Assembly: GCA_964650405.1 (NCBI GenBank) | Contig: CAZYTO010000002.1 | Location: 5,164-69,163, forward strand | Source of the DNA: an uncultured Thermoanaerobaculia bacterium | GTDB lineage: Bacteria; Acidobacteriota; Thermoanaerobaculia; Gp7-AA8 | Reading direction: 5' to 3' | Length of the DNA: 64,000 nucleotides | In this document: positions 1 to 64,000 of the stretch, piece after piece | How the letters are laid out: each line of letters begins with the position of its first letter | Numbering within the stretch: the first letter of the stretch is position 1 | Made by a program: the position numbers and the translations under genes | Notes under the pieces: generated by a model | Told to the model about the DNA's origin: nothing | The model's input: the letters and a program-made list of their open reading frames with translations, nothing else | Databases searched by the model: none

Positions 1-2
1 TG

Positions 3-1001
3 ATGGTCATCCCGGCGGCGCGCCGCAACAACAACTTCTCCGTGGTCGCCGACGCAGGGCCGTCGTACTTCGTCAAGAGCATGCTGCCCGGCGCGGCCCA
101 GGCGCAGGAGACGCTCCGGCAGGAGGCGACGCTCTACGGCATCGCCCGCGCGACGGAGGCGCTCGCGCCGCTGCGCGAGGTGCTTCCGGAGTATCACCTC
201 TACGATCCGCAGCGCAGTCTCATTATCCTCGGCTATCTGCGCGGGTCCCGTACGTTGAGCGAGCTGCACGCGCAGAGCGGCGGCGCTCCCGAATGGGCGG
301 CCGAGCTGACCGGCCGGGCCCTCGGCGCGGTGCACCGGGCCGGCGCGTCGGCGCTGCCGGGCCTCGATCCGGCGTCGTTCAAGCGCCAGACGCCATGGGC
401 TCTGTCTCTGCACCAGATCACGCCGACCTTCGGCCAGCCGGGCTCGCAGTTGCAGACGCTCCTGCTCAGCTATCCCGAGTTCGGCGAAGCGCTCGACACC
501 ATGCGCAACGGCTGGCGCGTCAACAGCGTCATCCACGGCGACATGAAGTTCGACAACTGCCTGGCCGTCGAAGCCGGCGGCACGCGCACGCTGAAGATCA
601 TCGACTGGGAGCTGGCCGACCTCGGTGACGAGCTGTGGGACGTGGCCGGCATCGTCCAGAACTACCTCTTCTGGTCCGCAGTCTCGGCGCAAGCCACGGC
701 CGACGGCGCCTGGAGCGTCGGCATGCCGTTCGAGACGCTCCTGCCCGCCATGCGCACGTTCTGGAATGCGTGGGTCGCCGCGCGGGAGCTGCCGGACGCC
801 GAGGCGGGAGTCTCGCTCGAGCGGTGCGCCTCGTATGCCGCGGCGCGGCTGCTCCAGAGCACGATGGAGATGCTCATGGTGTCGCCGGCCATGTCGCAGC
901 AGGTCGCGCTCCTGCTGCAGACGAGCCTCAACGTCCTGCGCAGTCCGGGCGCGACGGCGCGGATGATCGCAGCCGGCACGGAGGCCGGTGCGCATGCCTG
1001 A
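3..1001 (+). CDS. kinase-fold phosphotransferase (APH/protein-kinase-like), candidate Ser/Thr kinase of a split lanthipeptide-synthetase-like trio; 5' end may lie upstream of the window
   Basis: Catalytic-loop motif HGDMKFDNC and IDWELADLGD in the ORF-track protein; stop overlaps the next ORF (ATGCCTGA at 994-1001). Confidence 0.6.
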   Translation: MVIPAARRNNNFSVVADAGPSYFVKSMLPGAAQAQETLRQEATLYGIARATEALAPLREVLPEYHLYDPQRSLIILGYLRGSRTLSELHAQSGGAPEWAAELTGRALGAVHRAGASALPGLDPASFKRQTPWALSLHQITPTFGQPGSQLQTLLLSYPEFGEALDTMRNGWRVNSVIHGDMKFDNCLAVEAGGTRTLKIIDWELADLGDELWDVAGIVQNYLFWSAVSAQATADGAWSVGMPFETLLPAMRTFWNAWVAARELPDAEAGVSLERCASYAAARLLQSTMEMLMVSPAMSQQVALLLQTSLNVLRSPGATARMIAAGTEAGAHA

Positions 1002-1977
1002 GACGGCCTGCGTCGACGAGATCCGCCAGGCGCTCGGCTCGGTGGTGATCCGCTCGCCGGGAGAGCTCCTCATCGACGGAGAGCTCTGCCGCGTTCCTGA
1101 CCCGATCGTGCTGTTCCAGATGAACGCGGCGGCCTTCGCCTCGTCGCCGATGCTGGCCCTCCTGCAGACCCAGATGTATGCGCGCCTCTACGGGCGCAAT
1201 GCCGCGCCGACGACTCCCGGCGAAGACCTCACGCCCGTGCTCACCGCCGCAAATCGCGGCCGGGAGCGGTGGGAAGAGGGATGGATCGTCAGCAGCGGTG
1301 TGGCGGGGGGGATGCTCACCGCCACGCGTGACGACCTCACCACGAACCTACTGCCCTCGCAATACGTGATGCCTGCCGGCGGGACCGTCACGCCGGGAAC
1401 GAGCCTCACGGTGCTCATCGCGAAGGAGGCGCCTGGGTGGCAGCCCGGCTTCTACTACGCCCTCAGCGAGGTCCCCATCGACGTACGCGATGAATCGCGC
1501 ATGATGCGCATCTACTGGCACATCACCGAGGAGGGCGCGCCGAAGCTCGTGACGGCGGTGTCGGAGGTGCTGAACGCCTTCCGCATCCCGTTCCGCTTCA
1601 AGGTGCTCAACCAGCGGGGACTCTTCGGCCGGGCCGACGCGGCGGTGATCTTCACGGCGCGGCGCTGGTACGGCATCGTGCGGGAGCTGCTGCCGCGCAT
1701 CCTCGAACGCGTGGCGGACTCGCTGCTCGACGCGACGCCGCTCATGGCTTGCCGCATCGCTCCCGGCGTTGCGCTGGCCGAAGACCCCGGTATGGCCGGC
1801 GACAGCTTCGGCACGCATCGCACGCGGCTTCTGGCCCTCGCCGTCTGGAACAGCTACACGAAGGGCTTGCAGGACGTCGAGGCGCGGATGGGGGCGCTGG
1901 AGGAGATCTTCCGCGCCAGCGGTCTCCGCGTGGACAAGCCGTACCTCAATCCCGGATCGGCGGATCTTTATGCGTGA
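988..1977 (+). CDS. HopA1-effector-like protein, candidate phospho-Ser/Thr lyase; alternative ATG start at 994
   Basis: 329-aa ORF between the kinase and LanC genes with overlapping stop/start on both sides; motifs MRIYWHI, FRFKVLN, GRADAAVIF recalled from HopA1-family proteins (not searched). Confidence 0.45.
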   Translation: MRMPETACVDEIRQALGSVVIRSPGELLIDGELCRVPDPIVLFQMNAAAFASSPMLALLQTQMYARLYGRNAAPTTPGEDLTPVLTAANRGRERWEEGWIVSSGVAGGMLTATRDDLTTNLLPSQYVMPAGGTVTPGTSLTVLIAKEAPGWQPGFYYALSEVPIDVRDESRMMRIYWHITEEGAPKLVTAVSEVLNAFRIPFRFKVLNQRGLFGRADAAVIFTARRWYGIVRELLPRILERVADSLLDATPLMACRIAPGVALAEDPGMAGDSFGTHRTRLLALAVWNSYTKGLQDVEARMGALEEIFRASGLRVDKPYLNPGSADLYA

Positions 1978-3211
1978 GCTCTACGGCGACGTCGCCCAGC
2001 GCATCGCCGCGGCGCTCTGCCGCGATGCCATCCGCAACGGCGACCACTGCAACTGGCTCGGCGACTCGATGGAGAGTCTCGACGGCCGCATGGTGAGCGT
2101 CCATCGGTCGTTCGGCGGAGATCTGTACGCCGGCACGTCGGGCATCGCCCTGTTTCTCGCCGAGGCGGACCGGTTCCGCCCCGATCCTCTCTTCCGCCGG
2201 ACGGCACGCGCCGCCATCGAGCACGCCCTGCATCGGGCGGACGCGATCGCGCCCGACCTGCGCGCCGGCTTCTACACCGGAGGCACCGGCATCGGCTTCG
2301 CCGCCGCGCGGATCGGCGAGCTGTTCGACGATGCGACGCTCGTCGAGCGCGGGCTGGCACTTTTCGAGAGCGCCTCGGCCATCGATGAGAACGCGCGCCT
2401 CGACCTGCTGGCCGGCGTGGCCGGGATCATCGGACCGCTGCTTGTGCTGCATGCGAAATACCGGCGTGACTGGATGCACGAGCGCGCGCTCCGGGCCGGC
2501 GACGTGCTGCTCGGCCGGGCCCGGACTTCGCCGCAGGGCGTGTCCTGGAACGTGCTCGACGAGCAGTGGACGACGGCCGACCTCACGGGCTACTCGCACG
2601 GAACGGCGGGAATCGCGCTGGCCCTGTTCGAGCTCGCGCATGCCACGGGCGAGCAGCGGTTCGTCGCGGCGGTGGAGGGGGCGCTTCAGTACGAGCGGGC
2701 ATGCTTCTCCCCGCAGCAGCAGAACTGGCCCGACTTCCGCCGCACCAGCGCGGGCTCGGCCAGCTCCGTGGGCTACTCGCTGGGCTGGTGTCACGGCGCG
2801 CCGGGCATCGGCCTGAGCCGGCTGCGTCTCTACAAACTCGCACCGCGGCCGGACCTCTTCGAAGACGCGGCGGCCGCCCTGCGTGGAACCTACACGCCGC
2901 TGGCCACGCTGACCCCGACGGCGATGTTCGCGCTCTGCCACGGCGCGGCGGGGAACGCCGAATTGTTCCTCGAAGCAGGAGCGGTCTTCGGCGACTCCGG
3001 CTACACGGACATCGCCGAGGCCATCGGCCGGCAGGGCATCGAGCGCTATGACGAGCCGCGGAGACCGTGGCCTTCGGGTGTGACCGCCGGCGGCCAGACG
3101 CCCGGCCTGATGCTGGGACTGGCCGGCATCGGCTACTTCTACCTCCGCCTGCTCGCATATGCCGACGTGCCGTCGGTGCTCGTGGTGGCGCCGGCGCGAA
3201 CGCTATCGTGA
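1970..3211 (+). CDS. LanC-like lanthionine cyclase
   Basis: LanC signatures SHGTAGIALAL, GWCHGAPGIG, LCHGAAGN (His base and Cys/Cys-His zinc ligands); ATG 1970 overlaps the upstream stop (ATGCGTGA); the track start at 1769 would overlap 200 nt and is rejected. Confidence 0.85.
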   Translation: MRELYGDVAQRIAAALCRDAIRNGDHCNWLGDSMESLDGRMVSVHRSFGGDLYAGTSGIALFLAEADRFRPDPLFRRTARAAIEHALHRADAIAPDLRAGFYTGGTGIGFAAARIGELFDDATLVERGLALFESASAIDENARLDLLAGVAGIIGPLLVLHAKYRRDWMHERALRAGDVLLGRARTSPQGVSWNVLDEQWTTADLTGYSHGTAGIALALFELAHATGEQRFVAAVEGALQYERACFSPQQQNWPDFRRTSAGSASSVGYSLGWCHGAPGIGLSRLRLYKLAPRPDLFEDAAAALRGTYTPLATLTPTAMFALCHGAAGNAELFLEAGAVFGDSGYTDIAEAIGRQGIERYDEPRRPWPSGVTAGGQTPGLMLGLAGIGYFYLRLLAYADVPSVLVVAPARTLS

Positions 3212-3223
3212 TATCATCCCGTC

Positions 3224-3472
3224 ATGGCGCAACTCGTAGTTCGACAGTTGGATGATGCCGTCAAGGATAAGCTGCAGCGTAGGGCTCGCCGTCACGGTCG
3301 CAGCACGGAGGAAGAGGTCCGCGAGATTCTTCGCAATGCAGTCAGGAGCGAAGAGAACATCCGCGAGCCCCTCGGCTCTCGCATCGCTGCTCGTTTCCGT
3401 CGCATCGGCCTGCATGAAGATATCCCCGAGTTGCGCGGTCATTCTGTAGAGCCCGCGGTGTTTGAGCCGTGA
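3224..3472 (+). CDS. vapB: VapB/FitA-like ribbon-helix-helix antitoxin
   Basis: 82 aa, N-terminus MAQLVVRQLDDAVKDKLQRRARRHGRSTEEEVREIL typical of FitA/Arc-type antitoxins; 4-nt overlap with the PIN gene. Confidence 0.8.
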   Translation: MAQLVVRQLDDAVKDKLQRRARRHGRSTEEEVREILRNAVRSEENIREPLGSRIAARFRRIGLHEDIPELRGHSVEPAVFEP

Positions 3473-3888
3473 TCCTTCTCGACACGAATGTGCTATCGGC
3501 TCTCATGCGCGCCAACCTGGACGCGGACGTCGTGGCATGGCTCGATACGCAGCCGGCGGAATCCATCTGGACGACGTCGATTACCGTTTTCGAAGTGCGC
3601 TTCGGACTGGAGCGTCTCGCCTCGGGACGACGGCGGAAATCGCTGGAGGAGGCATTCGATCGAGTGCTCGCGGAAGACTTCGAGGATCGTGTCGTGCCTT
3701 TCGACGAAGCAGCCGCCCAATCCGCGGGGCGAATCGCAGCGGAACGGCGAAGACTAGGGCGGCCCGTCGAAATTCGGGACGTGCAGATTGCCGGTATCGC
3801 ACTCGCACGCCGTGCGACGATCGCTACGCGTAACGTTCGTCACTTCCAGGGACTCGGGCCTGCCGTAGTTGATCCCTGGTCCGCGTGA
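3469..3888 (+). CDS. vapC: PIN-domain ribonuclease toxin VapC
   Basis: MILLDTNVLSAL N-terminus with conserved acidic residues; 139 aa; coupled to the upstream antitoxin. Confidence 0.85.
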   Translation: MILLDTNVLSALMRANLDADVVAWLDTQPAESIWTTSITVFEVRFGLERLASGRRRKSLEEAFDRVLAEDFEDRVVPFDEAAAQSAGRIAAERRRLGRPVEIRDVQIAGIALARRATIATRNVRHFQGLGPAVVDPWSA

Positions 3889-3946
3889 ATGCGCGGCACT
3901 CCGCCGCGGGAATATCGCGCTTTTCGCACGGTTCGGGTTGACCGCC

Positions 3947-4237
3947 ATGGAAGAACAGCAGCCGACACTTCGCATCGTCCTCGACGACGTCACCGCGCAG
4001 GGGCAGTACATCAACTTCGCGAACATCATCCATTCGCCGAGCGAGTTCGTGATCGACCTCGGCCGGATCGTGCCGGGACAGACGGACGTGAAGATCTACA
4101 GCCGCGTGATCATGGCACCGCTGCACGCGAAACAGCTCCTCGAAGCACTCGCCCACAACATCAGCCTCTTCGAGGAGAAGTTCGGCGAGATCCGCCTCGA
4201 TCCGGGTGCCGCGGCGCCGAGCGAGCAGTCGAACTGA
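3947..4237 (+). CDS. DUF3467-family small protein
   Basis: Motif YINFANIIHSPSEFVIDLGRI typical of DUF3467; internal ATG at 3947 chosen over the track start at 3869. Confidence 0.6.
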   Translation: MEEQQPTLRIVLDDVTAQGQYINFANIIHSPSEFVIDLGRIVPGQTDVKIYSRVIMAPLHAKQLLEALAHNISLFEEKFGEIRLDPGAAAPSEQSN

Positions 4238-4240
4238 ATT

Positions 4241-4370
4241 CGTTGTCCGTTGTCCGTTGCTCGTTGTTCGTGGGTCCGTTTCAGGATCACGACGTGAGCC
4301 AGCTTTGACGCGCCGACCACGAACCACGAATCAACGCCAAACGAGCGACGAACAACGAACAACGAACAGC
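4241..4370. repeat. intergenic inverted arms built from tandem heptamers (CGTTGTC... / ...GAACAAC)
   Basis: Left arm 4241-4278 (CGTTGTC CGTTGTC CGTTGCT CGTTGTT); right arm 4314-4370 is its imperfect reverse complement; lies between DUF3467 and trmFO. Confidence 0.75.
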
Positions 4371-4373
4371 GAA

Positions 4374-5678
4374 ATGCGAGTCAAGATCATCGGCGCCGGT
4401 TTGGCCGGCTCGGAATGCGCGTTCGGGCTGGCGCGGCGCGGGCATCGCGTCGAGCTGCACGAGATGCGGCCGGTGAAGACCACGCCCGCGCACCAGACCA
4501 CGAACCTTGCGGAGCTGGTCTGCTCGAATTCGTTCCGCTCCAGCGCGGCCGCGAACGCCGTAGGCCTGCTGAAGGCGGAGATGAAGCTGATGCAGTCGCT
4601 GGTCATTCGCTGCGGGGAGGCGGCGCGGGTGCCGGCGGGCGATGCCTTCGCCGTGGACCGCGAGCGCTTCTCGGCCGCCGTGACCGAGGCCATCGGGAAC
4701 GAGCCGAACATCACACTGCGGCGCGACGAGGTGACGAACCTCGACCGCGGCCATGCGGACTTTCTCGTCGGGGCGACCGGGCCGCTCACGTCGCAGCCGC
4801 TTTTCGAAGCGATCAACGAGTTCCTCGGCCGCGACGGTCTGTACTTCTACGACGCCATCGCCCCGATTCTGGCCGCCGACTCGCTCGATCTCTCGAAGCT
4901 CTACTGGAAGTCGCGTTATGGCAAGGGAGACGGCAGCGATTACCTCAATGCAGCCATGACCCAGGAGCAGTACGAGGCTTTCGTGGCCGCGCTCCTCGGT
5001 GCGGAGCTCTATCCGCTGCACGACTTCGAGCAGGCAGTGCACTTCGAAGGCTGCCTGCCGGTGGAAGAGATCGCCTCGCGCGGCATCGAGACGCTGCGCT
5101 TCGGTCCCATGAAGCCGGTCGGGCTCGAGCACCCCGTCACGGGCGAGCGCCCGCACGCCGTCGTGCAGCTCCGCAAGGAAGACCTGTCGGACGAGTACTT
5201 CAACCTCGTCGGGTTCCAGACCAAGATGAAGGTCCCCGAACAGAAGCGCGTCATCCGGATGATTCCGGGCCTGGAGCAGGCCGAGCTGGCGCGCTTCGGT
5301 TCCATGCACCGCAATACCTTCATCAATGGGCCGCGGCACCTGCGCAACACGTTCCAGACGAAGCGCGACGAGCGGATCTTCTTCGCCGGCCAGATCACGG
5401 GCGTGGAAGGCTATGTCGAGTCGAGTGCCGTCGGACTGCTCGTGGCGCGCTACATTGATGAGCTCTCCCGTCACGGCGCCGCTCACCCCCTGCCGTACCA
5501 CACGGCCCTCGGTGCGCTCGGCCGTCACGTGGCGGAGTCGTCGCCCGACCGCTATCAGCCCTCGAACGTGACATGGGCGATGATCGAAGACGTCGTCGGC
5601 CGGGTGAAGAAGATCGAGAAGCGCGAGCGCCAGGCGGCCAAGGCGCTGGACGCGATCGGTCTGCTCGGAACGCGGTAA
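4374..5678 (+). CDS. trmFO: methylenetetrahydrofolate--tRNA-(uracil-5-)-methyltransferase TrmFO
   Basis: MRVKIIGAGLAGSECAF FAD-binding N-terminus, FFAGQITGVEGYVESSAVG near the C-terminus; start at internal ATG 4374. Confidence 0.9.
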   Translation: MRVKIIGAGLAGSECAFGLARRGHRVELHEMRPVKTTPAHQTTNLAELVCSNSFRSSAAANAVGLLKAEMKLMQSLVIRCGEAARVPAGDAFAVDRERFSAAVTEAIGNEPNITLRRDEVTNLDRGHADFLVGATGPLTSQPLFEAINEFLGRDGLYFYDAIAPILAADSLDLSKLYWKSRYGKGDGSDYLNAAMTQEQYEAFVAALLGAELYPLHDFEQAVHFEGCLPVEEIASRGIETLRFGPMKPVGLEHPVTGERPHAVVQLRKEDLSDEYFNLVGFQTKMKVPEQKRVIRMIPGLEQAELARFGSMHRNTFINGPRHLRNTFQTKRDERIFFAGQITGVEGYVESSAVGLLVARYIDELSRHGAAHPLPYHTALGALGRHVAESSPDRYQPSNVTWAMIEDVVGRVKKIEKRERQAAKALDAIGLLGTR

Positions 5679-5698
5679 AGACGGCCGGGCGCGACCGG

Positions 5699-6487
5699 TC
5701 ACGCCGCGAACGACACCACGGCCAGCGCGCCGTAGGCGATCTCGCGCCACCCGATCGTCTTCGCCAGCGGTGCCTCGTGCGTCGCTCCCCACACGGCGCG
5801 CGCGAAGAGCACGACGCAGGCCGCGACGGCGGGCGGCGAGGCGATGGCGATTGCGATGCCGATGGCCGCCGCGTGGAGCCCGAGCGACAGAACTTTCGAG
5901 CCGCGGCCGAGCAGCGAGCGGACGAAGAGAATCGACGGGATGCTGCGCAAGAGGATGAGCGTCATCGCCGTTGCGGCGATGGGCAGCGACCGCCCGGCCG
6001 CGAGCGGAATGGCCGCGGCGATGCTGGCCATGGCCACGGCGCCGGCGATCTCCGGAACCGCGCCGCGGCTGCAGTTCCGCGCGTCGTACACGAGCATCAG
6101 CACCGCGAGTGGGGAGACGGCTGCGAACGGGATCACGAAGCGCCAGTCTCCCCTCGCCAGCGCCGCCATGAAGCTGAGCGCCGCGAGCGCCGCGTAGGTG
6201 GCCGCGAAGAGTCGGCACCAGGACGTCCGCGGGTAGGAGTGCCTGCGAAGTGCGTCCTGCAAGGCCAGCTTGAGGGGCTGGCGGGCCAGGAAGGCAAAGA
6301 GCGTGGCAAGGGCGATCATCACGCCAGCCATCGACGACGCCACGAGCAGGCCGAGGGCGACCGGCTCGAGCAGGATCCCCCAGCCTCCGTGCTCCGAGGG
6401 GAGCGCGAGCGGCCGGAGCTTCAGCGACTCACTGCGCGCAAAGGCTTCCACGGCGGCCTTCTCCCTGGTCCTGGTTCGGATGTTCAT
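5699..6487 (-). CDS. YwiC-like polytopic membrane protein
   Basis: 262 aa, several TM helices, EHGGWGILLEP motif near the N-terminus; divergent from the Crp/Fnr gene. Confidence 0.5.
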   Translation of the reverse strand: MNIRTRTREKAAVEAFARSESLKLRPLALPSEHGGWGILLEPVALGLLVASSMAGVMIALATLFAFLARQPLKLALQDALRRHSYPRTSWCRLFAATYAALAALSFMAALARGDWRFVIPFAAVSPLAVLMLVYDARNCSRGAVPEIAGAVAMASIAAAIPLAAGRSLPIAATAMTLILLRSIPSILFVRSLLGRGSKVLSLGLHAAAIGIAIAIASPPAVAACVVLFARAVWGATHEAPLAKTIGWREIAYGALAVVSFAA

Positions 6488-6561
6488 CTCGGTCTTTCAC
6501 GCTCGAATCTAGAAGCGGAGGTCATGGCGAGCCATGATTTCTGTCATAAGCTCCCGCAGAA

Positions 6562-7245
6562 ATGGCCATCGCGCCGGTCATTCCGTTCAACGCGATTCCG
6601 ATCTTCGCCACGTTGCGGAAGGAAGACCGCGACGCCCTCATCCCGCTCTGCCGGCTGCGGGCGTACGAGAAGGGCGACGTCATCTTTCAGGAGGGGGATC
6701 CCGCCGATCGAATCCACTTCATCGTCACCGGCCGCGTGAAGATCGTGAAGGCCGCTGGCGCCCGCGACGTGATCATCGAGATCCTCGGCGACGGCGAACC
6801 GGTGGGGGCCGTGGCGGTGTTCGAGCGCCGGCCCTTCCCTGCCGCCGCAGTGGCCATCGAGCCGTCCAGCATCCTCTCCATTCCGGAGCGGGAGTTCTTC
6901 GTCCTCCTCGAGACCCGGCCCGAGATGACCCGCCACCTGCTGTCCGGCTTGACGCTGCGCCTCATCCAGCTCAACAAGCGCCTGGCGGACATGACCGGCT
7001 CCGCCGAGCACCGCGCCGCGCGTCTGTTTCTCACCCTCGCCGACCGCGCCGGTGTCCCGCGCGAGCGGGGAACCTTCATCCCCCTCCCCATCTCCCGCCA
7101 GGAGATCGCCGATCTGATCGGGACGACCCTCGAGACCGCCATCCGCCTCATGAGCCGCTGGCAGAAAGACGAGCTCGTGCTGACCGAGAAGACCGGATTC
7201 GTCATTCCGAGCACCGAAGCGTTGCGGAATGTGGCGGCCGAGTAG
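6562..7245 (+). CDS. Crp/Fnr-family transcriptional regulator
   Basis: cNMP-binding-like N-terminal domain (FQEGDPADRIHFIVTGRVKI) and C-terminal HTH (SRQEIADLIGTTLETAIRLM). Confidence 0.85.
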   Translation: MAIAPVIPFNAIPIFATLRKEDRDALIPLCRLRAYEKGDVIFQEGDPADRIHFIVTGRVKIVKAAGARDVIIEILGDGEPVGAVAVFERRPFPAAAVAIEPSSILSIPEREFFVLLETRPEMTRHLLSGLTLRLIQLNKRLADMTGSAEHRAARLFLTLADRAGVPRERGTFIPLPISRQEIADLIGTTLETAIRLMSRWQKDELVLTEKTGFVIPSTEALRNVAAE

Positions 7246-7249
7246 ATAG

Positions 7250-7309
7250 GCGTCCGGAGCGCCAGTTTCCCAGCCGGCTTGGCCCAGCGGCATCCTGGCG
7301 CCCGGACGC
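7250..7309 (+). terminator. GC-rich hairpin downstream of the crp-like gene (no U tract)
   Basis: GCGTCCGGAGCGCCAG (7250-7265) pairs with CTGGCGCCCGGACGC (7295-7309): 15 bp with one bulge and a 29-nt loop. Confidence 0.35.
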
Positions 7310-7803
7310 GCAACACTGCCGCATCGTGAAACCGAGCCCGGCCGTGCGAAACCCGTAAAGTTTGTGAGGAGCCTGACCGGGACCTGCCTATTCGGACGGG
7401 GCTTCGGGAAGGTACCCGGGTCTAACTTGTTATGGTTTAGCTCCGGGCGATACCGGCGTGCCGCTGCCTGGCAATTACGGACTCGGGGCCATTCGGCAAT
7501 TCACGGCGCCGCCTCAACCGACCAGAAGGGGCGGAGCATCCGGACTCGTTGTCCCATCCGTCTGCCGGTGCAGACCAAATCACGGCTCGTCGCTGAATGG
7601 AGCGCCCTCGATTGGTTGTCTCCGGGCTCGATTCTCTCAACGGTTCTCTCAACAGGGGGAGGCGAGTTGAGGGAAACGAGGGTCCGAATGTCGATCTACG
7701 GGTTGTAGAAACGACGATAAGAGGGCGGCGTATCCAAACCGCTCGTTTTTCGTAACGTCACTCCAGTCTCTCTGTCGGGCAGTATGTTGCGAGGTCGGAT
7801 GCG

Positions 7804-8934
7804 ATGAAAACTAAGAATCTGTTTGTCACACTGGCGATCGTGGTCGTGTTCATCGCGGCCATCGCCTCCTTCAAGATCTTCCAGATCAAGGCCGCCATGG
7901 CCCAGCAGATGTCGTTTCAGCCGCCCCCCGAGGCGGTGACGACGGTCGTAGCGAGAGAGGAGGAGTGGAACAGCTCCCTCCACGCCATCGGCACGGTCGA
8001 GGCCGTCAACGGCGTCACTGTCAGCGCGGACCTTCCGGGGATCGTCCACGAGATCCTCTTCGACTCCGGCCGCTCCGTTGAAAAGGGCGACGTCCTGGTC
8101 CGGCTCGATACGCGGGAAGAGACGGCGCAGCTCACCGCCGCCGAAGCGCAGCGCGAGGCGTCGCGCCTCGACCTCGTGCGCACGGAAGCCATGCTGGCCA
8201 ACGGCGTCGCGCCGAAAGCGACGTACGACAGCATCGCCGCGCAATACAAGCAGGCCGACGCCCATGTGGGCGAGATCAAGGCAACGATCGAGCGCAAGAC
8301 CATCCATGCACCGTTCAGCGGCGTGCTCGGCATCCGGCAGGTCAACGTCGGCCAGTACCTCGCCGGCGGCGCGCCCATCGTGTCGCTCCAGGCCCTCCGT
8401 CCCGCGTACGTCAACTTCAACGTCCCGCAGCAGCAGCTCGGGCACCTGGCCACCGGCTCGACCGTCGAAGTGACCTCCGATGCCCTGCCGGCCAGCGAAA
8501 AGGGACGTGTCACGGCGCTCGACTCGATCGTGGATGTAGCGACCCGCAACATCCGCGTCCAGGCGGAATTCGGGAACGCTTCGGGCAGGCTTCGCCCCGG
8601 CATGTTCGTCGAGACGCAGCTCGCCCAGGGAGCGCGGCAGTCCGTCATTCCGCTGCCCGCCTCCGCCATCAGCTACGCCCCGTTCGGCGACTCCGTGTTC
8701 ATCGTCGAGCAGGTCAGCGATCCGAAGACGCACAAGACCTATCGCGGCGTGCGCCAGCAGTTCGTGAAGCTGGGCGGCGCGCGCGGCGACCAGGTCGCCG
8801 TCCTGACCGGAGTGAAGCCGGGTGAGGAGATCGTCACGTCCGGCGTGTTCAAACTGCGCCCGGGTGCGGCGGTCGACGTCAACAACACCGTCACGCCGTC
8901 CAACAGCACGTCCCCGAAACCGGAAGACAGCTAG
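7804..8934 (+). CDS. RND efflux periplasmic adaptor (membrane fusion protein)
   Basis: N-terminal TM, coiled-coil hairpin and beta-barrel segments typical of the HlyD/AcrA family; directly upstream of the RND pump. Confidence 0.85.
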   Translation: MKTKNLFVTLAIVVVFIAAIASFKIFQIKAAMAQQMSFQPPPEAVTTVVAREEEWNSSLHAIGTVEAVNGVTVSADLPGIVHEILFDSGRSVEKGDVLVRLDTREETAQLTAAEAQREASRLDLVRTEAMLANGVAPKATYDSIAAQYKQADAHVGEIKATIERKTIHAPFSGVLGIRQVNVGQYLAGGAPIVSLQALRPAYVNFNVPQQQLGHLATGSTVEVTSDALPASEKGRVTALDSIVDVATRNIRVQAEFGNASGRLRPGMFVETQLAQGARQSVIPLPASAISYAPFGDSVFIVEQVSDPKTHKTYRGVRQQFVKLGGARGDQVAVLTGVKPGEEIVTSGVFKLRPGAAVDVNNTVTPSNSTSPKPEDS

Positions 8935-9014
8935 TCAATACGGGCAGACGAAACGTCTGTCCCAGCGAGGCCGGCGGGGGCGGACAGAGTCGTCCGTCCC
9001 TGCATAGGACACAT

Positions 9015-12000
9015 ATGAAATTCACAGATCTCTTCGTCCGCCGCCCCGTCCTGGCGATGGTCGTCAGCCTGGTGATTCTCATCGCCGGACTGCAGTCGAT
9101 CCGTTCGCTGAGCGTGCGGCAGTATCCGCGCAGCGACCTTGCCAACGTCACCGTGACCACGGCCTACATCGGTGCGAACGCCGACCTCGTGCGGGGCTTC
9201 ATCACCGCGCCGCTGGAGCGCGTGATCGCCGGTGCCGACGGCATCGACTACATCGAGTCGTCGAGCGCCCAGAGCGTCAGCACGATCACCGTCCACTTGA
9301 AACTGAACTACGACACGAATGCGGCCCTGACCCAGATCCAGTCGAAGGTGGCCCAGGTCCGCAACCAGCTTCCGCCCGAGGCCGAGGCGCCGATCATCGA
9401 CCTGCAGACGGCCGACAGCCAGTTCGCCGCCGCCTACCTCGGCTTCTCCGCGCACGACCTGGACCAGAGCCAGATCACGGACTACCTCACCCGGGTCGTG
9501 CAGCCGAAGCTGAGCGCCATCAGCGGCGTGCAGCGCGCCGAGATCCTCGGCGACCGCACCTTCGCCATGCGCGTGTGGTTGAAGCCGGACCGGATGGCCG
9601 CCCTCGGCATCTCTCCCTCGCAGGTCCGCGATGCCCTGGCGGCGAACAATTACCTCTCCGCCCTCGGTGCCACCCGCGGCACGATGACCAAGATCAACCT
9701 GGTCGCCAACACCGACCTGAAGAACGCCGATGAGTTCAAGCAGCTCGTTGTGAAACAGCAGGGCGACAACGTCGTCCGCCTCGGCGACATCTCCGACGTC
9801 GTGCTCGGCGCGGAAACGTACGACCAGACCGTCCGCTTCAACGGCGAGACGGCCGTCTTCATGGGCGTCTTCGTCCTGCCGACGGCGAACACGCTCGACG
9901 TCATGAAGCGCGTCCTCGCAGCCATGCCCGAGATCCAGGCGCAGTTGCCCGCCGGCATGCAGGCGAGCGTTCCGTACAACTCGACCGCCTATATCCAGAG
10001 CGCCATCGACGAGGTGCTCAAGACGCTGACGGAAACGCTCCTCATCGTCGTCCTGGTCATCTTCCTCTTCCTCGGCTCCATGCGGGGCGTGATCATCCCG
10101 GTCGTGGCCATTCCGATCTCGCTCGTGGGCGCCGTCTTCCTGATGCTCGCCTTCGGCTTCACCATCAACCTGCTGACGCTGCTGGCCGTCGTCCTGTCCG
10201 TCGGTCTCGTCGTCGACGACGCCATCGTCATGGTGGAGAACATCGAGCGGCATCTGCACATGGGCAAGACGCCGTTCCAGGCGGCGCTCGACGCCGCCCG
10301 CGAGCTGGTCGGGCCGATCATCGCCATGACCATCACGCTGGCCTCGGTCTACACGCCAGTGGCCATTCAGGGCGGGCTGACCGGATCGCTCTTCCGCGAG
10401 TTCGCCTTCACCCTGGCCGGGGCGGTCATCGTCTCCGGCGTCGTGGCGCTGACACTCTCCCCGATGATGGGCTCGAAGCTGCTGCGCTCGGGTGACACGG
10501 AGCGCGGGTTCGCGGGCATGATCAACCGCCGCTTCGACAAGCTGCGCGAGATCTATACAAGCCTGCTGACCGGCACCCTCGAAAACCGCCCGGTAGTGTT
10601 CATGGTGTGGTTCATCGTGGTGCTGCTCATCGTCCCCTTCTACCTGTTCTCGCAGAAGGAGCTGGCGCCGCAGGAGGACCAGAACGTCGTCTTCGGCGTC
10701 ATCCAGGCCGCACCGAACTCGACCATCGACCAGACCAACCTCTTCGCCAACCAGATCGAGAAGGTCTACCGCTCTTTCCCGGAGACGGCGGCCACGTTCC
10801 AGATCGTCCTGCCCACCGGCGGTTTCGGGGGCATGGTGACGAAGCCCTTCGACCAGCGGAAGAAGACGACGGCACAGCTCCAGATCGAGGCCTCGGGGGC
10901 GGTGGCCAAGATCCCCGGCGTCCGTGCCATCCAGCTCGTGCCGCCTGCCCTGCCCGGTGGCCAGGGCTTCCCCGTGGACGTGGCGATCCTGTCCACCGCC
11001 GAGCCGCAGCGGCTCGCCGAATTCGCCGGTCAGCTCGTCCAGACCGCCTTCGCGAGCAAGAAGTTCATGTTCGCCGACACCGACCTGAAGTTCGACCAGC
11101 CCCAGGCGAAAGTCATCTTCGACCGCGACAAACTGCGCTCCGAGGGAGTCGACCTCTCCCAGGCCGGCCGCGACCTCTCCGTCCTCCTCGGCGGCAACTA
11201 CGTCAACCGCTTCAGCATCCAGGGCCGCAGCTACAAGGTCATTCCGCAAGTCAAACGCAGCGAACGCCTTACGGCAGACCAGCTCACCCAGATGTACATC
11301 TCCGGCGCGAACGGCAAGCTCGTCCCGCTTTCGACGTTCGCCACCCTGCAGACCTCGACCGAGCCCCGCGACCTGAAGCGCTTCCAGCAACTCAACGCCG
11401 TCCGCATCCAGGGCGTGCTCGTGCCGGGCGTGTCGCTCGACGAAGGGCTGAAAGTCCTGGAGGACGGCGCGCAGCGGCTCCTTCCCCGCGGCTTTACCGT
11501 CGACTACGGCGGCGAGTCCCGCCAGCTCCGGACGGAAGGCAGCCGCTTCCTCGGTGTCTTCCTTCTGTCGGCGATCATGATCTACCTCGTGCTCGCCGCG
11601 CAGTTCAACAGCTTCCGCGATCCGTTCATCATCCTGGTCGGCTCCGTTCCCCTGGCCCTGGCCGGCTCGCTTCTCTTTTCGTTCCTGGGCTTTACGTCGA
11701 TCAACATCTTCAGCCAGGTCGGCCTCATCACCCTGGTCGGCCTCGTCTCCCGCAACGGCATCCTCATCGTTCAGTTCGCCAATCACCTGCAGGAGACCGG
11801 GCTGGAGAAGGTGAAGGCGGTCATCGAGGCAGCCGGGACCCGCCTCCGCCCCATTCTCATGACGACGGCAGCCACGGTCATGGGCCACCTGCCGCTGATC
11901 TTTGCCCGCGGCCCGGGCGCCGGCGCCCGGAACAGCATCGGTCTCATGCTGGTCACCGGAATGATCATCGGTACGGCCTTCACGCTGTTCGTCGTTCCCT

Positions 12001-12101
12001 CGATCTACGTCCTGGTGGCCAAGCGGCATACCGCGGCAACGGAGGAGGCGCACGACGAGGAAGTCGCGGGTGTGGGAGAGCTCGAACCGAGTCCGGTGTG
12101 A
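9015..12101 (+). CDS. RND multidrug efflux permease (AcrB/MdtB-like)
   Basis: 1028 aa, 12-TM AcrB architecture, N-terminus MKFTDLFVRRPVLAMVVSL, motif VGLVVDDAIVMVENIERH. Confidence 0.95.
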   Translation: MKFTDLFVRRPVLAMVVSLVILIAGLQSIRSLSVRQYPRSDLANVTVTTAYIGANADLVRGFITAPLERVIAGADGIDYIESSSAQSVSTITVHLKLNYDTNAALTQIQSKVAQVRNQLPPEAEAPIIDLQTADSQFAAAYLGFSAHDLDQSQITDYLTRVVQPKLSAISGVQRAEILGDRTFAMRVWLKPDRMAALGISPSQVRDALAANNYLSALGATRGTMTKINLVANTDLKNADEFKQLVVKQQGDNVVRLGDISDVVLGAETYDQTVRFNGETAVFMGVFVLPTANTLDVMKRVLAAMPEIQAQLPAGMQASVPYNSTAYIQSAIDEVLKTLTETLLIVVLVIFLFLGSMRGVIIPVVAIPISLVGAVFLMLAFGFTINLLTLLAVVLSVGLVVDDAIVMVENIERHLHMGKTPFQAALDAARELVGPIIAMTITLASVYTPVAIQGGLTGSLFREFAFTLAGAVIVSGVVALTLSPMMGSKLLRSGDTERGFAGMINRRFDKLREIYTSLLTGTLENRPVVFMVWFIVVLLIVPFYLFSQKELAPQEDQNVVFGVIQAAPNSTIDQTNLFANQIEKVYRSFPETAATFQIVLPTGGFGGMVTKPFDQRKKTTAQLQIEASGAVAKIPGVRAIQLVPPALPGGQGFPVDVAILSTAEPQRLAEFAGQLVQTAFASKKFMFADTDLKFDQPQAKVIFDRDKLRSEGVDLSQAGRDLSVLLGGNYVNRFSIQGRSYKVIPQVKRSERLTADQLTQMYISGANGKLVPLSTFATLQTSTEPRDLKRFQQLNAVRIQGVLVPGVSLDEGLKVLEDGAQRLLPRGFTVDYGGESRQLRTEGSRFLGVFLLSAIMIYLVLAAQFNSFRDPFIILVGSVPLALAGSLLFSFLGFTSINIFSQVGLITLVGLVSRNGILIVQFANHLQETGLEKVKAVIEAAGTRLRPILMTTAATVMGHLPLIFARGPGAGARNSIGLMLVTGMIIGTAFTLFVVPSIYVLVAKRHTAATEEAHDEEVAGVGELEPSPV

Positions 12102-12137
12102 GGTTCGCTGGTCGCTGTTGGCTGGTCGCTGGTCGGG
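12102..12137. repeat. tandem heptamer tract (TGGTCGC-type)
   Basis: GGTTCGC TGGTCGC TGTTGGC TGGTCGC TGGTCGG directly after the RND stop codon. Confidence 0.6.
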
Positions 12138-12163
12138 CCGTGCAGTAGATGTTTCCTCTGTTT

Positions 12164-12197
12164 CCGTTGATCAACGCTTCCGGGCGTTGATCAACGG
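12164..12197. terminator. perfect 14-bp hairpin between convergent genes (putative bidirectional terminator)
   Basis: CCGTTGATCAACGC / TTCCGG loop / GCGTTGATCAACGG; the stop codon of the minus-strand gene lies inside the 3' arm. Confidence 0.55.
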
Positions 12198-12793
12198 CTC
12201 GTCCGGGTCGTAACCACTCTCCGCACGAACAGCCACACGCCGCCGCCCGCCGCGGCCCACGGCAAGGCGGAGAGCACGATCGACACTACGCTCCAGGCCG
12301 CAAAGGCCAGGAGGTCTCGCGGAGAGGCCGGCGTTCCATCGCCCGGTATGGAGAGTGTCTCCCGCAGGGCGCCAACGGTGAGATCGAGCAATTCTTCCCG
12401 AAACTCGCCCGCGTAGAGGTTGCGGCTGTGACGCCCTCGCACGAAGGCCCGGAAGACGCGGAGCGGCGCCAGGGCCAGCCCGATCGCCAGGGCTCCGAAG
12501 TTGAGGAACCATGCCGGGTAGTGGCGCCCGCAACCGGAGGCGATCTCCCACGCCCCGATCTCCGCTTCGCCCGTCCACGTCGTGCCGTACCCCGTCAGGA
12601 CGTGGTGGAGGTCATGGAGCCTCACCGCCCGGACTCTGGCCGCCGTGTTCGGAAACCGGAGGGTGAACGGTCCGGCCTTCAGTCTCACCCACCGGTCCCC
12701 GTAGCCTCCATCCAGCGGGAACCCCGATGCCGCGAAGTACTCCGCGCGGGCTTGCCGCAGGGAAAATGCCGCGTCATGCAAAGGCATGCTCAA
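12191..12793 (-). CDS. membrane-associated protein with Coq4-type zinc motif
   Basis: HDLHH-x11-E matches the HDxxH-(x)11-E signature of Coq4; hydrophobic C-terminal half. Confidence 0.5.
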   Translation of the reverse strand: MSMPLHDAAFSLRQARAEYFAASGFPLDGGYGDRWVRLKAGPFTLRFPNTAARVRAVRLHDLHHVLTGYGTTWTGEAEIGAWEIASGCGRHYPAWFLNFGALAIGLALAPLRVFRAFVRGRHSRNLYAGEFREELLDLTVGALRETLSIPGDGTPASPRDLLAFAAWSVVSIVLSALPWAAAGGGVWLFVRRVVTTRTSR

Positions 12794-12820
12794 CTCGACG
12801 TCTCAGCGCCGCTCATCGTT

Positions 12821-13153
12821 TCAGGTGTTCGGCGTCACCACCACGGCCGTCCCGTAGCACAGGACCTCCGTGACTCCTTCCATCACTTCCGTGGCGTCGT
12901 ACCGCACGGCCACTACGGCGTTCGCACCCAACTGCGCTGCGTGCTGGAGCATGAGCGAGAACGCCTCGGAGCGCGTCTTCTCGCAGAGCTCGGTCAGCAG
13001 CGTGATGTCGCCGCCGACGAGCGTCTGGAGCTTCGCGCCGATCGTTCCGAACACCGATCGCGACCGCACGGTAATGCCGCGGACGACGCCAAGGTTGTTG
13101 ATGATTCGCAGGTTGGGAAGCTCTGTGGCCGTCGTCGTTGCTCGAATGTCCAT
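12821..13153 (-). CDS. YbjQ/UPF0145-family protein
   Basis: 110 aa; [13 protein letters not shown]...[11 protein letters not shown] typical of the YbjQ family. Confidence 0.8.
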
Positions 13154-13173
13154 CGTTTCTTTCTCCTCGCCTC

Positions 13174-13653
13174 TTACTTTTGGATGATGACCGTGGATTG
13201 CTGCGCGACCGCCTGCCAGCGCCCGTCCCGTTTCACCAGCACCGTGATGACGCGACGGCTGCTGCTGATGTCCTGCCCGTTGCGTTGCGCGCCGACGGTG
13301 GACCGGTACGTGTCCACGGCCGTGGTGCCGTAGACGTGGATGCTCTCGTCGTCACGGGTGTACTTCTCGATCTTGAGCTCGCCCGAGCGCAGCAGGGCCA
13401 GGCGTTGGTCGCGCGTGAGCAGGGCGCCGGCCGGGTTGACGAACGTGTATTCCGGTGCCCACAGTTTGGTCAGCGCGTCGGCGTCATTGCGGCCGAGGGC
13501 TGCGGTGATCTCGTCTTCCACTTGCCGGATGGCCTGCTCGTCGGCCGCCGCGCCGGCGGGTGTCGCGCCGTGCACGGCAAGGGGCGACAGGCCGGCGATG
13601 GCGACGGCGACGGCGACCGTAGAAAGGAGCACGCTGCGAAGAAGTTTCATCAT
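13174..13653 (-). CDS. secreted SnoaL-like/DUF4440 (NTF2-fold) protein
   Basis: Signal peptide [21 protein letters not shown]; only the last 159 codons of the 351-aa track ORF look coding. Confidence 0.6.
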
Positions 13654-13684
13654 GGGTTCGTCCTCGTTTCTGCCTTCTGCCTTC

Positions 13685-14038
13685 TTACTTCTGACCTTGC
13701 GCGCGGAGGTTGCGGTACCAGCCGCCCGTGAGCACGAAGCGCGGGAAGGTGATCCACTGCTCGGCCAGGATGCGGCTGACGGCGTCGCCCGCGCCGAGGA
13801 ACGGCTCCGGCTGAGAGGGCTCCCGGCGATGGCCGAGTCCCTGGACGGCGAAGGCGAGCAGCAGCACGACGGCGGCCGCGCCGGCCAGCGCGAGCCGCCA
13901 CGTCGCCAAGGCCGCCAGCAGGGCCAGGGTCGCCAGCTCGAACAGAGGGACGGCCACGATGTGCACGAGGAGGTTGACCCGGTCCTGATGTTTCGTCGCG
14001 TAGTCGGACCACTGCCAGCGGAGCAGATCAGGGCGCAT
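13685..14038 (-). CDS. DUF962/Mpo1-like small membrane protein
   Basis: H-x4-N-x3-H-x4-P pattern (HQDRVNLLVHIVAVP) and two TM helices. Confidence 0.45.
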   Translation of the reverse strand: MRPDLLRWQWSDYATKHQDRVNLLVHIVAVPLFELATLALLAALATWRLALAGAAAVVLLLAFAVQGLGHRREPSQPEPFLGAGDAVSRILAEQWITFPRFVLTGGWYRNLRAQGQK

Positions 14039-14063
14039 GTTGGAATTCTATCCGGCGCAGGAC

Positions 14064-14684
14064 TCAGGGCGTCAGCCAGACCGGTCTCGTTTTGGCCAGC
14101 CACGCTTGCCGTTCGGTCAGGCCGATGTAGCCGCCATTGATGGCCTTCGTCACCTTGCGAACGTCGTCGGCATCGGCGAAGGTGTTGCACTTCGAGGCCA
14201 CCCATTCCGCTGCGGCAATGTGGAGGCACCAGTCGGCGCTGAAGGCCAGGTCAGGGTTGGCGGCCAGGTCGGCGCCGAGCTGCTTGCCGTACTTCTCGTA
14301 CGACTCGCGCCCGGTGATCTGCAGCAGGCCGCGGCCGATGTACTTCCAGCCGTCTCCCGGGTCGACGTTCCCCATCCGCCCGCCGTAGACGCTGTTCGCC
14401 AGCGCCTCAGGGTTGTGGGCAAACGGCTGCGCATCCTCGAGCGTTTTGAACCGGGTTGGCCAGACATCGAGCAGGCGTTCCGCGCGGTAGTTCAGGCTCT
14501 CGGTGGTGATCGTGAACGCTCCGCTCTCATGAAGGATCTGGGCCATGAAGTGCGCCAGGCGGAGTCCGGAGTCGTTGATCCCGTACTGCACCAGTACGGC
14601 ATCGGCCTTCGCAAATCCGTCCCGGTAGTTCGGGAGCATCTTCGGAGCGAGACGCTGGAGCTGGTCCGTGGTGACTGAAATCAT
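14064..14684 (-). CDS. glycoside hydrolase family 19 (chitinase/lysozyme-like)
   Basis: LAHFMAQILHESGAF, GRGLLQITGRESY, TKAINGG motifs; start at internal ATG 14684. Confidence 0.75.
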   Translation of the reverse strand: MISVTTDQLQRLAPKMLPNYRDGFAKADAVLVQYGINDSGLRLAHFMAQILHESGAFTITTESLNYRAERLLDVWPTRFKTLEDAQPFAHNPEALANSVYGGRMGNVDPGDGWKYIGRGLLQITGRESYEKYGKQLGADLAANPDLAFSADWCLHIAAAEWVASKCNTFADADDVRKVTKAINGGYIGLTERQAWLAKTRPVWLTP

Positions 14685-14846
14685 GCGCGGATCATATGTC
14701 CAGCGGTCGTCGTCTCGGCGTCCCCGTGCGAGCCGTCTTCGATCAGCATCGCAACGAGATGGGGAGCGAGTCGATCCACACTCTCCATGTTGAAGAGCTG
14801 GACTGCTCAACCAGCCGGCAGGATGAAGCCGCTGGCCTATGGGCGC

Positions 14847-15308
14847 GCAGACCTCGATCCGAGCATCTGTCGCATCGCTGAAACACGCTGACGCATCGAT
14901 GGAACAGCCCTAGAACCGCATGCCACCAAGTGTGACATGCATATCTAGCAGTGTTACATCCATGCCACAAGTTGTGGCATGGATGTAACACTTCCAGACA
15001 TCGATGTGACTCTTCCAGGAATCGATGCCTGCGACGTAGATATCGATGCCTACAGCGTAGATATTGATGCCTACAGCGTAGACATTGATGCCTAGGAACC
15101 AGGTATCGATGCCTACAGCGTAGACATTGGTGCCTGCGACGTAGGTATCGATGCCCGCGGCCCTGAGCTCGAGGCCTACGGCGTAGGCGTTCATGCCTAC
15201 CGCCTGAACGCTGGCGCCTGCTGCCCAGACATCATCACCAACATTCCGGATCTCGTTCCCAGCACCGTCGACATCCGCGCCCGGAATGTAGACGTCCAGC
15301 CAGACGGC
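14847..15308. repeat. tandem array of 22 phased 21-bp units (core AGACATCGATGCC)
   Basis: Unit starts at 14847+21n checked by hand (14868 ... 14994, 15015, 15036 ...); near-identical units GTAGAYATYGATGCCTACAGC; local GC drop. Confidence 0.85.
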
Positions 15309-15546
15309 ACTGGAGAAAACGGCGACTCTTCCCCCCTGCGTTCTCCGCCTCTCCGCGTGAGCCGTCTTCAATCAGCCACCCGAACGAGATGGGAAGCAAA
15401 TCGACCGACACCTTCGATGTTGAAGGGCGACTAGACCGGGCGGCTTCCAGGCGCCCTGACGTGGAGGAGCGGCAGGATGCCGCTCAGCCAGCCGGCAGGA
15501 TGCCGACGCTCCGATGCGGCGCTCCGGTGTCCTCCGCTGTGCGGCC

Positions 15547-16110
15547 TCAGGCTTTGGGTGGTCGTCGCCGCCGGCCTCCGCCCGCCCTGCCGGGCGATGC
15601 CGTAGCGGAGGTCGATCGCGCCTTCTCGTACTCGGCGATGTAGAGCTTTGCCGGCAGGCGGCGGATGGCCTCACCGAGGACGTCGAGCGGCAGATCGTCC
15701 AGCCGCTTGAAGCGGATGCACGCCTTCCCCATGTCGAGCTTCTTCCCGGTGGCGGCCCAGGCGCCGCGGAACCACCTCACCAGGGACGTGTCGCTGACAC
15801 CCTCGACGCAGCCGCAGTAGAGACCCATGAGATAGACGGACATGTACTGCTTCTGCGACGCCAGCGCGGCGAAGGGAAGCCCCTGGCGTGGATCGGTGTG
15901 ATAGCCGGCCGGAAACACGCGATGGGGAACGTAGTAGCCGATCATCCCGTACGACATCCCCTCCTCGTAGTCCGAGTCGAGGTTGCGGAGGATCACGTCC
16001 CGTACGGCTGCCAGCGCCGTCCGGCGCTCCGGCGGAAGTGAGGCGAGATACTCCGCGACGGTCGTGGCTTTGCTCAGCATGGGAGTAAGGATACTGCTGG
16101 CACCCTTCAT
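15547..16110 (-). CDS. DUF1801 (YdhG-like) domain protein
   Basis: TVAEYLASLPPERRTALAAVRDVILRNL motif; ATG overlaps the sigma-factor stop (ATGA). Confidence 0.6.
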   Translation of the reverse strand: MKGASSILTPMLSKATTVAEYLASLPPERRTALAAVRDVILRNLDSDYEEGMSYGMIGYYVPHRVFPAGYHTDPRQGLPFAALASQKQYMSVYLMGLYCGCVEGVSDTSLVRWFRGAWAATGKKLDMGKACIRFKRLDDLPLDVLGEAIRRLPAKLYIAEYEKARSTSATASPGRAGGGRRRRPPKA

Positions 16111-17372
16111 CCCAACCGCGCGGCCCGTTCCAGCAACAGCCTCCGTTCCCGCTCGTTCCGGGTGAGCCCCGCCGCGCGCTCCAACTCTGCTCGGGCTTCT
16201 GCCGTCCTGCCCAGTTTGGCCAGGACGTCAGCGCGGACGGCGGGCAGCAGGTGGTAATCCTCCAACGCGCCGGCCGCGATCAGCGCGTCGACGATCTCCA
16301 GTCCCGCTTCCGGGCCGGTGGCCATGGAGACAGCCACGGCGCGGTTCAGTTCCACGATCGGCGACGGGGTCAGCTCGGCCAGCGCCCCATACAGCACGAC
16401 CATCCGCGCCCAGTCGGTCTCCGCGGCGGTCCGGGCCCGGGCGTGGCACGCGGCGATGGCGGCTTGCAGAGCGTACGGCCCGAGGGTGCCGCCGAGCTGT
16501 TCGGCGCGCGCCAACGCGGCCAGGCCGCGGCGGATGAGGAGGTGGTCCCAGCGGGAGCGGTCCTGCTCCAGCAGCACGACGGGCTCGCCGTCCGGACCGA
16601 TGCGGGCGCGCATCCGCGAGGCCTGGATCTCCATCAGCGCCACGAGGCCGTGCACTTCCGGCTCCTGCGGCGCCAGCCCGGCCAGGATGCGACCGAGTCG
16701 CAGCGCTTCCTCGCAGAGCGCGGGGCGCATCCAGTCATCGCCGGCAGTCGCGGCGTAGCCCTCGTTGAAGATGAGGTAGATCACCTCAAGCACGGACGAG
16801 AGGCGTGCGGCCAGGTCCTCGCCCCGAGGCACTTCGAACGGGACGTTGGCGTTCGAGAGCGTCTTCTTGGCCCGGACGATGCGCTGGGCGATGGTCGGCT
16901 CCGGGACGAGAAAGGCGCGGGCGATCTCGTCGGTGGCCAGGCCGCCGAGGAGGCGGAGGGTGAGGGCCACGCGCGCATCCGTCGACAGCACCGGATGGCA
17001 GGAGATGAAGACGAGTCGCAGCAGGTCGTCTTCGATGTGGCTGTTGTCGATGGCTGCGTCGAGATCCGCCACCACCCGCTCCTGCTGTTCGTCCAGCTCC
17101 CGGCCGATCTCCGCGTGCTTGCGCTCCAGAAGCTCGCTCCGCCGAAAGTGATCGAGAGCCCGGAACTTCGCAGCCGCCATGAGCCAGGCGCCCGGGTTGT
17201 CCGGGACACCCGCCTCGGGCCACTTCTCCAGCGCCGTAACCAGCGCATCCTGGGCGAGCTCCTCGGCCAGCCCGACGTCGCGCACGATCCGCGTCAGCCC
17301 GGCGATGAGCCGGGCCGACTCGATTCTCCAGACGGCGTCGATGGCGGCGTGGGTGTCGGAGTGGGCCGTCAC
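16107..17372 (-). CDS. ECF-type RNA polymerase sigma factor with long C-terminal extension
   Basis: Sigma-70 region 2 (DALVTALEKWP ... AWLMAAAKFRALDHFRR) and region 4 (ATDEIARAFLVPEPTIAQRIVRAKK), about 200-aa TPR-like tail; GTG start. Confidence 0.85.
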   Translation of the reverse strand: MTAHSDTHAAIDAVWRIESARLIAGLTRIVRDVGLAEELAQDALVTALEKWPEAGVPDNPGAWLMAAAKFRALDHFRRSELLERKHAEIGRELDEQQERVVADLDAAIDNSHIEDDLLRLVFISCHPVLSTDARVALTLRLLGGLATDEIARAFLVPEPTIAQRIVRAKKTLSNANVPFEVPRGEDLAARLSSVLEVIYLIFNEGYAATAGDDWMRPALCEEALRLGRILAGLAPQEPEVHGLVALMEIQASRMRARIGPDGEPVVLLEQDRSRWDHLLIRRGLAALARAEQLGGTLGPYALQAAIAACHARARTAAETDWARMVVLYGALAELTPSPIVELNRAVAVSMATGPEAGLEIVDALIAAGALEDYHLLPAVRADVLAKLGRTAEARAELERAAGLTRNERERRLLLERAARLG

Positions 17373-17401
17373 GGCCGCCGATCATACCGGCGGGAGGGAG
17401 T

Positions 17402-17532
17402 AGGGTAAGTGGGTAGTGGTTAGTGGTTAGGACGCCTAACCTCGCAACCCCCTAACCTCGCAACCCCCTAACCTCGCAACCCCCTAACCTCGCAACCTCG
17501 CAACCCTGCAACCCCGCAACACCGCAACACCG
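17402..17532. repeat. intergenic microsatellite block (GGTTAGT heptamers facing CCTAACCTCGCAACCC 16-mers)
   Basis: GGGTAAG TGGGTAG TGGTTAG TGGTTAGG ACG CCTAACC...; the 16-mer repeats about 4 times, then CGCAAC octamers. Confidence 0.8.
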
Positions 17533-17536
17533 AAAC

Positions 17537-17953
17537 TCACTTCTTCTGCTTCTCCAGCTCTTTTCCCACCTCACGGTGATGCTCGACGGCGTCGCTGGGG
17601 GCGAAGTCCTCGAGCTCGAAGAGGCGGCGGATCTCGATCTGGGCTTCGCCTTCGTCGAACGGCACGCGGCGCGCCCACTCGACGGCCTCCTCGAGCGATT
17701 TCATCTGGACCACCCAGTAGCCGGCCACCAGCTCCTTGGCCTCGGTGAACGGTCCGTCGACGACCGTCCGCTTGCCGTCGTTGAAGTAGACGCGCGCGCC
17801 TTTCGAGCTGGGCTGCAGGCCGGAGAGGTCGAGCAGGGCGCCTGCTTTCACCAGCTCCTCGTTGAACTTGGCCATGGCGGCGAGGATCTTCTCGTCCGGC
17901 ATCTGCCCCGCCTCGGACTCCTTCGACGCTTTGACCATCATCATGAATCGCAT
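17537..17953 (-). CDS. YciI-family (DGPF-domain) protein
   Basis: VVDGPFTEAKELVAGYWVV motif; commonly partnered with this type of sigma factor. Confidence 0.8.
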   Translation of the reverse strand: MRFMMMVKASKESEAGQMPDEKILAAMAKFNEELVKAGALLDLSGLQPSSKGARVYFNDGKRTVVDGPFTEAKELVAGYWVVQMKSLEEAVEWARRVPFDEGEAQIEIRRLFELEDFAPSDAVEHHREVGKELEKQKK

Positions 17954-18137
17954 TGCTTGTTCCCCTTTCTACTGGTGCGTCGAACGGCGATAGCGCGAAT
18001 CGACATGCTGCGAAAGATTCTTCCACGAGCCGGCCCCGGGAGTAGGGCACGACGCAGTCGTGTCTACATTTGTATTTCCCGCGGCCGGTGTCGGGCGCGA
18101 CTGCGTCGTGCCGAAACCCCGTGGGTGGGGTGGTGGC

Positions 18138-19073
18138 TCAGGCCGCCGCCGTCTCCAGCACATCGAGCAATACCGTATTCGGGCCGATGCGGGCGGTGTA
18201 GCCGCGCCAGGTGACGGTATCGTCGAAGTATGGGATGAACTGGGCACCGAACTGAAGGACGTCGAGCAGCGGCACGAGGGGCAGGCTGATGCGGGCGCCG
18301 ATGGTGTGGGCAAGCAGGGCGACCTGCGTCAGGCGCAGCACGAGCGCGGCCAACGGCAGCAGCCATGCTCCGGTGACTCCGGCGAGAAGGCCGGCCATCG
18401 CCGCGAGAATGGACAGGGGCAGCGGGAAGACGAGCAGTTCCGACGTGAAGCAGCCCTTCGACATCGCATACCGGATCTTGTTCCAGCGGATCTGGCGGTC
18501 GAGGGCGCGCTTCAAGGTTCGCTTCACGACGACGTTCTTCACCACGACGGGAGAGAGCGCGACCCGATACCCGGCCTCGGTGACGGCCAGGCCGATGGCC
18601 TGATCTTCCGCGAGGACGTTGGTGAAGGCGGCGAAGCCGCCGATAGCGCGCAGCGCATCGCGGGTGATGGCCATGGACTTGCCGACGACGCAGGGGACGC
18701 CGGCGAACTCGGCCAGGACGTTGCCGGCCACGACGAAGCTGAGCAGGTGGAGCGACTCGATCTTCGCGCCGAGGGACTGTGCACCGTCGCCGGCGAAGAG
18801 GTTCGAGACGCAACCGACCTCCGGGTCGTCGAACGCAGTGATCGTTCGCGCCAGGTCGTCGGGCTCCACGCGCACGTTCGAGTCGGAAATGACGAGGACC
18901 TCGCCGCGAGCGACGCGCTCGGCGGCCACGAGGCGGGCCACCTTGCGGTTGGTCCGCTCCAGCAGGGGATCGCCGCCGAGTACGACGCGGAAGGGAGCGA
19001 GGGGATGCGCGAAGCGCACCCGTTCGAGCACCGCCAGCGCAGGATCATGGCGGTCCGCGACGCTGCAGATCAC
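18138..19073 (-). CDS. GT21-type glycosyltransferase (ceramide glucosyltransferase/HpnI-like), catalytic part; apparently frameshifted from its N-terminal TM segment
   Basis: SDSNVRV, LAEDQAIG, RQIRWNKIR motifs; the frame stays open upstream (PFISILKPLCGLDDDLERNL) but has no ATG/GTG/TTG start. Confidence 0.6.
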   Translation of the reverse strand: MICSVADRHDPALAVLERVRFAHPLAPFRVVLGGDPLLERTNRKVARLVAAERVARGEVLVISDSNVRVEPDDLARTITAFDDPEVGCVSNLFAGDGAQSLGAKIESLHLLSFVVAGNVLAEFAGVPCVVGKSMAITRDALRAIGGFAAFTNVLAEDQAIGLAVTEAGYRVALSPVVVKNVVVKRTLKRALDRQIRWNKIRYAMSKGCFTSELLVFPLPLSILAAMAGLLAGVTGAWLLPLAALVLRLTQVALLAHTIGARISLPLVPLLDVLQFGAQFIPYFDDTVTWRGYTARIGPNTVLLDVLETAAA

Positions 19074-19332
19074 TTCGTAGCGGATGCCGCGGAGCGCGGC
19101 GAACGACTCCAGGTTCCGTTCGAGATCGTCATCGAGACCGCAGAGCGGTTTCAGGATCGAAATGAAAGGCGCCCGTCCGTCCGAACCGCCCCGCAGGGAA
19201 GATGTCGTGCCCGGCCCGCCGTCGCCGCCTCCGGAAGAGAACGGTGAGCCCGGTCTGCAGCATCGTGATCGCCGCCGCCGCGGCGGCCAGGATCAGCAGG
19301 ACGATGTAGGTGTAGATCATGTCGATGTCTCC

Positions 19333-20061
19333 TCATGCAGTTGCCAGCAGGGGCAGGGGCGCCGTGGCCGGACGAGGTTCGAGCCGCGTCACGGCCAGGC
19401 CCGTGCCCTGGCGGAGCGCGGCCACGACTTCGGTGGCGCACTTCGCTGCCGGTATGAGTGTCTTCCACGCCCAGAGGTGGTCCGGCCGGTGAAAGTCGCT
19501 GTTGCCGACGTACGGCAGCCGGGCCCGGCCCACCTGCGGGAAGAGATCCCAGCGGCAGGCGATCTCCCACAAGTCGATCAGGCCCGACACCTCGTTGCGC
19601 CGATTCCAGAGATAGAACGTGTTGGCGAACCACTCCGACTGCTCGTTGGGGTGGCAGGCCACGACCAGTGCGCCGGCGCGCCGGGCGCGGTCGAGCATCT
19701 CCTCGACCGTACCGTCGGCCGAGACGAACGCGTCGAGCCCGATGGCCAGTGCATGCGCGGATTCGCTGCGGCGGACGCGGTTCTGGGTCAGCTCGCAGCC
19801 CGGCAGCACGATCATCCGGTACTCGTCCCAGGCGCGCTTCGCCTCGCGCTCGATCTCGGCCCGGTAGGCGGCGAAGTTTTCCGCCGTGACCGTCAGTCCG
19901 ATGCGATGGGTAAATTTCCCGATGAGATTGTCGCGATTGACGACGTGGTCGGTGATGGCGATGACGTCATGCCCCGTCCTCCCGAAGAGATCGACGACTT
20001 CGGGGATCGAGAGTCTGCCGTCCGACCAGGTCGAGTGAATGTGCAAATCAGCCAGTAGCAT
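19333..20061 (-). CDS. PHP-domain metal-dependent phosphoesterase
   Basis: LADLHIHSTWSDG N-terminal PHP motif, ITDH, later His/Asp ligands. Confidence 0.8.
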   Translation of the reverse strand: MLLADLHIHSTWSDGRLSIPEVVDLFGRTGHDVIAITDHVVNRDNLIGKFTHRIGLTVTAENFAAYRAEIEREAKRAWDEYRMIVLPGCELTQNRVRRSESAHALAIGLDAFVSADGTVEEMLDRARRAGALVVACHPNEQSEWFANTFYLWNRRNEVSGLIDLWEIACRWDLFPQVGRARLPYVGNSDFHRPDHLWAWKTLIPAAKCATEVVAALRQGTGLAVTRLEPRPATAPLPLLATA

Positions 20062-20172
20062 CCCGCCCTCCTCCTTCGCTCCCGTATCGTCGCAAGGAGT
20101 GCTCCCGGAGGATGTCGCACTACGTAAAGCCGGCGTTAAGTTCCGGGCAGGGTCGTGAGGAACGGGCCGTAA

Positions 20173-20205
20173 GTGCTGAGTTTTGAGTGCCGAGTGCCGA
20201 GTGCA
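20173..20205. repeat. GAGTGCC-family heptamer tract
   Basis: GTGCTGA GTTTTGA GTGCCGA GTGCCGA GTGCAC just 3' of the GH1 gene. Confidence 0.7.
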
Positions 20206-20211
20206 CGGCGG

Positions 20212-21528
20212 TCAGCTTCCGCCGAGGAGAAAGCGCTCTCCCAGCCGGCGAAAGGTCTCTACGCTCGGCCGCGGGGTCCGCTGCATGGTCGTGCGGTCGA
20301 CTTCGTAGAGACCGAACTTCGGGCCGAAGCCGTCCAGCCATTCGTAGTTGTCGAGCAGGGACCAGTGGAAGTATCCGTGGACGGGGACGCCGGCGCGCCG
20401 GATGGCGTCGAGGTGGGCTTCGAGGAAACGGGAGCGGAGACGGTCGCCGCCATCAGCCAGGCCGTTCTCCGTCACCACGAGCGGGAAGCCGGCGCTGGCT
20501 GCTTCCTGCAGAAGGGCAGGGAAAGCCTCGGGGACGATTTCCCAGCCGTTGTCGGTGAGTCCCTCCCCGGTCACGTCGCGATAGGCAAATTCGCCGACGA
20601 GACGCGTGCTGCCGGGGCAGCGCATGTGGAGGCGCGAGTAGAAGTTCACGCCGAAGACGTCGAGCGATTCGGGCAGGTCGTCGCGCCGGCCTTTGATGCG
20701 AGTGGTGGGCGGCAGGAGGAAGTCCCAGCGCCCGGTGGCGAAGGCTTCGACGACCGAGCGGTTGTAGCAGCGGTGGGCGACCCCGGCCAGGAGGTTATCG
20801 AGAAAGCTCGACTTCCGTTCCGGTGCGAAGGCCATCATGTTGTGGGCGATGCCGATCGCCGCGTGGGGAATGTGCTCGCGAATCACGGCCGCTGCGGCGG
20901 CATGTGCGGCCAGGAGGTGGTCGAAGACGCGCCGCAGCGATTTCGTATCGGCGATGCCGGGCGGGATCTGGCCGTCGAACCAGCCGGCGAGGAGATAGAC
21001 GAGCGGCTCATTGAGCGGCACCCAGAGACGCACCCGCTCGCCGAGAGCCTCGGCGACCCGTCCGGCGAAGCGCCGGAAACGTTCGACGGACGCCGTCGAC
21101 GTCCACGGCGTGTGGTTGTGGAACCAGAGCGGGTGCGTGTAGTGAAAGAGCGTCACGCACGGCTCGAGACCGATAGCCACCAGGTGCTCGACGAGCCGGC
21201 CGTAGCGGGCCAGGGCGTCATCGTCGAAGTGGCCCTCGCGGGGTTCCACGCGGCTCCAGGAGATCGAGAAGCGGAAGGCATTCGCGCTGGCGTCGCGGGC
21301 CAGCGCGGCGTCGGATTCATAACGCTCCCACGATCCCACGGCCCGACCGCACGCCTCCCCGCGCGTCTTCCCCTCCCGCTCCCACTCCGACCAGTCGCAG
21401 GCATCGTCGCCTTCGACCTGGTAGTGCGATATGGCCGTCCCCCACAGACGGGGGCGGTCGGTGAAGGGAAATCGCGTCAGCGCCAGGCCATCGCGAACGT
21501 GCACGCCGCGGCGCCTGAGCACTGGCAT
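20212..21528 (-). CDS. glycoside hydrolase family 1 beta-glucosidase
   Basis: WGTAISHYQVEG, TLFHYTHPLW, LNEP and VTENG catalytic motifs; start uncertain (ATG 21528 or GTG 21504/21522). Confidence 0.85.
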   Translation of the reverse strand: MPVLRRRGVHVRDGLALTRFPFTDRPRLWGTAISHYQVEGDDACDWSEWEREGKTRGEACGRAVGSWERYESDAALARDASANAFRFSISWSRVEPREGHFDDDALARYGRLVEHLVAIGLEPCVTLFHYTHPLWFHNHTPWTSTASVERFRRFAGRVAEALGERVRLWVPLNEPLVYLLAGWFDGQIPPGIADTKSLRRVFDHLLAAHAAAAAVIREHIPHAAIGIAHNMMAFAPERKSSFLDNLLAGVAHRCYNRSVVEAFATGRWDFLLPPTTRIKGRRDDLPESLDVFGVNFYSRLHMRCPGSTRLVGEFAYRDVTGEGLTDNGWEIVPEAFPALLQEAASAGFPLVVTENGLADGGDRLRSRFLEAHLDAIRRAGVPVHGYFHWSLLDNYEWLDGFGPKFGLYEVDRTTMQRTPRPSVETFRRLGERFLLGGS

Positions 21529-22079
21529 TCCGTCTCCGTCACTTCGACCTCGCTGCCGCCGTGAAGCGTAACGCACTCGCGATAGAAGCCGATGGCGCTG
21601 GCGCAGTAGAGCGGGCTGTACGAGGTGTATCCACGATGGTGCATCACGCCGGCCGAGGGGGCGAGCTCGACGTACTCGGCGGTGCCGAAGTCCTGGAATT
21701 GCCGGTGGAGCACCGCCGCCCGGCGGAAGAAGTCATGCAGGTGCTCCCGGCGGAAGATCTTGTAGACACCGGCCAGGTTCGAACGCGCCGACCAGGCACC
21801 GAGTTGTTCGAGGAAGCGGACGTCGTCGTTTCCGAAGAGCGCGAGGATGGTCCGGTCGACGGCGATGAGCGTCGAGAAGTCATACCAGGAGGCGGCCAGG
21901 ACGGTGGAGACCTGCTGGCGCACAACGCCGGGCAGGGCCTCGAAGAGCTCGATGGTCTCTTCACGGGCGGCGTGATCGCGCACCCAGTCGAGGTGCGCAC
22001 GGATCATGGAGCCTTTCACCCGGCCGCCGGCGAGATGCTCTCCCGGCAGCGGCAACAGTTTCAGAGCGAGGTTGGACAT
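21477..22079 (-). CDS. DUF2378/TIGR02265-like protein (tentative)
   Basis: About 200 aa with C-terminal Cys cluster ETECQCSGAAACTF; start at internal ATG 22079. Confidence 0.4.
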   Translation of the reverse strand: MSNLALKLLPLPGEHLAGGRVKGSMIRAHLDWVRDHAAREETIELFEALPGVVRQQVSTVLAASWYDFSTLIAVDRTILALFGNDDVRFLEQLGAWSARSNLAGVYKIFRREHLHDFFRRAAVLHRQFQDFGTAEYVELAPSAGVMHHRGYTSYSPLYCASAIGFYRECVTLHGGSEVEVTETECQCSGAAACTFAMAWR

Positions 22080-22154
22080 GCAAGGTGTGTACGGGTCGCA
22101 TCCCGGCCACCGAATGCGCAGGAGGTGAATTCGACGTAAAGCCGGAGGGGGAGA

Positions 22155-22228
22155 GCCGAGTGCTGAGTGCCGAGGTGAAACGGCATGAGGCATGGTCGCC
22201 GTCTCGGCACTCGGCACTCGGCACTCGC
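22155..22228. repeat. hairpin of GAGTGCC / GGCACTC heptamer arms
   Basis: GCCGAGTGCTGAGTGCCGAG ... 28-nt loop with GGCATGAGGCATGG ... CTCGGCACTCGGCACTCGGCACTCGC. Confidence 0.8.
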
Positions 22229-22289
22229 TTTACATCGAATTCGCGTTGCCTGCATGGCGGCACGAATACGCGGTCGATAGCGTACCTCG

Positions 22290-23477
22290 GTGACTGTGAC
22301 CGCAAGGTCCTCCGAGTTTGCGGCAATTGGTGAGACCCTCACCACGTCGGCCAGCATTCACCCCTCGACCCTCGTGTCGGTGCTGGCCGACGATTTTTTC
22401 CAGCGGCCGGACCTCGACTCGGTGGCCGTGGTGGACGACGGCCGTCCGCTGGGCCTCATCACGCGGCAGAAGTTCCTCTTCACCGTCTTCCGCCGCTTCG
22501 GCTGGGAGGTATTCAGCCGCAAGGCGATCCTCGAATTAACGGACCGCAACGCGCTCGTCGTGCAGGAGGACCTGCAACTGGATGAGGCGCTGGCCCGTGC
22601 CGTGGAACGACGGCCCGAGGATGCGTATGACGAGTTGATCGTCGTCGACGGCGAAGGGCGTTATCGAGGGCTTCTCTCCGTGCGGCAGATGATCGTGCAG
22701 CACAGCACGACCCTGGCCAACATCCTGATGCAGAAGAACATCGCCGATGCCCGGGCCCGGGAGCTGGAGAAGATCGGCGAGATCAAGACGCAGTTCCTGG
22801 CCAACGTCACGCACGAGCTGCGCTCGCCGGTCAACGCCATCATCGAGCTCACGGAGCTGGTGCGCATGGCGGCGGAGAACGGGTACGTCGGGCAGGTGCG
22901 CGACCGCCTGTCTCTGCTGCTCTCCAGCGCCACGAACCTGCGCAGCATCATCACGAACATCCTCGACCTCTCGAAGATCGAGGCCGGGAAGATGGAGCTC
23001 ATCGAAGAAGACTTCGACCTCGTGCCGCTACTTCGTGAGGTGGTGGAGACGACGCGCGTCCTGGCAGGCTCCAAGCCCGTGGAGATTGCGCTCTCCGCGG
23101 AGCGCGAGCGGACGTTCTTCAGCGATCCCGTAAAAGTGCGGCAGGTGGTGATCAACCTGGCCAGCAATGCGGCGAAGTTCACCGAGGCCGGACGCATCGT
23201 CGTCGAGCAGACGTTCGATGCGTCGTCGCGCCAGGCAGTCATCCGGGTCATCGACAGCGGCATCGGCATCCGCGCCGAGGATTTGGAGCGCCTGTTCGAG
23301 GCATTCACGCAGCTCGAGGACGCCAAGTCGAAGCGTCACGAGGGCTCGGGCCTCGGCCTGACGATCACACGCGAGCTGCTTCACCTTCTCGGCGGCACGA
23401 TGACCGTTGAGAGTGAATTCGGCCGCGGCACGACGTTCACCGTTCACCTCCCCGACCGAAAGGACCTCCCATCATGA
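22290..23477 (+). CDS. sensor histidine kinase (cytoplasmic, CBS-like N-terminal sensor)
   Basis: H-box FLANVTHELRSPVNAI; HATPase N, G1 and G2 boxes (NLASNAAKFT, DSGIGI, GSGLGL). Confidence 0.85.
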   Translation: MTVTARSSEFAAIGETLTTSASIHPSTLVSVLADDFFQRPDLDSVAVVDDGRPLGLITRQKFLFTVFRRFGWEVFSRKAILELTDRNALVVQEDLQLDEALARAVERRPEDAYDELIVVDGEGRYRGLLSVRQMIVQHSTTLANILMQKNIADARARELEKIGEIKTQFLANVTHELRSPVNAIIELTELVRMAAENGYVGQVRDRLSLLLSSATNLRSIITNILDLSKIEAGKMELIEEDFDLVPLLREVVETTRVLAGSKPVEIALSAERERTFFSDPVKVRQVVINLASNAAKFTEAGRIVVEQTFDASSRQAVIRVIDSGIGIRAEDLERLFEAFTQLEDAKSKRHEGSGLGLTITRELLHLLGGTMTVESEFGRGTTFTVHLPDRKDLPS

Positions 23478-23842
23478 GCAAACGGATTCTTCTCATCGAC
23501 GATGACGTGGCCCATCTCGTTTCCACTCGCGGGCTGCTGGAAGCCGAGGGCTATGTCGTGTTCACCCACTCCCAGGGATTCGGCACGACGAACCTCGTCA
23601 AGCAGATCCAGCCCGACCTGGTGCTGCTCGACGTCAACATGCCCGGCCTCTCCGGCGAGAACCTGGCCGGCGTGCTCAAGGCCAACGGCGCGACACGCGA
23701 CACGGCCGTTTTCTTCTATTCGTCGAACGACGAAGACACGCTCCGCGCGGCCGTGAAACGCTTCGGCGTCGACGGCTACGTGAGCAAAGGCAACACGGCG
23801 CAACTCCGCACAAAAGTGGCGCAGCTCCTGCGGGCGGAGTGA
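23474..23842 (+). CDS. single-domain response regulator (CheY-like receiver)
   Basis: ILLIDDD, LVLLDVNMPGLSG, YVSKG receiver motifs; 4-nt overlap with the kinase gene. Confidence 0.85.
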   Translation: MSKRILLIDDDVAHLVSTRGLLEAEGYVVFTHSQGFGTTNLVKQIQPDLVLLDVNMPGLSGENLAGVLKANGATRDTAVFFYSSNDEDTLRAAVKRFGVDGYVSKGNTAQLRTKVAQLLRAE

Positions 23843-23856
23843 GACGGGCCGGGGTG

Positions 23857-23993
23857 GCGGGTACCAGGTACCAGTTGCCGGGTACCTCATTTCGTTACCC
23901 GGTACGCGTTACCCGGTACCCGTTACCCCGTACCTGTTACCCGGCACCCGTTACCCCGTACCTGTTACCCGGCACCCGTTACCTGTTACCCGG
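23857..23993. repeat. GGTACC/GTTACCC microsatellite block including a 28-bp unit duplicated in tandem
   Basis: CCCGTTACCCCGTACCTGTTACCCGGCA occurs twice in tandem, flanked by GGTACC-containing arms; between convergent genes. Confidence 0.8.
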
Positions 23994-24010
23994 TTCCGCC
24001 TCCGGCGCGA

Positions 24011-25690
24011 TCACTGTCCGGCAATGCAGGGCAGCACCTGCGTCTCCATGCCGCCTGCTTCGACGCCGAAGAGCGCGCCGATCGAGCGGGCCAGGAACGT
24101 CGGCGCCACGTCGTCGTCCCATGTGCCGGGCTTGATCCCGTCGCCGAACAGCAGCAACGGGACGTGCTGGTCGTCGTCGACGGCCTGGCCGTGAGTCGTG
24201 CCGGTGTCACCGTAGTTCCAGATGTAGCCGGGCTTCAGGGCGATGAGCACGTCGCCGCTGCGATCGGCGCGGAAGGAGAGGCGCATGGCCAGCTCCACGC
24301 CCGTGGCCTGCTTGTCGACGGCCAGCAGGTCGGAGTTGGTGAATGCGGCGCGAACGCCCTTGAGCTCCTTCGCCGCATCGCGGACGGCGCGCTTGACACG
24401 CTCCGGATCAAGCTTCAGCTCGTGGATGCGCATCCAGTTCAGATAGATGGCCGGCTCTTCGAAGTAGTTGATGAGGGCATTGAGCGTCGACGAGTTGTCC
24501 GTCAGCTTCAGACCGAGCTTTGCCGCCGCCGCCTTCTCCAGCGCTTTCCGCTGCGGCCCGAGCTCGCCGACCGTGCGTACGGTCGCATTCGGGTTGCGCA
24601 TGTCGACGCGGCCGGCGTCGCGGCCCATGTCCTTCGCCACTTCGGGAATCGACTGCACGCCGTGGTCGGCGGAGATGGCGATGGTGTAGCGGCTGCCGAA
24701 CTTGCCGTCGAGCCAGACGAAGAAGGCGGCCAGTTGGCGGTCGGTGCGCACGACGTTGTCGGCCACTTCGAGCGAGTCGGGGCCGAACGAGTGGCCTAGG
24801 TAGTCGGGGGAGGAGAGCCCGACGTAGAGCACGTCCGGCGCCTTGTCCTCGGTGCCGAGGTTCTCGGCCTCGATGATTCGCTCGGCGAAGTCGAGCACGA
24901 GGTCATTGCCGAACGGCGTGTACGTGAGCGCATCGAGGCTGCGCACCCGGTGCGGGAACTCCACTCCCAGTCCCTCGCGCTGTGTCTTGTACTTCCGCAG
25001 TGACGCGGGGTCATGCGTCAGGCGGGACAGATCGGCGGCCGGGATGAGGTCCGACTGCGTCCATTCCGTGTGGGCTTTCAGATAGGCGGGAATGGTCTTG
25101 TTGAAATCGTCGACCACGCTCTTGTTCCAGTGGTAGTACGCGCTGGAGGTGAAGCCGGGAGCCTGGGCGTCGAACCAATAGGCCGCGGTGGCCTTTCGCC
25201 CGGCCATGAGAATGGCGGCGCGGTCCTTCAACGCCACGCCGATGACTTTCGAGCCGGCAAAGCGCTCTTGCACCCGGTCGCCGAGCGAGTCGCTGGCGAG
25301 ATTCAGCGGGGAGAAGCCGCCGCGGGCGCGGTCGTCCGCCACGCAATACTCGGGCGCTGCCTCCAGGCGGTCGAACCAGGTGTTGGCCACGATGCCGCTG
25401 CGCGACGGTGTGTAGCCGGTGCCGAGCGCCGCGTGTCCCGGTCCCGTATACGTCGTCGAGTAGGGATAGAGCGCGTGGCGGAAGTTCGCGCCGTGCTTGA
25501 GCGCGCGGTTGAAGCCGTCATCCGAAAAATACGGTGCGAACCGGGTGAGGTACTCGTACCGGAATTGATCGATGGAGATGACGATCACGAGGTCAGGCCG
25601 CTGCTGCGCGGCCAGCGGCAGCGCGGCGAGGAGGCACAGAAGGGCGGCGGCGAGGACGAGGCGGCGGTTCAGCATGGCGCGCATTTTCAT
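24011..25690 (-). CDS. secreted alkaline-phosphatase-superfamily enzyme (nucleotide pyrophosphatase/phosphodiesterase-like)
   Basis: Signal peptide, VISIDQFRYEY and TGPGHAALGTG motifs; start among ATGs 25690/25684/25675. Confidence 0.7.
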   Translation of the reverse strand: MKMRAMLNRRLVLAAALLCLLAALPLAAQQRPDLVIVISIDQFRYEYLTRFAPYFSDDGFNRALKHGANFRHALYPYSTTYTGPGHAALGTGYTPSRSGIVANTWFDRLEAAPEYCVADDRARGGFSPLNLASDSLGDRVQERFAGSKVIGVALKDRAAILMAGRKATAAYWFDAQAPGFTSSAYYHWNKSVVDDFNKTIPAYLKAHTEWTQSDLIPAADLSRLTHDPASLRKYKTQREGLGVEFPHRVRSLDALTYTPFGNDLVLDFAERIIEAENLGTEDKAPDVLYVGLSSPDYLGHSFGPDSLEVADNVVRTDRQLAAFFVWLDGKFGSRYTIAISADHGVQSIPEVAKDMGRDAGRVDMRNPNATVRTVGELGPQRKALEKAAAAKLGLKLTDNSSTLNALINYFEEPAIYLNWMRIHELKLDPERVKRAVRDAAKELKGVRAAFTNSDLLAVDKQATGVELAMRLSFRADRSGDVLIALKPGYIWNYGDTGTTHGQAVDDDQHVPLLLFGDGIKPGTWDDDVAPTFLARSIGALFGVEAGGMETQVLPCIAGQ

Positions 25691-25761
25691 CCAGACCCGT
25701 CCGGTCGTGACGTAAAGAGAATGTGCAATCCGCTTCCGGGGCTCCGTTTTACGATGGCGCC

Positions 25762-26877
25762 ATGAACCTGCCGTTCGCCCCGCCCCTCGCACCGATGCTC
25801 TCCTCGCCGGTCGCGGAGATCCCCTCGGGCGACGGCTGGCTCTTCGAGCCCAAGTGGGATGGTTTCCGCACGCTCGTCTTCCGCGACGGCAGCGAGATCC
25901 TGCTCCAGAGCCGCGACGAGAAGCCGATGAATCGCTACTTCCCGGAGCTGATCGCGCCGCTGCAGGCCACTCTTCCAGAGCGTTGCGTGCTCGACGGCGA
26001 GGTCGTCATCGCCGGCCCGGACGGCCTCGACTTCGAAGCATTGCTCCTGCGCATTCACCCCGCGGCATCGCGCGTGAAGCTGCTGGCGGAGCAGACGCCC
26101 GCGTCTTTCGTGGCGTGGGATCTCCTGGCGCTGGACGATCATGACCTGCGCCAGTCGCCGCTCGAACTGCGTCGCGAAGGGCTAGATATCATCCTGGCGA
26201 AGGCCGAGCCGCCGGTGCATCTTTCGCCCGTGACGCGCGAGAGGCCGGTGGCGGAGGATTGGTTCCGGCGCTTCGAAGGGGCGGGGCTCGACGGCGTCAT
26301 GGCCAAGCGCCTCGACTCGCCGTACCTGGCCGGCGAGCGCACGATGCTGAAGATCAAGCATTCCCGCACGGCCGACTGCGTGGTGGCCGGCTTCCGCTGG
26401 CACAAGAACGGTCCGGGAACGCTGATCGGCTCGCTCCTCCTCGGACTGTATGACCACAAAGGAGCGCTGCATCACGTCGGTGTCACGGCGTCGTTCACGA
26501 CAGCCGTCCGCAGGCAGCTCGCAGAGGAACTGGAGCCGCTGCGCCGAAACGCGCTTGACCACCATCCGTGGCGCCACTGGGCGGAGGCGATGACGGAAGC
26601 GACGGTTGAAGCGGAGGCGAAGGGGCAGCGGATGCCGGGCGGGGCGAGTCGTTGGAACCGCGGCAAGGACCTGAGTTGGGAGCCGCTCCGCATCGAGCGC
26701 GTGGTCGAGGTGGCATTTGACCACATGCAGGGCAGCCGCTTCCGGCATGCTGCACGCTTCGTGCGCTGGCGTCCCGACCGGAAGCCAGAGGATTGCCGCT
26801 ATGACCAGTTGGAAGTAACGCCTCCCTACGAACTGGAGCGCGTCTTCGGTGTTCGCCACGCCAGCCACGGGTCGTAG
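25762..26877 (+). CDS. ATP-dependent DNA ligase (LigD ligase-domain type)
   Basis: Adenylation motif EPKWDGFR plus downstream OB-fold region; internal ATG 25762. Confidence 0.85.
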   Translation: MNLPFAPPLAPMLSSPVAEIPSGDGWLFEPKWDGFRTLVFRDGSEILLQSRDEKPMNRYFPELIAPLQATLPERCVLDGEVVIAGPDGLDFEALLLRIHPAASRVKLLAEQTPASFVAWDLLALDDHDLRQSPLELRREGLDIILAKAEPPVHLSPVTRERPVAEDWFRRFEGAGLDGVMAKRLDSPYLAGERTMLKIKHSRTADCVVAGFRWHKNGPGTLIGSLLLGLYDHKGALHHVGVTASFTTAVRRQLAEELEPLRRNALDHHPWRHWAEAMTEATVEAEAKGQRMPGGASRWNRGKDLSWEPLRIERVVEVAFDHMQGSRFRHAARFVRWRPDRKPEDCRYDQLEVTPPYELERVFGVRHASHGS

Positions 26878-28124
26878 TCGGGATCCGGCGTCTCCTCTGC
26901 GGGGCGTTCGCCTTCGGGGACGTGGCGCAGGTTGATGCGGATGCGGGTCCACGTGCTCGACCGCCCACGCATGGCGTCGATCAGCACGTCGTCGACCTCC
27001 AGCTTGCTCGCGGCCTCGGGGTGGCGGGCCTTCCACCGTTCGAGTCCGGCCAGTGCCTCCTCTTTGTGCTGGGCTTTGGCTACGGTGATGAGCGGCTGCT
27101 TGGACTGGCGTCCCTTCGACTGTCCCTTCTGGCGCGACGGTGCCACGCGGGGCGGCTCGTCTCTCTGTTTCCGATACATGGGAGGCCAGGGCGCATCGCC
27201 CTCGCCCGCCGCCTCCTGGCGGGCGGAGAGCGCGAGCAGCGCTTCGAGCGAGCCGGGGTGCGCGTCGATGCCGGCCGATGCATCGCCGTGCTCCGCGAAG
27301 CGCCGGGGCGCCGTCGCCAGCGTGTAGGCCGCCGGATCGCACTCCGCGACCTCGTCCCAGGCCAGCGGCATCGAGACGCGCGCGTCCGGTAATGGCCGCA
27401 CGGACCACGCCGAGGCGACGGTGCGGTCCTTCGCGTTCTGGTTGTAGTCGAGGAAGACGCCGTGGCGCTCCTCCTTCCACCACTTGCTCGTGGCGATGTC
27501 CGGGGCGCGCCGCTCCACTTCGCGGGCCAGGGCCAACGCGGCGCGCCGCACCTGGTCGAAGCTCCAGCGCCGCGCGACGCGTACGTTGATGTGAATGCCG
27601 CGCGATCCCGACGTCTTCGGCCAGCCCTGCAGTTCATGCTCTTCGAGGACATCCCGGACGACCAGCGCCACGCGCCGGACGTCGTCGAAGCTCACGCCGG
27701 GGCCGGGATCGAGGTCGACGCGCAGCTCGTCCGGATGATCGAGGTCATCGGCGCGCACAGGATGCGGATTCAGATCGATGCAGCCGAGGTTCACGATCCA
27801 GAGCAACTGCGCCGCGTCGCGGACGACGACCTCGCTGGCTGTGCGGCCGGAGGGGAACTTCAGCTCGACGGTCTCGATCCACTCCGGATGCTGCTCGGGC
27901 GCGCGCTTCTGGAAGAACGGCTCATGGTCCGCCCCGTTCACGTAGCGCTTCAGCACGACAGGCCGCGCCGCGATGCCCCGCAACGCTCCGTCCGCCACGG
28001 CGGCGTAGTAGTTCACCAGGTCGAGCTTCGTGTACCCGGCCTGGGGAAAGAAGACCTTCTCCGGATTGGTGATGACGACCTCACGGCCCGCGGCTTCGAC
28101 GATGGTCTGCGGCGACTTGGGCAT
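26826..28124 (-). CDS. LigD-type primase-polymerase domain protein (NHEJ polymerase)
   Basis: VITNPEKVFFP, LDLNPHP, KTSGSRGIHI motifs; start ATG 28124, just after the moaE stop. Confidence 0.8.
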   Translation of the reverse strand: MPKSPQTIVEAAGREVVITNPEKVFFPQAGYTKLDLVNYYAAVADGALRGIAARPVVLKRYVNGADHEPFFQKRAPEQHPEWIETVELKFPSGRTASEVVVRDAAQLLWIVNLGCIDLNPHPVRADDLDHPDELRVDLDPGPGVSFDDVRRVALVVRDVLEEHELQGWPKTSGSRGIHINVRVARRWSFDQVRRAALALAREVERRAPDIATSKWWKEERHGVFLDYNQNAKDRTVASAWSVRPLPDARVSMPLAWDEVAECDPAAYTLATAPRRFAEHGDASAGIDAHPGSLEALLALSARQEAAGEGDAPWPPMYRKQRDEPPRVAPSRQKGQSKGRQSKQPLITVAKAQHKEEALAGLERWKARHPEAASKLEVDDVLIDAMRGRSSTWTRIRINLRHVPEGERPAEETPDPDYDPWLAWRTPKTRSSS

Positions 28125-28131
28125 GACGTGC

Positions 28132-28554
28132 TCAGGACGCGGACTGCTGCCACCCCACCCACTCTTCACCGTCGGGGCCGCGCTCCTTCTTCCAGATGGG
28201 AACGCTCTTCTTGATCTCGTCGATGACCATGCGGCATGCACTAAACGCCTCGGCGCGGTGGGGGGAGGTACAGACGATGGCGATAGAAGTGTCGCCGACG
28301 TGCAGGAGGCCGAGGCGGTGCTGGACGGCGATGGCGACCGTGGGGTACTTCGCGGCAGTGGCGTCGACGACGCGGCCGATCTCTTTCTCGGCCATGGGGT
28401 GGTAGGCCTCGTAGGTGATCGACTCGACACGCTTCCCTTCGTGATGATCGCGGACGATTCCCTCGAAAACGACGCTGGCGCCGTCGCTTGGACGCAGCAC
28501 GTCGCGGGTCAGGGCCGCGACATCGATCACGGCGTCCGTGAGATAGCGCGTCAT
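28132..28554 (-). CDS. moaE: molybdopterin synthase catalytic subunit MoaE
   Basis: VVFEGIVRDHHEGKRV ... SPHRAEAF ... PIWKKE motifs. Confidence 0.85.
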   Translation of the reverse strand: MTRYLTDAVIDVAALTRDVLRPSDGASVVFEGIVRDHHEGKRVESITYEAYHPMAEKEIGRVVDATAAKYPTVAIAVQHRLGLLHVGDTSIAIVCTSPHRAEAFSACRMVIDEIKKSVPIWKKERGPDGEEWVGWQQSAS

Positions 28555-28796
28555 CCTCCGGCCACCGGTGGAATGAAGACGAGCTCGTCGCCGTCGGAAA
28601 GCGGGGCGTCGGGCGAGGCGTACGACTCGTTCACGGCCGTCAGCGGAGGCTGCTCGTAGTCGGCCAGGCGGGGATGGGCCGCACGCAGGCGGGCCCAGAC
28701 GTCGCGGGGGCTGGTACCGTCGGGAAGCGTGACGTCGCTCCCGCTCTCCCCGATAATGTCGCGCAGCACCGCGAAGTAGAGCAGCCGCACTTTCAT
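28551..28796 (-). CDS. moaD: molybdopterin synthase sulfur-carrier subunit MoaD
   Basis: 81 aa ending DELVFIPPVAGG (C-terminal Gly-Gly); 4-nt overlap with moaE. Confidence 0.8.
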   Translation of the reverse strand: MKVRLLYFAVLRDIIGESGSDVTLPDGTSPRDVWARLRAAHPRLADYEQPPLTAVNESYASPDAPLSDGDELVFIPPVAGG

Positions 28797-28808
28797 CGCG
28801 GGCATTCT

Positions 28809-29012
28809 ATGACCGGGAAGAAGTTCGAGGCGACCATGACCGTGGCCGAGGCCTTGGCGGCGCATCCGCACGCCCGCTGGGTCTTTGCCGCGTACCACGT
28901 CGGGGGCTGCAACGGCTGCTCGCGTGTCGAGGACGAGACCATCGCCGAGGTGGCGGAAGGCTATCAGCTCCCCCTGGAAAGATTTCTCGCCGATCTCAAC
29001 GCCCTGGGTTAA
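28809..29012 (+). CDS. DUF1858-type small redox-disulfide-domain protein
   Basis: 67 aa, TVAEALAAHPHARWVFAAYHVGGCNGC motif; internal ATG 28809. Confidence 0.55.
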   Translation: MTGKKFEATMTVAEALAAHPHARWVFAAYHVGGCNGCSRVEDETIAEVAEGYQLPLERFLADLNALG

Positions 29013-29114
29013 CTCCGGGCCCGCTCGCACGTAGTAACGCAGTATGAGGAAGGCGCTGGGACTTCTCTTCTTCCTGGTTTCGTGTGCCGTCCATGCGGAC
29101 GGCCCGCGCCTGCC

Positions 29115-29675
29115 TCACACGCCGATCTGGGGAGCGATCTCCAACAGCGCTTCGCGCACGAAGGCGATGTGCTCCTCGAGGTCGACGCCCAGCTCCTCGA
29201 CCCCGTGGTAGATGTCGTCGCGGCTGACGCTGCGGGCGAAGGCCTTGTCCTTCAGCTTCTTCTTCACCGAGGCTGGTTTCACGTCGGCCATCTGCTTGCT
29301 CGGTTGTACGAGGGCGCAGGCCACGAGAAACCCGCAGAGCTCGTCGCAGGCGAAAAGTGCCTTGGCCATGAGCGTCTCGCGCGGCACGTTGGTGTAGGGA
29401 GCGTGACCCAGGATGGCGCGGCGGAAGTCCTCGTCGAAGCCGTGCTCTTCGAGGATCTTCGAGCCGACCCAGGGATGCTGCTCGGCGGTCGGGAACTGCT
29501 CATAATCGAAGTCGTGCAGCAGGCCGGCCATGCCCCAGCGCACGGGGTCTTCCGCGGGCGCGTACTTGCGGGCGCAGGCCTTCATGGCGTGCTCAACGGC
29601 CAGGGCGTGCTTTCGCAGCGAGTCGGTCTTCGTGTATTCGTGCAGAAGGGCGAGAGCGTCGTCGCGTGTCTTCAC
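29115..29675 (-). CDS. HD-domain phosphohydrolase
   Basis: HALAVEHAM ... AGLLHDFDY (HD motif). Confidence 0.75.
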   Translation of the reverse strand: MKTRDDALALLHEYTKTDSLRKHALAVEHAMKACARKYAPAEDPVRWGMAGLLHDFDYEQFPTAEQHPWVGSKILEEHGFDEDFRRAILGHAPYTNVPRETLMAKALFACDELCGFLVACALVQPSKQMADVKPASVKKKLKDKAFARSVSRDDIYHGVEELGVDLEEHIAFVREALLEIAPQIGV

Positions 29676-30141
29676 GGGGCAGGCAGTTTACCAAGGGGGC
29701 CGAAGGGGAGACGGCGAAGAACTTGCCACGTGACGGCAGGAAGGAATTGCAACAGTTGAGTCCGAAGTGGAAAAACTTACCAGGGTCGGGCGATGACCCA
29801 GCCGAGCTCGTCAAGCGGTCGTGATCTTGATCCAAGTGCCGTAAAACCAGTATTTTCCGTCATCGTGCTCAGCTCGGATCTCCTTGCCGGACATGGCTTT
29901 ACTCCGTAATAACTCACTCCGCAACCGATTGGCGTGCATCCTGCAGTAGGGGAGGGCACGATGAAAGTGGTTTCGATAAACTCGAAGCCGTGCTTGCGCG
30001 GATCCAACCTGAACCGTCCGCGCCTAGTGGCCGCTGCGGGCTCCCTCCTAAACTATTGGACCGATTTTGGACGATTAATCACTTAGCTTCCTTGAATCCT
30101 GCCAACTGGCCGCAGCGGTCCAGCCCTACGATGCATCACGA

Positions 30142-30171
30142 GCGGAGCCGAAAGGCTCCGCAAGTGTTTTT
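30142..30171 (+). terminator. hairpin with GAAA tetraloop followed by a T run
   Basis: GCGGAGCC GAAA GGCTCCGC then AAGTGTTTTT; lies in a gene-free, low-GC interval. Confidence 0.45.
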
Positions 30172-30210
30172 GGGGAGAAACCGGTGCGCCGCGGGTAACG
30201 GCTGGGGCGC

Positions 30211-30287
30211 GGCACTCGGCACTCAGCACTCGGCACTCAGCACTCGGCACTCAGCACTCGGCACTCGGCACTCGGCACTCGGCACTC
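30211..30287. repeat. 11 tandem heptamers (GGCACTC/AGCACTC) upstream of polA
   Basis: Exactly 77 nt = 11 units by hand count; ends 16 nt before the polA ATG. Confidence 0.9.
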
Positions 30288-30303
30288 ATATAATCCCGCC
30301 TCC

Positions 30304-32973
30304 ATGCCGGCGAAGAAGCGCCCGTCTCTCTTCATCGTTGACGGCTCGAACAACATCTACCGCTCGTACTACGCGATCCGCAATCTGACGAACTCCGCCG
30401 GGCTTGCCACGAACGCGGTCTACGGCTTCACCACGATGCTGCGGAAGATGCTGAAGGACCACGATCCCGATTGCGTGGCCGTGGCCTTCGACGTGAGCGG
30501 GGCGAAGACGCGCCATGAGGCCTTCGCCGACTACAAGAAGGACCGCCGGCCGATGCCGGACGACCTGGCGGTGCAGTTGCCCTTCGTGGACGAGATCCTC
30601 GACGGTCTCGGCATTCCGAAGATCACGGTCGAGGACTGGGAAGCGGACGACCTGATCGGATCGCTGGCCTGCAATGCCCGCGAACGCGGCTACGACGTGG
30701 TGATCGCCACCTCGGACAAGGACTTCTTCCAGCTCGTCGGCGACGGCATCCGGCTCTATCACACGGGCCGCGAGGTCATGTACGACGCTCCGGGCGTTGC
30801 CGAGGTCTTCGGACTGCCGCCGGAGAAGGTGGTCGACGTCATGGCCATCTGGGGCGACGCCATCGACAACATCCCCGGCGTTCCCGGCATCGGTGAGAAG
30901 GGCGCCAAGGGCCTCATCCAGCAGTTCGGGTCCCTGGAGGGCGTCTACGAGCACCTGGACGAGCTGAAGCCGGCCCAGCGCAAGAAGCTCGAGGAGAACC
31001 GCGAGAAGGCGTTCCTCTCCCGCGAGCTGGCCACGATCAAGCGCGACCTGAGCATCGAGACCATCGAGTTCGACTCGCTGAAGCGCCGCGATCCGGACCG
31101 CCCGAAGCTGCACGACGTCTTCTCGCGGCTCGAGTTCGCGTCGCTGATGCAGGAGTACCTGCCGGAAGCGCCGCCGGTGGAGCGGGAGACGCGCATCGCC
31201 ACGAGCGCCGAGGAGATCCGGGAGCTGGCCGAGCCCTACGAAGGAAACGACGAGCCCCTGGCACTGTGGATCGAGAGCATCACGCCTGATGGATTCGACG
31301 CTCTCCTGGCGGCCTCACTGGCGCGCACGCAGTCGGAGTCGCTCATCATTCCGATCGCTCCCGGCTATGGCGGCAATGAAGCCATGTCGGCGGAACTGAA
31401 ACGGCTGCTGGCCTCCGGCCGCGTCTTCGTCGCGCACGACATCAAGCTGCTCATGCGGCGGCTGGCCGCAAACGGCTGGCCCCTGCCGCGACGGTTCGGC
31501 GACACGATGATCATGTCCTACGTGATCAACCCCGGTCTGCCCAGCCACTCGCTGGAGAACGTCATCCGCGATCGTCTGAAGCAGGATGTGCTGACCCGCA
31601 AGGACCTGCAGAAGACCGCGCCGCTGTTCGCGCTCGACCACGAGATCGGCTCCTCCGCCATCGGTCCCTACCAGGCATACCTCGGCGAGAAGCCCGCACT
31701 GGCCGTGGCGCTGTCCGCCGCGCTCGAGCCGGAGCTGCGCCGCGATCAGTCGCTGGTGAAGATCTATGAGACGATCGAGCTGCCGCTCATCCCCGTGCTC
31801 GAGCGGATGGAGGAGCGCGGCATCCGCATCGACGCCTCTCTGCTCCGGAGCATGTCGCAGACGATGGGCGCGCAGCTCGGCGAGCTGGAAACGCAGATCT
31901 ACAAGGAGGCGGGTACCGAGTTCAACATCAACTCGCCCCAGCAGCTCGCCCACATCCTCTTCGAGAAGCTGCAGTATCCGGTGGTCAAGAAGACGAAGGG
32001 GACGAAGGCGTACTCCACGGCCGTGGACGTGCTGGAGGAGCTGGCCGGCCACGGCTTCGCCGTCCCGCAGCTCATCCTCCAGCACCGCGAGCTCTTCAAG
32101 CTGAAGTCGACCTACATCGACGCGCTGCCGCAGCTCGTCGACGCCAACGGTCGCGTGCACACCTCCTTCAACCAGGCCGTGGCCGCGACGGGGCGGCTGT
32201 CGTCGTCCGATCCGAACCTGCAGAACATCCCCATCCGCACGGAGCTGGGGCGGTCGATCCGCAAGGCCTTCATCGCCGGCGACGGGAACGTGCTCATCGC
32301 CGCCGACTACTCGCAGGTCGAGCTGCGCATCCTCGCGCATTTCACGCAGGACGCGGACCTCATCGAGACATTCCGGCGCGGCGCGGACATCCACCGGGCC
32401 ACGGCGGCGAAGATGTTCAACATCGCCGAGGCGAAGGTCACGCACGACCAGCGCCGCGCCGCCAAGACGATCAACTTCGGCGTGCTGTACGGCATGTCGG
32501 CTTTCCGCCTCTCGAACGAGCTCGGGATCACCGGCACGCAGGCCAAGGAATTCATCGACGCCTACTTCTCCCGCTACCCGACCATCCACCAGTATCTCGA
32601 CAGCACCCTCGAGGCGGCGCGGGCGACGGGAAAGGTGACGACGCTGTTCGGGCGCGTGCGGTACATCCCGGAGATCCACAACAAGTCGTTCACCGTCCGC
32701 GGCAATGCGGAACGGATGGCCACGAATGCGCCCATCCAGGGAACGGCCGCGGACATCCTGAAGCTGGCCATGATCGCCCTCGACGGCAAACTTCGCGACG
32801 GCGTGCAGATGCTCCTGACGGTTCACGACGAGATCGTCATCGAAGCCCCCGAGGCGCGGGCGGAAGAGGTGGCGGGGATCGTGAAAGAGACCATGGAGAA
32901 CATCTTCCCGCTGGCTGTGCCGCTGGCGGTGGACACGCATTGGGGGCGCAGTTGGTACGAGGCGAAGGAGTAG
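30304..32973 (+). CDS. polA: DNA polymerase I
   Basis: 889 aa with 5'-nuclease, 3'-5' exo-like and Pol A domains (DYSQVELRILAH, QGTAADI, VHDE). Confidence 0.97.
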   Translation: MPAKKRPSLFIVDGSNNIYRSYYAIRNLTNSAGLATNAVYGFTTMLRKMLKDHDPDCVAVAFDVSGAKTRHEAFADYKKDRRPMPDDLAVQLPFVDEILDGLGIPKITVEDWEADDLIGSLACNARERGYDVVIATSDKDFFQLVGDGIRLYHTGREVMYDAPGVAEVFGLPPEKVVDVMAIWGDAIDNIPGVPGIGEKGAKGLIQQFGSLEGVYEHLDELKPAQRKKLEENREKAFLSRELATIKRDLSIETIEFDSLKRRDPDRPKLHDVFSRLEFASLMQEYLPEAPPVERETRIATSAEEIRELAEPYEGNDEPLALWIESITPDGFDALLAASLARTQSESLIIPIAPGYGGNEAMSAELKRLLASGRVFVAHDIKLLMRRLAANGWPLPRRFGDTMIMSYVINPGLPSHSLENVIRDRLKQDVLTRKDLQKTAPLFALDHEIGSSAIGPYQAYLGEKPALAVALSAALEPELRRDQSLVKIYETIELPLIPVLERMEERGIRIDASLLRSMSQTMGAQLGELETQIYKEAGTEFNINSPQQLAHILFEKLQYPVVKKTKGTKAYSTAVDVLEELAGHGFAVPQLILQHRELFKLKSTYIDALPQLVDANGRVHTSFNQAVAATGRLSSSDPNLQNIPIRTELGRSIRKAFIAGDGNVLIAADYSQVELRILAHFTQDADLIETFRRGADIHRATAAKMFNIAEAKVTHDQRRAAKTINFGVLYGMSAFRLSNELGITGTQAKEFIDAYFSRYPTIHQYLDSTLEAARATGKVTTLFGRVRYIPEIHNKSFTVRGNAERMATNAPIQGTAADILKLAMIALDGKLRDGVQMLLTVHDEIVIEAPEARAEEVAGIVKETMENIFPLAVPLAVDTHWGRSWYEAKE

Positions 32974-32974
32974 G

Positions 32975-33034
32975 GCGAGTGCTGAGTGCCGAGTGCCGAG
33001 CCGGCATGAGGCATGAGTGATGAGGCATGAGAGG
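32975..33034. repeat. inverted GAGTGCC heptamers followed by GGCATGAG-type repeats
   Basis: GCGAGTGCTGAGTGCCGAGTGCCGAG then CCGGCATGAGGCATGAGTGATGAGGCATGAGAGG, starting 2 nt after the polA stop. Confidence 0.85.
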
Positions 33035-33772
33035 GCAGCCCTTCTGGCCGCCCTGCTCCTTGCGAGCTGCCAGGCGCCTTCGAAGCCGCCGCCCCCTCCT
33101 CCCTCCGGGCCTCAGATCAAGGCGACGGTCCTCACGATCACGACGGTTCAGCAGCCGGGGGCGCACACGTTGACGCACACCCTGGTGATTGCCGGTAGTC
33201 GTGCCCGGAGCAGCGATGAGCTCGATCATTGGCGTCTCTTCGATCTGGCCAAGGGCGAGGTGCTGTTCGTCGACGACGTCGCAAAGACGTACCGGCGCGC
33301 TTCGCTCGAGTCGCTCGTCTCCGATCGCAGGGACGCAGACTCGAAGCCGTTGCCGGACAGTGTGCCCCGCGCGCAGTTCACCGTGACGGATGAGACCCGC
33401 ACGCTCCTGGGCGTGGAAGCGCGCCAGTCCGTCGTCCGGATGGGTGCGTACCAGCGGCAGCTCTGGATCGCGGAGCATCCGCTCATCCCGCAGGGCCTCT
33501 TCGCCATAATGGAGGCGTCGCGGCCGGAGACCACTCCGCTGGCGGGAGTCATGCGCGAGGTCGACGACGCCCTGTTCGACGTCAAGGGTTTTCCCCTCGC
33601 GGAGCACGCAGAGCTGCCGTTCGACAACGAGAAGTGGACGCTCGACCGAACGGTCGCGAAGGTAGAGCAACAGAACGTCCCGAAGTCGTTGCTCCGGATC
33701 GCTGCGGGATACCGCGACGTCACGAAGACCGCCCCTCCCGAGCCGGTGAACGGCGACGCAACCGACCCATGA
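33020..33772 (+). CDS. lipoprotein of unknown function
   Basis: Lipobox LLLASC after a short basic N-terminus, Pro-rich linker; ATG 33020 (GTG 33017 also possible). Confidence 0.6.
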   Translation: MRHERAALLAALLLASCQAPSKPPPPPPSGPQIKATVLTITTVQQPGAHTLTHTLVIAGSRARSSDELDHWRLFDLAKGEVLFVDDVAKTYRRASLESLVSDRRDADSKPLPDSVPRAQFTVTDETRTLLGVEARQSVVRMGAYQRQLWIAEHPLIPQGLFAIMEASRPETTPLAGVMREVDDALFDVKGFPLAEHAELPFDNEKWTLDRTVAKVEQQNVPKSLLRIAAGYRDVTKTAPPEPVNGDATDP

Positions 33773-33827
33773 GGCTTCGACCGTCAGCGATCTCCCGCTC
33801 GCCGCTCGCCGCCTTCGCGCTCGCGCG

Positions 33828-35726
33828 TCACAGAATCTGCCGCACGTCCCCGACCCGCTTCGTCACGCCTTCACGGTCGAGCCACTCCAGCAGAGGGATG
33901 GCGATCTTCCGGGAGAGGCCGAAAAAGTCCTTGAACTGTCCGACGTCCATCGTCGTCCCCTTGCGGGCCTGCATGCGCTCGCGGGCCGCGGCCAGTGCGT
34001 CCGGGTGGACATAGATGCCCTCCGCCAGGCGCACGAGCTTTCCCTGTTTCACGAGAAAGCTGATGACGCCTTCGATGACCTTCGGCCTCTGCGTGCGCTC
34101 GTTGATCAGCTCGGAGACCGGCGGCGGTGCGAGAGCGGCCGCAGCGAAGCGCCCTTCGATCATCCGTGCCAGTTCTCCCTCCGCGCCGCCCAGCGTCTTC
34201 GAGCGGCCGGGGATGTCGAGGGCGTCGCCGGAGACGGCGATGATCTTTTCCCGCGCCAGGTCCTGGAGGAGGAAGTTGACGAGCTGGCCGTCCGCGCCCC
34301 GCGGCAAGAGCTTCTGCACAAACTCGCCCTTCGGTACGTTGACGGCGATCTTGTTCTTCTCGAAGTACCGCATGAGGAAGTCCATCGACCGCTTGCGGAA
34401 GTCGGCCAGCACGTCGTGATGGATCCAGCGCCGGTCGCCGGCGTCGGCGACGTGGGGAAGGTTCTTCAGCTCCTTCGTCAGCGTCTCGACGCGGATGCCG
34501 GTGCGGGCCTGCACTTCGCGGATGGTCAGGCCGCGCAGCCCTTCCAGCCGCGCCGTCAGCTCCACCCGTTCCGGGAGGGAGCCGGCAGCGAGCGTCTGGA
34601 GGAGCTCGCCGCGGGTGCCGCGGCTCAGCTTGGGAAGGTGGGCATCGAGAATCATGCCGCCGCCGATGGTGAACGCAGGCGAGTAGCGGCGGATGACGAA
34701 CCGGTCGCCGGCCACGGCCACGACGGGCGACTCGAGGCGGATCTGGACGAAGGCGCTCTGGCCCGCCTTCAGCTCGGCGGTCTCGTCGATGAAGCGGACC
34801 GTGCCGAGGAGCTCCGAGGCGAGGTGGTGGAAGCGGATGCGCGTCTGCTCCTTCAACGGCTTCACGTTTCCGGCGTCGTCCGCCAGCAGATCGAGCCTCG
34901 CCGTGATGACCGATGACGTGCGCAGGGTGTTCGGCGGGACGAGCTGCTGCCCGCGGTGGAGGCGGTCGAGCGGGATGTCGGCGAGATTGATCGACGTCCG
35001 CTCGCCCGCGGAGACCGCGTCGCGCGCCTCTCCGTGGACCTGGACGTTACGAGCCCGGCTGCGATCGCCGCCGGGCAGCACTTCGACGTCGCTCTCCACG
35101 CTCACCCTCCCCGAGTACGTCGTCCCGGTGACGACCGAGCCGAAGCCCTTCATCGTGAAGACGCGGTCGATGGGCATGCGGAAGACGCGCGTGGTGGCGT
35201 CGCGATCGTCCACCTGGGAGACCGACTGCAGGATCGCCGCGCGCAGCGCGTCGAGTCCCGCGCCCGTCACACTGCTCACCGATACGATCGGCTTGCCGGC
35301 CAGGAAGCTGCCGGCCACCATCTCCTCGACCTCCAGCCGCACCAGTTCCAGGATGTCGTCTTCCACGAGATCGCGCTTGGTGATGGCCACCAAACCGGTA
35401 GGGATGCCGAGAAGCCTGCAGATGGCGAAATGCTCCCGCGTCTGCGGTTTGATCGACTCGTCGGCGGCAACGACCAGCAGCGCGCTGTCGATCCCGCCGA
35501 TGCCCGCCAGCATGTTCTTCACGAAACGCTCATGGCCCGGCACGTCGATGAAGCCGATCTGGTAGTCGTCGGTGAACCAGCTCGCGAAGCCGAGGTCGAT
35601 GGTGATGCCGCGCTTCTTCTCCTCGGGGAGACGATCCGTGTCGACACCGGTCAACGCGCGCACGAGCGCCGTCTTGCCATGATCGATGTGGCCGGCGGTT
35701 CCGACGATGCGTTTGCGGCGAGCCAT
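33828..35726 (-). CDS. selB: selenocysteine-specific translation elongation factor SelB
   Basis: GTPase motifs GHIDHGKT, DVPGHERF, TKRD, plus C-terminal winged-helix repeats; 632 aa. Confidence 0.9.
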   Translation of the reverse strand: MARRKRIVGTAGHIDHGKTALVRALTGVDTDRLPEEKKRGITIDLGFASWFTDDYQIGFIDVPGHERFVKNMLAGIGGIDSALLVVAADESIKPQTREHFAICRLLGIPTGLVAITKRDLVEDDILELVRLEVEEMVAGSFLAGKPIVSVSSVTGAGLDALRAAILQSVSQVDDRDATTRVFRMPIDRVFTMKGFGSVVTGTTYSGRVSVESDVEVLPGGDRSRARNVQVHGEARDAVSAGERTSINLADIPLDRLHRGQQLVPPNTLRTSSVITARLDLLADDAGNVKPLKEQTRIRFHHLASELLGTVRFIDETAELKAGQSAFVQIRLESPVVAVAGDRFVIRRYSPAFTIGGGMILDAHLPKLSRGTRGELLQTLAAGSLPERVELTARLEGLRGLTIREVQARTGIRVETLTKELKNLPHVADAGDRRWIHHDVLADFRKRSMDFLMRYFEKNKIAVNVPKGEFVQKLLPRGADGQLVNFLLQDLAREKIIAVSGDALDIPGRSKTLGGAEGELARMIEGRFAAAALAPPPVSELINERTQRPKVIEGVISFLVKQGKLVRLAEGIYVHPDALAAARERMQARKGTTMDVGQFKDFFGLSRKIAIPLLEWLDREGVTKRVGDVRQIL

Positions 35727-35755
35727 CCGGCCGGAGTCTACCCGACGGAAGAGCG

Positions 35756-35862
35756 GAGAGTGGTTAGGTGAGAGTGGTTAGTGGTTAGAAGAGAGTGGTT
35801 CGGCTCCGTGGTCAGCCTAATCCCAACCACCCTAACCACTAACCACTAACCACTAACCACTC
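35756..35862. repeat. hairpin of GGTTAGT / ACTAACC heptamer arms
   Basis: Left arm 35756-35800, 16-nt spacer, right arm 35817-35862 (CTAACCACTAACCACTAACCACTAACCAC); overlaps the last codons of the DUF72 gene. Confidence 0.85.
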
Positions 35863-36674
35863 CCCCTCGTCCCCGGCACCCGCCCATCCTGTCCCAGCGC
35901 TTCCTTCAGCTCGCCGGCGTTGACGATGGCCTGGCCGCGAAAGTGATTGTTCGTGATGACGTAGGTGTCTTTCTCGGTGACCATCCTGCCGATGCGGTCG
36001 ACCCAGGGCGCAAGCTCTTCCTTCGAGTAGAGATAGTTGTAGCGCTCCCACGATTCCTCGTGCGCGAACCACTTCTCGTAGTTGCGGCCGTGCAGGCGCA
36101 CGTAGGCGAGGCCGCCGGTGGTCGTGTCCGACGGTTTGACCGAGTCATGGAACAGCGGCTGGTCGACGTTCACCCAGGCCACGCCGCGCTCGTCGAGGAA
36201 GCGGAAGAACGCGTCGTTCTGGAACGTCGCGTGGCGCACTTCGAGTGCCAGCGGATATCCGTCGAAGGCCCGGAAGAGGCGGTCGAGCTTCTCGTGCGAC
36301 GCTTCCGAGCCTTTGAAGCTCCAGGGGTACTGCAGCAGCACGGCGCCGAGGCGTCCTGCCTCCATCATCGGGTCGAGATAGGCCCGGAAGGCCTTCACGT
36401 CCGCTTCCGGCAGAGCGGTGTCCTCGTGCGTGAATCCGCGGAAGACCTTCGTCGTGAACCTGAAGTTCCGGTTGGAGGCCACGCGCCGCACCCAGCTCTT
36501 CGCGTGCGTGGGCGGCGGGATCCGGTAGAAGGGAGAGTTGATCTCGATGGTGTCGAAAAACGAGGCCAGGTAGGCCAGCGGATCGAACTTCGAGCCGTGC
36601 GGCGGATAGACGGTTCCCTCCCAGTCCTTGTAGCTCCAGCCGGCGGGTCCGATGCGGAGTTGAGGAGGCGCCAT
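35853..36674 (-). CDS. DUF72-family protein
   Basis: LRIGPAGWSYKDWEGTVYP N-terminus typical of DUF72; internal ATG 36674. Confidence 0.8.
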   Translation of the reverse strand: MAPPQLRIGPAGWSYKDWEGTVYPPHGSKFDPLAYLASFFDTIEINSPFYRIPPPTHAKSWVRRVASNRNFRFTTKVFRGFTHEDTALPEADVKAFRAYLDPMMEAGRLGAVLLQYPWSFKGSEASHEKLDRLFRAFDGYPLALEVRHATFQNDAFFRFLDERGVAWVNVDQPLFHDSVKPSDTTTGGLAYVRLHGRNYEKWFAHEESWERYNYLYSKEELAPWVDRIGRMVTEKDTYVITNNHFRGQAIVNAGELKEALGQDGRVPGTRGSG

Positions 36675-36702
36675 CGAGAACGTCAACACCTTGACATTTT
36701 TA

Positions 36703-36719
36703 TTTGCAACTGTTGCAAA
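36703..36719. promoter_or_regulatory. 17-bp perfect palindrome next to a TTGACA hexamer in a divergent promoter region
   Basis: TTTGCAAC T GTTGCAAA at 36703-36719; TTGACA at 36691-36696; AT-rich context. Confidence 0.3.
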
Positions 36720-36953
36720 GTTTGCGGCCGTTTGGCCATCTATGCTAAAAGCTGAGCCTACGGATACAAGCGAATGACCTCCATCGGACAGCGAGTGCGT
36801 TCCTGGGGATCTTTTTGTATTCGGCACCGGAAGGGGGTCGATCGGTCAGTCTCTTCGTGATACCAAATGCGGGGACGAGGTCGCGGCACCCCGCGCGTGC
36901 TCTGCGCTGCGGCATTACCGTTTCTCAGGAACTCAACAGGAGATCATAGGTTC

Positions 36954-37274
36954 ATGGATACATTCAACGACAAGACCCTCAACTGTGCTGATTGCGGAGG
37001 GGAATTCGTATTCAGCAAGAACGAACAGGCCTTTTACGCAGAGCGAGGTTTCACGAACGAGCCCAAGCGGTGCAAGAACTGCCGCGACAAGCGCAAGACC
37101 GCCCGGGACGGTAACGGCGGCGGCGGCCGGGAGCGGCAGATGGTGAGCGTGACGTGCGATAGCTGCGGAGTCGCGACCGAAGTTCCCTTCACGCCCGTCA
37201 GCGGTAAGCCGGTTTACTGCCGCGATTGCTACAACCAGCGCCGTTCCTCCTCGCGCCCGAACTCCTGGGCCTGA
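36954..37274 (+). CDS. CxxC-x17-CxxC zinc-ribbon protein
   Basis: Two CxxC...CxxC units (CADCG...CKNCR; CDSCG...CRDCY); AGGAG 12 nt upstream of ATG 36954. Confidence 0.65.
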   Translation: MDTFNDKTLNCADCGGEFVFSKNEQAFYAERGFTNEPKRCKNCRDKRKTARDGNGGGGRERQMVSVTCDSCGVATEVPFTPVSGKPVYCRDCYNQRRSSSRPNSWA

Positions 37275-37300
37275 GACGGTAACGACAAGAGACAAAACCG

Positions 37301-37335
37301 AACGGCGGCCGCACTCGGCCGCCGTTTTCCTTTTG
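37301..37335 (+). terminator. rho-independent terminator
   Basis: AACGGCGGCCG CACT CGGCCGCCGTT followed by TTCCTTTTG. Confidence 0.7.
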
Positions 37336-37423
37336 TGATGGATGTCGCCGGCTTGCGATCAAAAGGAATCGAGGATCTCCCTGCCGTACGTGCCAAGTTG
37401 GACATCCTGGGCACGACCACAGC

Positions 37424-37456
37424 TCCTCATGCCTCGTTACTCACGCCTCATGCTCG
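37424..37456. repeat. CTCATGCC-type repeat (inverted relative to 33001-33034)
   Basis: CTCCTCATGCCTCGTTACTCACGCCTCATGCTC. Confidence 0.55.
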
Positions 37457-37521
37457 CCGGTCTCGAGCCGTGATCGTCGCCGCTTGAATCCAAACCCTCC
37501 CGCCCGTAGAATCCGCGCGCC

Positions 37522-38472
37522 TTGGCGCGTCCACTCATCCCTCCAGTCCAGTCCATCCTCGATCTGATCGGCAACACGCCGATCCTCGAACTGGTCCGTC
37601 TCTCCCCGGCCGGGGGCGGCTCGATCTTCGCCAAGCTCGAGTTCCTCAACCCCGGGATGTCGGTCAAGGACCGCATCGGGACCGGCATGATCGAACGCGC
37701 CGCGCGGGCCGGGAAGTTGAAGCCGGGTGGGACGATCATCGAGCCGACAGCCGGCAACACCGGGATCGGCCTGGCCCTGGCCGGACCGCGCCTCGGGTAC
37801 AAAGTCATCCTCTGCGTCCCGGAGAACTTCTCCGAGGAGAAGCGCGAAGTGATGAAGGCACTCGGGGGAACGGTCGTGCTGACCCCGAAGGACGAGGGGA
37901 TGAAGGGCGCCATCGCGCGGGCGCACGAACTGGCCAACAGCATTCCGGATGCGTACGTGCCGCAGCAGTTCGCCAACCCTTACAACAGCGAAGCGCATTA
38001 CGAGACCACGGGCGCCGAAGTCTGGGAGCAGATGAAGGGGCGCGTGGACGGCTGGGTGGCCGGTGCCGGCACCGGCGGCACGTTCAGCGGCGTCGCAAAA
38101 TACCTCAAGGAGCGCAACCCGAAGTGCTGGTGCGTCGTAGTTGAGCCGCAGGGGTCGATCCTGAAGGGCGGCGAAGCGGGACCGCACGAGGTGGAAGGGA
38201 TCGGCGCCTCTTCGTTCATCCCGCCGGTACTCGACATGACGCTGGCCGACGACGTCATCCAGGTTTACGACGACCCCGCGTTTGCGATGGTGCGCCGGAT
38301 GGCGACGGAAGAAGGGGTCCTCGGTGCGTCGTCCGCAGGGGCGAACGTCCATGCCGCCATTCAAGTCGCGGAGAAGCTCGGCCCCGGCAAGCGCATCATC
38401 ACCGTCATTCCCGATGCCTCGGAACGTTACATGTCGAAGGGCATCTATACGAAGTGGGCGGTCGAGAAGTAA
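37522..38472 (+). CDS. PLP-dependent cysteine synthase / cystathionine beta-synthase-like enzyme
   Basis: GNTPILEL, LNPGMSVKDR (PLP lysine), TAGNTGIGLA motifs; TTG start as in the track. Confidence 0.9.
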   Translation: MARPLIPPVQSILDLIGNTPILELVRLSPAGGGSIFAKLEFLNPGMSVKDRIGTGMIERAARAGKLKPGGTIIEPTAGNTGIGLALAGPRLGYKVILCVPENFSEEKREVMKALGGTVVLTPKDEGMKGAIARAHELANSIPDAYVPQQFANPYNSEAHYETTGAEVWEQMKGRVDGWVAGAGTGGTFSGVAKYLKERNPKCWCVVVEPQGSILKGGEAGPHEVEGIGASSFIPPVLDMTLADDVIQVYDDPAFAMVRRMATEEGVLGASSAGANVHAAIQVAEKLGPGKRIITVIPDASERYMSKGIYTKWAVEK

Positions 38473-38494
38473 GAAGGCAGAAACATCGAGACGC

Positions 38495-38557
38495 GACACT
38501 CAGCACTCAGCACTCGGCACTCAGCACTCAGCACTCAGCACTCGGCACTCAGGACTC
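38495..38557. repeat. 9 tandem heptamers (RGCACTC) ending next to a start codon
   Basis: GACACTC AGCACTC AGCACTC GGCACTC AGCACTC AGCACTC AGCACTC GGCACTC AGGACTC, then TCAT ATG. Confidence 0.9.
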
Positions 38558-38561
38558 TCAT

Positions 38562-39701
38562 ATGGGCTTTGCCACGGATTGCATTCACGCCGGCCAGGAG
38601 CCGGAGCCGGTCACCGGCGCGGTCACCTACCCGATCTTTCAGACCTCGACCTACGTGCAGCCCCGCCTGGGCGAGCACAAAGGCTATGAGTACGCGCGAA
38701 CGAAGAACCCCACGCGGTCGGTGCTCGAGGCGAACCTGGCCGCGCTCGAGCGCGGCAAGCACGGCCACTGCTTCGCTTCGGGCATGTCCGCCATCGATGT
38801 CATCTTCCGGACGCTGAAGTCGGGCGACCACGTCGTGGCCGGCGAGAACATGTACGGCGGCTCCTACCGGCTCTTCAGCAAGGTCCTGGAGAAGTTCGGG
38901 CTGCAGTTCAGCTACGTCGACACGTCCCGTCTCGACGCCGTCCGAAAGGCCATCAAGCCGAACACGAAGGTTCTCTTCCTCGAGACGCCGACCAATCCGA
39001 TGATGACGCTGACGGACATCGCCGCGTGTGCCGAGCTCGCCCACGCCAAGGACATCCTGGTCGTCGTCGACAACACCTTTTGCTCGCCCTACCTCCAGCG
39101 GCCGCTCGAGCTGGGAGCCGACGTCGTCGTGCACTCGACGACGAAGTTCCTCAACGGCCACTCCGACTCGGTGGGCGGCGCGGTGATCTGCAACGACGAC
39201 GAGCTGGCGGCGCAGATCGGCTTCCTGCAAAACGCCGTCGGCGCCATCCTCTCGCCGATGGACTCGTGGCTCGTCCTGCGCGGCATCAAGACCCTGGCCG
39301 TGCGCATGAAACAGCACGAGGCGAACGGGATGGCCATGGCGAACTACCTCGCCCATCACTCCAAGGTGAAGAAGATCTACTACCCCGGCCTGGCCGACCA
39401 CCCGCAGCACGCGCTGGCGAAGCAGCAGATGTACGGCTTCGGTGCGCTCATCTCCTTCGAGATGGGCTCGTACGACAACGCCAAGAAGTTTCTCGACCGG
39501 GTACGCCTCTGCTCCCTCGGCGAATCGCTCGGCGGCGTGGAGACGCTCATCTCCCACCCCGAGACGATGACTCACGCCTCGGTTCCCGTCGAGGAGCGGA
39601 AGCGTCTCGGCATCACCCCGGGCCTCGTGCGCATCTCTGTCGGCGTGGAGGACATCGAGGACCTGATCGCGGATCTCGAGAATGCCTTCGACGGGGTGTG
39701 A
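38562..39701 (+). CDS. Cys/Met-metabolism PLP enzyme (cystathionine gamma-synthase/gamma-lyase family)
   Basis: FATDCIHAGQ, YARTKNPT, STTKFLNGHSD (PLP lysine) motifs; internal ATG 38562. Confidence 0.9.
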   Translation: MGFATDCIHAGQEPEPVTGAVTYPIFQTSTYVQPRLGEHKGYEYARTKNPTRSVLEANLAALERGKHGHCFASGMSAIDVIFRTLKSGDHVVAGENMYGGSYRLFSKVLEKFGLQFSYVDTSRLDAVRKAIKPNTKVLFLETPTNPMMTLTDIAACAELAHAKDILVVVDNTFCSPYLQRPLELGADVVVHSTTKFLNGHSDSVGGAVICNDDELAAQIGFLQNAVGAILSPMDSWLVLRGIKTLAVRMKQHEANGMAMANYLAHHSKVKKIYYPGLADHPQHALAKQQMYGFGALISFEMGSYDNAKKFLDRVRLCSLGESLGGVETLISHPETMTHASVPVEERKRLGITPGLVRISVGVEDIEDLIADLENAFDGV

Positions 39702-39736
39702 GGGGGAGAGGGAAGGGCGAAGGGCGAAGGGAAGCG
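39702..39736. repeat. purine-rich arm (GGGAAGGGCGAAGGGCG), left bracket of a two-gene cassette
   Basis: Its imperfect reverse complement lies at 40742-40784. Confidence 0.6.
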
Positions 39737-39956
39737 TGGCGTTTTCGCCAGACTGATGGCGCTCGACGTTTACCGATAAGCGACTTCGAAGCAGCCATTG
39801 GACGTTTTCACGCGGAGGCGCTGAGGTCGCGGAGGTTCGGTTTCCTTCTCCTCGTCTCTCCGCGACTCCGCGTGAGCGATTCTGAGCGGGAGCCTCTCAA
39901 GTTCGAGATCAAGAATCCGAGCCCTCCGGCAGCCGCTCTGCCCTAAACTCACGGGC

Positions 39957-40238
39957 GTGGATGTGTCCGACGCATTGCCCGGCGCCGATCTGATTCGGGA
40001 GGGTTTGCGTGACCTCGAGGCAGGAGTCGAGTCGATTCCCGCGCTTCTCGTTCTGGTCGGTGCGCCACGGCTGCGGAGCCTTGGATTCGACGTGCCTGAC
40101 GACACGCCGTACTTCCCCGAGGATCGGCTGTACGAGCGATTGGCCGCCGTTCACGGCGATGCGGCGCATTCGCAGTACAACGCACTGATCCGCAAGCTCG
40201 TCAGCTTCGAACGGGCGGCAGGATGCGTGAAGCCGTAA
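39957..40238 (+). CDS. hypothetical small protein, upstream partner of the DUF6036-like gene
   Basis: 93-aa ORF, GTG start, overlaps the next gene by 16 nt; no motif recognised. Confidence 0.4.
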   Translation: MDVSDALPGADLIREGLRDLEAGVESIPALLVLVGAPRLRSLGFDVPDDTPYFPEDRLYERLAAVHGDAAHSQYNALIRKLVSFERAAGCVKP

Positions 40239-40741
40239 CAGGACCGCGGCTGCACGAGCTCATGCGGGCCATGGCCGTGGAGGCGCGAGAGCCTGGCCGT
40301 ATCTACCTTACCGGCGGTGCCAGCGCCGTTCTCCGCGGCTGGCGGGACAGCACGGTGGACGTGGACCTCACCATCGTGCCGGAGAACGATCGCATCCTGC
40401 GGGCGATCCCCGACTTAAAGGAACGGCTTCACGTCAACGTGGAGCTCGCCTCGCCCGCTGATTTCGTTCCGCCACTTCCGGGATGGGAGGAGCGCAGTCC
40501 TTTCATCGCCCAGGAGCGTTCGATCGCCTTCCATCACTTCGATTTCTACACGCAGTGCCTCTCGAAGCTGGAGCGTGGACATCGCAAGGACCAGGCAGAC
40601 GTCGAAGCGATGGTTCGCGACGGTCTGGTCGATCCCGATCGCCTGCGCGAGCTCTTCACACAAATAGAGGAGTCGCTGTATCGGTACCCGGCAGTCGATG
40701 CCGCAGCGCTTCGCCGCATCGTCGAATCCTTCGAGGCCTGA
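40223..40741 (+). CDS. DUF6036/nucleotidyltransferase-like protein (tentative)
   Basis: 172 aa; IYLTGGASAVLRGWRDSTVDVDL resembles the minimal NTase fold G[GS]-x-D-x-D region. Confidence 0.45.
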   Translation: MREAVTGPRLHELMRAMAVEAREPGRIYLTGGASAVLRGWRDSTVDVDLTIVPENDRILRAIPDLKERLHVNVELASPADFVPPLPGWEERSPFIAQERSIAFHHFDFYTQCLSKLERGHRKDQADVEAMVRDGLVDPDRLRELFTQIEESLYRYPAVDAAALRRIVESFEA

Positions 40742-40784
40742 CTCTTTTCGCCCTCGCTCCGGCGCCCTACGCCCTTTCCCTCGC
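40742..40784. repeat. pyrimidine-rich arm, right bracket of the cassette
   Basis: CTCTTTTCGCCCTCGCTCCGGCGCCCTACGCCCTTTCCCTCGC. Confidence 0.6.
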
Positions 40785-40811
40785 GGGCTTCACCCTTAGA
40801 ATGCACCGCAC

Positions 40812-41468
40812 ATGCTCCCGGTGGCGCTGCTGTTCCTCGCCTACCTGATCGGGTCGATCCCGTTCAGCTTTCTCGTCGTGAAGCTCTTCGCGGGGGCGGA
40901 CATCCGCCAGCACGGGAGCCGGAACGTGGGGGCGACCAACGTGGCCCGCACGTTCGGCAAGCTGCCGGGCATCCTGGCCTTGCTGCTCGACATCGCCAAG
41001 GGCTATGGGGCGGTCCTGGCAGCGCAGTGGATCTTCACCATCCGCGAGTGGCCGTTCCAGGCCGGCTATCGCGCCATCTCGTTCCAGCAGCCGGCCTTCT
41101 GGATCGGACTGGCGGCGCTCGTGGCCATCATCGGGCACATGTTTCCCGTCTGGTTGCGCTTCCACGGCGGGAAGGGCGTGGCCACGGCCACCGGCGCGTT
41201 CCTGGCCATGAAGCCGCTGGTCGTGGCCGGTGGTGTGCTGGTTTTCATTCTCGTCCTCCTGACCACCCGCTTCGTCTCGCTTTCGTCGATGCTGAGCGCG
41301 GCGTCCATCCCGCTCTTCTTCCGCTACTTCGCGCATGCCCCGTTCTGGACGGATGTCTGCAGCATCGCCATCGCCATCCTGGTCATCGCCAAGCATCACT
41401 CGAACATCGCGCGGCTGGCCCAGGGAACCGAGCGGCGAATGGGAGAACGGAAGGAAGACTCCCGATGA
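40812..41468 (+). CDS. plsY: glycerol-3-phosphate acyltransferase PlsY
   Basis: YLIGSIPFSFLV, GSRNVGATNV, HMFPVWLRFHGGKGVAT motifs. Confidence 0.9.
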   Translation: MLPVALLFLAYLIGSIPFSFLVVKLFAGADIRQHGSRNVGATNVARTFGKLPGILALLLDIAKGYGAVLAAQWIFTIREWPFQAGYRAISFQQPAFWIGLAALVAIIGHMFPVWLRFHGGKGVATATGAFLAMKPLVVAGGVLVFILVLLTTRFVSLSSMLSAASIPLFFRYFAHAPFWTDVCSIAIAILVIAKHHSNIARLAQGTERRMGERKEDSR

Positions 41469-42466
41469 GAATCTCCGTGATCGGTGCCGGCTCGTTCGGC
41501 ACGGCGATGGCGGTCATCAGTGCGCGCTCCGGCAACGACGTCCTGCTGTGGGCACATGACCCGAAGGTGGCCGAGACCCTGGCCCGCGAGCGGCGCAACG
41601 CCGTCTACCTTCCGAACGTCGAGCTGGACCCGGCCATCCGGGTCACCAACTCGCTGGCCGAGGCGGCGGCGTTCGGCGAGACGTTCTTCATGGTGGTGCC
41701 AAGCCATCACTACCGGCGCGTGCTCGGCGAGCTCGCACAGCACACTGCCTCTCCGGTCGACGTCGTCAGCGGCACGAAAGGCATCGAGAACGACACGTTG
41801 CAGCGGATGTCCGAGGTCTCGGCGGCGGTGCTCGGCGACAAGCTGGGAGCGTTCAGCGTCCTTTCCGGCCCGACGTTCGCCCTCGAGACCGCTCGCGGCG
41901 ATCCGACGGTGGCCGTCGTCGCCTCCTCGGACGCCGCCTTTGCCGAGAGAGTGCAGACCGCGCTGTCACACGCCTCGTTCCGGCTCTACCGCTCGAGCGA
42001 CGTCGTCGGCGTCGAGCTGGCCGGCTCGCTGAAGAACGTCATCGCCATCGCCGCCGGCGTGCTGGAAGGGCTTGGGCTCGGGTTCAATACGAACGCGGCC
42101 CTAGTCACGCGCGGCCTCCACGAGATCACCCGCCTCGGGGTGGTGCTCGGCGGCAAGCCGGAGACCTTTGCCGGACTGGCGGGCATGGGCGATCTCGTCC
42201 TCACCTGCACCGGGTCGCTCTCGCGCAACCGCAGCGTGGGCGTGGCCCTCGGCAAGGGAAAGAAGATCGCCGAGATCCTCAACGAGACGCGCCTCGTCGC
42301 GGAGGGGGTCAAGACCTCGAAGTCGGCTCGAGCGCTGGCGGAGAAGCACGGCATCGAAATGCCGATCACCGTGGAGATGACGCGGGTCTTGTACGAGGAG
42401 GAACTGGCCTACGCGGCCATTCAGCGCCTCATGACGCGCTCGCTGAAGGCGGAAGCGGCACGGTAG
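41465..42466 (+). CDS. gpsA: NAD(P)H-dependent glycerol-3-phosphate dehydrogenase
   Basis: MRISVIGAGSFGTAMA Rossmann N-terminus, LKNVIAIAAG, GDLVLTCTGSLSRNR; ATGA overlap with plsY. Confidence 0.92.
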   Translation: MRISVIGAGSFGTAMAVISARSGNDVLLWAHDPKVAETLARERRNAVYLPNVELDPAIRVTNSLAEAAAFGETFFMVVPSHHYRRVLGELAQHTASPVDVVSGTKGIENDTLQRMSEVSAAVLGDKLGAFSVLSGPTFALETARGDPTVAVVASSDAAFAERVQTALSHASFRLYRSSDVVGVELAGSLKNVIAIAAGVLEGLGLGFNTNAALVTRGLHEITRLGVVLGGKPETFAGLAGMGDLVLTCTGSLSRNRSVGVALGKGKKIAEILNETRLVAEGVKTSKSARALAEKHGIEMPITVEMTRVLYEEELAYAAIQRLMTRSLKAEAAR

Positions 42467-43619
42467 AAACATTTCGCGATTGGAGTCCGGCGATGACGGC
42501 CGGCACGCCGTAGCAGATGACGTAAGCCGCCGCCTTCGGTGCCCCGGCGTAGAGCAGATACGACGCCGGCGCGCAGACCGCCAGCCAGAGCCATCGCCGG
42601 TCGATGGCCAGGGGCACGGTCACCAGCCAGTACCAGGGGTGAACCGCCGGGGAGCAGAGCAGCAGGGCGCTGATCGACGCCACGGGATCGCGCCGCCATC
42701 GGGCGATGAGCAGGAGGGCGATACAGCCCAGCGCCGCCCGGGTGAGGAAGTCCGCGTAGAGGTGGAAGTAGACGAAGTGCGCGACCGGCTCGAGGTGCAG
42801 CGGGTCCTTGATGGCGGTGAAGACGTTCTTCAGGTGGGGGGCAAGGTCGAGCCGGTCGATGGCAAAGAAGAGTGCGTCATACGCCGGTGAGTTGAAGACC
42901 CAGCGGGTCGCGTAGTCCCGCATCCCCGGCATCAGGGGGCCGGTCATGAGAAACGGAATGATCGGAAGGAGCAGTACGAGAGCGAACGCGCCGAGGAACT
43001 TCCAGCGTTTCCCAGACCAGAGGAGCAGAGCCGGGAAGGCTGCGACGGGGATGACCTTCATGCCCACGGCGGCGGCGAAGGCGGCACCGGAGCGACGTTG
43101 CCAGGCCAGGAGGAGCAGCAGCGCCGCGGCGACCTCCACGTGGCCGCTCCACGCTCCCTCGAAGAGCAGCGGGGGGAAGGTGGCCAGGGCGAACGCCTGC
43201 TCGCGGAGGAGCAACATCGTCGCGATCTCGCAGCCGAGGAGCAGCAGGCGCCACAGGGTCAGCCGGTGCACCACGGCGAATAGCAGCTCGGCATGCGGCG
43301 GATAGATGGTCGGGATCTCGGGATGGTTCACCCGCGGATCGTTCGGCAGCACCGTGTAGGGATTGACACCGGACGCGAGCGTGCGGCCGTCGAAGAGATA
43401 GCGCCAGACGTCGCCGGATAGTTGCGGTGCGGCGAAGAGGAACACCAGGCGCAGCGCGACGCCGGCCGCGAGGGCGACGTGCAGCGGCACGTGGGCGCGG
43501 CGTAACACGAGCCAGAGCAGCACCGTCGCCGCGTAGGCCGCGACGAAGGCCACGAAGCCGAAGCGAGCAGTAAGCCACGGCACGGCAGCCGCCGTGGCCG
43601 CGAGTACAATCAGCGCCAC
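42429..43619 (-). CDS. GT-C-fold polytopic membrane glycosyl/mannosyltransferase-like protein (DUF2029/GT87-like); start uncertain
   Basis: About 10 TM helices, loop motif SGDVWRYLFDGRTLASGVNPY; GTG 43619 chosen; the upstream 229 codons of the track ORF are antisense to the GT2 gene. Confidence 0.55.
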   Translation of the reverse strand: MALIVLAATAAAVPWLTARFGFVAFVAAYAATVLLWLVLRRAHVPLHVALAAGVALRLVFLFAAPQLSGDVWRYLFDGRTLASGVNPYTVLPNDPRVNHPEIPTIYPPHAELLFAVVHRLTLWRLLLLGCEIATMLLLREQAFALATFPPLLFEGAWSGHVEVAAALLLLLAWQRRSGAAFAAAVGMKVIPVAAFPALLLWSGKRWKFLGAFALVLLLPIIPFLMTGPLMPGMRDYATRWVFNSPAYDALFFAIDRLDLAPHLKNVFTAIKDPLHLEPVAHFVYFHLYADFLTRAALGCIALLLIARWRRDPVASISALLLCSPAVHPWYWLVTVPLAIDRRWLWLAVCAPASYLLYAGAPKAAAYVICYGVPAVIAGLQSRNVSTVPLPPSASAS

Positions 43620-43622
43620 TCC

Positions 43623-45593
43623 ATGGCGCGGCTCGATGCCCTTCTGCTGATCGCGTACTACCTCGCCCTCGGCATCCTCGCGATCTACAGCGTTCATCGG
43701 CTCTATCTTGTCAGATTGCGCCGCACGCACGACGGGCCGCGTCCCCCGCTCGCGGAGCCCCAGACGTGGCCGTCTGTGACTGTGCAACTCCCGCTCTTCA
43801 ACGAACCGAACGTGGCCGCACGCCTCATCGACGCCGTGGCCGCGATCGACTACGCCGGACCCTTCGACATCCAGGTTCTCGACGACTCGAACGACGTCAC
43901 CACAACCATCGTCGCCGGGCGCGTCACGTTCTGGCGCGGGAAGGGGGTCGCCATCGCCCACCACCGCCGTGGAACGCGCGACGGGTACAAGGCCGGCGCC
44001 CTCGCCTACGGGCTGGCAAGGAGCGACAGCCGGCTCTTCGCCGTCTTCGACGCAGACTTCGTCCCCCCGCCGGACATCCTCACGAAGATGGTTCCGCACT
44101 TTGAGTTGACGGACGATCGCGCCGGCCGGAGTGCGCTGGATGCGGCCGGCGGTTCGGAGATGCATGCGGCTGGTCACGCAGGTGCGAGAAGGCACCGGGA
44201 GGACACCCTCTCCCACCGGGAGAGGGTCGCCGCGGAGCGCGCATCTCCATGCGCTGAATCGTCGGCAGGTCGTCAGCGCAGCGGCGGGGTGAGGGGTCAA
44301 GGCTTTCATGGGGCTTCAGGCGACGGTCGTTCCACGGCTATGTTGCGTTGGTTCAACATCGTGCGTGGCAACCGAAGGAGGCGGCCCCTCACCCCGGCAC
44401 TTTCGCGCTGGTTGCGGCGAAGTCGATTCACGGTGATCCGAATCGCGCGCTCAAGTGCCGACCCTCTCCCGCGGGGAGAGGGTGGTGCCGGTTCGCGCCA
44501 CCTGTGTCTGCTACGTTCGAGCGCCACCCGCGCCGTTTTCAGAGCAGAGGGTCGCCGCGACGCGCGTATGGCATCAGCTGTGGAGGCGGTGCCGGCTGAG
44601 AAGAACGGGAACGCCCCGCACCCCGCCCCCGCCGCGCGGCCGCCGGTAGGCATGGTGCAGGCGCGCTGGACGCACCTGAATCGCGAGCACTCGCTGCTCA
44701 CGCGGGTGCAGGCCATCTACCTCGATGCGCACTTCACCGTCGAGTCGGCGGCGCGCAACTTCGGAGGGCGGTTCTTCAATTTCAACGGAACGGCCGGCAT
44801 CTGGCGGCGTGAGGCCATCGACGACGCCGGCGGGTGGTCGGCGTCGACGCTGACGGAGGACCTTGACCTGTCGTACCGCGCCCAGCTCGCCGGATGGAGG
44901 TTCGTCTTCCTTCCCGACGTCGAAGTGCTGGCCGAGTTGCCTGAGGCACTGAACGGGTTTCAGGAGCAACAGCACCGCTGGGCCAAGGGCTCGATCCAGA
45001 CAGCGCGCAAGCTCCTCCCGCGCATCCTCGGCGGGACCCAGCCGGCGCGCGTCAAGGCGGAGGCCTTCTTCCACCTGACGAACAACTCGGCGTACCTGCT
45101 CACGCTCGTCCTGGCACTGCTCATTGTGCCCGCCATCGTCGTCCGGCAGCGCCTGGGCATCCTCTGGACGATGTCGATCGACGTCGTACTCTTCTTCGCA
45201 TCGACCGGCTCGGTGCTCCGCTTCTACATCGAAGGACAGCGCCGCGCCGGGCGCACGCGGCCGACCGCGCGCGAGCTTCTGGCGGTGATCCCCATCGGCA
45301 TCGGGATCTCCATCCGCAACTCCGCGGCGGTCATCGAGGGCCTGTTCGAGCGGGGTGGCCACTTCCGGCGAACGCCGAAGAGCGGCGACCGCGGGCGGGC
45401 CGTACCGGAGGGGCGGCCGCGCCTTCCCATTGCCGAGCTCGTTCTTGCCTCATTCTTCGTCACCGCCTTCACGGCGTTTGCCGGCGCCCGCCAGTGGATC
45501 GCGTTGCCGTTCCTCATGCTCTTCACCGGCGGCTTTCTGTACGTCGCCGCTGCCGGGCTCATCGAGCGCTTCACATTCCAGACACGAATGTGA
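43623..45593 (+). CDS. family-2 processive glycosyltransferase (cellulose-synthase-like) carrying a large in-frame insertion
   Basis: QLPLFNE, VLDDSND, FDADF and QEQQHRWAKG (QxxRW) motifs; about 181 extra codons between HFE and VGMVQARW. Confidence 0.75.
   Translation: MARLDALLLIAYYLALGILAIYSVHRLYLVRLRRTHDGPRPPLAEPQTWPSVTVQLPLFNEPNVAARLIDAVAAIDYAGPFDIQVLDDSNDVTTTIVAGRVTFWRGKGVAIAHHRRGTRDGYKAGALAYGLARSDSRLFAVFDADFVPPPDILTKMVPHFELTDDRAGRSALDAAGGSEMHAAGHAGARRHREDTLSHRERVAAERASPCAESSAGRQRSGGVRGQGFHGASGDGRSTAMLRWFNIVRGNRRRRPLTPALSRWLRRSRFTVIRIARSSADPLPRGEGGAGSRHLCLLRSSATRAVFRAEGRRDARMASAVEAVPAEKNGNAPHPAPAARPPVGMVQARWTHLNREHSLLTRVQAIYLDAHFTVESAARNFGGRFFNFNGTAGIWRREAIDDAGGWSASTLTEDLDLSYRAQLAGWRFVFLPDVEVLAELPEALNGFQEQQHRWAKGSIQTARKLLPRILGGTQPARVKAEAFFHLTNNSAYLLTLVLALLIVPAIVVRQRLGILWTMSIDVVLFFASTGSVLRFYIEGQRRAGRTRPTARELLAVIPIGIGISIRNSAAVIEGLFERGGHFRRTPKSGDRGRAVPEGRPRLPIAELVLASFFVTAFTAFAGARQWIALPFLMLFTGGFLYVAAAGLIERFTFQTRM
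44103..44645. repeat. palindrome-rich insertion (REP/MITE-like) inside the GT2 reading frame
   Basis: CCCTCTCCC-N3-GGGAGAGGG hairpins at 44206-44226 and 44462-44482; GGGGTGAGGGG (44286-44296) / CCCCTCACCCC (44385-44395); direct repeat AGAGGGTCGCCGCG near 44221 and 44547. Confidence 0.55.
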
Positions 45594-45636
45594 GCCCGGG
45601 CACGGGTGTAGTTCTTTTTTTCGTTAAGATCAGTGC

Positions 45637-46284
45637 GTGGTCATGCACCGCCAAAACCTCGGCGACATGCTCCTCGCCGCCAACCTCATCGACGAGGTCC
45701 AGATGCAGATCGCCCTCGTCGAGCAGAAGGAGACCGGCAAGCGCTTCGGCTCGACCCTGGTCGACCTGCAGTTCATCGACGAGAACGTGCTGGCGGCCTT
45801 CCTCTCCAAGCAGATCGACGTTCCCTGCATCAGCCTTCTGCGCATCGACATCCCGAAGAAGGTGCAGCGCAAGTTCACGCGCGAGCTGGCCGTGGCCTGT
45901 CAGGCCATCCCGGTGCGCATCGACGACGGAGGCCGCCTCGAAGTGGCCATGGTCGATCCGACGGACATCGAGATCCTCACCCGGATGGAGGGTCTCGTCT
46001 CGATGACGGTCGTGCCGCTCATCGCCCCGGAAAGCTCGATCATGGCCATGATCGAGAAGTTCTATCCGGAAGAGATCGACGGCGACGACACCAATGCCGC
46101 CCGCCGCCAGGCCGATCCGGGAAAGCAGTCCGTGCCGGCCGATCCGATCTTCTGGGACATCATCGAGGAGCTGGACAGCGCTGATCTGGACCGGCGCCTC
46201 ACCCGCATCGAGCAGAGCCTCGATCGGATCTGGACCCTGCTGGAGAAGGTCCTGCGCACGCTGGAGATGCCCGAGCGCCGCTGA
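45637..46284 (+). CDS. stand-alone MshEN/GspE-N-terminal-domain protein (c-di-GMP-binding motif type)
   Basis: Two 24-residue motifs NLGDMLLAANLIDEVQMQIALVEQ and RFGSTLVDLQFIDENVLAAFLSKQ with a 5-residue spacer; GTG 45637 or ATG 45643. Confidence 0.7.
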   Translation: MVMHRQNLGDMLLAANLIDEVQMQIALVEQKETGKRFGSTLVDLQFIDENVLAAFLSKQIDVPCISLLRIDIPKKVQRKFTRELAVACQAIPVRIDDGGRLEVAMVDPTDIEILTRMEGLVSMTVVPLIAPESSIMAMIEKFYPEEIDGDDTNAARRQADPGKQSVPADPIFWDIIEELDSADLDRRLTRIEQSLDRIWTLLEKVLRTLEMPERR

Positions 46285-46293
46285 GCGCGCGGA

Positions 46294-46926
46294 TCACAGC
46301 GGCGGCTTCTGCGTCGTTACCTTCTCCGGCCCGGTGGTCGTGGTGGTCGTCGTCTGTTGCTGCGACTGCGCGGCCTGCTGCAGGCGGCGCTCCACCGCGG
46401 CCGGATCATCGTTACCGTCGAGGATGTTGTCGTCCATGCCCGCGTTGGCACGCTCCAATCGCTTGCGCTGGTCCTCTTCCGCCTTCTTCTTTTCCTTGTC
46501 GGCGATGGCCTTTCGCTCCGCGTCGGCAGCGGCGACCATCTCCTCCACCGTCTTGCCGATGTCGCCGGGCGGCGTGGGAGGGAGAGCGGCCGGATTGCTG
46601 CTGCCGGTGGTGATGTGGCCTCCGCTCCGGGCCAGGTTGTCGTTGTTGATGGAAATCTTCGACTTCTTGTTGCCGCGCGCGGCATTGGTGCGTGCGGCGG
46701 CGGCGGCGAGAGAGGCGGGGGCCGGCTGCGTCCCGGGAGCGGCGGCGAGGGTCGTCGTGGTCGCCTGCCTGGCAGGGGCCGGCGCGGGGGTAGCCGTCGT
46801 TGCAGCGGTGGTGGTGGCAGGCGCGGCAGTCGTGGTCTGCTGCGCCGGCGCGGGCTGGTCCGCGGGCGCCGCGGCGAGGGACCACGTCATCAAGAGAGCG
46901 GCTGCCGCAAGGGCGGGCGATTTCAT
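46294..46926 (-). CDS. secreted Thr/Ala/Pro-rich low-complexity protein
   Basis: Signal peptide MKSPALAAAALLMTWSLAAAP; internal ATG 46926; charged coiled-coil-like C-terminal half. Confidence 0.5.
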   Translation of the reverse strand: MKSPALAAAALLMTWSLAAAPADQPAPAQQTTTAAPATTTAATTATPAPAPARQATTTTLAAAPGTQPAPASLAAAAARTNAARGNKKSKISINNDNLARSGGHITTGSSNPAALPPTPPGDIGKTVEEMVAAADAERKAIADKEKKKAEEDQRKRLERANAGMDDNILDGNDDPAAVERRLQQAAQSQQQTTTTTTTGPEKVTTQKPPL

Positions 46927-47022
46927 CAGGGGCCTCCGTGTCCATTCAATGTTACGCTTCGCCGCGAAATTTCTCTCCAGCCTCGGCTTTTGCGACCCGA
47001 ATCTTGCAATCCCGCCCACTGA

Positions 47023-47595
47023 ATGTCGGCTGAGCTTCTCCTCCACAAGTTCGGCTACCTGGCCGTCTTCATCGGAACCTTCCTGGAAGGGGAGACGATC
47101 CTCGTCATGGCCGGCTTCTTCGCGCAGCGCGGCTATCTCTTCCTCCCCTTTGTCGCGCTCGCTGCCTGCCTCGGCGCCTACATCGGCCACGTCTTCTGGT
47201 TCTGGCTCGGCCGCACGCAGGGGGTCAAGCTGCTCGACCGGTTCCCGAAGATGAAGCGCCACTTCGGCCGCGGCATCCGTCTCTTCGAGCGCTACGGGGC
47301 GCCGGCCATCTTCATCACCCAGTGGCTCTACGGTCTCCGCATCACGTGCGCGGTCATCATCGGCACGTCGAAGATCTCAACCAGCAAGTTCCTCATTTAC
47401 GAGGCAATCACCTGCGTGGTCTGGGCGGCCATCATTTCCGCCGCCGGCTTCTTCTTCGGCCAGGCCGTGGAGAAGATCCTCGGCCGCGCCGCACACATCG
47501 AGAAATGGGGACTCTTCGCGCTCGTCCTCATCGGGCTCAGCGTCTGGGGCTACCACCAGTGGAAAGACCGTCGCGAGGCGAGCTCGGAAGAGTAG
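47023..47595 (+). CDS. DedA-family membrane protein
   Basis: GYLAVFIGTFLEGETILVMAG motif typical of the DedA/SNARE-associated family. Confidence 0.85.
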   Translation: MSAELLLHKFGYLAVFIGTFLEGETILVMAGFFAQRGYLFLPFVALAACLGAYIGHVFWFWLGRTQGVKLLDRFPKMKRHFGRGIRLFERYGAPAIFITQWLYGLRITCAVIIGTSKISTSKFLIYEAITCVVWAAIISAAGFFFGQAVEKILGRAAHIEKWGLFALVLIGLSVWGYHQWKDRREASSEE

Positions 47596-47605
47596 AGCCC
47601 TTCCC

Positions 47606-47902
47606 TCAGTGCGCCGTCGCCAGGGTGTCCTGCGGTGCGAACTGCACCTCCGTCCACTTCCCGTCGACGTTCGCCATCAGCGTGCCGACCACACGCCCTT
47701 TTCCCGTGCTCACGATGCGGATGGCGAGATCGGAGCCGCGCACGAGCTTCGACGCGGGCGCCAGGACCTGGATGGGCTGGCCGTTGGTGTCGGTGGTCAT
47801 GGTCCACGTCGGCCGATGCTGCGCCGAGAGGGCCACTGCCGAAAGCAGGACACCGGCGACGATACCGAAGAGAAAGATCGCGAGAGACCGCACCTTGAAC
47901 AT
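47606..47902 (-). CDS. small membrane-anchored or exported protein, last gene of the pseudopilin operon
   Basis: 98 aa with an N-terminal hydrophobic helix; 75 nt downstream of the pseudopilin gene. Confidence 0.45.
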   Translation of the reverse strand: MFKVRSLAIFLFGIVAGVLLSAVALSAQHRPTWTMTTDTNGQPIQVLAPASKLVRGSDLAIRIVSTGKGRVVGTLMANVDGKWTEVQFAPQDTLATAH

Positions 47903-47976
47903 CGAGAATCTCCTTCCGCTTTGAATAGTAGACGCTCGAGCGGTGCTTGCGGTTCCCCTGTGGTGGATGCGGCGCG

Positions 47977-49026
47977 TCAGAAGCGCCCGGACGACGTCAC
48001 GAACCCCTGTTGCGCCTCGTAGGTCGAGGCGCGGTAGTTCGACATCAACAGCAGGCGTGTCATGACCTTCCGGGCCTTGGCCGGTCCGACCATCTTCACT
48101 TCGAACCCGGCCGGGAAATGCGGAAAGTTCGTATCGGCCACGGCGTAAGCGAACACGGGGAGGCGGAGGGGGAAGGGCTTGACCGGCTTATCGGGCGCAA
48201 AGGCGATGGAGTAGTCCATCTTCCCGGAGATGCGTCCGCCGAGGAGCTCGGGAAAGAGGCTCTTCGTGGTGTTGATGTTGATCTTCGGAGTCTTGAGCGG
48301 CGCGGCGAAGGCTCCTGCCTTGGCAATGTTGAGATCGTAGAAGGCCTGGGTCACGGGCTGGGTGGTATCCCCCGCCGTGTCGCTATTGGCGGCGATGACC
48401 TTCGGGGGCACGACCTGGCGCTGGGCATGCGTCAGGGTACTGAGCTGGAAGTAGTCCGCATATTCGACGCTCGTGCTCTCCACCAGGTCGAGCGTGATGC
48501 CGGTGCCGCCGAAGCTGCGCTTGGCGTTCGGCGAGAGAAAGAAGTACTCGAAGCGGTAGCGGTCGATGAGCATCTCCACGTCGGGCGTCTTGGGGTTGTT
48601 GTCGTCGTCGTAGAAGACCGACAGCGGGGAGAGTTGCCGGGCGATGAGGAGCGAGTTGCCGGTCAGGCGGTTCGAGCCGTTCCCCGTGTCCGGCTCGATC
48701 GTCGTCGTGGTGCTGTCGATGATGGGCAGGAGCGTATCCGCCCAGACCGGCTGGGCCGGCGGAAGCTGCAGCGCCGAGCGGTAGCCGGCGCCGGTGGCAT
48801 CCTCCTGGAAGGCCGTGCGCGTCTGCAGGATCTCGGTCTGGATGGTATTCACCCCGCGCTCGGTCATGATCGTCAGGTCGTTGTGACTCTCGTTGAACAG
48901 CGTGAGATGCAGCGTCCTCTCGATCATCGAGTAGACGATAATCATCAGCCCCGAGAAGATGATCAGCGTCACCAGGATCTCGGGAAGGGACATGCCGCGT
49001 TGCGCGCGTCGCCGTCTTGCTGTCAT
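47977..49026 (-). CDS. prepilin-type N-terminal cleavage/methylation protein (PilW/GspJ-like minor pseudopilin)
   Basis: Leader MTARRRRAQRG then MSLPEILVTLIIFSGLMIIV (G-1, E+5). Confidence 0.7.
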   Translation of the reverse strand: MTARRRRAQRGMSLPEILVTLIIFSGLMIIVYSMIERTLHLTLFNESHNDLTIMTERGVNTIQTEILQTRTAFQEDATGAGYRSALQLPPAQPVWADTLLPIIDSTTTTIEPDTGNGSNRLTGNSLLIARQLSPLSVFYDDDNNPKTPDVEMLIDRYRFEYFFLSPNAKRSFGGTGITLDLVESTSVEYADYFQLSTLTHAQRQVVPPKVIAANSDTAGDTTQPVTQAFYDLNIAKAGAFAAPLKTPKININTTKSLFPELLGGRISGKMDYSIAFAPDKPVKPFPLRLPVFAYAVADTNFPHFPAGFEVKMVGPAKARKVMTRLLLMSNYRASTYEAQQGFVTSSGRF

Positions 49027-49029
49027 GGC

Positions 49030-52000
49030 TTACCTCTTGAGGAAGACGCGGTACTGGTGGAACGAGTAGTGGAGGGGAATGGTGTCGCGGTAGGCCTCCA
49101 CGCGCACGACGTAGTTGCCTTTGGGGAACGTGGCCGCGGGCACGCTCCACGCGTAGGAGGACAGCGTGGTCAGGTAATTCGGATCGGTGGGTTTCACGCC
49201 CGGTGTGGCCGGCGTGCCGTCGAACATGGACAGCCAGGACTTGCCGTTGTCTCGGCTGTACATGAGCACGTAGCTGACCGTGGTGTCCTCGGCGAACGTA
49301 TTGCTGTAGGCCGGGGTATACGGGAGGCCGTCCCAGCGCAGCCATTGCGTCGTCCAGGCCACGCTCAGCGAAGAGATGTTGTCCGTATTGGTCGAGTCGT
49401 TCGGCGACGTGATCGAGACGCGCGGCAGCTCACGGACGCGCGAGTCGTCCGGCTTGTTGGCGGCGTTCTTCAACAGGCCCCCGGCCATGTAGCTCTGCAC
49501 CAGGCTGAGGAACGACCAGCGGGCGATGAACGACACGCCTGACTCGCCGGTGGGCGACAGGCCGTTGACCACCACGAAGGCGGCATCATTGCCGTCTTTC
49601 GCCGCCAGCAGGGAGCTCGACTGGATGTTCGTCGAGTGCTTGTAGTAGTGCGCCAGCGCCGTCAGGGTCATGGTGTTGCCATAGACCGGCTGCAGGAAGT
49701 GGTCGGGGTTCATCGTCGTGTCGTTGATGTTGACGTCGAATGGCCGCGCGCTGGGGATGGTGTCCGCCAGGGGGAAGTTGTACGTCGACCGGATGTCCTT
49801 GCCGTCCGTGTCGATGTTGCTGTCGGTGCCGTCCTGGTAGCGGTGGTGGAAGGTCGACTTCGACGAGCCGCTCCAGAAGAAGGTCGTGCTCCCCTGGGCG
49901 TTGGTGCGGCGCACGGCGTCGGTGAGGTCCGTACCGAAGGGAAGGTTGGAGGTGATGTTGCCGCGCAGCGCGCGGGAGTATTTGCCGGCACCCGTCCCCG
50001 TCGGCAGGTTACCGGTGGTCGACCAGGTGGCCCACTGGGAGTCGGGAGCCAGCTCTCCCAGCCAGGAGAGCGACCACCAGTAATTCGCGGCCGTGGAGTT
50101 GTCGCGGATGTACTTCACGCCGCCCGGGATGGTGTTGATGGTGGCATTGGTGATCGACTGTTCGTAACGGGTGTTGGTCGTTCCGTCGAACGGCTTCGAA
50201 GACACCGGGATACTGTTGGCGAAACCGTTCGCGCTGTCGTAGCCGATTTCGTTCCCGATGCCGACGTAGTAGTAAGAGAAGCCGGTCATCGTGGTGTAGA
50301 CGGAATGCGAGCGCACCACGGCCTGCCGGAGGACCTGGAACATGCGGTGGATGTCGATCTCCAGCGTGCCGTTCCCGGTGTCCCAGCCGTCGTTGTCGTT
50401 GGTCGAGTCGGCGGCGTTGTTCTTGACGCCGTAGTAGTTGCCGCTGCCGGCCGGCGCGTCATAAGACCAGCCCGGCCAGGAGGCGATGTTGTTGCCGGCA
50501 GCCGAGTCGAAGTCCTCGAAATAGCGGTTGTAGCCCATGCCCAACTGATTGGCGCGGGCGCGGCCCGAGCCGAGGTGCGGCATCTTCACGTCGGCATACG
50601 GGCAGTGGCGCGGATCGCCCAGGAACTGGAAGCGCTCCGTGACCGGCATGTTGGGGTCATTCGTGGCATCGCCGTAGAGCCATGTGTCCGTGCCGCGCCA
50701 GGCGTAGGTGCGGGAGAGGTTCGTCGGCGCGTTGCCCGGCGGCGGATAGACCGTTCCGGTGGTGATGTCCGAGCCGATGCGGGTCTCGATGGTGAGCATG
50801 GCATTGGCGGGTAACTGTGCGGACGGAATCTGGATGATCCAGCGGGCCGTGTTCTTCTCGACGTCGCCGGCGGTGGAGAGGTCGGTCTGGAACGGATTGG
50901 GAGGTGCGCCCCCGGTGAGGTCCTCGACCGGCGCGGGGATGTACTCCAGCCCGTACAACTGCCGGGTCGTATTCAGTCCCCCCTGCTTGCAGGGCTTCGT
51001 GTTGTCGTCGGTGACGCACGGCGCCTTCAGGGGCGAGTTGTAGAGGCTGAAGATCGTGTCGCCGCCGGCGATCGTCCACGACCACCACATCTTGTTCGCG
51101 CCGGACGTCGTCGAAGCGAGCTGGTCGGTGTACGGATCGGGGCTGCCGTTACCGTCGAAATCGACGCCTCCCGTCACGGCCACGACACTGTTGGGAGTGG
51201 GGGCCAGCGTCACGCCCTTCACCGTGACGGTGATGGGGGTCGAGCCGGCTACGCCCTTGCCCAGCCAGTCCGGCACGGTGGCCGGGTTGGGGGCATTGTG
51301 GTACGAGTAGACGCGCAGCGAGACGTTGTCCGTGTTCGCGTAGTGCAGGTTGTCGGGGTGCGTGACGACGCGGATGTTGGCGTACTTGGACGGGTCCTTC
51401 GCCGCGTCGGAGTAATTGCGAACGGGCGGGAACGGGAACAGCTCGCCGTGCAGGTTGATGACCATGGCGTTGCGGTATTTGTTCGGATGCATGTACATGT
51501 CATCGAGCAGGAGGCGCAGGGTGGGCTCCGTCTTCGACTCCAGGCCCACGGCCACGCGGGCATTGAAGAGGTTCAGCTCGTCCTGGTAGCGCATGCCGTT
51601 GTTGTACTGATCGGCGAGCGAGTACGGGAGCTGGTTCTCCTTGACGTCATAGCCGTTGGTGACGCTGCCGTCGACGTTGACGCGGCCGGTGAAGAAATCG
51701 GGCGGGTAGTAATTGTCGACCGCGGAGCCGCTGGGCATCATGCCGGGATAGAAATAGACCGAGTCGATGGGCTGATTGGAGTCGGCGGCCTTGTTGACAT
51801 ACGGCGTGTAATACGGATCGCGCCCGTACGAAAGCTTGCGGATCCAGTGGCGGCGGAACTGCAGTCCGGGCTGGCGGGACTCCAGGTCGTTCATGGCGCT
51901 TTCGACGTACGGGACGATGTTCTGCATGTACAGCCACCATCCCGGGATGTTCTCGATGGCCACGAGATAAATGTCGTAGACCTGCGTCGGCGGCGTGTTC

Positions 52001-52470
52001 TGTCCGATGGTGCTCAGGACGCTGGCCACCTCGGCGAGCAGGCGCGGACCGCCGTCCAGGTTGACGAAAACCTTCACGTTTACGATGCGCAGGTCGCTGG
52101 CGCCGGGAACCTTCTGCACCGTCACGCGGCGCTCGTAGAGCCACTTGTTGTTGCCGATGAACGTGTTGCCGCTGAGGGTGACGCTCGGATCGGTGACGCT
52201 CTTGTCCGTGGTGAGCACAGGCTGGTTCACCACGCCGTCATCGTAGGCGTCGAGCATGTTGATGTTCGTCGCGTCCTGCGTCTGGACGAGCGCCCGCAGC
52301 TCCTCCAGCATGGAAATGGCCTTCTGTGTGGCGAACTGCTTGTTGATGTTGTCCTGCGTGGCCCGGTAGGACGTGTTGACCAGCCGCATCGAGAACGCGA
52401 TCGTCATGCCGATGATGGCCAGGGCTACGACCGCTTCTGCCAGGGACATTCCTCGTTGAAGTCTGCGCAT
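49030..52470 (-). CDS. giant prepilin-type protein (about 1146 aa), unknown extracellular domain
   Basis: Leader MRRLQRG then MSLAEAVVALAIIGMTIAF; GGGGAG 8 nt upstream of ATG 52470; Asn/Thr/Tyr/Trp-rich body. Confidence 0.7.
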   Translation of the reverse strand: MRRLQRGMSLAEAVVALAIIGMTIAFSMRLVNTSYRATQDNINKQFATQKAISMLEELRALVQTQDATNINMLDAYDDGVVNQPVLTTDKSVTDPSVTLSGNTFIGNNKWLYERRVTVQKVPGASDLRIVNVKVFVNLDGGPRLLAEVASVLSTIGQNTPPTQVYDIYLVAIENIPGWWLYMQNIVPYVESAMNDLESRQPGLQFRRHWIRKLSYGRDPYYTPYVNKAADSNQPIDSVYFYPGMMPSGSAVDNYYPPDFFTGRVNVDGSVTNGYDVKENQLPYSLADQYNNGMRYQDELNLFNARVAVGLESKTEPTLRLLLDDMYMHPNKYRNAMVINLHGELFPFPPVRNYSDAAKDPSKYANIRVVTHPDNLHYANTDNVSLRVYSYHNAPNPATVPDWLGKGVAGSTPITVTVKGVTLAPTPNSVVAVTGGVDFDGNGSPDPYTDQLASTTSGANKMWWSWTIAGGDTIFSLYNSPLKAPCVTDDNTKPCKQGGLNTTRQLYGLEYIPAPVEDLTGGAPPNPFQTDLSTAGDVEKNTARWIIQIPSAQLPANAMLTIETRIGSDITTGTVYPPPGNAPTNLSRTYAWRGTDTWLYGDATNDPNMPVTERFQFLGDPRHCPYADVKMPHLGSGRARANQLGMGYNRYFEDFDSAAGNNIASWPGWSYDAPAGSGNYYGVKNNAADSTNDNDGWDTGNGTLEIDIHRMFQVLRQAVVRSHSVYTTMTGFSYYYVGIGNEIGYDSANGFANSIPVSSKPFDGTTNTRYEQSITNATINTIPGGVKYIRDNSTAANYWWSLSWLGELAPDSQWATWSTTGNLPTGTGAGKYSRALRGNITSNLPFGTDLTDAVRRTNAQGSTTFFWSGSSKSTFHHRYQDGTDSNIDTDGKDIRSTYNFPLADTIPSARPFDVNINDTTMNPDHFLQPVYGNTMTLTALAHYYKHSTNIQSSSLLAAKDGNDAAFVVVNGLSPTGESGVSFIARWSFLSLVQSYMAGGLLKNAANKPDDSRVRELPRVSITSPNDSTNTDNISSLSVAWTTQWLRWDGLPYTPAYSNTFAEDTTVSYVLMYSRDNGKSWLSMFDGTPATPGVKPTDPNYLTTLSSYAWSVPAATFPKGNYVVRVEAYRDTIPLHYSFHQYRVFLKR

Positions 52471-52481
52471 GGCTGCTCCCC

Positions 52482-53672
52482 TCATGGAACCCACGGTGTG
52501 CGGCTGAAGTGATAGTTGCCCATCTGCAACTTCACCTGGTCGAGAATGCCGGAGTCGTAATCGATCTCGGAGACGTCGGAGCCGCCGGTCAACTGGACGT
52601 TTCCGTTGACCACCACCGCGCCGCTGATCTGCGTCGGCGGCGACATGACCAGATCGCCGCCCACCCAGACCACGCCGTCATAAAACGTGTTCGACTGGGG
52701 ATTGAGGATGAGGTTCCCCATGACGATCAGGATGCCGCTGCCGCTGAGACGCTTGGTGGGGTTGAAGTTCGCGTTGCCCTTGATGATCACCAGCGACATG
52801 GGCGGGAGGGGGTCGGGAAGCTGGCTTTCGTCGTCGACGACGAGGTCCGCCATGGCCGTCAGCTCCGGCGCCTCCGCCCCGAAGACCTTGTTCAAGGCGA
52901 AGGAGCCGGAGGTCGAGCTCAGGGCCGGATTGCCGGTGACCGTTCCCAGGAACTTCGGAGAAGTGCCCGTGCCGTAAGCGACGCCGATGCCTGTGCTGCC
53001 GCCGATGACGCGGCCGGCCTTGGCGATGTTCATCTTGCCGCTGTCCGCGCCGCTGAGCGCGGCGTTGGCCGGAAGCAACAGGCTCATTCGCTGCACTTCA
53101 TTGCGCAGCGTGGCCTGGGTGATGATCGTATTGCCCCCCAGTCCCGGCCCCTGTGTACTGTCGTTCTGGATGTAGATGATCCCGTGCGAGGTGAGCTGCC
53201 AGATCGTCCCGGGCTGCGGTTTGCCGCGGCGCTGGCTGACGTCGAGCACCTCCGCCTTCCGCACTTCATAGCGCGCGAAGACCCGCGCCTGCCCCATCAC
53301 TTCGTACGTGCGCACCAGTCCGATCTTCGGGTCCTCGGTTTCATTGATGGGAGGGACGTGGGGAGGGGTATGCGGGCAGACGCCGTTCGGATCGAGGTCC
53401 GGCGCAAACGTCGTCACGGGCTGCTGCTTCTGGTGGATATACCAGGACAGCGAATTGGTAAGGCCCGCCGAGGCCGCGTTCTCGGCCTGCCCCTGGTAGG
53501 CGAGCTGCCGCGCCACGAAGCGGCCCGACGTGGCCGTAATGGTCAGCGTCGTGAGGAGCAGCAGCAGCAACAGCGTCGCCGCAAACAGGACGAGAGCCAG
53601 GGCAATGCCGCGCTCTTTGCGGCCTGCTCTCCGCCGTCGCGTCCGACCTTTGGTTTTGTCCCCAGGGCACAT
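52482..53672 (-). CDS. PilX/GspK-like pseudopilin
   Basis: KERGIALALVLFAATLLLL N-terminus without Glu+5, QAENAASAGL helix; GGAGG 8 nt upstream of ATG 53672. Confidence 0.6.
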   Translation of the reverse strand: MCPGDKTKGRTRRRRAGRKERGIALALVLFAATLLLLLLLTTLTITATSGRFVARQLAYQGQAENAASAGLTNSLSWYIHQKQQPVTTFAPDLDPNGVCPHTPPHVPPINETEDPKIGLVRTYEVMGQARVFARYEVRKAEVLDVSQRRGKPQPGTIWQLTSHGIIYIQNDSTQGPGLGGNTIITQATLRNEVQRMSLLLPANAALSGADSGKMNIAKAGRVIGGSTGIGVAYGTGTSPKFLGTVTGNPALSSTSGSFALNKVFGAEAPELTAMADLVVDDESQLPDPLPPMSLVIIKGNANFNPTKRLSGSGILIVMGNLILNPQSNTFYDGVVWVGGDLVMSPPTQISGAVVVNGNVQLTGGSDVSEIDYDSGILDQVKLQMGNYHFSRTPWVP

Positions 53673-53801
53673 AGGACACACCTCCACCGTTCGGTCCGAA
53701 AACCGCATCGATACTTTTCTTTTGTGCAAACCGTCTTTGCTGAAAACGGGTTGCCGGGACCCCCAGTGAATGACCGCCGGCGTCGACGAAACCGTTCAAA
53801 C

Positions 53802-53830
53802 AAAAAAAGGGGCGTTACGCCCCTTTGTAC
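53802..53830 (-). terminator. rho-independent terminator (copy 1 of a duplicated unit)
   Basis: GGGGCG TTA CGCCCC; on the minus strand the stem is followed by TTTTTTT. Confidence 0.7.
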
Positions 53831-53886
53831 GGTCTATGGACCGGCGGAATTGCGAACTGACTGTTTGCTGGCTCTCTAGTCGCTCC

Positions 53887-53915
53887 AAAAAGAAAAGGGG
53901 CGTTACGCCCCTTTG
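53887..53915 (-). terminator. rho-independent terminator (copy 2), downstream of ppdK
   Basis: Identical core AAAAGGGGCGTTACGCCCCTTTGT; minus-strand tail TTTTCTTTTT. Confidence 0.7.
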
Positions 53916-54059
53916 TTGGTCTCAAGACCCGGAAACTTTGACTAGTGTGTGTGTGATTCGCTACAAACTCGTATCTTATGGGTGCCCAACAGGCTAGGCG
54001 CACTCCGGAGCCGAGTCAAGTAATTAATCAATCAAAATATCGCAAGAATCGCGCAAAAC

Positions 54060-56786
<2,727 letters not shown>

Positions 56787-56797
56787 GGGATGTCAGA

Positions 56798-58057
56798 TTA
56801 TCTCTGAATCTCGAGGTCGACGCTGCTGTAAAGCTCGCGCATGGTCTGCGTGCAGACCACCTGACGGGGCTTGTCACTGCCAGCCGTGACCAGGTCCACG
56901 TTGGCCAGCTTGATCCCGTGGCGTGTCAGCTCGTTGCGGATCGCTTCGAGCGAGCGCTGGGCGCGGGCGTGGTTGGCGGCCGGCGTGGCCTCGCGAAACT
57001 CGTGCGAGACGAGGCGCAAGTGGCCCGGCGCCTTGGCGAGGATGTTGGCCAGGATGCGCAGGGCGTGATCGCTGGCGGCGTCGTCGAGCGAGCCGTCGCT
57101 GCGCCAGGCCAGGCCGAACAACGGCCAGCGGCCGGTCCGCCTCAGAAACGAGGCCGCGAACACTTCCGTGTCATCCGGCGGAACGGCCTCGCTGACCCGC
57201 TCGCCGAACCAGGCGTCGTCGTAGAAGAACGGGATCGGCTCTTCATGCCAGTCGAGGAAGCTGAGATGTTTGCCGTCGCGCGAGACCGTGGCCGCGGCAT
57301 AGCCCGATTCGAGGCCGCGGATCCAGAGCAGGCGGATCATCCGGTCCTGGTCGGCTCCTCCCTCGAAGAAGTAAGGCTGCTTGTTCAGTTGCATCGCCCC
57401 GGCGACGTGGTTGCCGTACTGGGCGAACGTGGCCGTGTTCCCGTTGACCCGCCAGGTGCCGGCCAGATGCGGCGGCACCGGGTGCTCCAGCTCCTGCCCG
57501 CGGACGAGGAAGGAGCCGAGCTGCACCTGAGAATCGGGCACGAACCCGGAGAGCACGGTGACACGCAACCGGTCGGCCTCCACCGGCGGCACGACGAAGA
57601 ACTGAGCGTTGGCGGTATCCTTCAGCGACACCGTGGCGATGGTCGCGAATGCGCCGTCGCCCTTCGCCGCCTCCACGCGGGCGTCGCGCAGCCGGAACGG
57701 CTTCTTCGCCGTGCTCCGGAAGCCCACCGAGTTGATGCGTGTGAGCACCGGCAGGCCGACGATGATGGACTGCGGCAGGTCATGGGCCGGTCCGATCCAG
57801 CCGCTGTCGGGATTTCCGTCGATGGCGTTCAGCGCCGACACGTCGAGCTTGTCCTCGGCCGTGCGGTCGATCAGGCATGCCCCGCTGGCGAGCGTGGCCA
57901 GGCTGGTCCGTTCGTCATGGTCGTCACCCGACGTCGGCATTTCTTCCGGGCGCTGGGCGTCGGAAGATCCCGGGGAAGAAGCGCCATGCTTTTCCTTTGG
58001 ACAGGCAGTCAGCAGCAGGGCCGCGAGAAGGCAGACCGCAGACGTCCGGTACCTCAC
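56798..58057 (-). CDS. lipoprotein with discoidin (F5/8 type C)-like domain and OmpA-like C-terminus (tentative)
   Basis: Lipobox LLLTAC; ALNAIDGNPDSGW motif; GTG start overlapping the glyS stop. Confidence 0.55.
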   Translation of the reverse strand: MRYRTSAVCLLAALLLTACPKEKHGASSPGSSDAQRPEEMPTSGDDHDERTSLATLASGACLIDRTAEDKLDVSALNAIDGNPDSGWIGPAHDLPQSIIVGLPVLTRINSVGFRSTAKKPFRLRDARVEAAKGDGAFATIATVSLKDTANAQFFVVPPVEADRLRVTVLSGFVPDSQVQLGSFLVRGQELEHPVPPHLAGTWRVNGNTATFAQYGNHVAGAMQLNKQPYFFEGGADQDRMIRLLWIRGLESGYAAATVSRDGKHLSFLDWHEEPIPFFYDDAWFGERVSEAVPPDDTEVFAASFLRRTGRWPLFGLAWRSDGSLDDAASDHALRILANILAKAPGHLRLVSHEFREATPAANHARAQRSLEAIRNELTRHGIKLANVDLVTAGSDKPRQVVCTQTMRELYSSVDLEIQR

Positions 58058-60131
58058 GCCTGATACTCGCTCCGGTTGACGACGATCTTCGTCACATCGG
58101 CGATCCGCCCCACTGCGTTGCCGACCTTGCGCAGCAGCGACATCCGGTTCTTCCGCACCGTCTCGTCCTCCACCATCACCATGACTTCGTCGAAGAACGC
58201 TTCCAGTTCCGGCGCCATGGCCGCGAACGACTGCAGGGCGTTGTTGTAGTCACGCTCGGCGATCATCTCGCCGATCTGCTCCGACACTGCATCCGCCAGG
58301 TCGTTCAGGCGCTTCTCCCGGTCCTCTTCCAGCCTGGCCGGGTTGACCGACGACGAGTCGTGGCCGGCGGTGATGTTGGCGATGCGCTTTGCCGAGTCGA
58401 GGATGGAGAGGAAGTTCGCCTCGTCGCGCACGCGCTTGAGAGCCGTGATGCGGTCGACCAGGTCCGTGAGCGACCCGGCCCAGCCGGCCTCCATCGCCGC
58501 GGCGATCTCGTCGTAGGCGAAGCCGTACGCCGACGTCTCCAGGATCGTCTTCACGCGGTCGGCAAAGAAGGTAATGAGGAGTTGCCGGGTTGCCGCATCG
58601 CACGGCTGCCGGGTCGCTCCGATCTCGATCAGCCTGTCGATGCCGATCTTCACCTGGCGCTTGTCCCGGTTGAGGAGGATCTGCACCACGCCCTGCGCCG
58701 CGCGGCGGAGGGCGAAGGGGTCCTTCGAACCGGTGGGAACCGCTCCGATGCGGAAGAATCCGATCAACGTGTCGATGCGATCGGCCAGGGAGACGATGGC
58801 GCCGGTGATCCCGCGGGGCAGCGGATCCTCGGCATTGACGGGGAGATAGTGGTCGTAGACCGCCTGCCACACCTCCTCGGCAAGCCCTTCTCCCGGCGAG
58901 TAAATGCCGCCGACTTTTCCCTGAAGCTCCGGTAACTCCTTCACCATCTCGGTGACGAGGTCGCTCTTGCAGAGCTCTCCCGCGGTGACGGCGGGCGTGC
59001 GATCGATGCCCAGCTCGTCGCTCAGGGCGCCGGCGATGTGCGCCACGCGCACGGCCTTCTCCGCATAGTTGCCCAGCTCCGCGTGAAACTGCAGGTGCGA
59101 GAGCTGCTCCGTGCGGCCGGCCAGTTTCGTCTTCCGGTCGACGTCGTAGAAGAACTTCGCGTCGGCGAAGCGGGCGTTCGTGACGAACGAGTTGCCGTAG
59201 GCCGCGTTGCCGTCCGGATCGCCCTCGTTGTCCAGCACCGCCAGGAAGGAGCTGGTCAGTTTCGCGGCCCCGTCGCGGATGGGGAGCTGCTTCTGGTGCA
59301 CGCGCATGACCGTGACCAGGACTTCTTCCGGCAGCGCCAGATACTCGGGACGAAATTCGGCGCGCACGACGCCGGGATACTCGGTCAGGTACTGCCACTG
59401 CGCCCAGATCGAGGCGTCGACGGCCGCTTCGCCGCGAACCTCGTGCGCCAGCACACGGGCGCGCTCGGCCATGACATGCCGCCGGCGCACCGGATCGGCG
59501 ACCACGCGCGACAGCTCGAGGTTCGTGACGTAGTCGTTGTAGGTCTTCCCTGCCTTGAAGGCATCGGGCGCCAGGGTGCGGTGCCCGACGGTCGTCTCGC
59601 CGGAGGCGACGCCGAAGATGGCCAGCGGCAGGTGCACGCCGTCGAAGATCGAGACGATGGAGTGGACCGGGCGGATGTAGGCGTGCTCGCCGATTCCCCA
59701 GCGCATCATCTTCGGCCAGCGGATGGCCTCGACGATCTGCGGGATGCGTTGTTGCAGCACGTCGGCAGTGGCACGCCCGGCGACCTTGCGCTGGACGCGG
59801 ACGTAGTCGCCGCCCTCCAGCAGATCGCCGGGCGAGGCGTTGTTCTTCTTCAGGAAGCCGTTCAGCGCCGCCGTCGGATTGCCGCCGGCGTCGTAGGCTG
59901 CCTTGCGGGGCGGCCCCTTCACTTCCTCCTCGCGATCCGCTTCCTTCTGGGGAAGGCCGTTGAGGAGGATGACGATCCGGCGCGAGGTGGTGCTCACCCG
60001 CACGGGCTCAGGCGCCTCCGCCTTCAGCTCCTCGGCCAGCTTCGCCAGTTGCCCGGCCAGCGCAGCCTGCGCGCTGTCGTGCATCCAGGCCGGGATCTCT
60101 TCCGTCAGCAGCTCGAAGAAGTACTCGGCCA

Positions 60132-60132
<1 letters not shown>
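58054..60132 (-). CDS. glyS: glycine--tRNA ligase beta subunit
   Basis: MAEYFFELLTEEIPAWM N-terminus; internal ATG 60132 overlaps the glyQ stop (ATGA). Confidence 0.93.
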
Positions 60133-61037
<905 letters not shown>

Positions 61038-61140
61038 GGGGCCGCGATTCTAGCCGAAGATCCGGAGCCGGGTATGCGGACAGGTCCGTCGGGCGAGCGG
61101 GATGCGGCGAGCGGCGAGTTGGGCTGCTATTCGCCTTGCT

Positions 61141-61734
61141 TCAGCTTCCTCTCGTGTCCGTCGCTGTGAGTGGCGCTTGCGTGTCTGTCTGAGTTGGGGG
61201 CACCGAAGGTTCCGTCTTCTGCTTCGTCGGAGTCGTGCCCGTCGTCGTGTCTGGCGGTGGCTCGGTGGAGGTGTGCTCGCTTTCGGTCTCCGGCGGCCTA
61301 GTGGTGGTCCGCGCCGGAATGGTGGTCGTCCGCGGACGCGACCAGCGGATGCCCTCGGACGGCGTCGTGTAGGGCTGCTGTTGCTGCGGAAGGACGGTCA
61401 CCCGCCGCGAGTCCTCGGTTGCCGGCACGGTTCCGCCGGCGGTCGTCGTCGCGGTGCCGGCGGTCTGGCCCGCCGGCAAGGTGAAATTCGTGGTGGTGTC
61501 GGCCGCCGTGGTTCCGGCGGTCGTGGTGCCCACGGGCGGTGGCGGCCTCTCACCCGGCGCGTTGATGGTCGAGGAGGCGCCGCTGGTCTGGCCCTCCTGG
61601 ACGACGTCGTATTGCGGCTGGCCCCGCTGCAGATCGCTCTTGTGATGGCAACCGAGCCCGAGCGCCACCATCAGGGAAACGGCGAGGCAAAGGGCGAGAG
61701 AAGCGGCGGTCGGGGCAGTTCGATCGGTGGTCAT
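61141..61734 (-). CDS. Thr/Pro-rich lipoprotein
   Basis: Lipobox ALGLGC; only the last 197 codons of the 420-aa track ORF accepted (the rest is antisense to the thioesterase gene). Confidence 0.5.
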   Translation of the reverse strand: MTTDRTAPTAASLALCLAVSLMVALGLGCHHKSDLQRGQPQYDVVQEGQTSGASSTINAPGERPPPPVGTTTAGTTAADTTTNFTLPAGQTAGTATTTAGGTVPATEDSRRVTVLPQQQQPYTTPSEGIRWSRPRTTTIPARTTTRPPETESEHTSTEPPPDTTTGTTPTKQKTEPSVPPTQTDTQAPLTATDTRGS

Positions 61735-61777
61735 TCCTGGCCATTTCAAATCGCACGTTATGTGCCACGATTGACCG

Positions 61778-62191
61778 ATGAACGACGAAGCCGCCGTCCG
61801 CGCAAGTTTCACAAAACAAGAGCTCATGCGCCTGCTCGGGGCCTCGCTCGGACCGGTATCTCCGGGCGCGGCCGAGATCGTCCTTCCCTGGCGGCCCGAG
61901 CTGGGCCAGCAGGACGGCGTCCTCCACGCTGGCGCCGTTGCCAGCATCGCCGACGTTGCCTGCGGCTTGGCGGCACTGACGATGATGGAAGAAGGCGCCG
62001 GGGTCATGAGCGTCGAGTTCAAGCTCAACCTCATCGCCCCTGCCCGCGGCGAACGCTTCGTGGCGAGGGCTCGTGTCGTCCGTTCCGGCAGGACGTTGAC
62101 GGTGACCACGGCAGACGTCTTCGCCGTTGACGGGAGCACGGAAACGGTCGTGGCTACGATGCTGGGGACGATGATTTCGCGCAGAGGGTGA
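61778..62191 (+). CDS. PaaI-family hotdog-fold thioesterase
   Basis: GVLHAGAVASIADVACG ... SVEFKLNLIAPA motifs. Confidence 0.8.
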   Translation: MNDEAAVRASFTKQELMRLLGASLGPVSPGAAEIVLPWRPELGQQDGVLHAGAVASIADVACGLAALTMMEEGAGVMSVEFKLNLIAPARGERFVARARVVRSGRTLTVTTADVFAVDGSTETVVATMLGTMISRRG

Positions 62192-62395
62192 GGAGTGGCA
62201 GCATTCAGCAACGGGAACCACCCGGAAAGTGTTGACGAAGCCGAGAACGACGTCGAGGCAGATCGAGCGGCGAGTCGCCGCCGGGTCCACCATTCGCCGA
62301 TCCGTCGACTCGCGCTCCCCGGCTCGCGGGAGCGGTCCAGTCCGGCAGAGAACACAAGATATGAGGGCGGGGGGGCAAGCCAACGCCCGCTCCGG

Positions 62396-62584
62396 CCGGA
62401 CATTCACGCCGTCGCGCCAGATATCAATGTCTGACGCCCAGACATGAATGGCTCCCGTCCAGACATGAATGGGTCCCATCCAGACAACGATGTCTGGCGC
62501 TCAGACATTAACGAGCGGCTGCCAGACATGAACGATCCGGCTGCAGACATCAATGTCTGCGCGCCAGACATGAATGTCAGGATT
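62396..62584. repeat. tandem array of 9 phased 21-bp units (core CCAGACATGAATG)
   Basis: Unit starts 62396, 62417, 62438, 62459, 62480, 62501, 62522, 62543, 62564, checked by hand. Confidence 0.9.
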
Positions 62585-62971
62585 TTCCCCAGGGCAGGAA
62601 GAAATATGATTACGGCAACGCTGTTACGGGAAGTTCACAACTCTCACAGTTATTCGGCGTCAAAAACACGCGAATAAGCGCTCCGCAACTCCCGCTCACG
62701 TTGTTGTCGATCTCACGCAGAAACAGTTAGTTACCAGCAGTCTTGCGTTCGTGGTTTGTGGCGGTATGGACGGCGAGGTGGAATACCATCACAAGAAAGT
62801 TGAATCCAAAATGCGCGTTCCTACGCTTTTCTAATAGAGGGCAAACCGCCTTCGGCGAGAGCGGCGCACCGGCTTGCTTCAGAAGAACTGAACCTGGAAC
62901 AACCCCCCGCCTGCCCCTGTTGAGCAAATCGTACCGATGTGGTACGGTTTCGCTCCTTTTTGGGTAGCCGA

Positions 62972-63445
62972 ATGCTGAAAATCTCGAAGCTCACCGACTA
63001 CGGCCTTCTTGCCTCCGTCTATCTCGCCCGCAAGCATGGGGAGGTGGTCTCGGCGCGCGAGATCGCCGGGTTTTACCAACTGCCGCTGCCGATGATCACC
63101 AAGGTGCTCAAGACGTTGCACCATGGAGGGGTCATCGAGTCGCAGCGCGGCGTCGGCGGCGGTTACTCGTTCACGAGTGAAGTCGAAACGGTCACGCTCG
63201 GGCACCTCATCGCCGTGCTGGAGGGGCCGTGGGACCTCGTCGAGTGCGAGACCCACGACGAGAGCGGCCACGCCCTCTGCGCCATCCGCAGGGCCTGCCC
63301 CTCACGGCGGTTCATGTACGGCATCAACCGGGCCATCAAGGGCGCCTTCGACCAGGTCACGCTCCACGACCTGATCCATGGGGCCATACCCTTCCCGCTC
63401 TTCGACAAGGCACGCCTCACCACCGGCGCGGAGGCACTGCAATGA
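62972..63445 (+). CDS. Rrf2-family regulator (IscR/SufR-like)
   Basis: MLKISKLTDYGL N-terminal wHTH, GGGYSF, Cys cluster C-x5-C; ATGA overlap with sufB. Confidence 0.85.
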   Translation: MLKISKLTDYGLLASVYLARKHGEVVSAREIAGFYQLPLPMITKVLKTLHHGGVIESQRGVGGGYSFTSEVETVTLGHLIAVLEGPWDLVECETHDESGHALCAIRRACPSRRFMYGINRAIKGAFDQVTLHDLIHGAIPFPLFDKARLTTGAEALQ

Positions 63446-64000
63446 CGGACACCATCCAGGAAATCACCGCGCAGGAGTACAAGTACGGATTCGTCACCGA
63501 CATCGAAGCCGATGTCGCTCCTCCCGGCCTCAATGACGACATCATTCGTCTCATCTCGTCCAAGAAGGAAGAGCCGGAGTGGCTGCTGGAGTGGCGCCTC
63601 AAGGCCTTCCATCACTGGCTGGAGATGAAGGGGCCGCCCTGGGAAAACGTCCAATACAAGGCCATAGACTACCAGGCCATCCGCTACTACTCGGCTCCGA
63701 AAAAGAAGAAGAAGCTAAACTCTCTCGATGAAGTCGACCCCGAGCTGCGCTCCACCTTCGAGAAGCTGGGCATCTCGCTGGAGGAGCAGAAGCGCCTCAC
63801 CGGCGTGGCCGTCGACGCGGTGTTCGACTCCGTCTCCGTGGCCACCACCTTCCGCAACGAGCTGGCCAAACACGGCATCCTCTTCTGTTCGTTCTCCGAG
63901 GCCGTAAAGGAGCACCCGGAGCTGATGAGGAAGTACCTCGGCAGCGTCGTCCCGACCACCGACAACTTCTTCGCCGCGCTCAACTCGGCCGTCTTCAGCG
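63442..64000 (+). CDS. sufB: Fe-S cluster assembly protein SufB (3' end beyond the window)
   Basis: My translation from ATG 63442: MTDTIQEITAQEYKYGFVTDIEAD...EWLLEWRLKAFHHW...GVAVDAVFDSVSVATT; open to the window end; absent from the ORF track. Confidence 0.9.
   Translation, partial: MTDTIQEITAQEYKYGFVTDIEADVAPPGLNDDIIRLISSKKEEPEWLLEWRLKAFHHWLEMKGPPWENVQYKAIDYQAIRYYSAPKKKKKLNSLDEVDPELRSTFEKLGISLEEQKRLTGVAVDAVFDSVSVATTFRNELAKHGILFCSFSEAVKEHPELMRKYLGSVVPTTDNFFAALNSAVFS

Follow-up and report, generated by a model that had tools for sequence, protein, structure and literature searches.

Class Vb lanthipeptide synthetases comprise the separate proteins LanK, LanY, and LanC. PMC12291118 and PMC12328550, with reference to Pei et al. 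(JACS 2022, doi 10.1021/jacs.2c06808), describe them as characterised in Streptomyces for SmoA, and report that SmoC directs ring formation. The same two papers give canonical class V (Va) as LanK, LanY, LanX, and LanD, without LanC. Class Va includes LxmK-LxmY and CaoK-CaoY (lexapeptide and cacaoidin; PDB entries 9DK1-3), and LxmK and LxmY are known to form a stable heterodimer. Characterised systems of both classes process short peptides. The association of HopA1 with LanC outside Actinobacteria was already noted in 2021 by Eyles et al. (Chem Sci, PMC8153245), who described co-occurring phosphotransferase, HopA1, and discrete or fused LanC genes. Precursors were often not found in that survey, and larger proteins were suggested as possible targets.

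The window analysed here, 64 kb of DNA from an uncultured Thermoanaerobaculia bacterium (Acidobacteriota), opens with three co-directional genes encoding, in order, a kinase (ORF1), a HopA1-family lyase (ORF2), and a LanC cyclase (ORF3) (Table I). The original prediction of a trio with overlapping stop and start signals, cut by the window edge, is exact, and all the motifs it listed are found (HGDMKFDNC, IDWELADLGD, MRIYWHI, FRFKVLN, GRADAAVIF, SHGTAGIA, GWCHGAPG, and LCHGAAGN). About 30 N-terminal kinase codons are missing, as the first Met in the window aligns with Met32 of kinases from close relatives (358–361 aa; e.g. that of locus L085). ORF2 starts at ATG 994 (with an alternative GTG at 988); this ATG and that of ORF3 are fixed by the identity of the 327- and 413-residue products to proteins called on a 69,545-nt NCBI contig. 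The coding signature of the trio is strong (GC3 0.88–0.92), and no further copy of the kinase, lyase, or LanC gene lies elsewhere in the 64-kb window.

Table I. Features of the kinase–lyase–cyclase trio, numbered from the first base of the window
Feature	Position	Strand	Basis
lanK-like kinase gene (APH fold), 5'-truncated by window edge	1–1001	+	Frame from base 3; Pfam, NCBIfam, PDB
Kinase ATP-binding Lys25 (YFVK)	75–77	+	100% conserved, 71 homologues
Kinase Glu41 (RQE)	123–125	+	100% conserved, 71 homologues
Kinase catalytic loop H178-G-D180-x4-N185	534–557	+	H178, D180, N185 100% conserved (71 homologues); aligns with LxmK loop
Kinase Mg-binding D201-W-E, DFG equivalent	603–611	+	D201, W202, E203 100% conserved (71 homologues)
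8-nt overlap ATGCCTGA, lanY start and lanK stop	994–1001	+	Read from sequence
lanY-like phospho-Ser/Thr lyase gene (HopA1 family), 327 aa	994–1977	+	Pfam, PDB, fold
Lyase catalytic positions R172 (1507–1509), K203 (1600–1602), R213 (1630–1632), F220 (1651–1653)	1507–1653	+	Homologue conservation and spacing
8-nt overlap ATGCGTGA, lanC start and lanY stop	1970–1977	+	Read from sequence
lanC zinc-dependent lanthionine cyclase gene, 413 aa	1970–3211	+	Pfam, NCBIfam, PDB
LanC general acid/base His210 (SHGTAGIA)	2597–2599	+	Aligns with LicM2 SHGLTGIA; 98% conserved, 68 homologues
LanC zinc ligand Cys274, then His275 (WCHGAPG)	2789–2794	+	LicM2/LanCL WCHGAPG alignment; Cys274 100% conserved
LanC zinc ligands Cys323 and His324 (LCHGAAGN)	2936–2941	+	LicM2 LCHGLIGN and LanCL ICHGTAGN alignment; both 100% conserved

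All three family assignments hold. ORF1, called a kinase from its motifs, matches the Pfam APH family (PF01636; 4.9e-13), and LxmK is its best match in both NCBIfam (67 bits, far under the equivalog cut-off of 315) and the PDB (9dk1_A, 2e-6). It is a stand-alone APH-fold kinase with an intact active site.

ORF2 had been likened to the HopA1 family from its motifs, and the Pfam match (PF17914; 2.5e-28) bears this out. No LxmY-type model matched ORF2 in the NCBIfam search; LxmY is its best PDB match by sequence (9dk1_B, 1.1e-8), and also the top Foldseek match for an AF2 model of pLDDT 90.7 (E 5e-20, TM 0.66; 23% identity in the structural alignment). HopA1 effectors, LanKC lyase domains, and OspF follow, with E values of about 1e-2 for OspF and the ThurKC, SalKC, and CuvL lyase domains. 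The ORF2 residues R172, K203, R213, and F220 correspond, by residue spacing and not by direct CaoY alignment, to CaoY R187, K219, R229, and Y236, whose catalytic roles are described in PMC9486802. The first three are conserved in all 61 homologues. ORF2 is in family and fold a stand-alone HopA1-family lyase, with the Arg/Lys/Arg set kept and Phe in place of Tyr236. Position 220 is Tyr in 47 homologues and Phe in 14, the latter comprising the window protein and 13 others and taking in the whole window clade. The equivalent SpvC Tyr158 participates in alpha-proton abstraction, so catalysis by the window-clade lyase may be altered. A system catalytically impaired or repurposed by loss of this Tyr, surviving as a relic or a mere binding scaffold, is nevertheless highly improbable, given that R172, K203, R213, and every catalytic residue of the kinase and LanC are intact, that the coding signature is strong, that the three proteins are 65–76% identical across the clade with no frameshifts, and that the clade has retained, and often enlarged, its substrate genes.

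ORF3 was recognised as a LanC from its signatures, and the Pfam LANC_like family (PF05147) matches it at 1.2e-57. Its closest PDB match is the LicM2 cyclase domain (2.4e-24), followed by LanCL1 and LanCL2 (1e-7 to 1e-8). The zinc ligands C274, C323, and H324 are kept in proper alignment with LicM2 and LanCL, giving a stand-alone LanC with a Cys-Cys-His zinc site and a His base. A class II LanM was considered and rejected: the NCBIfam LanM model covers only the cyclase part of ORF3 (model positions 551–930; 260 bits, cut-off 304), and there is no LanM dehydratase domain.

The presence of a zinc LanC and the absence of LanD also led to rejection of a class Va identity, although the LxmK-LxmY and CaoK-CaoY enzymes are the nearest PDB sequence matches for ORF1 and ORF2, and the lyase Arg/Lys/Arg and kinase motifs are conserved in the window enzymes. 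Class Va systems have LanX and LanD, form AviMeCys, and have no LanC, whereas the window has a zinc LanC and no LanD; the lyase Tyr of class Va is Phe in the window. In the window, lanK lies next to lanY and the two are probably translated together, as would suit a heterodimer of the LxmK-LxmY kind. Class IV LanL and class III LanKC share the logic of lyase, kinase, and cyclase, LanL also having a zinc LanC domain, and their lyase fold is distantly related to that of ORF2. LanL is, however, a single polypeptide with a Ser/Thr protein kinase and an OspF-type lyase, in contrast to the three window proteins with their APH-type kinase and HopA1-type lyase. Class IV was rejected on this ground, and the NCBIfam LanL model matches ORF3 only, scoring 136 bits where the cut-off is 650.

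Judged by sequence, the trio appears to be a class Vb-type LanK, LanY, and LanC, a member of a known enzyme kind and a distant relative of the characterised ones. Compared with SmoA/SmoC by description, it has the same stand-alone families (PF01636, PF17914, and PF05147), the same predicted chemistry of phosphorylation, elimination, and zinc-assisted thiol addition, and it likewise lacks LanD and AviCys machinery; neither the window nor the clusters of relatives showed a LanD-like gene. The lanthipeptide-synthetase reading of the original prediction is thus supported. Its "class V-type" label stands as regards the kinship of the kinase and HopA1 proteins; it fails for canonical class Va, where LanC is lacking, and fits class Vb. 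Differences from SmoA lie in the host (Streptomyces versus Acidobacteriota), in the substrate (a short leader and core peptide, versus a 550–1,280-residue repeat protein in relatives of the window), and in the addition of a second LanC and a pseudokinase-like gene in the window clade.

The genes for kinase, lyase, and cyclase are contiguous and in this order in 74 of 88 related loci, which represent about ten phyla and are mostly from Acidobacteriota. A background outside the actinomycetes had been thought unusual; the trio is in fact frequent among Acidobacteriota and is also found in many further phyla. The relative L082 has a lanK/lanY overlap of identical 8-nt length, and overlaps of 8 and 4 nt recur among the relatives. 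Together with the gene order, the 8-nt overlaps indicate that the arrangement is conserved and not due to chance. HopA1-LanC fusion proteins, in which domain order follows gene order, are present among the ORF2 homologues.

Taken as enzymes alone, the trio is a new and distant class Vb member of known chemistry; its weight lies in the upstream context. In line with the original observation, positions 1–3223 contain no Cys-rich ORF with a coding signature, and neither does the rest of the 64-kb window. The suggestion that a substrate gene would be found beyond the upstream window edge agrees with the synteny of seven close relatives. Substrates were counted in the 73 related loci whose upstream sequence extends over 1.5 kb or more, and in 56 of these a Cys-dense or leader-domain ORF has its end fewer than 700 nt upstream of the kinase. 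The upstream ORFs of the related loci are Thr-rich, with a median Thr/Cys ratio of 1.19 and much rarer Ser, and the repeat proteins among them range from about 300 to 1,282 residues. The substrate families have either a conserved N-terminal domain of about 95 residues, with a putative recognition role, or, in the window clade, x-P-T-x-C-P-P heptads; across the related loci the type of repeat tracks the enzyme clade.

All seven close relatives with upstream sequence (L082, L083, L084, L085, L088, L089, and L090) have a heptad protein of 549–910 residues directly before the kinase; the trio enzymes of these relatives share 65–76% identity with their window counterparts. These proteins contain about 60–80 Thr-x-Cys-Pro-Pro repeats with one Thr and one Cys each, and their overall Thr:Cys ratio is about 1.1–1.2:1. 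Thr is at position -2 of 80–90% of Cys residues, and the dominant Cys-Cys spacing is seven. The annotated frame of the repeat genes is supported by a GC3 of 0.79–0.90 and an excess of third-position differences. The N-termini of the relatives' substrates contain no hydrophobic signal segment. Five close relatives with sufficient upstream sequence have a complete second LanC gene and a pseudokinase-like APH gene preceding the repeat gene; in a sixth, L085, only the C-terminal end of the second LanC is present, at the contig edge. This second LanC retains its zinc ligands. The APH-like protein is without both the ATP-binding Lys and the catalytic-loop Asn, and is possibly LanX-like.

A conventional class V cluster, with a leader and core precursor of 40–100 residues leading to a secreted antimicrobial, would accord with the short substrates of the characterised systems and with some related loci, such as the Acidobacteriaceae loci L035–L037 and L043, in which the upstream ORFs, with the conserved N-terminal domain, span only 60–200 residues. 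The giant proteins might instead be multi-core precursors that are cut into small lanthipeptides: proteins of the L019 type have longer modules resembling repeated cores, and in L085 a gene of the S9 prolyl-oligopeptidase family directly follows lanC. Both versions are unlikely for the window clade. Its seven relatives have the heptad protein and no short precursor, the heptads run contiguously with no recognisable cleavage sites, and neither the window nor the relatives' loci show a conserved leader protease, ABC exporter, or immunity gene flanking the trio.

Action of the trio in trans on cellular proteins, with the kinase and lyase making dehydroamino acids on their targets and LanC adding a small thiol or forming cross-links, for regulation or damage control and not to build a dedicated product, is less probable still. 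Eukaryotic LanCL adds glutathione, and the LanCL1/2 glutathione transferases are relatives of ORF3 as well; the 2021 survey (PMC8153245) proposed larger-protein targets for its precursor-less HopA1/LanC groups; and 17 of the 73 loci, mostly from Gemmatimonadota, Planctomycetota, and Proteobacteria, have no obvious adjacent substrate, nor does the window. However, ORF3 is much nearer to LicM2 and LanM than to LanCL, and the window clade always has its dedicated Thr/Cys protein directly upstream, of a repeat type that follows the enzymes. The original alternative that the trio modifies proteins nevertheless comes closer to the truth than expected, as the relatives' substrates are protein-sized.

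With family membership, fold, intact catalytic residues, conserved gene order, and lyase-LanC fusion in homologues established, it is likely that positions 1–3211 form the 3' portion of a lanthionine synthetase operon of class Vb type, in a bacterium that probably lives in soil; synteny places the substrate gene of this operon upstream. In such an operon the APH-fold LanK would use ATP to phosphorylate Thr or Ser residues of a ribosomal substrate, and LanY, probably kinase-bound as a heterodimer like LxmK-LxmY, would beta-eliminate the phosphate to give dehydrobutyrine or dehydroalanine. The zinc LanC would then activate Cys thiolates for Michael addition, forming (methyl)lanthionine thioether rings. 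With 8-nt overlaps between stop and start signals, co-translation of the enzymes in fixed proportion would be favored. By synteny, the substrate gene directly upstream of lanK would encode a protein of 550–900 residues with about 60–80 heptads and no signal peptide. Rings from Thr i to Cys i+2, or from Cys to the Thr of the next heptad, would both be compatible with the sequence.

What the operon makes is probably not a small antibiotic peptide but a protein densely cross-linked by thioethers. It would be a protein-sized polymer, rigid and protease-resistant, with dozens of methyllanthionine cross-links. A structural or protective protein is speculatively favored over a secreted antibiotic, since the operon has no conserved neighbour encoding an exporter, a leader protease, or an immunity function. 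A bolder and evenly balanced proposal is that operons of this type, apparently widespread in Acidobacteriota and spanning about ten phyla, make no peptide antibiotic but a poly-methyllanthionine 'ladder' protein of 550–1,300 residues, with one Thr and one Cys per 4–8-residue unit and a maximum of about 140 pairs, and that the heptads of the window clade are handled by two LanCs and the pseudokinase. This would represent a natural thioether-cross-linked biopolymer, a product class not yet described.

Known lanthipeptide precursors have a few tens to about 100 residues and at most about ten rings. In the related loci the trio is consistently paired with proteins of 300–1,280 residues, which are in essence Thr/Cys pairs in series, and no published description of giant Thr/Cys repeat substrates was found. 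The survey of Eyles et al. (PMC8153245) differs in using a RiPPER short-peptide search, and reported neither giant Thr/Cys repeat proteins nor the N-terminal domain, both of which emerge here from 56 loci. If modified as predicted, these proteins would mean that lanthionine formation also builds large, densely cross-linked proteins, blurring the boundary between RiPP natural products and the post-translational modification of proteins. This would also account for 'orphan' HopA1-LanC systems without precursors, as mining tools tuned to short peptides would miss substrates of such sizes, and would provide a source of enzymes that process dozens of sites per chain.

Downstream of the trio, genes for a FitA-like RHH antitoxin and a PIN toxin begin 13 nt past the lanC stop. 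Their proximity could place the trio in an anti-phage defence or toxin-antitoxin island, an idea with hardly any credibility: none of the three proteins has a match at E ≤ 1 in PADLOC-DB 2.0, and relatives do not have the toxin-antitoxin pair next to their trio. The DNA around the trio within the window is ordinary chromosome of high GC.

Profile searches bore out the kinase, HopA1 and LanC assignments of the original prediction, returning APH, HopA1 and LANC_like for the three products (see table). Both stop/start overlaps are exactly as it described, and all of the motifs it quoted are present in the translated ORFs. The observation is confirmed, and its reading as a kinase/lyase/cyclase lanthionine synthetase is supported. 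Over their full length, the ORF2 and ORF3 products are identical to proteins called on a 69,545-nt NCBI contig, which confirms their ATG starts. Kinases in close relatives comprise 358-361 residues and their Met32 pairs with Met1 of ORF1 in the alignment; approximately 30 codons of ORF1 are therefore missing at the window edge. No further copies of the three genes were found in the window. An ORF scan identified no Cys-rich ORF with a coding signature in the rest of the window or in 1-3223, where the lack of a precursor had already been noted.

Coordinates of features in the window and in related loci (L handles; positions are those of each locus)
Locus	Feature	Position	Strand	Remarks
Window	ORF1, kinase gene	3-1001	+	APH/PF01636, 4.9e-13, profile search
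Window	ORF1 stop/ORF2 start overlap	994-1001	+	ATGCCTGA, read from sequence
Window	ORF2, lyase gene	994-1977	+	HopA1/PF17914, 2.5e-28, profile search; 327 aa
Window	Phe220 codon of ORF2	1651-1653	+	
Window	ORF2 stop/ORF3 start overlap	1970-1977	+	ATGCGTGA, read from sequence
Window	ORF3, cyclase gene	1970-3211	+	LANC_like/PF05147, 1.2e-57, profile search; 413 aa
Window	FitA-like ribbon-helix-helix antitoxin	3224-3472		
Window	PIN-domain toxin	3469-3888		4-nt overlap with antitoxin
Window	ATP-dependent DNA ligase	25723-26877	+	
Window	LigD primase-polymerase	26826-28430	-	
Window	SelB elongation factor	33828-35726	-	selenocysteine-specific
Window	Three consecutive large ORFs	47977-53729	-	349, 1,154 and 415 aa; GC3 0.85-0.90
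L003	~95-aa N-terminal domain	6855-7200		also in L019, L038, L041, L044, L061, L063, L080 and 25 others
L017	Second leader-domain ORF	7374-8198		directly 3' of first trio
L017	Second kinase start	8273-8809		
L078	Trio	8499-11826		
L082	Pseudokinase-like gene and second LanC	4345-6551		
L083	Pseudokinase-like gene and second LanC	2-1824		
L088	Pseudokinase-like gene and second LanC			
L089	Pseudokinase-like gene and second LanC	about 2459-4601		
L082	PAD (peptidyl-arginine deiminase) domain protein	12581-14770		after lanC
L085	Heptad-repeat substrate gene	513-2162		
L085	Antisense frame, 'GGHCVG' repeats	896-2248	-	450 aa
L085	S9 prolyl-oligopeptidase-family peptidase	5660-7588		after lanC

In NCBIfam, ORF1 scores best against the model of the class V kinase LxmK, with 67 bits and well below the equivalog cut-off, and ORF3 matches only the cyclase part (positions 551-930; 260 bits) of the LanM model. 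PDB searches with ORF1 and ORF2 identified chains A (2e-6) and B (1.1e-8), respectively, of entry 9DK1, the LxmK-LxmY heterodimer that is the lexapeptide dehydratase. The closest structural match of an AlphaFold2 model of ORF2 (pLDDT 90.7) is likewise LxmY (E 5e-20, TM 0.66). Conservation was scored over 61-71 homologues per enzyme. Invariant residues comprise Lys25, Glu41, His178, Asp180, Asn185, and Asp201 in the kinase, and Arg172, Lys203, and Arg213 in the lyase. The 31/10 spacing of the latter mirrors that of Arg187, Lys219, and Arg229 in the cacaoidin lyase CaoY, the importance of which has been shown by mutagenesis (PMC9486802). His210, Cys274, Cys323, and His324 are the invariant residues of the cyclase. 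They include the zinc ligands (Cys274, Cys323, and His324), whose loss the original prediction had named as evidence against it, and the cyclase motifs can be aligned with those of LicM2 and LanCL1/2. Judged by these residues, the kinase, lyase and cyclase all look functional.

Classical class V (Va) systems comprise LanK, LanY, LanX, and LanD and lack a LanC (PMC12291118, PMC12328550), in contrast to the trio. The combination of LanK, LanY, and LanC defines the class Vb subgroup, for which these two papers cite SmoA/SmoC from Streptomyces as experimental proof (Pei et al. 2022). By homology, the trio would be a new, distant member of class Vb, and thus of an already known kind. In the best-supported reading, the kinase would phosphorylate Thr, the HopA1 lyase would eliminate the phosphate to give dehydrobutyrine, and the zinc-dependent LanC would add a Cys thiol to form methyllanthionine. 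The roles of the enzymes are assigned from homology to characterized LanK/LanY and LanC proteins, and the identity of the substrate from synteny and a roughly 1:1 Thr:Cys composition in relatives, outside the window. A genome-mining survey from 2021 described a large LanC-associated HopA1 group, fusions included, with often undetectable precursors, and proposed larger proteins as its possible targets (PMC8153245).

Searching a single genome of each species with a 13-sequence alignment returned 80 related loci, and eight more came from JGI metagenomes scanned with a degenerate DNA pattern. Kinase, HopA1 and LanC genes are contiguous and in this order in 74 of the 88. Acidobacteriota (Thermoanaerobaculia) account for most of the loci; the minority belong to Gemmatimonadota, Planctomycetota, Chloroflexota, Actinomycetota, Myxococcota, Proteobacteria, Cyanobacteria, Eremiobacterota, and Rokubacteria, with one Thermoplasmatota archaeon. 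The last (L078) is a contig assigned to a Thermoplasmatota MAG, so that archaea either acquired the trio horizontally or the contig was binned wrongly. Searching all 1.84 billion representatives with HMMER yielded 2,695 relatives of ORF2 (517 at E <= 1e-30). Several of these are HopA1-LanC fusions (P0159, P0168, P0195, P0222, P0227, P0236, and P0246; 491-1,193 residues) whose domains follow the gene order from N to C terminus, providing Rosetta-stone support for a functional link between lyase and cyclase. The Pfam LanC model is matched only in part by P0195, P0222, P0236, and P0246, and P0227 has approximately 430 additional C-terminal residues without a Pfam match. In one Thermoanaerobaculia genome (L017), the first trio is directly followed by a second leader-domain ORF and the beginning of another kinase gene, which suggests tandem duplicated systems.

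What sets the trio apart is the putative repeat-protein substrates of its relatives, which offer a credible, testable route to something more novel. Upstream ORFs in this high-GC DNA were analyzed stop-to-stop and anchored by homology. The count covered same-strand ORFs ending fewer than 700 nt ahead of the kinase, in the 73 loci where 1.5 kb or more of sequence is available upstream. A Cys-dense or N-terminal-domain ORF directly precedes the kinase in 56 of these 73 loci. The ORFs span 70-1,282 codons, contain 8-17% Cys and few Ser, and have a median Thr/Cys ratio of 1.19 (86/86 in L033, 137/141 in L019). Their repeat units vary by clade: PTLxGxTCPxxxC in L001/L002, CTQxGPQCPxT in L003-L020, TCGGxTxCGG in L022-L033, and TCAxTCAx in L061. 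In 33 upstream ORFs, from at least eight phyla, the Cys/Thr-rich repeats are preceded by a common N-terminal domain of ~95 residues (consensus ...LxGYxGxSxxxGxxRLYxDxxLxxYxEIxxxDIxH.E...VWV...), which is absent from the window clade. The domain probably acts as a 'leader' by which the kinase-lyase pair recognizes the protein. Neither Pfam nor NCBIfam holds a model for the repeat proteins or this domain, and in a literature search limited to open full text neither giant Thr/Cys repeat substrates nor the ~95-residue domain turned up.

Enzymes of the window clade are 65-76% identical to the three in the window. Upstream sequence is available for seven of its loci (L082, L083, L084, L085, L088, L089, and L090), and L086 extends only 54 nt upstream. 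Here the upstream gene encodes a protein of 549-910 residues with a short acidic N-terminus, no hydrophobic signal segment, and 59-82 copies of the heptad x-P-T-x-C-P-P. The main Cys-Cys spacing is 7, Thr occupies position -2 of 80-90% of the Cys residues, and Pro accounts for 20-28% of the composition. With the L085 heptad protein as query, the only matches were uninformative low-complexity ones to Pro/Thr linkers of unrelated proteins (dockerin, GEVED and similar). The opposite strand also carries a long 'GGHCVG' ORF, as seen in L085, which raised the possibility that the repeat ORFs are artefacts of an antisense or shifted frame. This was rejected because the sense frame has a GC3 of 0.79-0.90 and homologues show an excess of third-position differences, and because of independent JGI and ENA gene calls and the in-frame fusion to the conserved N-terminal domain in other clades. 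The JGI call in the L085 heptad-gene region is only a 60-residue fragment; gene callers could easily mis-strand or skip such a gene.

Farther upstream, all five loci that reach that far (L082, L083, L084, L088, and L089) contain a second LanC, 47% identical to ORF3 and with intact zinc ligands. Only its C-terminal end is present at the contig edge of L085, and the L090 sequence stops short of it. The second LanC is preceded by an APH-like protein without the ATP-binding Lys and catalytic-loop Asn, which recalls the kinase-fold LanX cyclases. The full cluster in the window clade is X-C2-A-K-Y-C1. The pseudokinase-like, second LanC and repeat-protein genes together form a block of ~4.6-5.2 kb, which would just fit the 5.5 kb of source contig outside the window. 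One lyase residue is anomalous: where CaoY and SpvC have a catalytic Tyr (Tyr236 and Tyr158, respectively), ORF2 has Phe220. The whole window clade shares this Phe (14 of 61 homologues), and the other 47 have Tyr. The heptad substrates, second LanC and pseudokinase-like gene belong to this very clade.

Near the trio, neither the window nor the relatives showed a dedicated exporter, a leader protease or an immunity gene. For this reason, we speculate that the product is a structural or protective cross-linked protein. A role in defence was rejected, as PADLOC returned no match to the trio. Downstream genes are not conserved, being a FitA/PIN toxin-antitoxin pair, DUF3467 and TrmFO in the window, and a PAD-domain protein, GT4 glycosyltransferase or S9 peptidase in relatives. 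The FitA/PIN pair begins only 13 nt past the lanC stop; no such pair was seen next to the trio in relatives. The S9 peptidase of L085 could be relevant to processing of a Pro-rich substrate.

The trio sits in an Acidobacteriota-like chromosome, with PolA, GlyQS, SelB, PPDK, LigD, and RND efflux genes in the window. The SelB gene points to probable selenoprotein synthesis. When the window was scanned for Rfam families and tRNAs, nothing was found, tRNA-Sec included. The three consecutive large ORFs at 47977-53729, none with a Pfam match at 1e-5, may constitute an uncharacterized operon. The DNA ligase and LigD genes, convergent and slightly overlapping as called, represent NHEJ-type repair genes.

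Follow-up and report, generated by a model that had tools for sequence, protein, structure and literature searches.

Does a strictly phased 21-bp tandem repeat lying between two co-directional genes encode a heptad protein, serve as a platform for DNA-binding proteins, or persist as a satellite? We addressed this question for a repeat, called array 1, in a stretch of 64,000 nucleotides from an uncultured Thermoanaerobaculia bacterium (hereafter, the window). The features at the locus are as follows.

14064-14684, minus strand: GH19 'lytic enzyme' gene (Pfam PF00182), downstream of array 1
14713-14846, minus strand: R1, flanking direct repeat on the GH19 side of array 1
14847-15308, no strand assigned: array 1, 22 unit positions of a 21-bp phased tandem repeat
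15342-15522, minus strand: R2, second copy of the flanking direct repeat, with a 53-bp insertion
15547-16110, minus strand: DUF1801 gene (Pfam PF08818), upstream of array 1 and co-directional with GH19

An earlier note on this DNA had described 22 phased 21-bp units in a low-GC pocket, and both parts of that description held. Base identity within array 1 was 0.56, 0.52 and 0.51 at lags of 21, 42 and 63, compared with 0.17-0.33 at the other lags between 1 and 69. When scored against the consensus GTAGACATCGATGCCTACAGC, 18 of the 22 units, all in one register, matched at 11 or more of 21 positions, a score with a background probability of 0.0115 per position; a single off-register position in the array reached it. 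Tandem Repeats Finder returned a period of 21 together with a 63-bp super-period, and a repeat search found eight copies spaced by exactly 21 bp. The units abut one another, with no spacers. GC content is 0.48-0.55 across 14850-15149, versus 0.61-0.76 in the flanks. Conservation peaks at 15015-15203 and decays outward toward GC-rich sequence resembling the rest of the genome, with the phase kept. Two of the four central units that had been called near-identical fit GTAGAYATYGATGCCTACAGC exactly; the next two match it at 16-17 of 21 positions. A scan for sigma-70 promoters and terminators found no sites. Rfam gave no match in the window at the gathering threshold and, when an E-value threshold was used, only spurious matches to miRNA hairpins (E > 0.003).

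The units are dyad-symmetric. Each consists of an imperfect 18-bp palindrome with the core AGRYAT-NN-ATRYCT, plus a 3-bp linker; an example from array 1 is GTAGATAT-CG-ATGCCTAC followed by the linker AGC. In all well-preserved units, the reverse complement of the consensus aligns at the same offset, -3. The arms are 7-8 bp long and the centre 2 nt. Many units run from GTAG to CTAC, and others begin with CCAG, TTAG, GGAG or GAAG. The linker varies, while a contiguous AT-rich block of about 13 bp (13-14 bp) is conserved. Conservation lies at the level of the DNA motif, in support of the earlier note: mean unit entropy by codon phase was 1.12, 0.95 and 1.08, revealing no three-base periodicity.

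Array 1 is made of two inverted arms. This corrects the earlier description: the six leftmost units are degenerate, inverted and joined to the remainder through a hairpin.

14847-14972, minus strand: short degenerate arm, six units in inverted orientation
14950-14992, no strand assigned: junction hairpin between the arms, a perfect 20-bp stem with a 3-nt loop, centred on 14971
14994-15308, plus strand: main arm, 15 units of the palindrome GTAGAYATCGATGCCTAC (or CCAG...CTGG) plus a 3-bp linker

The inversion is evident as an inverted repeat (I1) in which 14928-14970 is 84% complementary to 14972-15014, and self-BLAST of 14928-15014 against the opposite strand gave E = 3e-20. As DNA, the junction hairpin folds at -27.4 kcal/mol (z = -6.0). 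The RNA fold computed for the entire array contains this hairpin too and is far better than that of shuffled sequences (z = -8.4), an automatic outcome of the array's symmetry. Hairpins of single units are weak, at -0.6 to -4 kcal/mol. We also compared G·U with A·C asymmetry, and the folding energies of the two strands in relation to the direction of the genes; the outcomes were inconsistent and revealed no transcribed strand.

A second array lies within the window.

62396-62584, plus strand: array 2, nine units of 21 bp with the conserved block CCAGACATNAATG

Array 2 is flanked by the genes for a 4HBT thioesterase and an Rrf2-type regulator, which both lie on the plus strand. A representative unit is CCAGACAA-CG-ATGTCTGG; units 2, 5 and 8 are full palindromes, CAGAYATNNATGTCTG, which creates a 63-bp super-period. 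The earlier assertion that this array has the same core and orientation as array 1 is well supported, as three consecutive phased copies of SYAGAYATNNATG occur in arrays 1 and 2 only, with none expected. Allowing at most one mismatch, AGACATNNATG has 24 matches in the window compared with 5.7 expected, and 20 of the 24 fall in the two arrays. The dyad motif AGRYATNNATRYCT, at the same stringency, is more restricted still: its 14 matches in the 64 kb (0.34 expected) are all inside the two arrays, and no single dyad site was found elsewhere in the window. Apart from multiples of a 7-bp repeat, a lag scan of the whole window detected just two arrays with a 21-bp period, namely array 1 and 62334-62629. 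The two arrays share nine specified bases, for which simple arithmetic, allowing 21 registers and two orientations, gives a chance of about 1.6e-4; outside this core they differ. Between array 2 and the Rrf2-type gene, we also noted 340 bp (62600-62940) with 49-53% GC and no convincing ORF. Rfam found nothing in this interval, which may hold a promoter, a leader or an unannotated RNA.

Arrays of this kind are not limited to the window. The earlier note had proposed looking for arrays of the motif with 21-bp spacing in the genome and in related genomes. Scanning public metagenome contigs with the three-unit phased pattern yielded more than 120 matches, most of them unrelated low-GC coding repeats. 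Arrays resembling arrays 1 and 2 were present on eleven high-GC contigs (L140, L150, L153, L163, L170, L171, L204, L205, L211, L218 and L239). As L170 and L204 represent one orthologous locus, these contigs count as about ten loci; a further sequence from a separate ENA record, L244, is the same locus as L140. The metagenome arrays contain 9-22 units with a strict 21-bp period, palindromic arms and the centre CATCGATG or CATGAATG, a shared core that is partly circular because the left half-site and ATG are fixed in the pattern used for the search. Several of them flip orientation at junction units that are perfect palindromes. Arm positions are complementary at 5-7 of 8 in 11 of 12 array consensus units, and positions 2/17 and 5/14 covary between arrays.

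The related arrays are also connected by longer similarities. The unit TTAGATATCGATGTCTCCGGC is found at three unrelated loci, with 84-86% identity over 250-290 bp; L205 matches array 1 with E = 7e-15; and L171 is akin to array 2 (CCAGAYATTCATGGCTC). The neighbouring genes are functionally unrelated and include mraZ/M20 peptidase, MFS, bPH_2, M28 peptidase, Band_7, TPR and rplU-rpmA (L21/L27) genes. No gene that could encode a candidate binding protein or regulator recurs beside the arrays. At the orthologous locus, L170 and L204 differ by 42 bp, exactly two units, and by orientation changes of single units, within surrounding DNA that is about 87-91% identical. This two-unit difference indicates VNTR behaviour, seen at this one orthologous pair. 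Thus, the arrays form a dispersed family that shares a period and a core, the latter in part imposed by the search, and varies by whole units.

Other collections lacked such arrays. None was present in about 65 kb surrounding GH19 homologues in named Acidobacteriota, and array 1 had no match in 72,556 plasmid records, 50,697 phage records or a viral contig collection. When genome contigs were searched with the two-unit pattern AGAYATNNATG-N10-AGAYATNNATG, which is itself AT-rich, only single chance matches in AT-rich genomes were obtained. The sequence L123 (JGI Ga0495540_0069998) carries at positions 1-340 a looser array of 21/22 bp built from another dyad unit, CCGTAYGCGYATGG; the array lies upstream of the gene found ahead of GH19. 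Judging from this sequence, a period of about 21 bp may be shared more widely than the particular core.

We also examined the DNA flanking array 1. The GH19 protein has 1742 homologues, those from named organisms belonging to Thermoanaerobaculia, Pyrinomonadaceae and Blastocatellia, which makes an Acidobacteriota origin of the window probable. The best homologue, at L123, is 89% identical over the full length, which fixes the GH19 start at 14684. R1 and R2 are 78% identical over 87 bp (E = 3e-14) and 81% identical over a further 43 bp. Within R1, a 35-codon ORF on the minus strand (14685-14790), MESVDRLAPHLVAMLIEDGSHGDAETTTAGHMIRA, ends in an ATGA overlap with the GH19 start; the copy in R2 is frameshifted. 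This ORF could be a leader peptide or a gene remnant. At L123, the closest relative locus, a gene of at least 216 codons lies directly upstream of GH19 and likewise overlaps it through ATGA. We considered whether R1 and R2 are remnants of that gene and rejected the idea, as only about 17 bp beside the GH19 start is common to both. The possibility that flanking direct repeats are a general mark of insertion was also discarded: they occur only at array 1 and at none of the 10 other arrays examined. The earlier note had missed these flanking repeats, as well as the palindromic units, the inverted arms and the fact that an open frame is to be expected in a 21-bp array.

What might such arrays do? 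That they are dispersed, dyad-symmetric, phase-locked, non-coding and variable by whole units follows from the results given here. The full explanation we prefer, tentatively and at somewhat below even probability, adds a function: most likely the arrays are phased platforms of operator-like sites for a dimeric DNA-binding protein, a candidate role that, taken specifically, we hold a shade more cautiously. The family is dispersed in a putative lineage of high-GC soil bacteria, and the AT-rich 18-bp palindrome with its 3-bp linker places one dyad at every two helical turns, along one face of the DNA. Arrays would grow and shrink by whole units through slippage or unequal recombination, orientation flips at the palindromic cores would produce the inverted arms, and outer units would decay toward the GC content of the genome. 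The 153-codon frame discussed below (ORF153) and the heptads read on both strands are by-products of a palindromic unit that lacks stops and has a length divisible by three. The protein dimer, whose gene would lie elsewhere, would coat the phased sites cooperatively in the intergenic space between co-directional genes. A cooperative regulator array was one of the possibilities raised in the earlier note for cores on one face of the DNA; it is possible, and it is the one we favour, while the iteron and centromere readings offered beside it are unsupported.

Several features favour protein binding over hairpins: the single-unit hairpins are weak, it is the sequence of the half-sites and not mere complementarity that is common between arrays, the spacing is exactly 21 bp, or two helical turns, and the conserved AT-rich block of 13-14 bp is contiguous, with a variable linker. 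Other observations weigh against a platform. We found no candidate binding protein and no regulator gene recurring beside the arrays. A global regulator should have some single operators, so their absence from the 64 kb argues against this role, and the covariation of positions 2/17 and 5/14 is more readily explained by base-pairing or arm-swapping than by a fixed protein contact. The idea of one family must also contend with the looser array and different unit at L123, the array-free named Acidobacteriota loci (about 65 kb) and the partial circularity of the shared core.

A more ambitious version, which we regard as improbable, is a lineage-specific DNA-organising system, in which a dimeric protein nucleates on the phased palindromes and coats dozens of intergenic sites. 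Its role could be that of an insulator, a silencer or a device that structures the chromosome, and the effect would be tuned by the length of the array. If so, the arrays would represent a new class of bacterial chromosomal cis-element that is neither REP, iteron nor operator. Should a cognate binding protein exist, the family would give access to a new layer of genome organisation or regulation in little-studied, largely uncultured soil bacteria. Without one, the arrays would still serve as highly variable markers for distinguishing strains, and would be recognised as a cause of false gene calls and of problems in assembly.

Among the alternatives, one that we consider unlikely while giving it real weight is that the arrays are functionless or selfish minisatellites. 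An AT-rich palindromic seed would have been expanded by slippage and tolerated in intergenic DNA, with the dyads and inverted arms arising as by-products of template switching at palindromes. The whole-unit change in copy number between L170 and L204, the drift of edge units toward genomic GC with the phase kept, and the homogenised centre all recall bacterial VNTRs and minisatellites. The lack of conserved gene context, the array-free 65 kb or so of related named genomes and the occurrence at L123 of a different unit with a similar period also fit. However, independent satellites should share no core, and arrays 1 and 2 share nine bases at the low chance probability given above. One unit recurs at three unrelated loci with 84-86% identity, and AT-rich cores persist in a genome of 66% GC. 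A core common to unrelated loci and genomes, together with a dyad unit, is unexpected for products of independent slippage.

We think it slightly less probable that the arrays are REP/BIME-like elements, the units of which would form hairpins in single-stranded DNA or in a transcript (acting in 3′-end protection, termination, insulation, or gyrase or IHF binding) and would have spread through a RAYT (REP-associated tyrosine transposase)-like enzyme or recombination. REPs are imperfect palindromes of 20-40 bp, have stems of 6-13 bp and loops of 2-3 nt, show complementary stem changes between subfamilies, and are occasionally clustered in tandem (PMC3733652). Like them, the present units are short imperfect intergenic palindromes: the 18-bp dyad qualifies as a palindrome of this type, and its 7-8 bp arms and 2-nt centre lie within the published stem and loop sizes (PMC3733652). 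The GTAG at the start and CTAC at the end of many units, the covariation of arm positions between arrays, the fold of the whole array (z = -8.4 versus shuffles), the intergenic site between co-directional genes and the occurrence of unit TTAGATATCGATGTCTCCGGC at unrelated loci are also in keeping with this reading. Against it, the single-unit hairpins are marginal, the stems being AT-rich, and GTAG is paired with CTAC inside the stem, so that the unpaired terminal GTAG (or CGTC) tag of REPs is absent. Moreover, the 64 kb contained no singletons or dimers, let alone high-copy near-identical ones; units occur only in long, strict 21-bp head-to-tail arrays, while head-to-tail dimers are rare in most REP families (PMC3733652), and the unit sequence differs between the two arrays of one genome. 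The window encodes no Y1 or RAYT transposase, and folding energies show no consistent strand bias relative to gene direction.

In their way of working, the arrays would most resemble REP clusters or the protein-binding arrays of centromeres and iterons, but they lack defining features of both classes. The literature on tandem palindromic intergenic repeats in Acidobacteria that we searched consisted of a REP survey (PMC3733652) and papers on heptamer repeats, in other phyla. We rate the family as a variant of the dispersed bacterial palindromic or minisatellite repeats. Its hallmarks are a period of 21 bp, the dyad AGRYAT-NN-ATRYCT, arms in opposite orientation and a copy number that changes by whole units, and it is absent from Rfam and from the literature searched.

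The genes around the arrays bear on a further proposal, that of an iteron or centromere-like (parC/sopC-type) array belonging to an integrated plasmid or a secondary origin. The window is ordinary housekeeping chromosome. It includes genes for a trmFO/gidA-like protein, a Crp-family regulator, an AcrAB-type pump (acrB), polA, selB, PLP enzymes, plsY, glyQS, ppdK, a LigD primase-polymerase and an ECF sigma factor. We found no Rep, ParA/ParB, RHH partition, relaxase, integrase, transposase (including Y1/RAYT) or cas domain in the 64 kb, no phage genes near array 1 and no DnaA boxes.

In plasmids, the R6K gamma origin has seven iterons of 22 bp, sopC of F comprises 12 repeats of 43 bp with an inverted repeat in each unit, and centromere repeat arrays include parC of R1 and pSK41. 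The present arrays resemble these by analogy: they are contiguous direct repeats of a size within the 17-22 bp range of tandem iterons, at about two helical turns, and the dyad in each unit would be bindable by a dimer, which makes cooperative coating of one face plausible. Iteron origins also have an adjacent rep initiator gene, DnaA boxes and an AT-rich unwinding element; the 64 kb contain no rep gene and no DnaA boxes, nor the linked parA/parB or parR-type genes of centromeres. With two arrays 47 kb apart in a housekeeping context, similar ones dispersed at many unrelated chromosomal loci and no match in the plasmid and phage records or viral contigs, this proposal is largely refuted and, in our judgement, very improbable. 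CRISPR arrays also consist of regularly spaced, partly palindromic repeats of at least 21 bp; array 1 differs in having no spacers or cas genes, and its unit sequence degenerates along the array.

Finally, we asked whether array 1 encodes a protein. The open frame is the following.

14910-15371, minus strand: ORF153, 153 aa with a TTG start, a stop-free frame carried by the repeat

The earlier note had reported this frame and considered coding doubtful, and both its description and its doubt proved sound. The TTG directly follows a TGA and has no AGGAGG upstream, and the repeat register carries on for 63 bp after the stop. Pfam gave no match for ORF153, and no homologue at E ≤ 1e-3 was present among 5.8e9 proteins. 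An exhaustive HMMER search against 1.84e9 representatives gave 350 weak matches of about 30% identity, which we rejected as homologues because, when inspected, they turned out to be unrelated 21-bp satellites in translation or low-complexity tracts of heptads. Both candidate frames have an unusual GC3 (0.66 in ORF153 and 0.62 in the plus-strand frame, within 0.62-0.69 overall) compared with 0.83-0.91 in the neighbouring genes, and the plus-strand frame is interrupted by three stops.

The heptads themselves have a simple origin. The minus strand reads as AVGI[DN]xY (for example, AVGIDIY) and the plus frame as xDIDAxx (for example, VDIDAYS); such similar heptads on both strands follow from dyad symmetry and the inverted arms. 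A profile built from seven heptad translations retrieved one predicted protein only, itself an ORF over the array at L140/L244. In the related arrays, heptad frames on both strands point outwards from the array centre, with up to 5-7 ORFs over one array. Because a stop-free unit with a length that is a multiple of three keeps its frame open throughout, an open frame across a 21-bp array is expected: the probability that a random unit of 21 bp contains no stop in a given frame is (61/64)^7 = 0.71. A true heptad-repeat protein, whether ORF153 or the plus-strand xDIDAxx frame, is thus highly improbable, even though the 153-codon frame exists, the period is strictly 21 bp and, at positions 6 and 9 of the unit, the Y changes leave the plus-frame amino acid unaltered. 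We conclude with high confidence that array 1 is a non-coding element. The 153-codon heptad ORF is an annotation trap: when a palindromic unit of 21 bp contains no stop, its two strands are read as similar heptads.

Short repeats of other kinds also populate the window. The heptamer GAGTGCC (canonical form ACTCGGC) forms intergenic tandem arrays at 20185-20204, 22151-22174, 22203-22227, 30210-30287 and 32976-33000, one of which has 11 copies directly upstream of polA, and one inverted pair is separated by 28 bp. A near-variant, CACTCAG, is repeated 8.7 times at 38497-38557, upstream of a Cys/Met PLP enzyme gene. Between the selB and DUF72 genes, AGTGGTT (35759-35800) and CTAACCA (4.3 copies, 35832-35861) constitute an inverted pair that would form a long hairpin. 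At L119 (12127-12187), GTTGTCG (3.9 copies) and CCGACAA (4.3 copies) are similarly paired upstream of an asparagine synthase gene, extending the phenomenon to a named Thermoanaerobaculia genome.

These heptamer arrays resemble the paired tandem heptamer or octamer 'global regulator sites' of Geobacter metallireducens (PMC2700814) and the intergenic TAACTGA heptamer repeats of Beggiatoaceae and cyanobacteria (PMC4679880). Like arrays 1 and 2, those families consist of short tandem repeats that occur between genes across the genome, frequently in inverted pairs with one member on each strand; they differ in being 7-8 bp and non-palindromic, whereas the present arrays have 9-22 units of a 21-bp palindrome plus linker.

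Two further tandem arrays were noted: an 8/16-bp array at 17435-17536, CCTAACCTCGCAACCC in five copies, between ECF sigma (DUF6596) and YCII genes, and a 14/28-bp array at 23893-23994, CGTTACCCGGTACC in seven copies, beside a phosphodiesterase gene. In the relatives L119-L122, which comprise a Thermoanaerobaculia MAG (GCA_035636095.1) and metagenome copies, the GH19 gene overlaps the stop of a GvpL/GvpF-family gene that is preceded by a gene for a GvpA-like protein of 97 aa and an ORF of 46-51 aa (the whole cluster at about 4714-6666 in L119), an unusual combination of a gas-vesicle-protein-like trio with a muramidase-like enzyme in one operon. On the minus strand of the window, 47977-53795 contains three consecutive ORFs of 350, 1215 and 437 aa with high GC3, no Pfam domain and an unusually low first-position GC of 0.56-0.60. 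The interval 3-1977 holds an APH-type phosphotransferase gene and, after it, a gene encoding a HopA1 effector-family domain (E = 2.7e-28), which one would not expect in the chromosome of a soil bacterium resembling Acidobacteriota.

Follow-up and report, generated by a model that had tools for sequence, protein, structure and literature searches.

A dispersed palindromic repeat lies in frame within a BcsA-like glycosyltransferase gene of an uncultured Thermoanaerobaculia bacterium

Introduction

A processive GT2 glycosyltransferase gene of an uncultured Thermoanaerobaculia bacterium carries, within its catalytic domain, a copy of a dispersed genomic repeat that leaves the reading frame open and the motifs of the enzyme intact, and that is absent from all relatives examined. 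We put at about 0.7 the probability that this is a real insertion, filtered by selection and translated in the manner of Rickettsia palindromic elements (RPE). The window analysed here is a stretch of 64,000 nucleotides from the MAG of this organism (contig CAZYTO010000002.1), to which all coordinates refer.

BoxC/PIT/TMECO repeats, to which the inserted sequence is related, have been known since the 1990s and are found in hundreds of bacteria; to our knowledge, neither their function nor the way in which they spread has an agreed explanation. Under the names BoxC, PIT (potential intrastrand triplex) and TMECO they are on record from over 260 bacteria besides E. coli (Holder et al. 2015, PMC4666352; Kaplan et al. 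2016, PMC5100583), and they are called HPGQ motifs in the second of these studies. TMECO repeats in E. coli were reported to be ‘always located intergenically’ and comprise two subtypes that pair as inverted A+B doublets (PMC4666352; PMC5100583), while published loop limits are 1–6 nt in ITxF and 0–10 nt in Hoyne et al. Rickettsia palindromic elements are approximately 150 bp in length and nearly half of their copies lie in ORFs, where they code for a conserved peptide (PMC10969869).

The locus described here sets one occupied site beside many orthologous sites that are empty. If BoxC-type repeats are indeed mobile, this contrast would make it a clean before-and-after case for how a pan-bacterial repeat moves, possibly via DUF559 nucleases. 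It also bears on the role of selfish repeats in seeding disordered protein segments.

Results

The host gene is an ORF on the plus strand (43623–45593) encoding 656 amino acids, as defined from the ORF list, Pfam, an AF2 model and a profile match; a separate gene for an MshEN protein lies downstream. The N-terminal half (43623–44102, plus strand) contains a TM helix and the GT-A strands with the DDS and DAD (DxD) motifs, and the C-terminal half (44646–45593, plus strand) contains the VGMVQARW strand, TED, QQHRW (QxxRW) and transmembrane helices. The protein belongs with the BcsA-like processive membrane GT2 synthases, since it shares the D, DxD, TED and QxxRW motifs and the GT-A fold fused to TM helices with BcsA-type enzymes (4HG6, 4P00, 5EJ1), although identity to BcsA is approximately 14% and the host protein has no PilZ domain. 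BcsA supplied the best Foldseek matches to the AF2 model (4P00/4HG6, E = 1e-13 to 1e-15) and was also matched in a profile search with the host protein (4HG6/5EJ1).

As far as its sequence can tell, the host gene shows no decay. Residues D87, D88, D143 and D145 (the DAD motif being D143-A-D145), T411-E412-D413 and Q449-Q-H-R-W453 are invariant in the alignment of the host protein with its orthologues, and a single singleton change was found in the host across 163 near-invariant columns. In comparison with two intact orthologues, L021 and L022, dN/dS is 0.18–0.20 in the N-terminal half and approximately 0.10 in the C-terminal half, the same values as those between L021 and L022 themselves, and both halves of the gene are under purifying selection. 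The N and C parts are equal in length to those of L021/L022, there are no indels or stops in the gene flanks relative to these orthologues, and no rate acceleration of the host gene was detected.

The preliminary description of this DNA had proposed an in-frame, palindrome-rich insertion in the GT2 catalytic domain, and this is borne out. The ORF has no stop across the inserted segment, the Pfam GT2 matches are split in two (residues 54–162 and 338–515), and 184 residues separate the invariant P158 and G343, compared with 6–7 in 76 of 88 orthologues. This location is tolerant of added sequence: the loop is expanded in 12 of the 88, to a maximum of 39 residues, and the closest orthologues have 38–39 residues between the same anchors. 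A similar linker was absent from all 88 aligned proteins, from the best 120 matches among 5.8 billion proteins and from 80 metagenomic loci, none of which spans more than approximately 1530 nt, so that the possibility raised earlier, of a similarly sized domain conserved in the lineage, fails. The insertion lies in the one surface loop whose length varies among orthologues, between the helix after DxD and the VGMVQARW strand.

An insertion of 543 bp had been described; the extra segment is real, but the foreign part is confined to 387 nt, or 129 codons (44166–44552), and the DNA on either side seems to be the variable linker native to the lineage, approximately 52 residues long. The left piece (44103–44165, plus strand; ELTDDRAGRSALDAAGGSEMH) has a GC3 of 0.76 and no second genomic copy, and its codons TTG ACG GAC GAT align in frame with ACG ACG GAC GAT of the L021 linker. 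The right piece (44553–44645, plus strand; RRDARMASAVEAVPAEKNGNAPHPAPAARPP) has a GC3 of 0.84 and no other genomic copy past approximately 44556, and resembles in length the 34–35-residue linkers of the orthologues P0002/P0003. Searching each unique piece alone returned no significant further copies in the genome. Hypervariability of the native linker prevents the insert ends, and any duplication of the target, from being placed exactly; no target-site duplication is visible at 44165/44166 and 44552/44553, a three-way MAFFT alignment of the loop DNA misplaced the left flank, and pairwise global alignment gave fuzzy junctions only. Among other orthologues, the loop of P0047 carries a CCCCTCACCCGGCC remnant, and that of P0007 a perfect 11-bp hairpin with four further pairs past a 2-nt bulge.

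The inserted sequence (44166–44552, plus strand), delimited by BLAST coverage from other genomic copies, is a composite of a left extension, unit A, a spacer, unit B and a right extension. Unit A (A-type; 44204–44296, plus strand) was matched by nhmmer over model positions 1–102 (E = 4e-16), as was unit B (B-type; 44385–44484), which lies in reverse orientation on the minus strand (model positions 1–102, E = 8e-21); the coverage profile and alignment show that the spacer between the inverted units (44297–44384) is common to about 20 copies. The P1 hairpin of unit A (44205–44227) encloses CCCTCTCCC-ACC-GGGAGAGGG at 44206–44226 (44206–14 and 44218–26), the base of the P2 stem at 44228–44233 pairs with 44281–44286, and the third block, GGGGTGAGGGG at 44286–44296, faces CCCCTCACCCC at 44385–44395 in unit B, whose own P1 hairpin (44461–44483) encloses CCCTCTCCC-GCG-GGGAGAGGG at 44462–44482. 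There is a small hairpin, GCGCAT-CTCC-ATGCGC, at 44239–44254, and a repeat search placed AGAGGGTCGCCGCG at 44221 and again at 44546; every palindrome named in the preliminary description thus lies at the coordinates given there, and the direct repeat is confirmed. The composite aligns with 14 long genomic copies. Its right end (...CAGAGCAGAGGGT) is sharp in seven copies, and a pattern search found no common left end among composites, the left boundary being variable. The nearest other copy is 90% identical in unit A and 91% identical in unit B.

Within its own genome the insert segment produced 115 BLAST matches, with sharp boundaries in coverage, and nhmmer identified approximately 110 units, grouped into 69 clusters and spread over 59 contigs of the Thermoanaerobaculia MAG; hence the proviso, made beforehand, that no other copy might exist does not hold. 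Units are built as CCCTCTCCC-loop-GGGAGAGGG followed by the third block GGGGTGAGGGG, and divide into 34 A-type and 66 B-type units that occur as A-then-inverted-B pairs. Of the 75 complete motifs in the genome, 74 have a second loop of 58–68 nt, and the remaining match spans 107 nt. A consensus structure for the A-type was derived from its 34 copies; RNAalifold returned the P1 hairpin only when applied to mixed A and B units or to B alone, and the P2 of the B-type (66 copies) was recovered through mutual information, with covarying pairs at 28-87, 29-86 and 31-84.

Of the 69 clusters, 68 are extragenic, and the sole genic one is the synthase insert; ten clusters are flanked on either side by same-strand CDS, and in each case the two flanking genes are distinct (e.g. 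DnaJ/pyrophosphatase, MacB/HlyD). A candidate second intragenic copy on contig C1 was rejected: the open frame there is antisense and falls between two genes of the minus strand. In 40 related genomes there were no copies except for one 45-nt hairpin match, while the exact 26-nt P1 hairpin, common to many copies in this genome, is present across many phyla. Such a shared sequence, in a fragmented MAG of 445 contigs that is 80% complete, is what would speak for an assembly artefact, in which the assembler threaded the repeat into the gene through shared repeat k-mers. We consider this very unlikely: two independent false joins would be required, leaving and then re-entering the same gene in frame, the insert is situated in the middle of a 69.5-kb contig, and its sequence is 80% identical to the best other composite and 90–91% identical at the unit level, and is therefore a distinct copy rather than a duplicate of another locus.

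The insert does not have the composition of the gene around it. GC content by codon position is flat (0.67/0.69/0.65), compared with 0.69/0.46/0.86 in the N-terminal half of the gene (43623–44102), and the insert is therefore not native coding sequence. As previously described, its translation is rich in Arg, Ala and Gly (R 18%, A 17%, G 11%, with S 9%), and has a net charge of +17. The frame stays open in only 2% of mononucleotide shuffles of the 543-nt segment, and this figure, the many BLAST matches in the genome and the folding energy of the composite all set the segment apart from a chance pattern. Six of the seven closest composite copies are also stop-free in the same frame, so an open frame is not rare once orientation and frame are given, and the chance of an open, in-frame insertion is roughly 1/18.

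This last observation lends some weight to the view that the gene is dead or dying, that is, that the repeat recently inactivated the synthase, whose frame stays open by chance, owing to high GC and to an element that happens to be stop-free. Only one MAG is known to carry the insertion, which could therefore be recent or a minority allele, and a very recent event would leave no signal of decay in dN/dS. We regard this explanation as unlikely nonetheless, since it requires the repeat to have met the sole variable loop, which makes up a few percent of the gene, in a suitable orientation and frame and with a length divisible by three, for which the joint chance is well under 1%, and since the flanks are without indel or stop, dN/dS is unchanged and the conserved columns are affected once only. 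Moreover, the element copies differ by approximately 9% from those closest to them, and this speaks against an insertion of very recent date. Median nearest-neighbour identity among units of the family is 0.91, and 0.90–0.91 for the copies in the host gene; the family is not young, which makes it probable that the insertion has persisted for some time without gene decay.

Separate production of the two halves was another alternative, with translation restarting at an internal ATG and the halves assembling non-covalently. That codon had been given as 44651; the in-frame ATG is in fact at 44652–44654 and encodes M344, which is invariant in 88/88 orthologues and is therefore not a new start codon. 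Together with the lack of any stop before M344, of promoter-like or plus-strand terminator-like sites in the insert, and of a spaced Shine-Dalgarno sequence (...GGTAGGC ATG), this makes a split enzyme highly improbable. We attach almost no credence to the further proposal that the segment is removed after transcription or translation, as an intron or intein, or is a lineage-specific functional domain. The extra length is divisible by three and the RNA is strongly structured (-222 kcal/mol for the composite; z = -5.6 against shuffles), but an Rfam search of 43800–44950 with E up to 1 returned chance-level matches only (radC, E = 0.18; P10, E = 0.46), the best being to an unrelated family, without intron or ribozyme. 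Likewise, Pfam has no Hint/intein or other domain in residues 163–337, and the junction E161...P341/V342 lacks Cys/Ser/Thr and His-Asn. The proposal is further opposed by the missing codon-position GC signal and by the want of a homologous linker in any orthologue, and 68 non-coding clusters contain the same DNA.

The AF2 model (pTM 0.75) has pLDDT >90 at residues 1–160 and 340–656 and approximately 30 in the insert. Structure prediction thus retains the host fold, from which the insert is predicted to loop out as a disordered segment.

Discussion

Our preferred reading is that a 387-nt non-autonomous repeat, consisting of two inverted units of approximately 95 nt with short flanks, entered the cytosolic GT-A domain of a BcsA-like gene. 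Introducing neither a frameshift nor a stop codon, the insertion would let the gene be read through, giving an otherwise normal synthase fold with a 129-residue disordered loop. Selection offers the simplest account of the in-frame state: of all the insertions made by a family that otherwise stays outside genes, the only one to last would be one that spared the function of a needed gene. With 68/69 clusters extragenic, an insertion that is open, in frame and placed in the sole variable loop is as such a filter predicts. We infer that ribosomes read through the insert in the mRNA and that the enzyme still works, the product probably still being made with its extra floppy loop. Once transcribed, the composite can fold into a long duplex with imperfections, which might reduce expression or recruit RNase III. 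A conserved enzyme that tolerates 129 extra residues in a defined loop would be useful for engineering insertions into BcsA-like synthases, and the 656-aa product should not by default be annotated as a pseudogene or a novel-domain protein but checked first.

By its sequence blocks, the insert is best described as a lineage-specific, long-loop variant of the BoxC/PIT/TMECO triplex-motif repeat. It has on one strand the pyrimidine block CCCTCTCCC, its complement GGGAGAGGG and the mirror purine block GGGTGAGGG, unit B having these on the minus strand, and the same blocks, letter for letter, appear in Table 1 of PMC4666352. The shared order is CCCTCTCCC, a short loop, GGGAGAGGG, TCG... and GGGTGAGGG, as in E. 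coli TMECO no. 20 (CCCTCTCCCTGTGGGAGAGGGTCGGGGTGAGGGC). The family in this genome is also dispersed, almost always intergenic and arranged as inverted doublets of two subtypes (110 units, 69 clusters). It differs in that, after a first loop of 3 nt, the second loop is not 3 nt but a covarying hairpin (P2) of 58–68 nt, outside the published 1–6-nt search range; in that its composites carry conserved extensions of approximately 40 and 70 nt; and in that, unlike the intergenic E. coli repeats, the present copy is genic and in frame. A 60-nt covarying hairpin in place of a 3-nt loop shows which parts of the motif are constrained.

The likeness to Rickettsia palindromic elements was suggested beforehand and stands in part. 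Here, too, a palindromic repeat lies in frame and without stops in an enzyme gene whose orthologues lack it, probably adding residues where the fold allows them, and the gene shows no decay; yet only 1/69 clusters is genic, the insert is 387 nt long and it has no coding signature at codon positions. A REP/MITE-type element had also been proposed. The sequence is indeed a dispersed hairpin repeat, resembling REP/BIME with RAYT and MITE in its short GC-rich hairpins, clusters of alternating orientation, extragenic position and long inverted arms (approximately 95 nt in the composite), but it is specifically a BoxC/PIT/TMECO variant and not a generic REP or a demonstrated MITE.

A RAYT flanked by its own REPs was not found in this genome. 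There are three Y1_Tnp (Y1 transposase) genes, one of them RAYT-like (NF047646, 74.8 bits against a cut-off of 80), and no units adjoin any of the three; between the distant inverted units on contigs C153 and C266, a search for a transposase or autonomous parent found ordinary genes only. It is a long shot that BoxC/triplex repeats are active mobile DNA in Acidobacteriota that can become protein sequence, here as a strongly basic disordered loop of 129 residues in a polysaccharide synthase, or that the insert, as DNA prone to hairpins and triplexes, is an unstable, excisable switch for exopolysaccharide. Candidates for the mover are the RAYT-like enzyme or a DUF559 nuclease: on contig C58, 290 nt separate a unit from a DUF559 gene that appears to be frameshifted, and unit-DUF559-unit cassettes occur in L054 and L091, which come from other taxa.

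A repeat composite within the GT2 synthase gene

The GT2 gene, encoding a BcsA-like processive synthase, is an open frame of 656 amino acids (43623-45593, + strand). Pfam places its GT2-family domains at residues 54-162 and 338-515, leaving an intervening stretch without a domain, while its similarity to the NCBIfam models for PgaC, cellulose synthase and NodC is partial and below cut-off. The preliminary description placed an in-frame insertion of 543 nt, or 181 codons, at 44103-44645; the palindromes that it named were all found at their positions, and the Arg/Ala/Gly-rich translation was borne out (R 18%, A 17%, G 11% and S 9% over 182 residues including V342, with a net charge of +17). That this stretch is an intron, an intein or a native domain is the least probable of the alternatives we considered.

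Further copies of the element suspected at 44200-44490 were sought in the window's own assembly (5.6 Mb, 445 contigs, 80% complete). The 543 nt gave 115 BLAST matches, and an iterated nhmmer model recovered 110 units of ~96 nt each over 59 contigs, mostly as inverted pairs. The coverage profile has two sharply bounded cores, 44204-44296 (unit A, + strand) and 44385-44484 (unit B, - strand), each under ~65-100 other alignments; weaker coverage reaches 44166 and 44555 and is zero beyond either limit. The alignment of fourteen long copies to the one in the gene begins at ~44166-44183 and extends to 44552, seven of the copies sharing a sharply defined right end (...CAGAGCAGAGGGT).

GC content at codon positions 1/2/3 is 0.67/0.69/0.65 in the repeat-homologous block (44166-44552; 387 nt, 129 codons), 0.69/0.46/0.86 in the N-terminal half of the gene and 0.66/0.48/0.88 in the C-terminal half. 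The pieces to the left (44103-44165) and right (44553-44645) have no further copies in the assembly and a GC3 of 0.76 and 0.84; their rounded joint tally of 43/52 has P ~0.006 under the repeat's GC3, the exact tally being 42/52 and its P somewhat larger. In-frame T-D-D codons are common to the left piece and the linker of L021, the closest orthologue-bearing contig. On our reading, therefore, 387 nt have been inserted into a variable linker of ~52 residues that is native to the gene. The linker is hypervariable, so the junctions are placed only to within a few bases, and no target-site duplication stands out in this variable sequence. Hence a foreign repeat does lie inside the 543 bp originally proposed, but its extent is 44166-44552 and the remainder is probably native linker.

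Each unit starts with P1, an invariant 10-11-bp hairpin (CACCCTCTCCC-NNN-GGGAGAGGGT), and ends with GGGGTGAGGGG, and between them lies a second stem-loop, P2, whose stem base CGCCGC/GCGGCG is nearly invariant in the 34 A-type copies. Among 66 B-type copies the three base-pairing position pairs with the highest mutual information all fall within the P2 stem: 29-86 (CG 29, AU 16, UA 10), 28-87 (CG 52, UA 4) and 31-84 (UA 31, CG 29, UG 6), counts which take in related copies and not independent events. The changes are compensatory, so selection acts on the P2 hairpin, in DNA or in RNA form. At the P2 apex the word TGAATC(A/G) is kept in nearly all A- and B-type copies despite a variable surrounding stem, and could be a protein-binding site. 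The composite as a whole can also fold, as RNA, into a single extended hairpin with imperfect pairing (-222 kcal/mol, z = -5.6).

A structural variant of the BoxC/PIT/TMECO family

In a scan of one genome per species, the exact 26-nt P1 hairpin (CACCCTCTCCC-NNN-GGGAGAGGGTCG) was matched at more than 100 loci, a lower bound, in a wide range of phyla. Hosts among the matches listed include Enterobacter, Pseudomonas, Cupriavidus, many Alphaproteobacteria, Planctomycetota, Terriglobia, Nitrospirota, Chloroflexota, CPR bacteria and others, and GGGTGAGGG directly follows the hairpin in most of the loci listed, whereas in many Alphaproteobacteria a mini-hairpin of 11 nt separates the two. The window's repeat family is the BoxC/PIT/TMECO 'intrastrand triplex motif' (Holder et al. 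2015, PMC4666352; Kaplan et al. 2016, PMC5100583), also interpreted as a G-quadruplex-hairpin switch, which occurs in more than 260 genomes without association to known mobile elements, is 'always located intergenically' in E. coli (TMECO), and has A and B subtypes that pair as inverted A+B (PMC4666352, PMC5100583). The window's units have the identical three blocks and the same A+B pairing, and share TCG after block two with E. coli TMECO nos. 12 and 20.

They differ from the published repeat in the second loop. Of 75 complete motifs in the window's genome, 74 have a loop of 58-68 nt and the one other match spans 107 nt; the genome has no short-loop copies. Across the hairpin loci (L028-L107) and the window's genome this loop forms a graded series, from 3 nt in Enterobacteria, Pseudomonas and Planctomycetes, through a mini-hairpin of 11-13 nt in Alphaproteobacteria and another Thermoanaerobaculia MAG (L070), to the 58-68 nt seen here. 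A search of 40 related genomes gave no full-length long-loop units, and among the matches listed their only other occurrence is L031, from one other Thermoanaerobaculia MAG. The proposed REP/MITE-type element is thus a dispersed palindromic repeat, as suggested, its identity now refined to a structural variant of BoxC/PIT/TMECO.

Within this family the copy in the GT2 gene is exceptional, being the only one of 69 clusters with coding-like sequence on both flanks in one open frame. A second apparently intragenic copy, on contig C1, was rejected as an antisense frame between two genes, and ten more clusters with same-strand coding flanks each lie between different genes. In-frame palindromic insertion is itself a known situation, that of the Rickettsia palindromic elements (RPEs); the likeness drawn to these is supported by an open frame through the repeat copy and by intact flanks, and the novelty lies in the structural variant.

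Loop length among orthologues

We measured the loop as the residues between invariant P158 and G343 in an alignment of 88 sequences. It has 6-7 residues in 76 sequences, 9-24 in nine, 38-39 in the closest relatives P0002 and P0003 (~88% identity outside the loop) and 184 in the window protein. Among 5.8 billion proteins searched, the best 120 of thousands of relatives have 422-537 amino acids, the window's protein alone having 656, and in 80 metagenome loci (a contig scan confirmed by tblastn) the matches extend over at most ~1530 nt. In all the material searched, therefore, the insert occurs in this MAG alone. We consider an assembly artefact very improbable.

The loop is expanded in 12 of the 88 orthologues. 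In two more distant ones it holds, between MVPHF and VGMVQARW, short GC-rich insertions: the loop DNA of P0047 (locus L212) starts CCCCTCACCCGGCC, a BoxC third block, and that of P0007 (L213) contains a perfect 11-bp hairpin with four further pairs past a 2-nt bulge. The loop therefore looks like a repeatedly used, tolerant position, a recurrent landing or tolerance site. By profile alignment the insert lies at the short 'EDPD' turn of BcsA.

Is the interrupted gene functional?

The evidence that the gene is alive is indirect but consistent. Its N and C parts (480 and 945 nt) do not differ in length from those of the orthologues in L021 and L022, and their dN/dS against these is 0.18-0.20 and ~0.10, values equalled in the comparison of L021 with L022, both intact. 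The DDS, DAD, TED and QQHRW motifs are all there, the protein has one private change over 163 near-invariant columns, which is typical for its relatives, and no rate acceleration relative to outgroups was seen. AlphaFold2, given the 88-sequence alignment, predicted the structure with pLDDT >90 at residues 1-160 and 340-656 and ~30 in the insert (pTM 0.75); the top Foldseek matches of the model are BcsA structures, and the sequence profile matches BcsA too.

A recent pseudogene is the most serious rival, though an unlikely one. Nearest-neighbour identity among units has a median of 0.91, with 0.90-0.91 for the two in the GT2 gene, and on these values the family is not a fresh burst. Should this divergence postdate the insertion, a gene evolving neutrally ought by now to carry indels or stops.

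When the 543 nt are shuffled by mononucleotide, a given frame stays open in only 2% of cases. However, the same frame also lacks stops in six of the seven composites nearest to this one, so that we put the chance of right orientation and frame together with a length divisible by 3 at ~1 in 18. With the chance of landing in the single variable loop as a further factor, a neutral origin comes to well under 1%. A selection filter explains an in-frame, open insertion in the variable loop directly.

The halves might instead work as a split enzyme, with translation restarting at M344. The ATG noted for this reading exists, at 44652-44654 and not 44651, but M344 is invariant, no stop precedes it, and the insert lacks promoter-like sites and, on the + strand, terminator-like sites; we judge a split enzyme even less credible than an artefact.

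The in-frame insertion is confirmed, and its interpretation as a probably translated palindromic element supported, with refinements. The locus is of most use as a clean case of one site seen both filled and empty, for a pan-bacterial repeat that is still unexplained, and as evidence that this synthase loop tolerates a large insertion.

Mobility candidates and neighbouring genes

The assembly holds three Y1 (IS200/RAYT-like) transposase genes (C186:1471-1791, C61:14111-14434 and C5:54009-54332), none with repeat units nearby. The C186 protein is RAYT-like: its score against the model for REP-associated tyrosine transposases is 74.8 bits, where the cut-off is 80. The C61 match is interrupted by an internal TAG.

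Of two DUF559 matches in the assembly, one, on contig C58 (21149-21848; L210:1116-1815), sits 290 nt from a unit. Here imperfect direct repeats based on CTTCGTGCGACC occupy ~95 nt after an A-type unit and lead up to the DUF559 gene. Its N-terminal motif (RARYMRKNATQSEA) is out of frame with the remainder, so that the gene is apparently frameshifted. A DUF559 homologue lies 106-270 nt from a hairpin in three of 80 foreign hairpin loci, in L047 at 270 nt, and is flanked by two P1 hairpins in L054 and L091. In L054 (184-740, Beijerinckiaceae) a small DUF559 (Vsr-like nuclease) ORF stands between two outward-facing units, which we checked, in a cassette of ~500 nt; L091 (296-810, Methylocystis) has the same spacing. 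This arrangement equals that of the A - spacer - inverted-B composite in the GT2 gene, and is compatible, if weakly, with that copy being a putative nuclease-less derivative.

Next after the GT2 gene, the window (45637-46284) and L021 (2560-3207) alike carry a gene for a stand-alone MshEN-domain protein of 215 amino acids, and the pairing is therefore conserved.

Follow-up and report, generated by a model that had tools for sequence, protein, structure and literature searches.

A candidate minor-pilin cassette built around a giant modular prepilin in Acidobacteriota and Planctomycetota

The locus raises the question of what is served by three consecutive minus-strand genes whose products open with class III signal-peptide-like N-termini, one of them 1146 aa long, and whether they belong to a filament machine. 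Within the window, i.e., the whole 64-kb stretch of DNA that was analysed, the four open reading frames (ORFs) of the region were all present on the minus strand at the coordinates given in the preliminary description: a K-like gene (52482..53672; 396 aa), the gene of a giant modular protein and candidate minor pilin (49030..52470; 1146 aa), a J-like prepilin gene (47977..49026; 349 aa), and, 74 nt 3' of the latter, a gene encoding a 98-aa protein with a signal peptide (47606..47902). Their GC3 values of 0.85-0.90 are usual for real genes in this window of 66% GC. The K-like gene has GGAGG ahead of its start codon, ATG 53672, while the giant starts at ATG 52470, 11 nt past the K-like stop and preceded by GGGGAG, and the J-like ATG lies 3 nt past the stop of the giant. 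The gaps of 11 and 3 nt suggest translational coupling and a stoichiometric complex.

Upstream, the twin terminators reported earlier were found at 53914-53894 and 53826-53806 on the minus strand, as two identical intrinsic-terminator-like hairpins, AAAGGGGCGTAACGCCCCTTT followed by a T-run, which are 88 nt apart, lie 3' of a pyruvate phosphate dikinase gene, and are the sole copies in the window. They would terminate the upstream pyruvate phosphate dikinase transcript and thereby insulate the trio. At the other end, the 98-aa ORF had been described as closing the operon. It does look like a real gene, with a strong ribosome-binding site (GGAAGGAG) and a signal peptide; however, tblastn gave no match to it in any of the 79-83 related loci fetched, which places it outside the conserved unit, and we consider it a lineage-specific gene judging from this sequence comparison. 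Elsewhere in the window, the sole item akin to filament machinery is a stand-alone protein with an MshEN (c-di-GMP-binding) domain, which is encoded at 45637-46284 and goes with a neighbouring glycosyltransferase.

All three proteins of the trio begin with a short basic leader whose last residue is Gly(-1), and a hydrophobic stretch of approximately 20 residues comes directly after it. The leader reads MRRLQRG↓MSLAE in the giant (RG↓MSLAEAVV) and MTARRRRAQRG↓MSLPE in the J-like protein (RG↓MSLPEILV), where the arrow marks the predicted cleavage point, while the K-like protein has ERG↓IALALVLF and lacks Glu+5. A regular-expression scan of all six-frame ORFs of the window returned no canonical prepilin motif beyond the giant and J-like ORFs. 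The preliminary description had made its reading depend on the conservation of Gly-1 and Glu+5 in homologues, and both residues turned out to be invariant or nearly so. In the giant family, Glu+5 (E12) was invariant in a set of 40 sequences and conserved in at least 90% of a set of 72, and Gly-1 was conserved in at least 90% of both sets; in the J-like family (n = 35), Gly-1 and Glu+5 (E16) were both invariant. Likewise, the Gly of the ERG motif was invariant in the K-like family (n = 36), where Glu+5 is absent, as in the GspK/PilX class.

The three genes also stay together in relatives. Their order (K-like, giant, J-like) was kept in 44 of the 46 loci where each of the three had a long match, in two phyla, so the synteny that had been questioned at the outset is conserved. 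Where enough flanking sequence was available, the gene immediately upstream of the giant was a K-like homologue in 64 of 71 loci and the one immediately downstream a J-like homologue in 63 of 69, and the identities of the three to the window proteins co-varied (r = 0.94-0.96). The flanking genes vary, no other neighbour being common to more than 20 of the 79 loci. Complete genomes carrying the trio include OY970284.1 and CP011806.1. The giant family itself is unnamed and comprises approximately 750 clusters at 50% identity, which bear just generic 'prepilin-type' names; it ranges over Acidobacteriota (chiefly Thermoanaerobaculia) and Planctomycetota, with identities of 30-80% over the full length.

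When considering the giant protein of the window, both the ORF (52470-49030) and the leader agreed with the earlier assignment of a prepilin of about 1146 aa, and its reported richness in Asn, Thr, Tyr, and Trp was borne out by comparison with the proteins encoded in 9 kb of adjoining DNA (N 7.7 vs. 2.6%, T 9.2 vs. 5.5%, Y 5.6 vs. 2.4%, W 2.3 vs. 1.1%, and E 2.4 vs. 6.5%). Its matches to PF07963 and PilV were both below cutoff, the PilV model TIGR02523 scoring 25 bits against a cutoff of 52.2 and being covered at 73 of its 139 positions. Among 34 diverse giants, N_methyl was found in 22 (best E 1e-8), and NCBIfam matches were distributed over PilV (19; best E 5e-9), GspI (12), ComGE (11), XpsI (5), GspJ (3), GspH (3), and GspG (2), with the PilV and GspI scores under the trusted cutoffs. 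A profile of the giant family matched only pilin N-termini (Geopilin, PilA, and MshA) among PDB sequences, and hhalign comparisons with the single E. coli GspG/H/I/J/K sequences aligned the generic alpha1 region only and did not tell the types apart. The NCBIfam matches lend modest support to a pilin module of the I type (PilV/GspI).

The AlphaFold2 model of the giant (pLDDT 91.7, pTM 0.86) shows a 55-residue helix (10-64) and then a 4-5-stranded sheet (104-170), with pLDDT mostly 80-91 in this part, so that residues ~1-170 are predicted to form a pilin module with a long alpha1 helix and an antiparallel beta-sheet. Past this module, the model holds a conserved globular payload of approximately 1000 residues, the last part of which is a beta-sandwich (1017-1145). 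The resulting layout, a pilin module (1-170) plus some 1000 residues, corresponds to a modular pilin as defined by Raynaud et al. 2021 (PMC8179133). The head, with a mass of ~110-125 kDa, is compact and strongly conserved. It gave no significant match in PDB or BFVD, and neither Pfam/NCBIfam searches with the window protein and 34 family members nor structure comparison revealed a known domain in it, so profile and structure searches agree with the earlier remark that the giant has no recognised domain. Membership in a known family unrelated to pili, which would have spoken against the earlier reading, did not emerge from the Pfam, NCBIfam, or Foldseek comparisons. An identification of the giant as PilY1, PilC, or MshQ was considered separately and rejected: neither PF05567 nor MshQ matched the window protein or the 34 members, and Foldseek showed no propeller. 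Conservation is very even along the head, which bears many invariant charged residues, and identity reaches 30-50% over 1100 residues across two phyla. Such conservation is unusual for an adhesin and accords better with an enzyme or a structural machine part.

Regarding the two partners, the K-like protein consists of a 22-residue basic leader ending in ERG, a hydrophobic helix, and a Gly-rich repetitive C-terminal third. No meaningful match to T2SSK, PilX_N, PilX, or any other Pfam family was obtained with 36 members of its family, and hhalign against E. coli GspK returned a probability of 4.6% over 18 columns. Its likeness to GspK is restricted to three features: a missing Glu+5, an N-terminus of the form ERG↓(V/A)AL, and the position of its gene. 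The J-like protein matched TIGR02532 with 23.4 bits (cutoff 16.3); hhalign aligned it to E. coli GspJ over 60 alpha1 columns with a probability of 90%, and similar probabilities were obtained with GspG and GspH over 25-28 columns. The window protein matched no GspJ or PilW model in NCBIfam or Pfam. The labels J and K are thus provisional ones that refer to position and N-terminal features rather than to family models.

The connection with a filament machine comes from the relatives. In the window, Pfam scans of ~50 ORFs over the 64 kb detected no major pilin, prepilin peptidase, assembly ATPase, platform protein, or secretin, in agreement with the preliminary description. The term 'orphan' given there to the operon holds for the window lineage; it does not hold for one acidobacterial sub-clade, where the trio lies within a complete type IV filament cluster. 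A prepilin peptidase gene is situated just upstream of the trio, 1.7-4 kb away, in nine related loci, and GspF-, GspE-, GspM-, and GspD-like genes follow 3' of it in three to five loci, which supports the tie to a T2SS/T4P filament proposed earlier. The genes flanking the trio in loci L032-L036, L068, L070, and L072-L076 encode a prepilin peptidase (domains A24_N_bact and Peptidase_A24), a histidine kinase with PAS, and a fourth prepilin, which has ~200 aa; next come T2SSF (GspF, 299 bits), a T2SSE protein that includes MshEN (GspE, 539 bits), T2SSM_b/GspM, and a TPR-secretin (GspD, 170 bits). Co-location with ATPase, platform protein, peptidase, and secretin is full in L032, L068, and L074, partial in L033, L034, L036, L070, L072, L073, and L076, and loose in the planctomycetal locus L043, which carries further small prepilins, PilT, and PilB/GspE within 6 kb. 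All scores of the linked machinery are below the equivalog cutoffs, and the PilB and PilC models score nearly as high.

We consider it probable that the trio is a minor-pilin set, i.e., an initiation or tip complex, of a filament machine of the T2SS/type IV pilus class. In the mechanism that we infer, the N-terminal hydrophobic helices would insert all three proteins into the inner membrane, a prepilin peptidase encoded elsewhere in the genome would cleave them after the conserved Gly, and the alpha1 helices would bring the three together as a heterotrimer, which would prime polymerisation of the major (pseudo)pilin and end up distally on the fibre. Covalently fused to the pilin module, the head would be carried at the fibre tip, and one polypeptide would do the job that PilV and a separate PilY1, PilC, or MshQ do elsewhere. 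There, the head would most likely bind a conserved environmental ligand or surface as an adhesin, or act on one as an enzyme.

Alternatively, the prepilin-type N-termini could be inner-membrane anchors only, holding a complex in the periplasm or envelope that neither becomes part of a filament nor travels on one. Prepilin-like N-termini are very numerous among Planctomycetota proteins, a non-filament role is suspected for many prepilin-like proteins of Planctomycetota and Verrucomicrobiota, and the family studied here occurs in Planctomycetota. Additionally, most loci, the window among them, show the trio on its own amid housekeeping genes that have no relation to it, and a large head plus two 40-kDa partners would be bulky for passage through a secretin. 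We nevertheless regard a purely anchored complex as unlikely, given that Gly-1 and Glu+5 are conserved in two phyla and Glu+5 serves pilin-pilin registration, not anchoring, that one partner lacks Glu+5 like the cap subunit GspK, that the trio sits between a prepilin peptidase and GspF/E/M/D-like genes in one sub-clade, and that PilY1-sized proteins do travel with type IV pili (PMC13533445).

Two further explanations accept a filament and assign the head another task. As the tip of a T2SS-like machine, the giant could act as a piston head or gate-opener that engages the secretin or substrates and is never an exposed adhesin; T2SS models (GspF, GspE, GspM, and GspD) give the highest scores with the linked machinery, no PilT is found in the cluster, and the even conservation of the head together with a pTM of 0.86, indicating one rigid body, would suit a part co-evolving with partners. 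This we hold to be quite unlikely, since the same scores are below equivalog cutoffs with PilB and PilC nearly equal, L043 has a PilT gene close to the trio, and characterised T2SS tips need just the small alpha-domain of GspK. The matches of ComGE-type models to 11 of the 34 giants would fit a tip receptor for DNA uptake in natural transformation, and ComZ (cited in PMC8179133) is a known example of a large minor pilin that sits at the tip and bears a DNA-binding module. These matches are, however, limited to the N-terminal helix, competence genes (comEA, comEC, and dprA) were seen in no flank, and the head has less Arg and Lys than the proteome does (R 4.8 vs. 7.6%, K 3.1 vs. 3.7%), its richness in Asn, Thr, Tyr, and Trp being more typical of carbohydrate-binding or surface proteins, all of which makes a DNA receptor highly improbable.

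Returning to a minor-pilin set, a bolder form of it is conceivable, if unlikely: the head may be an unseen fold with a conserved activity, enzymatic or as the receptor of a ubiquitous polymer, and a retractable filament would carry it at its tip through a covalent link. If true, this would provide Thermoanaerobaculia and Planctomycetota with a macromolecule-capturing or -processing 'harpoon' and would represent a second, covalent solution to tip anchoring, with an I-type pilin joined to a PilY1-sized head in place of beta-strand addition to the K subunit. Minor pilins set the function of type IV filaments and the start of their assembly, and the way in which large tip proteins are kept on a fibre is a question of current interest (PMC13533445), for which the cassette offers a natural case of a large, presumably tip-located protein that is itself a pilin. 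Both host phyla are environmentally dominant and poorly studied. Once defined, the ligand or activity of the head would show what a sizeable family of dark proteins does and could explain the role of T2SS-like machines in Thermoanaerobaculia and Planctomycetota.

When compared to known systems, the trio shows a distant likeness to the Verru_Chthon cassette proteins A-D (TIGR02596, TIGR02599), with weak matches far below the cutoffs and confined to the N-terminal helix. The protein D model matched the 200-aa pilin of L074, the protein C model matched one L043 prepilin and 2 of the 34 giants, and the protein A model had no match in the giant family. We take these to be uncharacterised prepilin-type cassettes of Verrucomicrobiota, which would resemble the trio in their multi-gene layout, in proteins of very different sizes, and in their occurrence in PVC-group and soil bacteria. 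The T2SS tip GspI-GspJ-GspK (with GspH) is likewise composed of three co-transcribed pilin-like proteins, one without Glu+5 and with ERG↓(V/A)AL and two canonical prepilins. GspD/E/F/M-like genes and those of a prepilin peptidase and a fourth, small prepilin accompany the trio in relatives, and the pilin module of the giant prefers GspI, PilV, XpsI, and ComGE models at scores below cutoffs. In contrast, the I-type subunit is longer here (1146 vs. ~120 aa), the J-like protein with 349 aa and the K-like protein with 396 aa exceed GspJ and GspK in size and match neither model, the gene order is K-I-J instead of H-I-J-K, and the trio lies apart from the machinery in most genomes.

A licensing complex of PilI, PilJ, and PilK and the large tip proteins PilY1, MshQ, and CpaL have been described (PMC13533445). 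The FimU-PilV-PilW-PilX system with PilY1/PilC and the MSHA system of MshD-O-P with MshQ (PMC13533445) share with our cassette a protein of ~1100-1200 residues encoded in the same operon as the I-J-K minor pilins, together with a presumed role in assembly priming and a tip position. PilY1, PilC, and MshQ are non-pilins that attach without a covalent bond, by adding their C-terminal beta-strand to the K subunit (PMC13533445), whereas the giant is itself a prepilin and would thus be anchored via its own alpha1 helix. Modular pilins provide a precedent for a pilin module joined to an extra module (PMC8179133), and S. sanguinis PilB and PilC, CofB, ComZ, and TadG/CpaL (PMC8179133, PMC13533445) resemble the giant in having an N-terminal pilin module and an added module expected to be tip-exposed. 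The giant differs from them in the size of its added part, which has ~1000 residues, with 860 residues noted for the largest modular pilin of the 2021 InterPro survey (PMC8179133); in that neither a recognisable domain nor a solved fold corresponds to this part; and in its full-length conservation in two phyla with two dedicated partner pilins. The finding overturns no known principle of modular pilins; it extends that principle.

Three consecutive minus-strand genes encoding prepilin-like proteins were found in the window, namely a K-like gene (52482-53672, 396 aa), a gene encoding a giant protein (49030-52470, 1146 aa) and a J-like gene (47977-49026, 349 aa), followed by a 98-aa ORF encoding a signal-peptide protein (47606-47902). 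All four ORFs were present where the preliminary description had placed them, with GC3 values of 0.85-0.90, the same as those of the housekeeping genes of the window (66% GC). The K-like stop codon lies 11 nt upstream of the giant ATG at position 52470, which is preceded by GGGGAG; the J-like ATG comes 3 nt after the giant stop codon, and the K-like ATG at 53672 is preceded by GGAGG. Given these tight junctions and the motifs ahead of the ATGs, the start codons originally proposed are likely. The giant begins with MRRLQRG/MSLAEAVV and the J-like protein with MTARRRRAQRG/MSLPEILV (the slash marks the putative cleavage site), while the K-like N-terminus contains RKERG/IALALVLF and has no Glu+5. 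A pattern scan of every six-frame ORF of the window detected the canonical prepilin motif in the giant and J-like proteins only. The J-like protein scored above the cutoff of TIGR02532, and the giant matched PF07963 and the PilV model, both below cutoff. The composition bias attributed to the giant was real, with Asn, Thr, Tyr and Trp enriched and Glu, Arg and Ala depleted.

The trio is situated between the genes encoding pyruvate phosphate dikinase (PPDK) and DedA. Pfam scans of approximately 50 window ORFs revealed ordinary chromosomal genes, including glyQS, PPDK, polA, selB, LigD, an RND pump and DedA, and no pilus or type II secretion (T2SS) machinery genes, in agreement with the earlier reading. 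No RNA families were identified by Rfam at 45-56 kb. The twin terminators reported upstream of the trio correspond to two identical terminator-like hairpins (53806-53826 and 53894-53914, minus strand) located 88 nt apart downstream of the PPDK gene. The duplication comprises the 21-23 nt hairpin alone, the spacer not being copied, and the motif is absent from the rest of the window.

A word-indexed search with the giant returned 577 homologues, the best 120 of which were all approximately 1100-1230 aa long, covered 96-100% of the query at 48-80% identity, and originated from metagenome-assembled genomes of Thermoanaerobaculia or Acidobacteriota. Those homologues that had a name were annotated as 'prepilin-type N-terminal cleavage/methylation domain-containing protein', 'PulG' or 'PilV family'. 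When 1.84 billion representatives were searched exhaustively with a profile, 749 clusters matched at E <= 1e-3, of which 410 reached E <= 1e-30; most were 1030-1660 aa in length. A GTDB scan with one genome per species provided 132 relatives, from which 79 loci were kept: about 46 from Acidobacteriota and about 27 from Planctomycetota (Phycisphaerales, Brocadiia and Planctomycetia), the planctomycetal giants showing 35-42% identity from end to end. Carriers of the trio include the complete genomes OY970284.1 and CP011806.1 ('Acidobacteria bacterium Mor1') and the 5-Mb contigs CAVWUH010000002.1 and CAWGEI010000003.1. An alignment of 72 giants (30-80% identity) contained 27 invariant columns, with even conservation from end to end. 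Regarding the prepilin signature, Glu+5 of the giant was invariant in a 40-sequence set and conserved in at least 90% of the 72-sequence set, and Gly-1 in at least 90% of both; the two residues were invariant in the J-like family, and the K-like family retained the glycine and never had Glu+5. A DxDxDG-like loop (residues 436-447) was not taken to indicate a calcium site, since it is conserved in close Acidobacteriota only and not in the wider family.

The synteny of these loci was assessed by tblastn and by clustering of all flanking ORFs. The K-like gene was directly upstream of the giant gene in 64 of the 71 loci with enough flank, and the J-like gene directly downstream in 63 of 69. Of the 46 loci in which each of the three proteins had a long match, 44 showed intact order and adjacency, and the identities of the three to the window proteins co-varied (r = 0.94-0.96). 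The next commonest neighbour, DedA, occurred in 20 of the 79 loci, confined to a close clade sharing the general synteny of the window; otherwise, the flanks were wholly different from lineage to lineage. The conserved unit is therefore the trio. The 98-aa ORF, previously taken as an operon member, is not part of the module, as tblastn found no counterpart at any related locus. In six loci from Planctomycetota/Brocadiaceae (L058, L059, L064, L065, L075 and L082), the K-like gene was missing upstream of the giant and a divergent MsbA-like ABC transporter gene pair abutted the giant start; in another locus, L062, the K-like gene was downstream on the opposite strand. Thus, the trio is kept less strictly in the lineages furthest from the window.

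Concerning the type of each pilin, the NCBIfam matches of 34 giants comprised PilV (19), GspI (12), ComGE (11), XpsI (5), GspJ (3), GspH (3) and GspG (2), and none corresponded to the PilY1, MshQ or Verru_Chthon protein A models. When the three families were compared by hhalign with single E. coli GspG/H/I/J/K sequences, the generic alpha1 helix was matched alone and the types were not told apart; for the K-like family, the match to GspK was limited to an 18-residue 'ERG-VAL' stretch. With NCBIfam leaning towards PilV/GspI and hhalign giving no discrimination, the assignment of the giant as a putative I-type minor pilin has modest support. No Pfam families were detected in 36 K-like proteins. 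The J and K labels are tentative; they derive from gene position, protein size and whether Glu+5 occurs, not from family models.

AlphaFold2 modelling of the giant with 40 close homologues was poor (pLDDT 65), and Foldseek on that model was uninformative. With 72 sequences, including Planctomycetota and distant members, the model reached a pLDDT of 91.7 and a pTM of 0.86. It begins with a pilin architecture, in which a helix of 55 residues (10-64) is joined by a sheet of 4-5 strands (104-170). Approximately 1000 residues follow, built of beta-sandwiches and mixed alpha/beta elements, with an FN3-like sandwich at the end (1017-1145) and the C-terminal strand at 1131-1145. This model had no Foldseek match at E <= 1e-3 in the PDB or BFVD; the best matches, whose query TM-scores were below 0.1, were to generic sandwiches of the Ig, FN3 or cohesin type. 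A PilY1-like propeller, a glycoside hydrolase and an alpha-2-macroglobulin were therefore rejected as readings of the head. Searches of PDB sequences with the giant alone and with profiles of all three families recovered pilin N-termini and nothing else, and Pfam identified N_methyl in 22 of 34 diverse giants and no other shared domain.

In one acidobacterial sub-clade (giants 44-49% identical to the window protein), the trio lay inside a larger cluster, whose genes were assigned with Pfam and NCBIfam. It starts with a prepilin peptidase (A24_N_bact and Peptidase_A24) and a PAS histidine kinase, followed by the K-like, giant and J-like genes, a prepilin of about 200 aa (N_methyl), a small secreted protein, a platform protein (T2SSF; GspF 299 bits), an ATPase with an MshEN domain (T2SSE; GspE 539 bits, PilB 534 bits), three small proteins, one of them T2SSM_b/GspM-like, and finally a TPR-secretin (GspD 170 bits), every machinery score being under the equivalog cutoffs. 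The peptidase was present in nine loci, the 200-aa prepilin in eight, the platform protein and ATPase in four to five, and the secretin in three, the last counts being bounded by contig ends. The cluster represents a divergent, untyped T2SS-like system of the type IV filament class. In the planctomycetal locus L043, two more small prepilins precede the trio, and 5-6 kb downstream lie genes for PilT (400 bits, cutoff 319) and PilB/GspE. The second pilin-like set, directly upstream of the trio (4578-8375, plus strand), encodes two prepilins (168 and 184 aa), a protein of 517 aa without matches and a 382-aa protein with a PTPDL-family-like N-terminus, which suggests tandem minor-pilin cassettes. 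Since machinery is linked to the trio in relatives, the term 'orphan' fits the window lineage, with its PPDK-trio-DedA arrangement, but not the family.

Other plus-strand genes in the window included a GT2 glycosyltransferase gene (43623-45593) with an in-frame insertion at approximately 44125-44646. Compared with its 473-aa orthologue at the related locus L009 (query 1-168 to subject 1-160; query 342-648 to subject 159-465), the insertion amounts to about 175 aa (about 520 nt). It carries two copies of the palindromic hairpin CACCCTCTCCCACCGGGAGAGGGTCG (44204-44229 and 44459-44484) and resembles a MITE- or REP-like element that lies within the gene or interrupts it. Directly downstream, a gene encodes a stand-alone MshEN (c-di-GMP-binding) domain protein (45637-46284), whose best NCBIfam matches were to the C-terminal part of NfrB, a c-di-GMP-activated glycosyltransferase. 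The pair was kept in 9-11 related loci, looks like a split NfrB-like system and, despite the MshE/PilB-type domain, is unrelated to the pilin trio. A secreted low-complexity protein rich in Thr, Ala, Lys and Glu is encoded on the minus strand (46294-47262), with a probable start near the MKSPALAAA methionine. Small secreted proteins encoded near the trio in the close clade (cluster 12) resembled it weakly (E 2e-8 for one member), and the protein following the 200-aa prepilin in machinery-linked loci (cluster 22) did so even less. The protein may have been left over from an ancestral linkage, or the likeness may be one of composition only, and it was not counted as part of the trio system. Additionally, three overlapping genes at 3-3211 (plus strand), encoding an APH-like kinase domain, a HopA1-family domain and a LanC-like cyclase, look like a split lanthipeptide-synthetase-like set.

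Taken together, the trio is best read as a complex of minor pilins that initiates, or forms the tip of, a T2SS-like or type IV pilus-like filament. In this reading, the giant is a modular I-type pilin bearing a new head of about 110 kDa, which spans approximately residues 171-1146. The fibre-tip pilin-type complex initially proposed is supported. We infer cleavage, trimer formation, tip location and ligand binding of the trio proteins. The same proteins might also form a membrane-anchored periplasmic complex, which we regard as unlikely. The giant is conserved unusually strongly and evenly in both phyla and has many invariant Asp, Arg, His, Glu and Asn residues, which speaks against a host adhesin under fast evolution and points instead to a ligand that is itself conserved, to enzyme activity or to a mechanical function. 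A purely structural function of the giant as a piston head seems slightly less probable than the periplasmic complex, and a function as DNA receptor very improbable.

As for the minor-pilin complex, literature searches on the pilins of Thermoanaerobaculia, on the Verru_Chthon cassette and on pseudopilins of Acidobacteriota or Planctomycetota turned up nothing specific and no work on the giant family, for which databases give generic names only. The principle of a modular pilin, with a functional module grafted onto a pilin for display, is known (PMC8179133), and this member is new: a giant pilin conserved over its full length, with a fold unmatched in the PDB and BFVD and two dedicated partners, in Acidobacteriota and Planctomycetota. 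The reading of the trio as a minor-pilin complex agrees with two frameworks from the literature. Like the proteins of that survey, the giant carries a module on a pilin, with 1146 aa compared to 860 residues for the largest modular pilin noted there (PMC8179133). According to a recent model, PilK is recognised by a dimer of PilI and PilJ, and beta-strand addition holds a large tip protein (PilY1, PilC, MshQ of about 1200 aa, or CpaL) in place (PMC13533445); in contrast, the giant itself starts as a prepilin and would be anchored by a covalent link, through alpha1.
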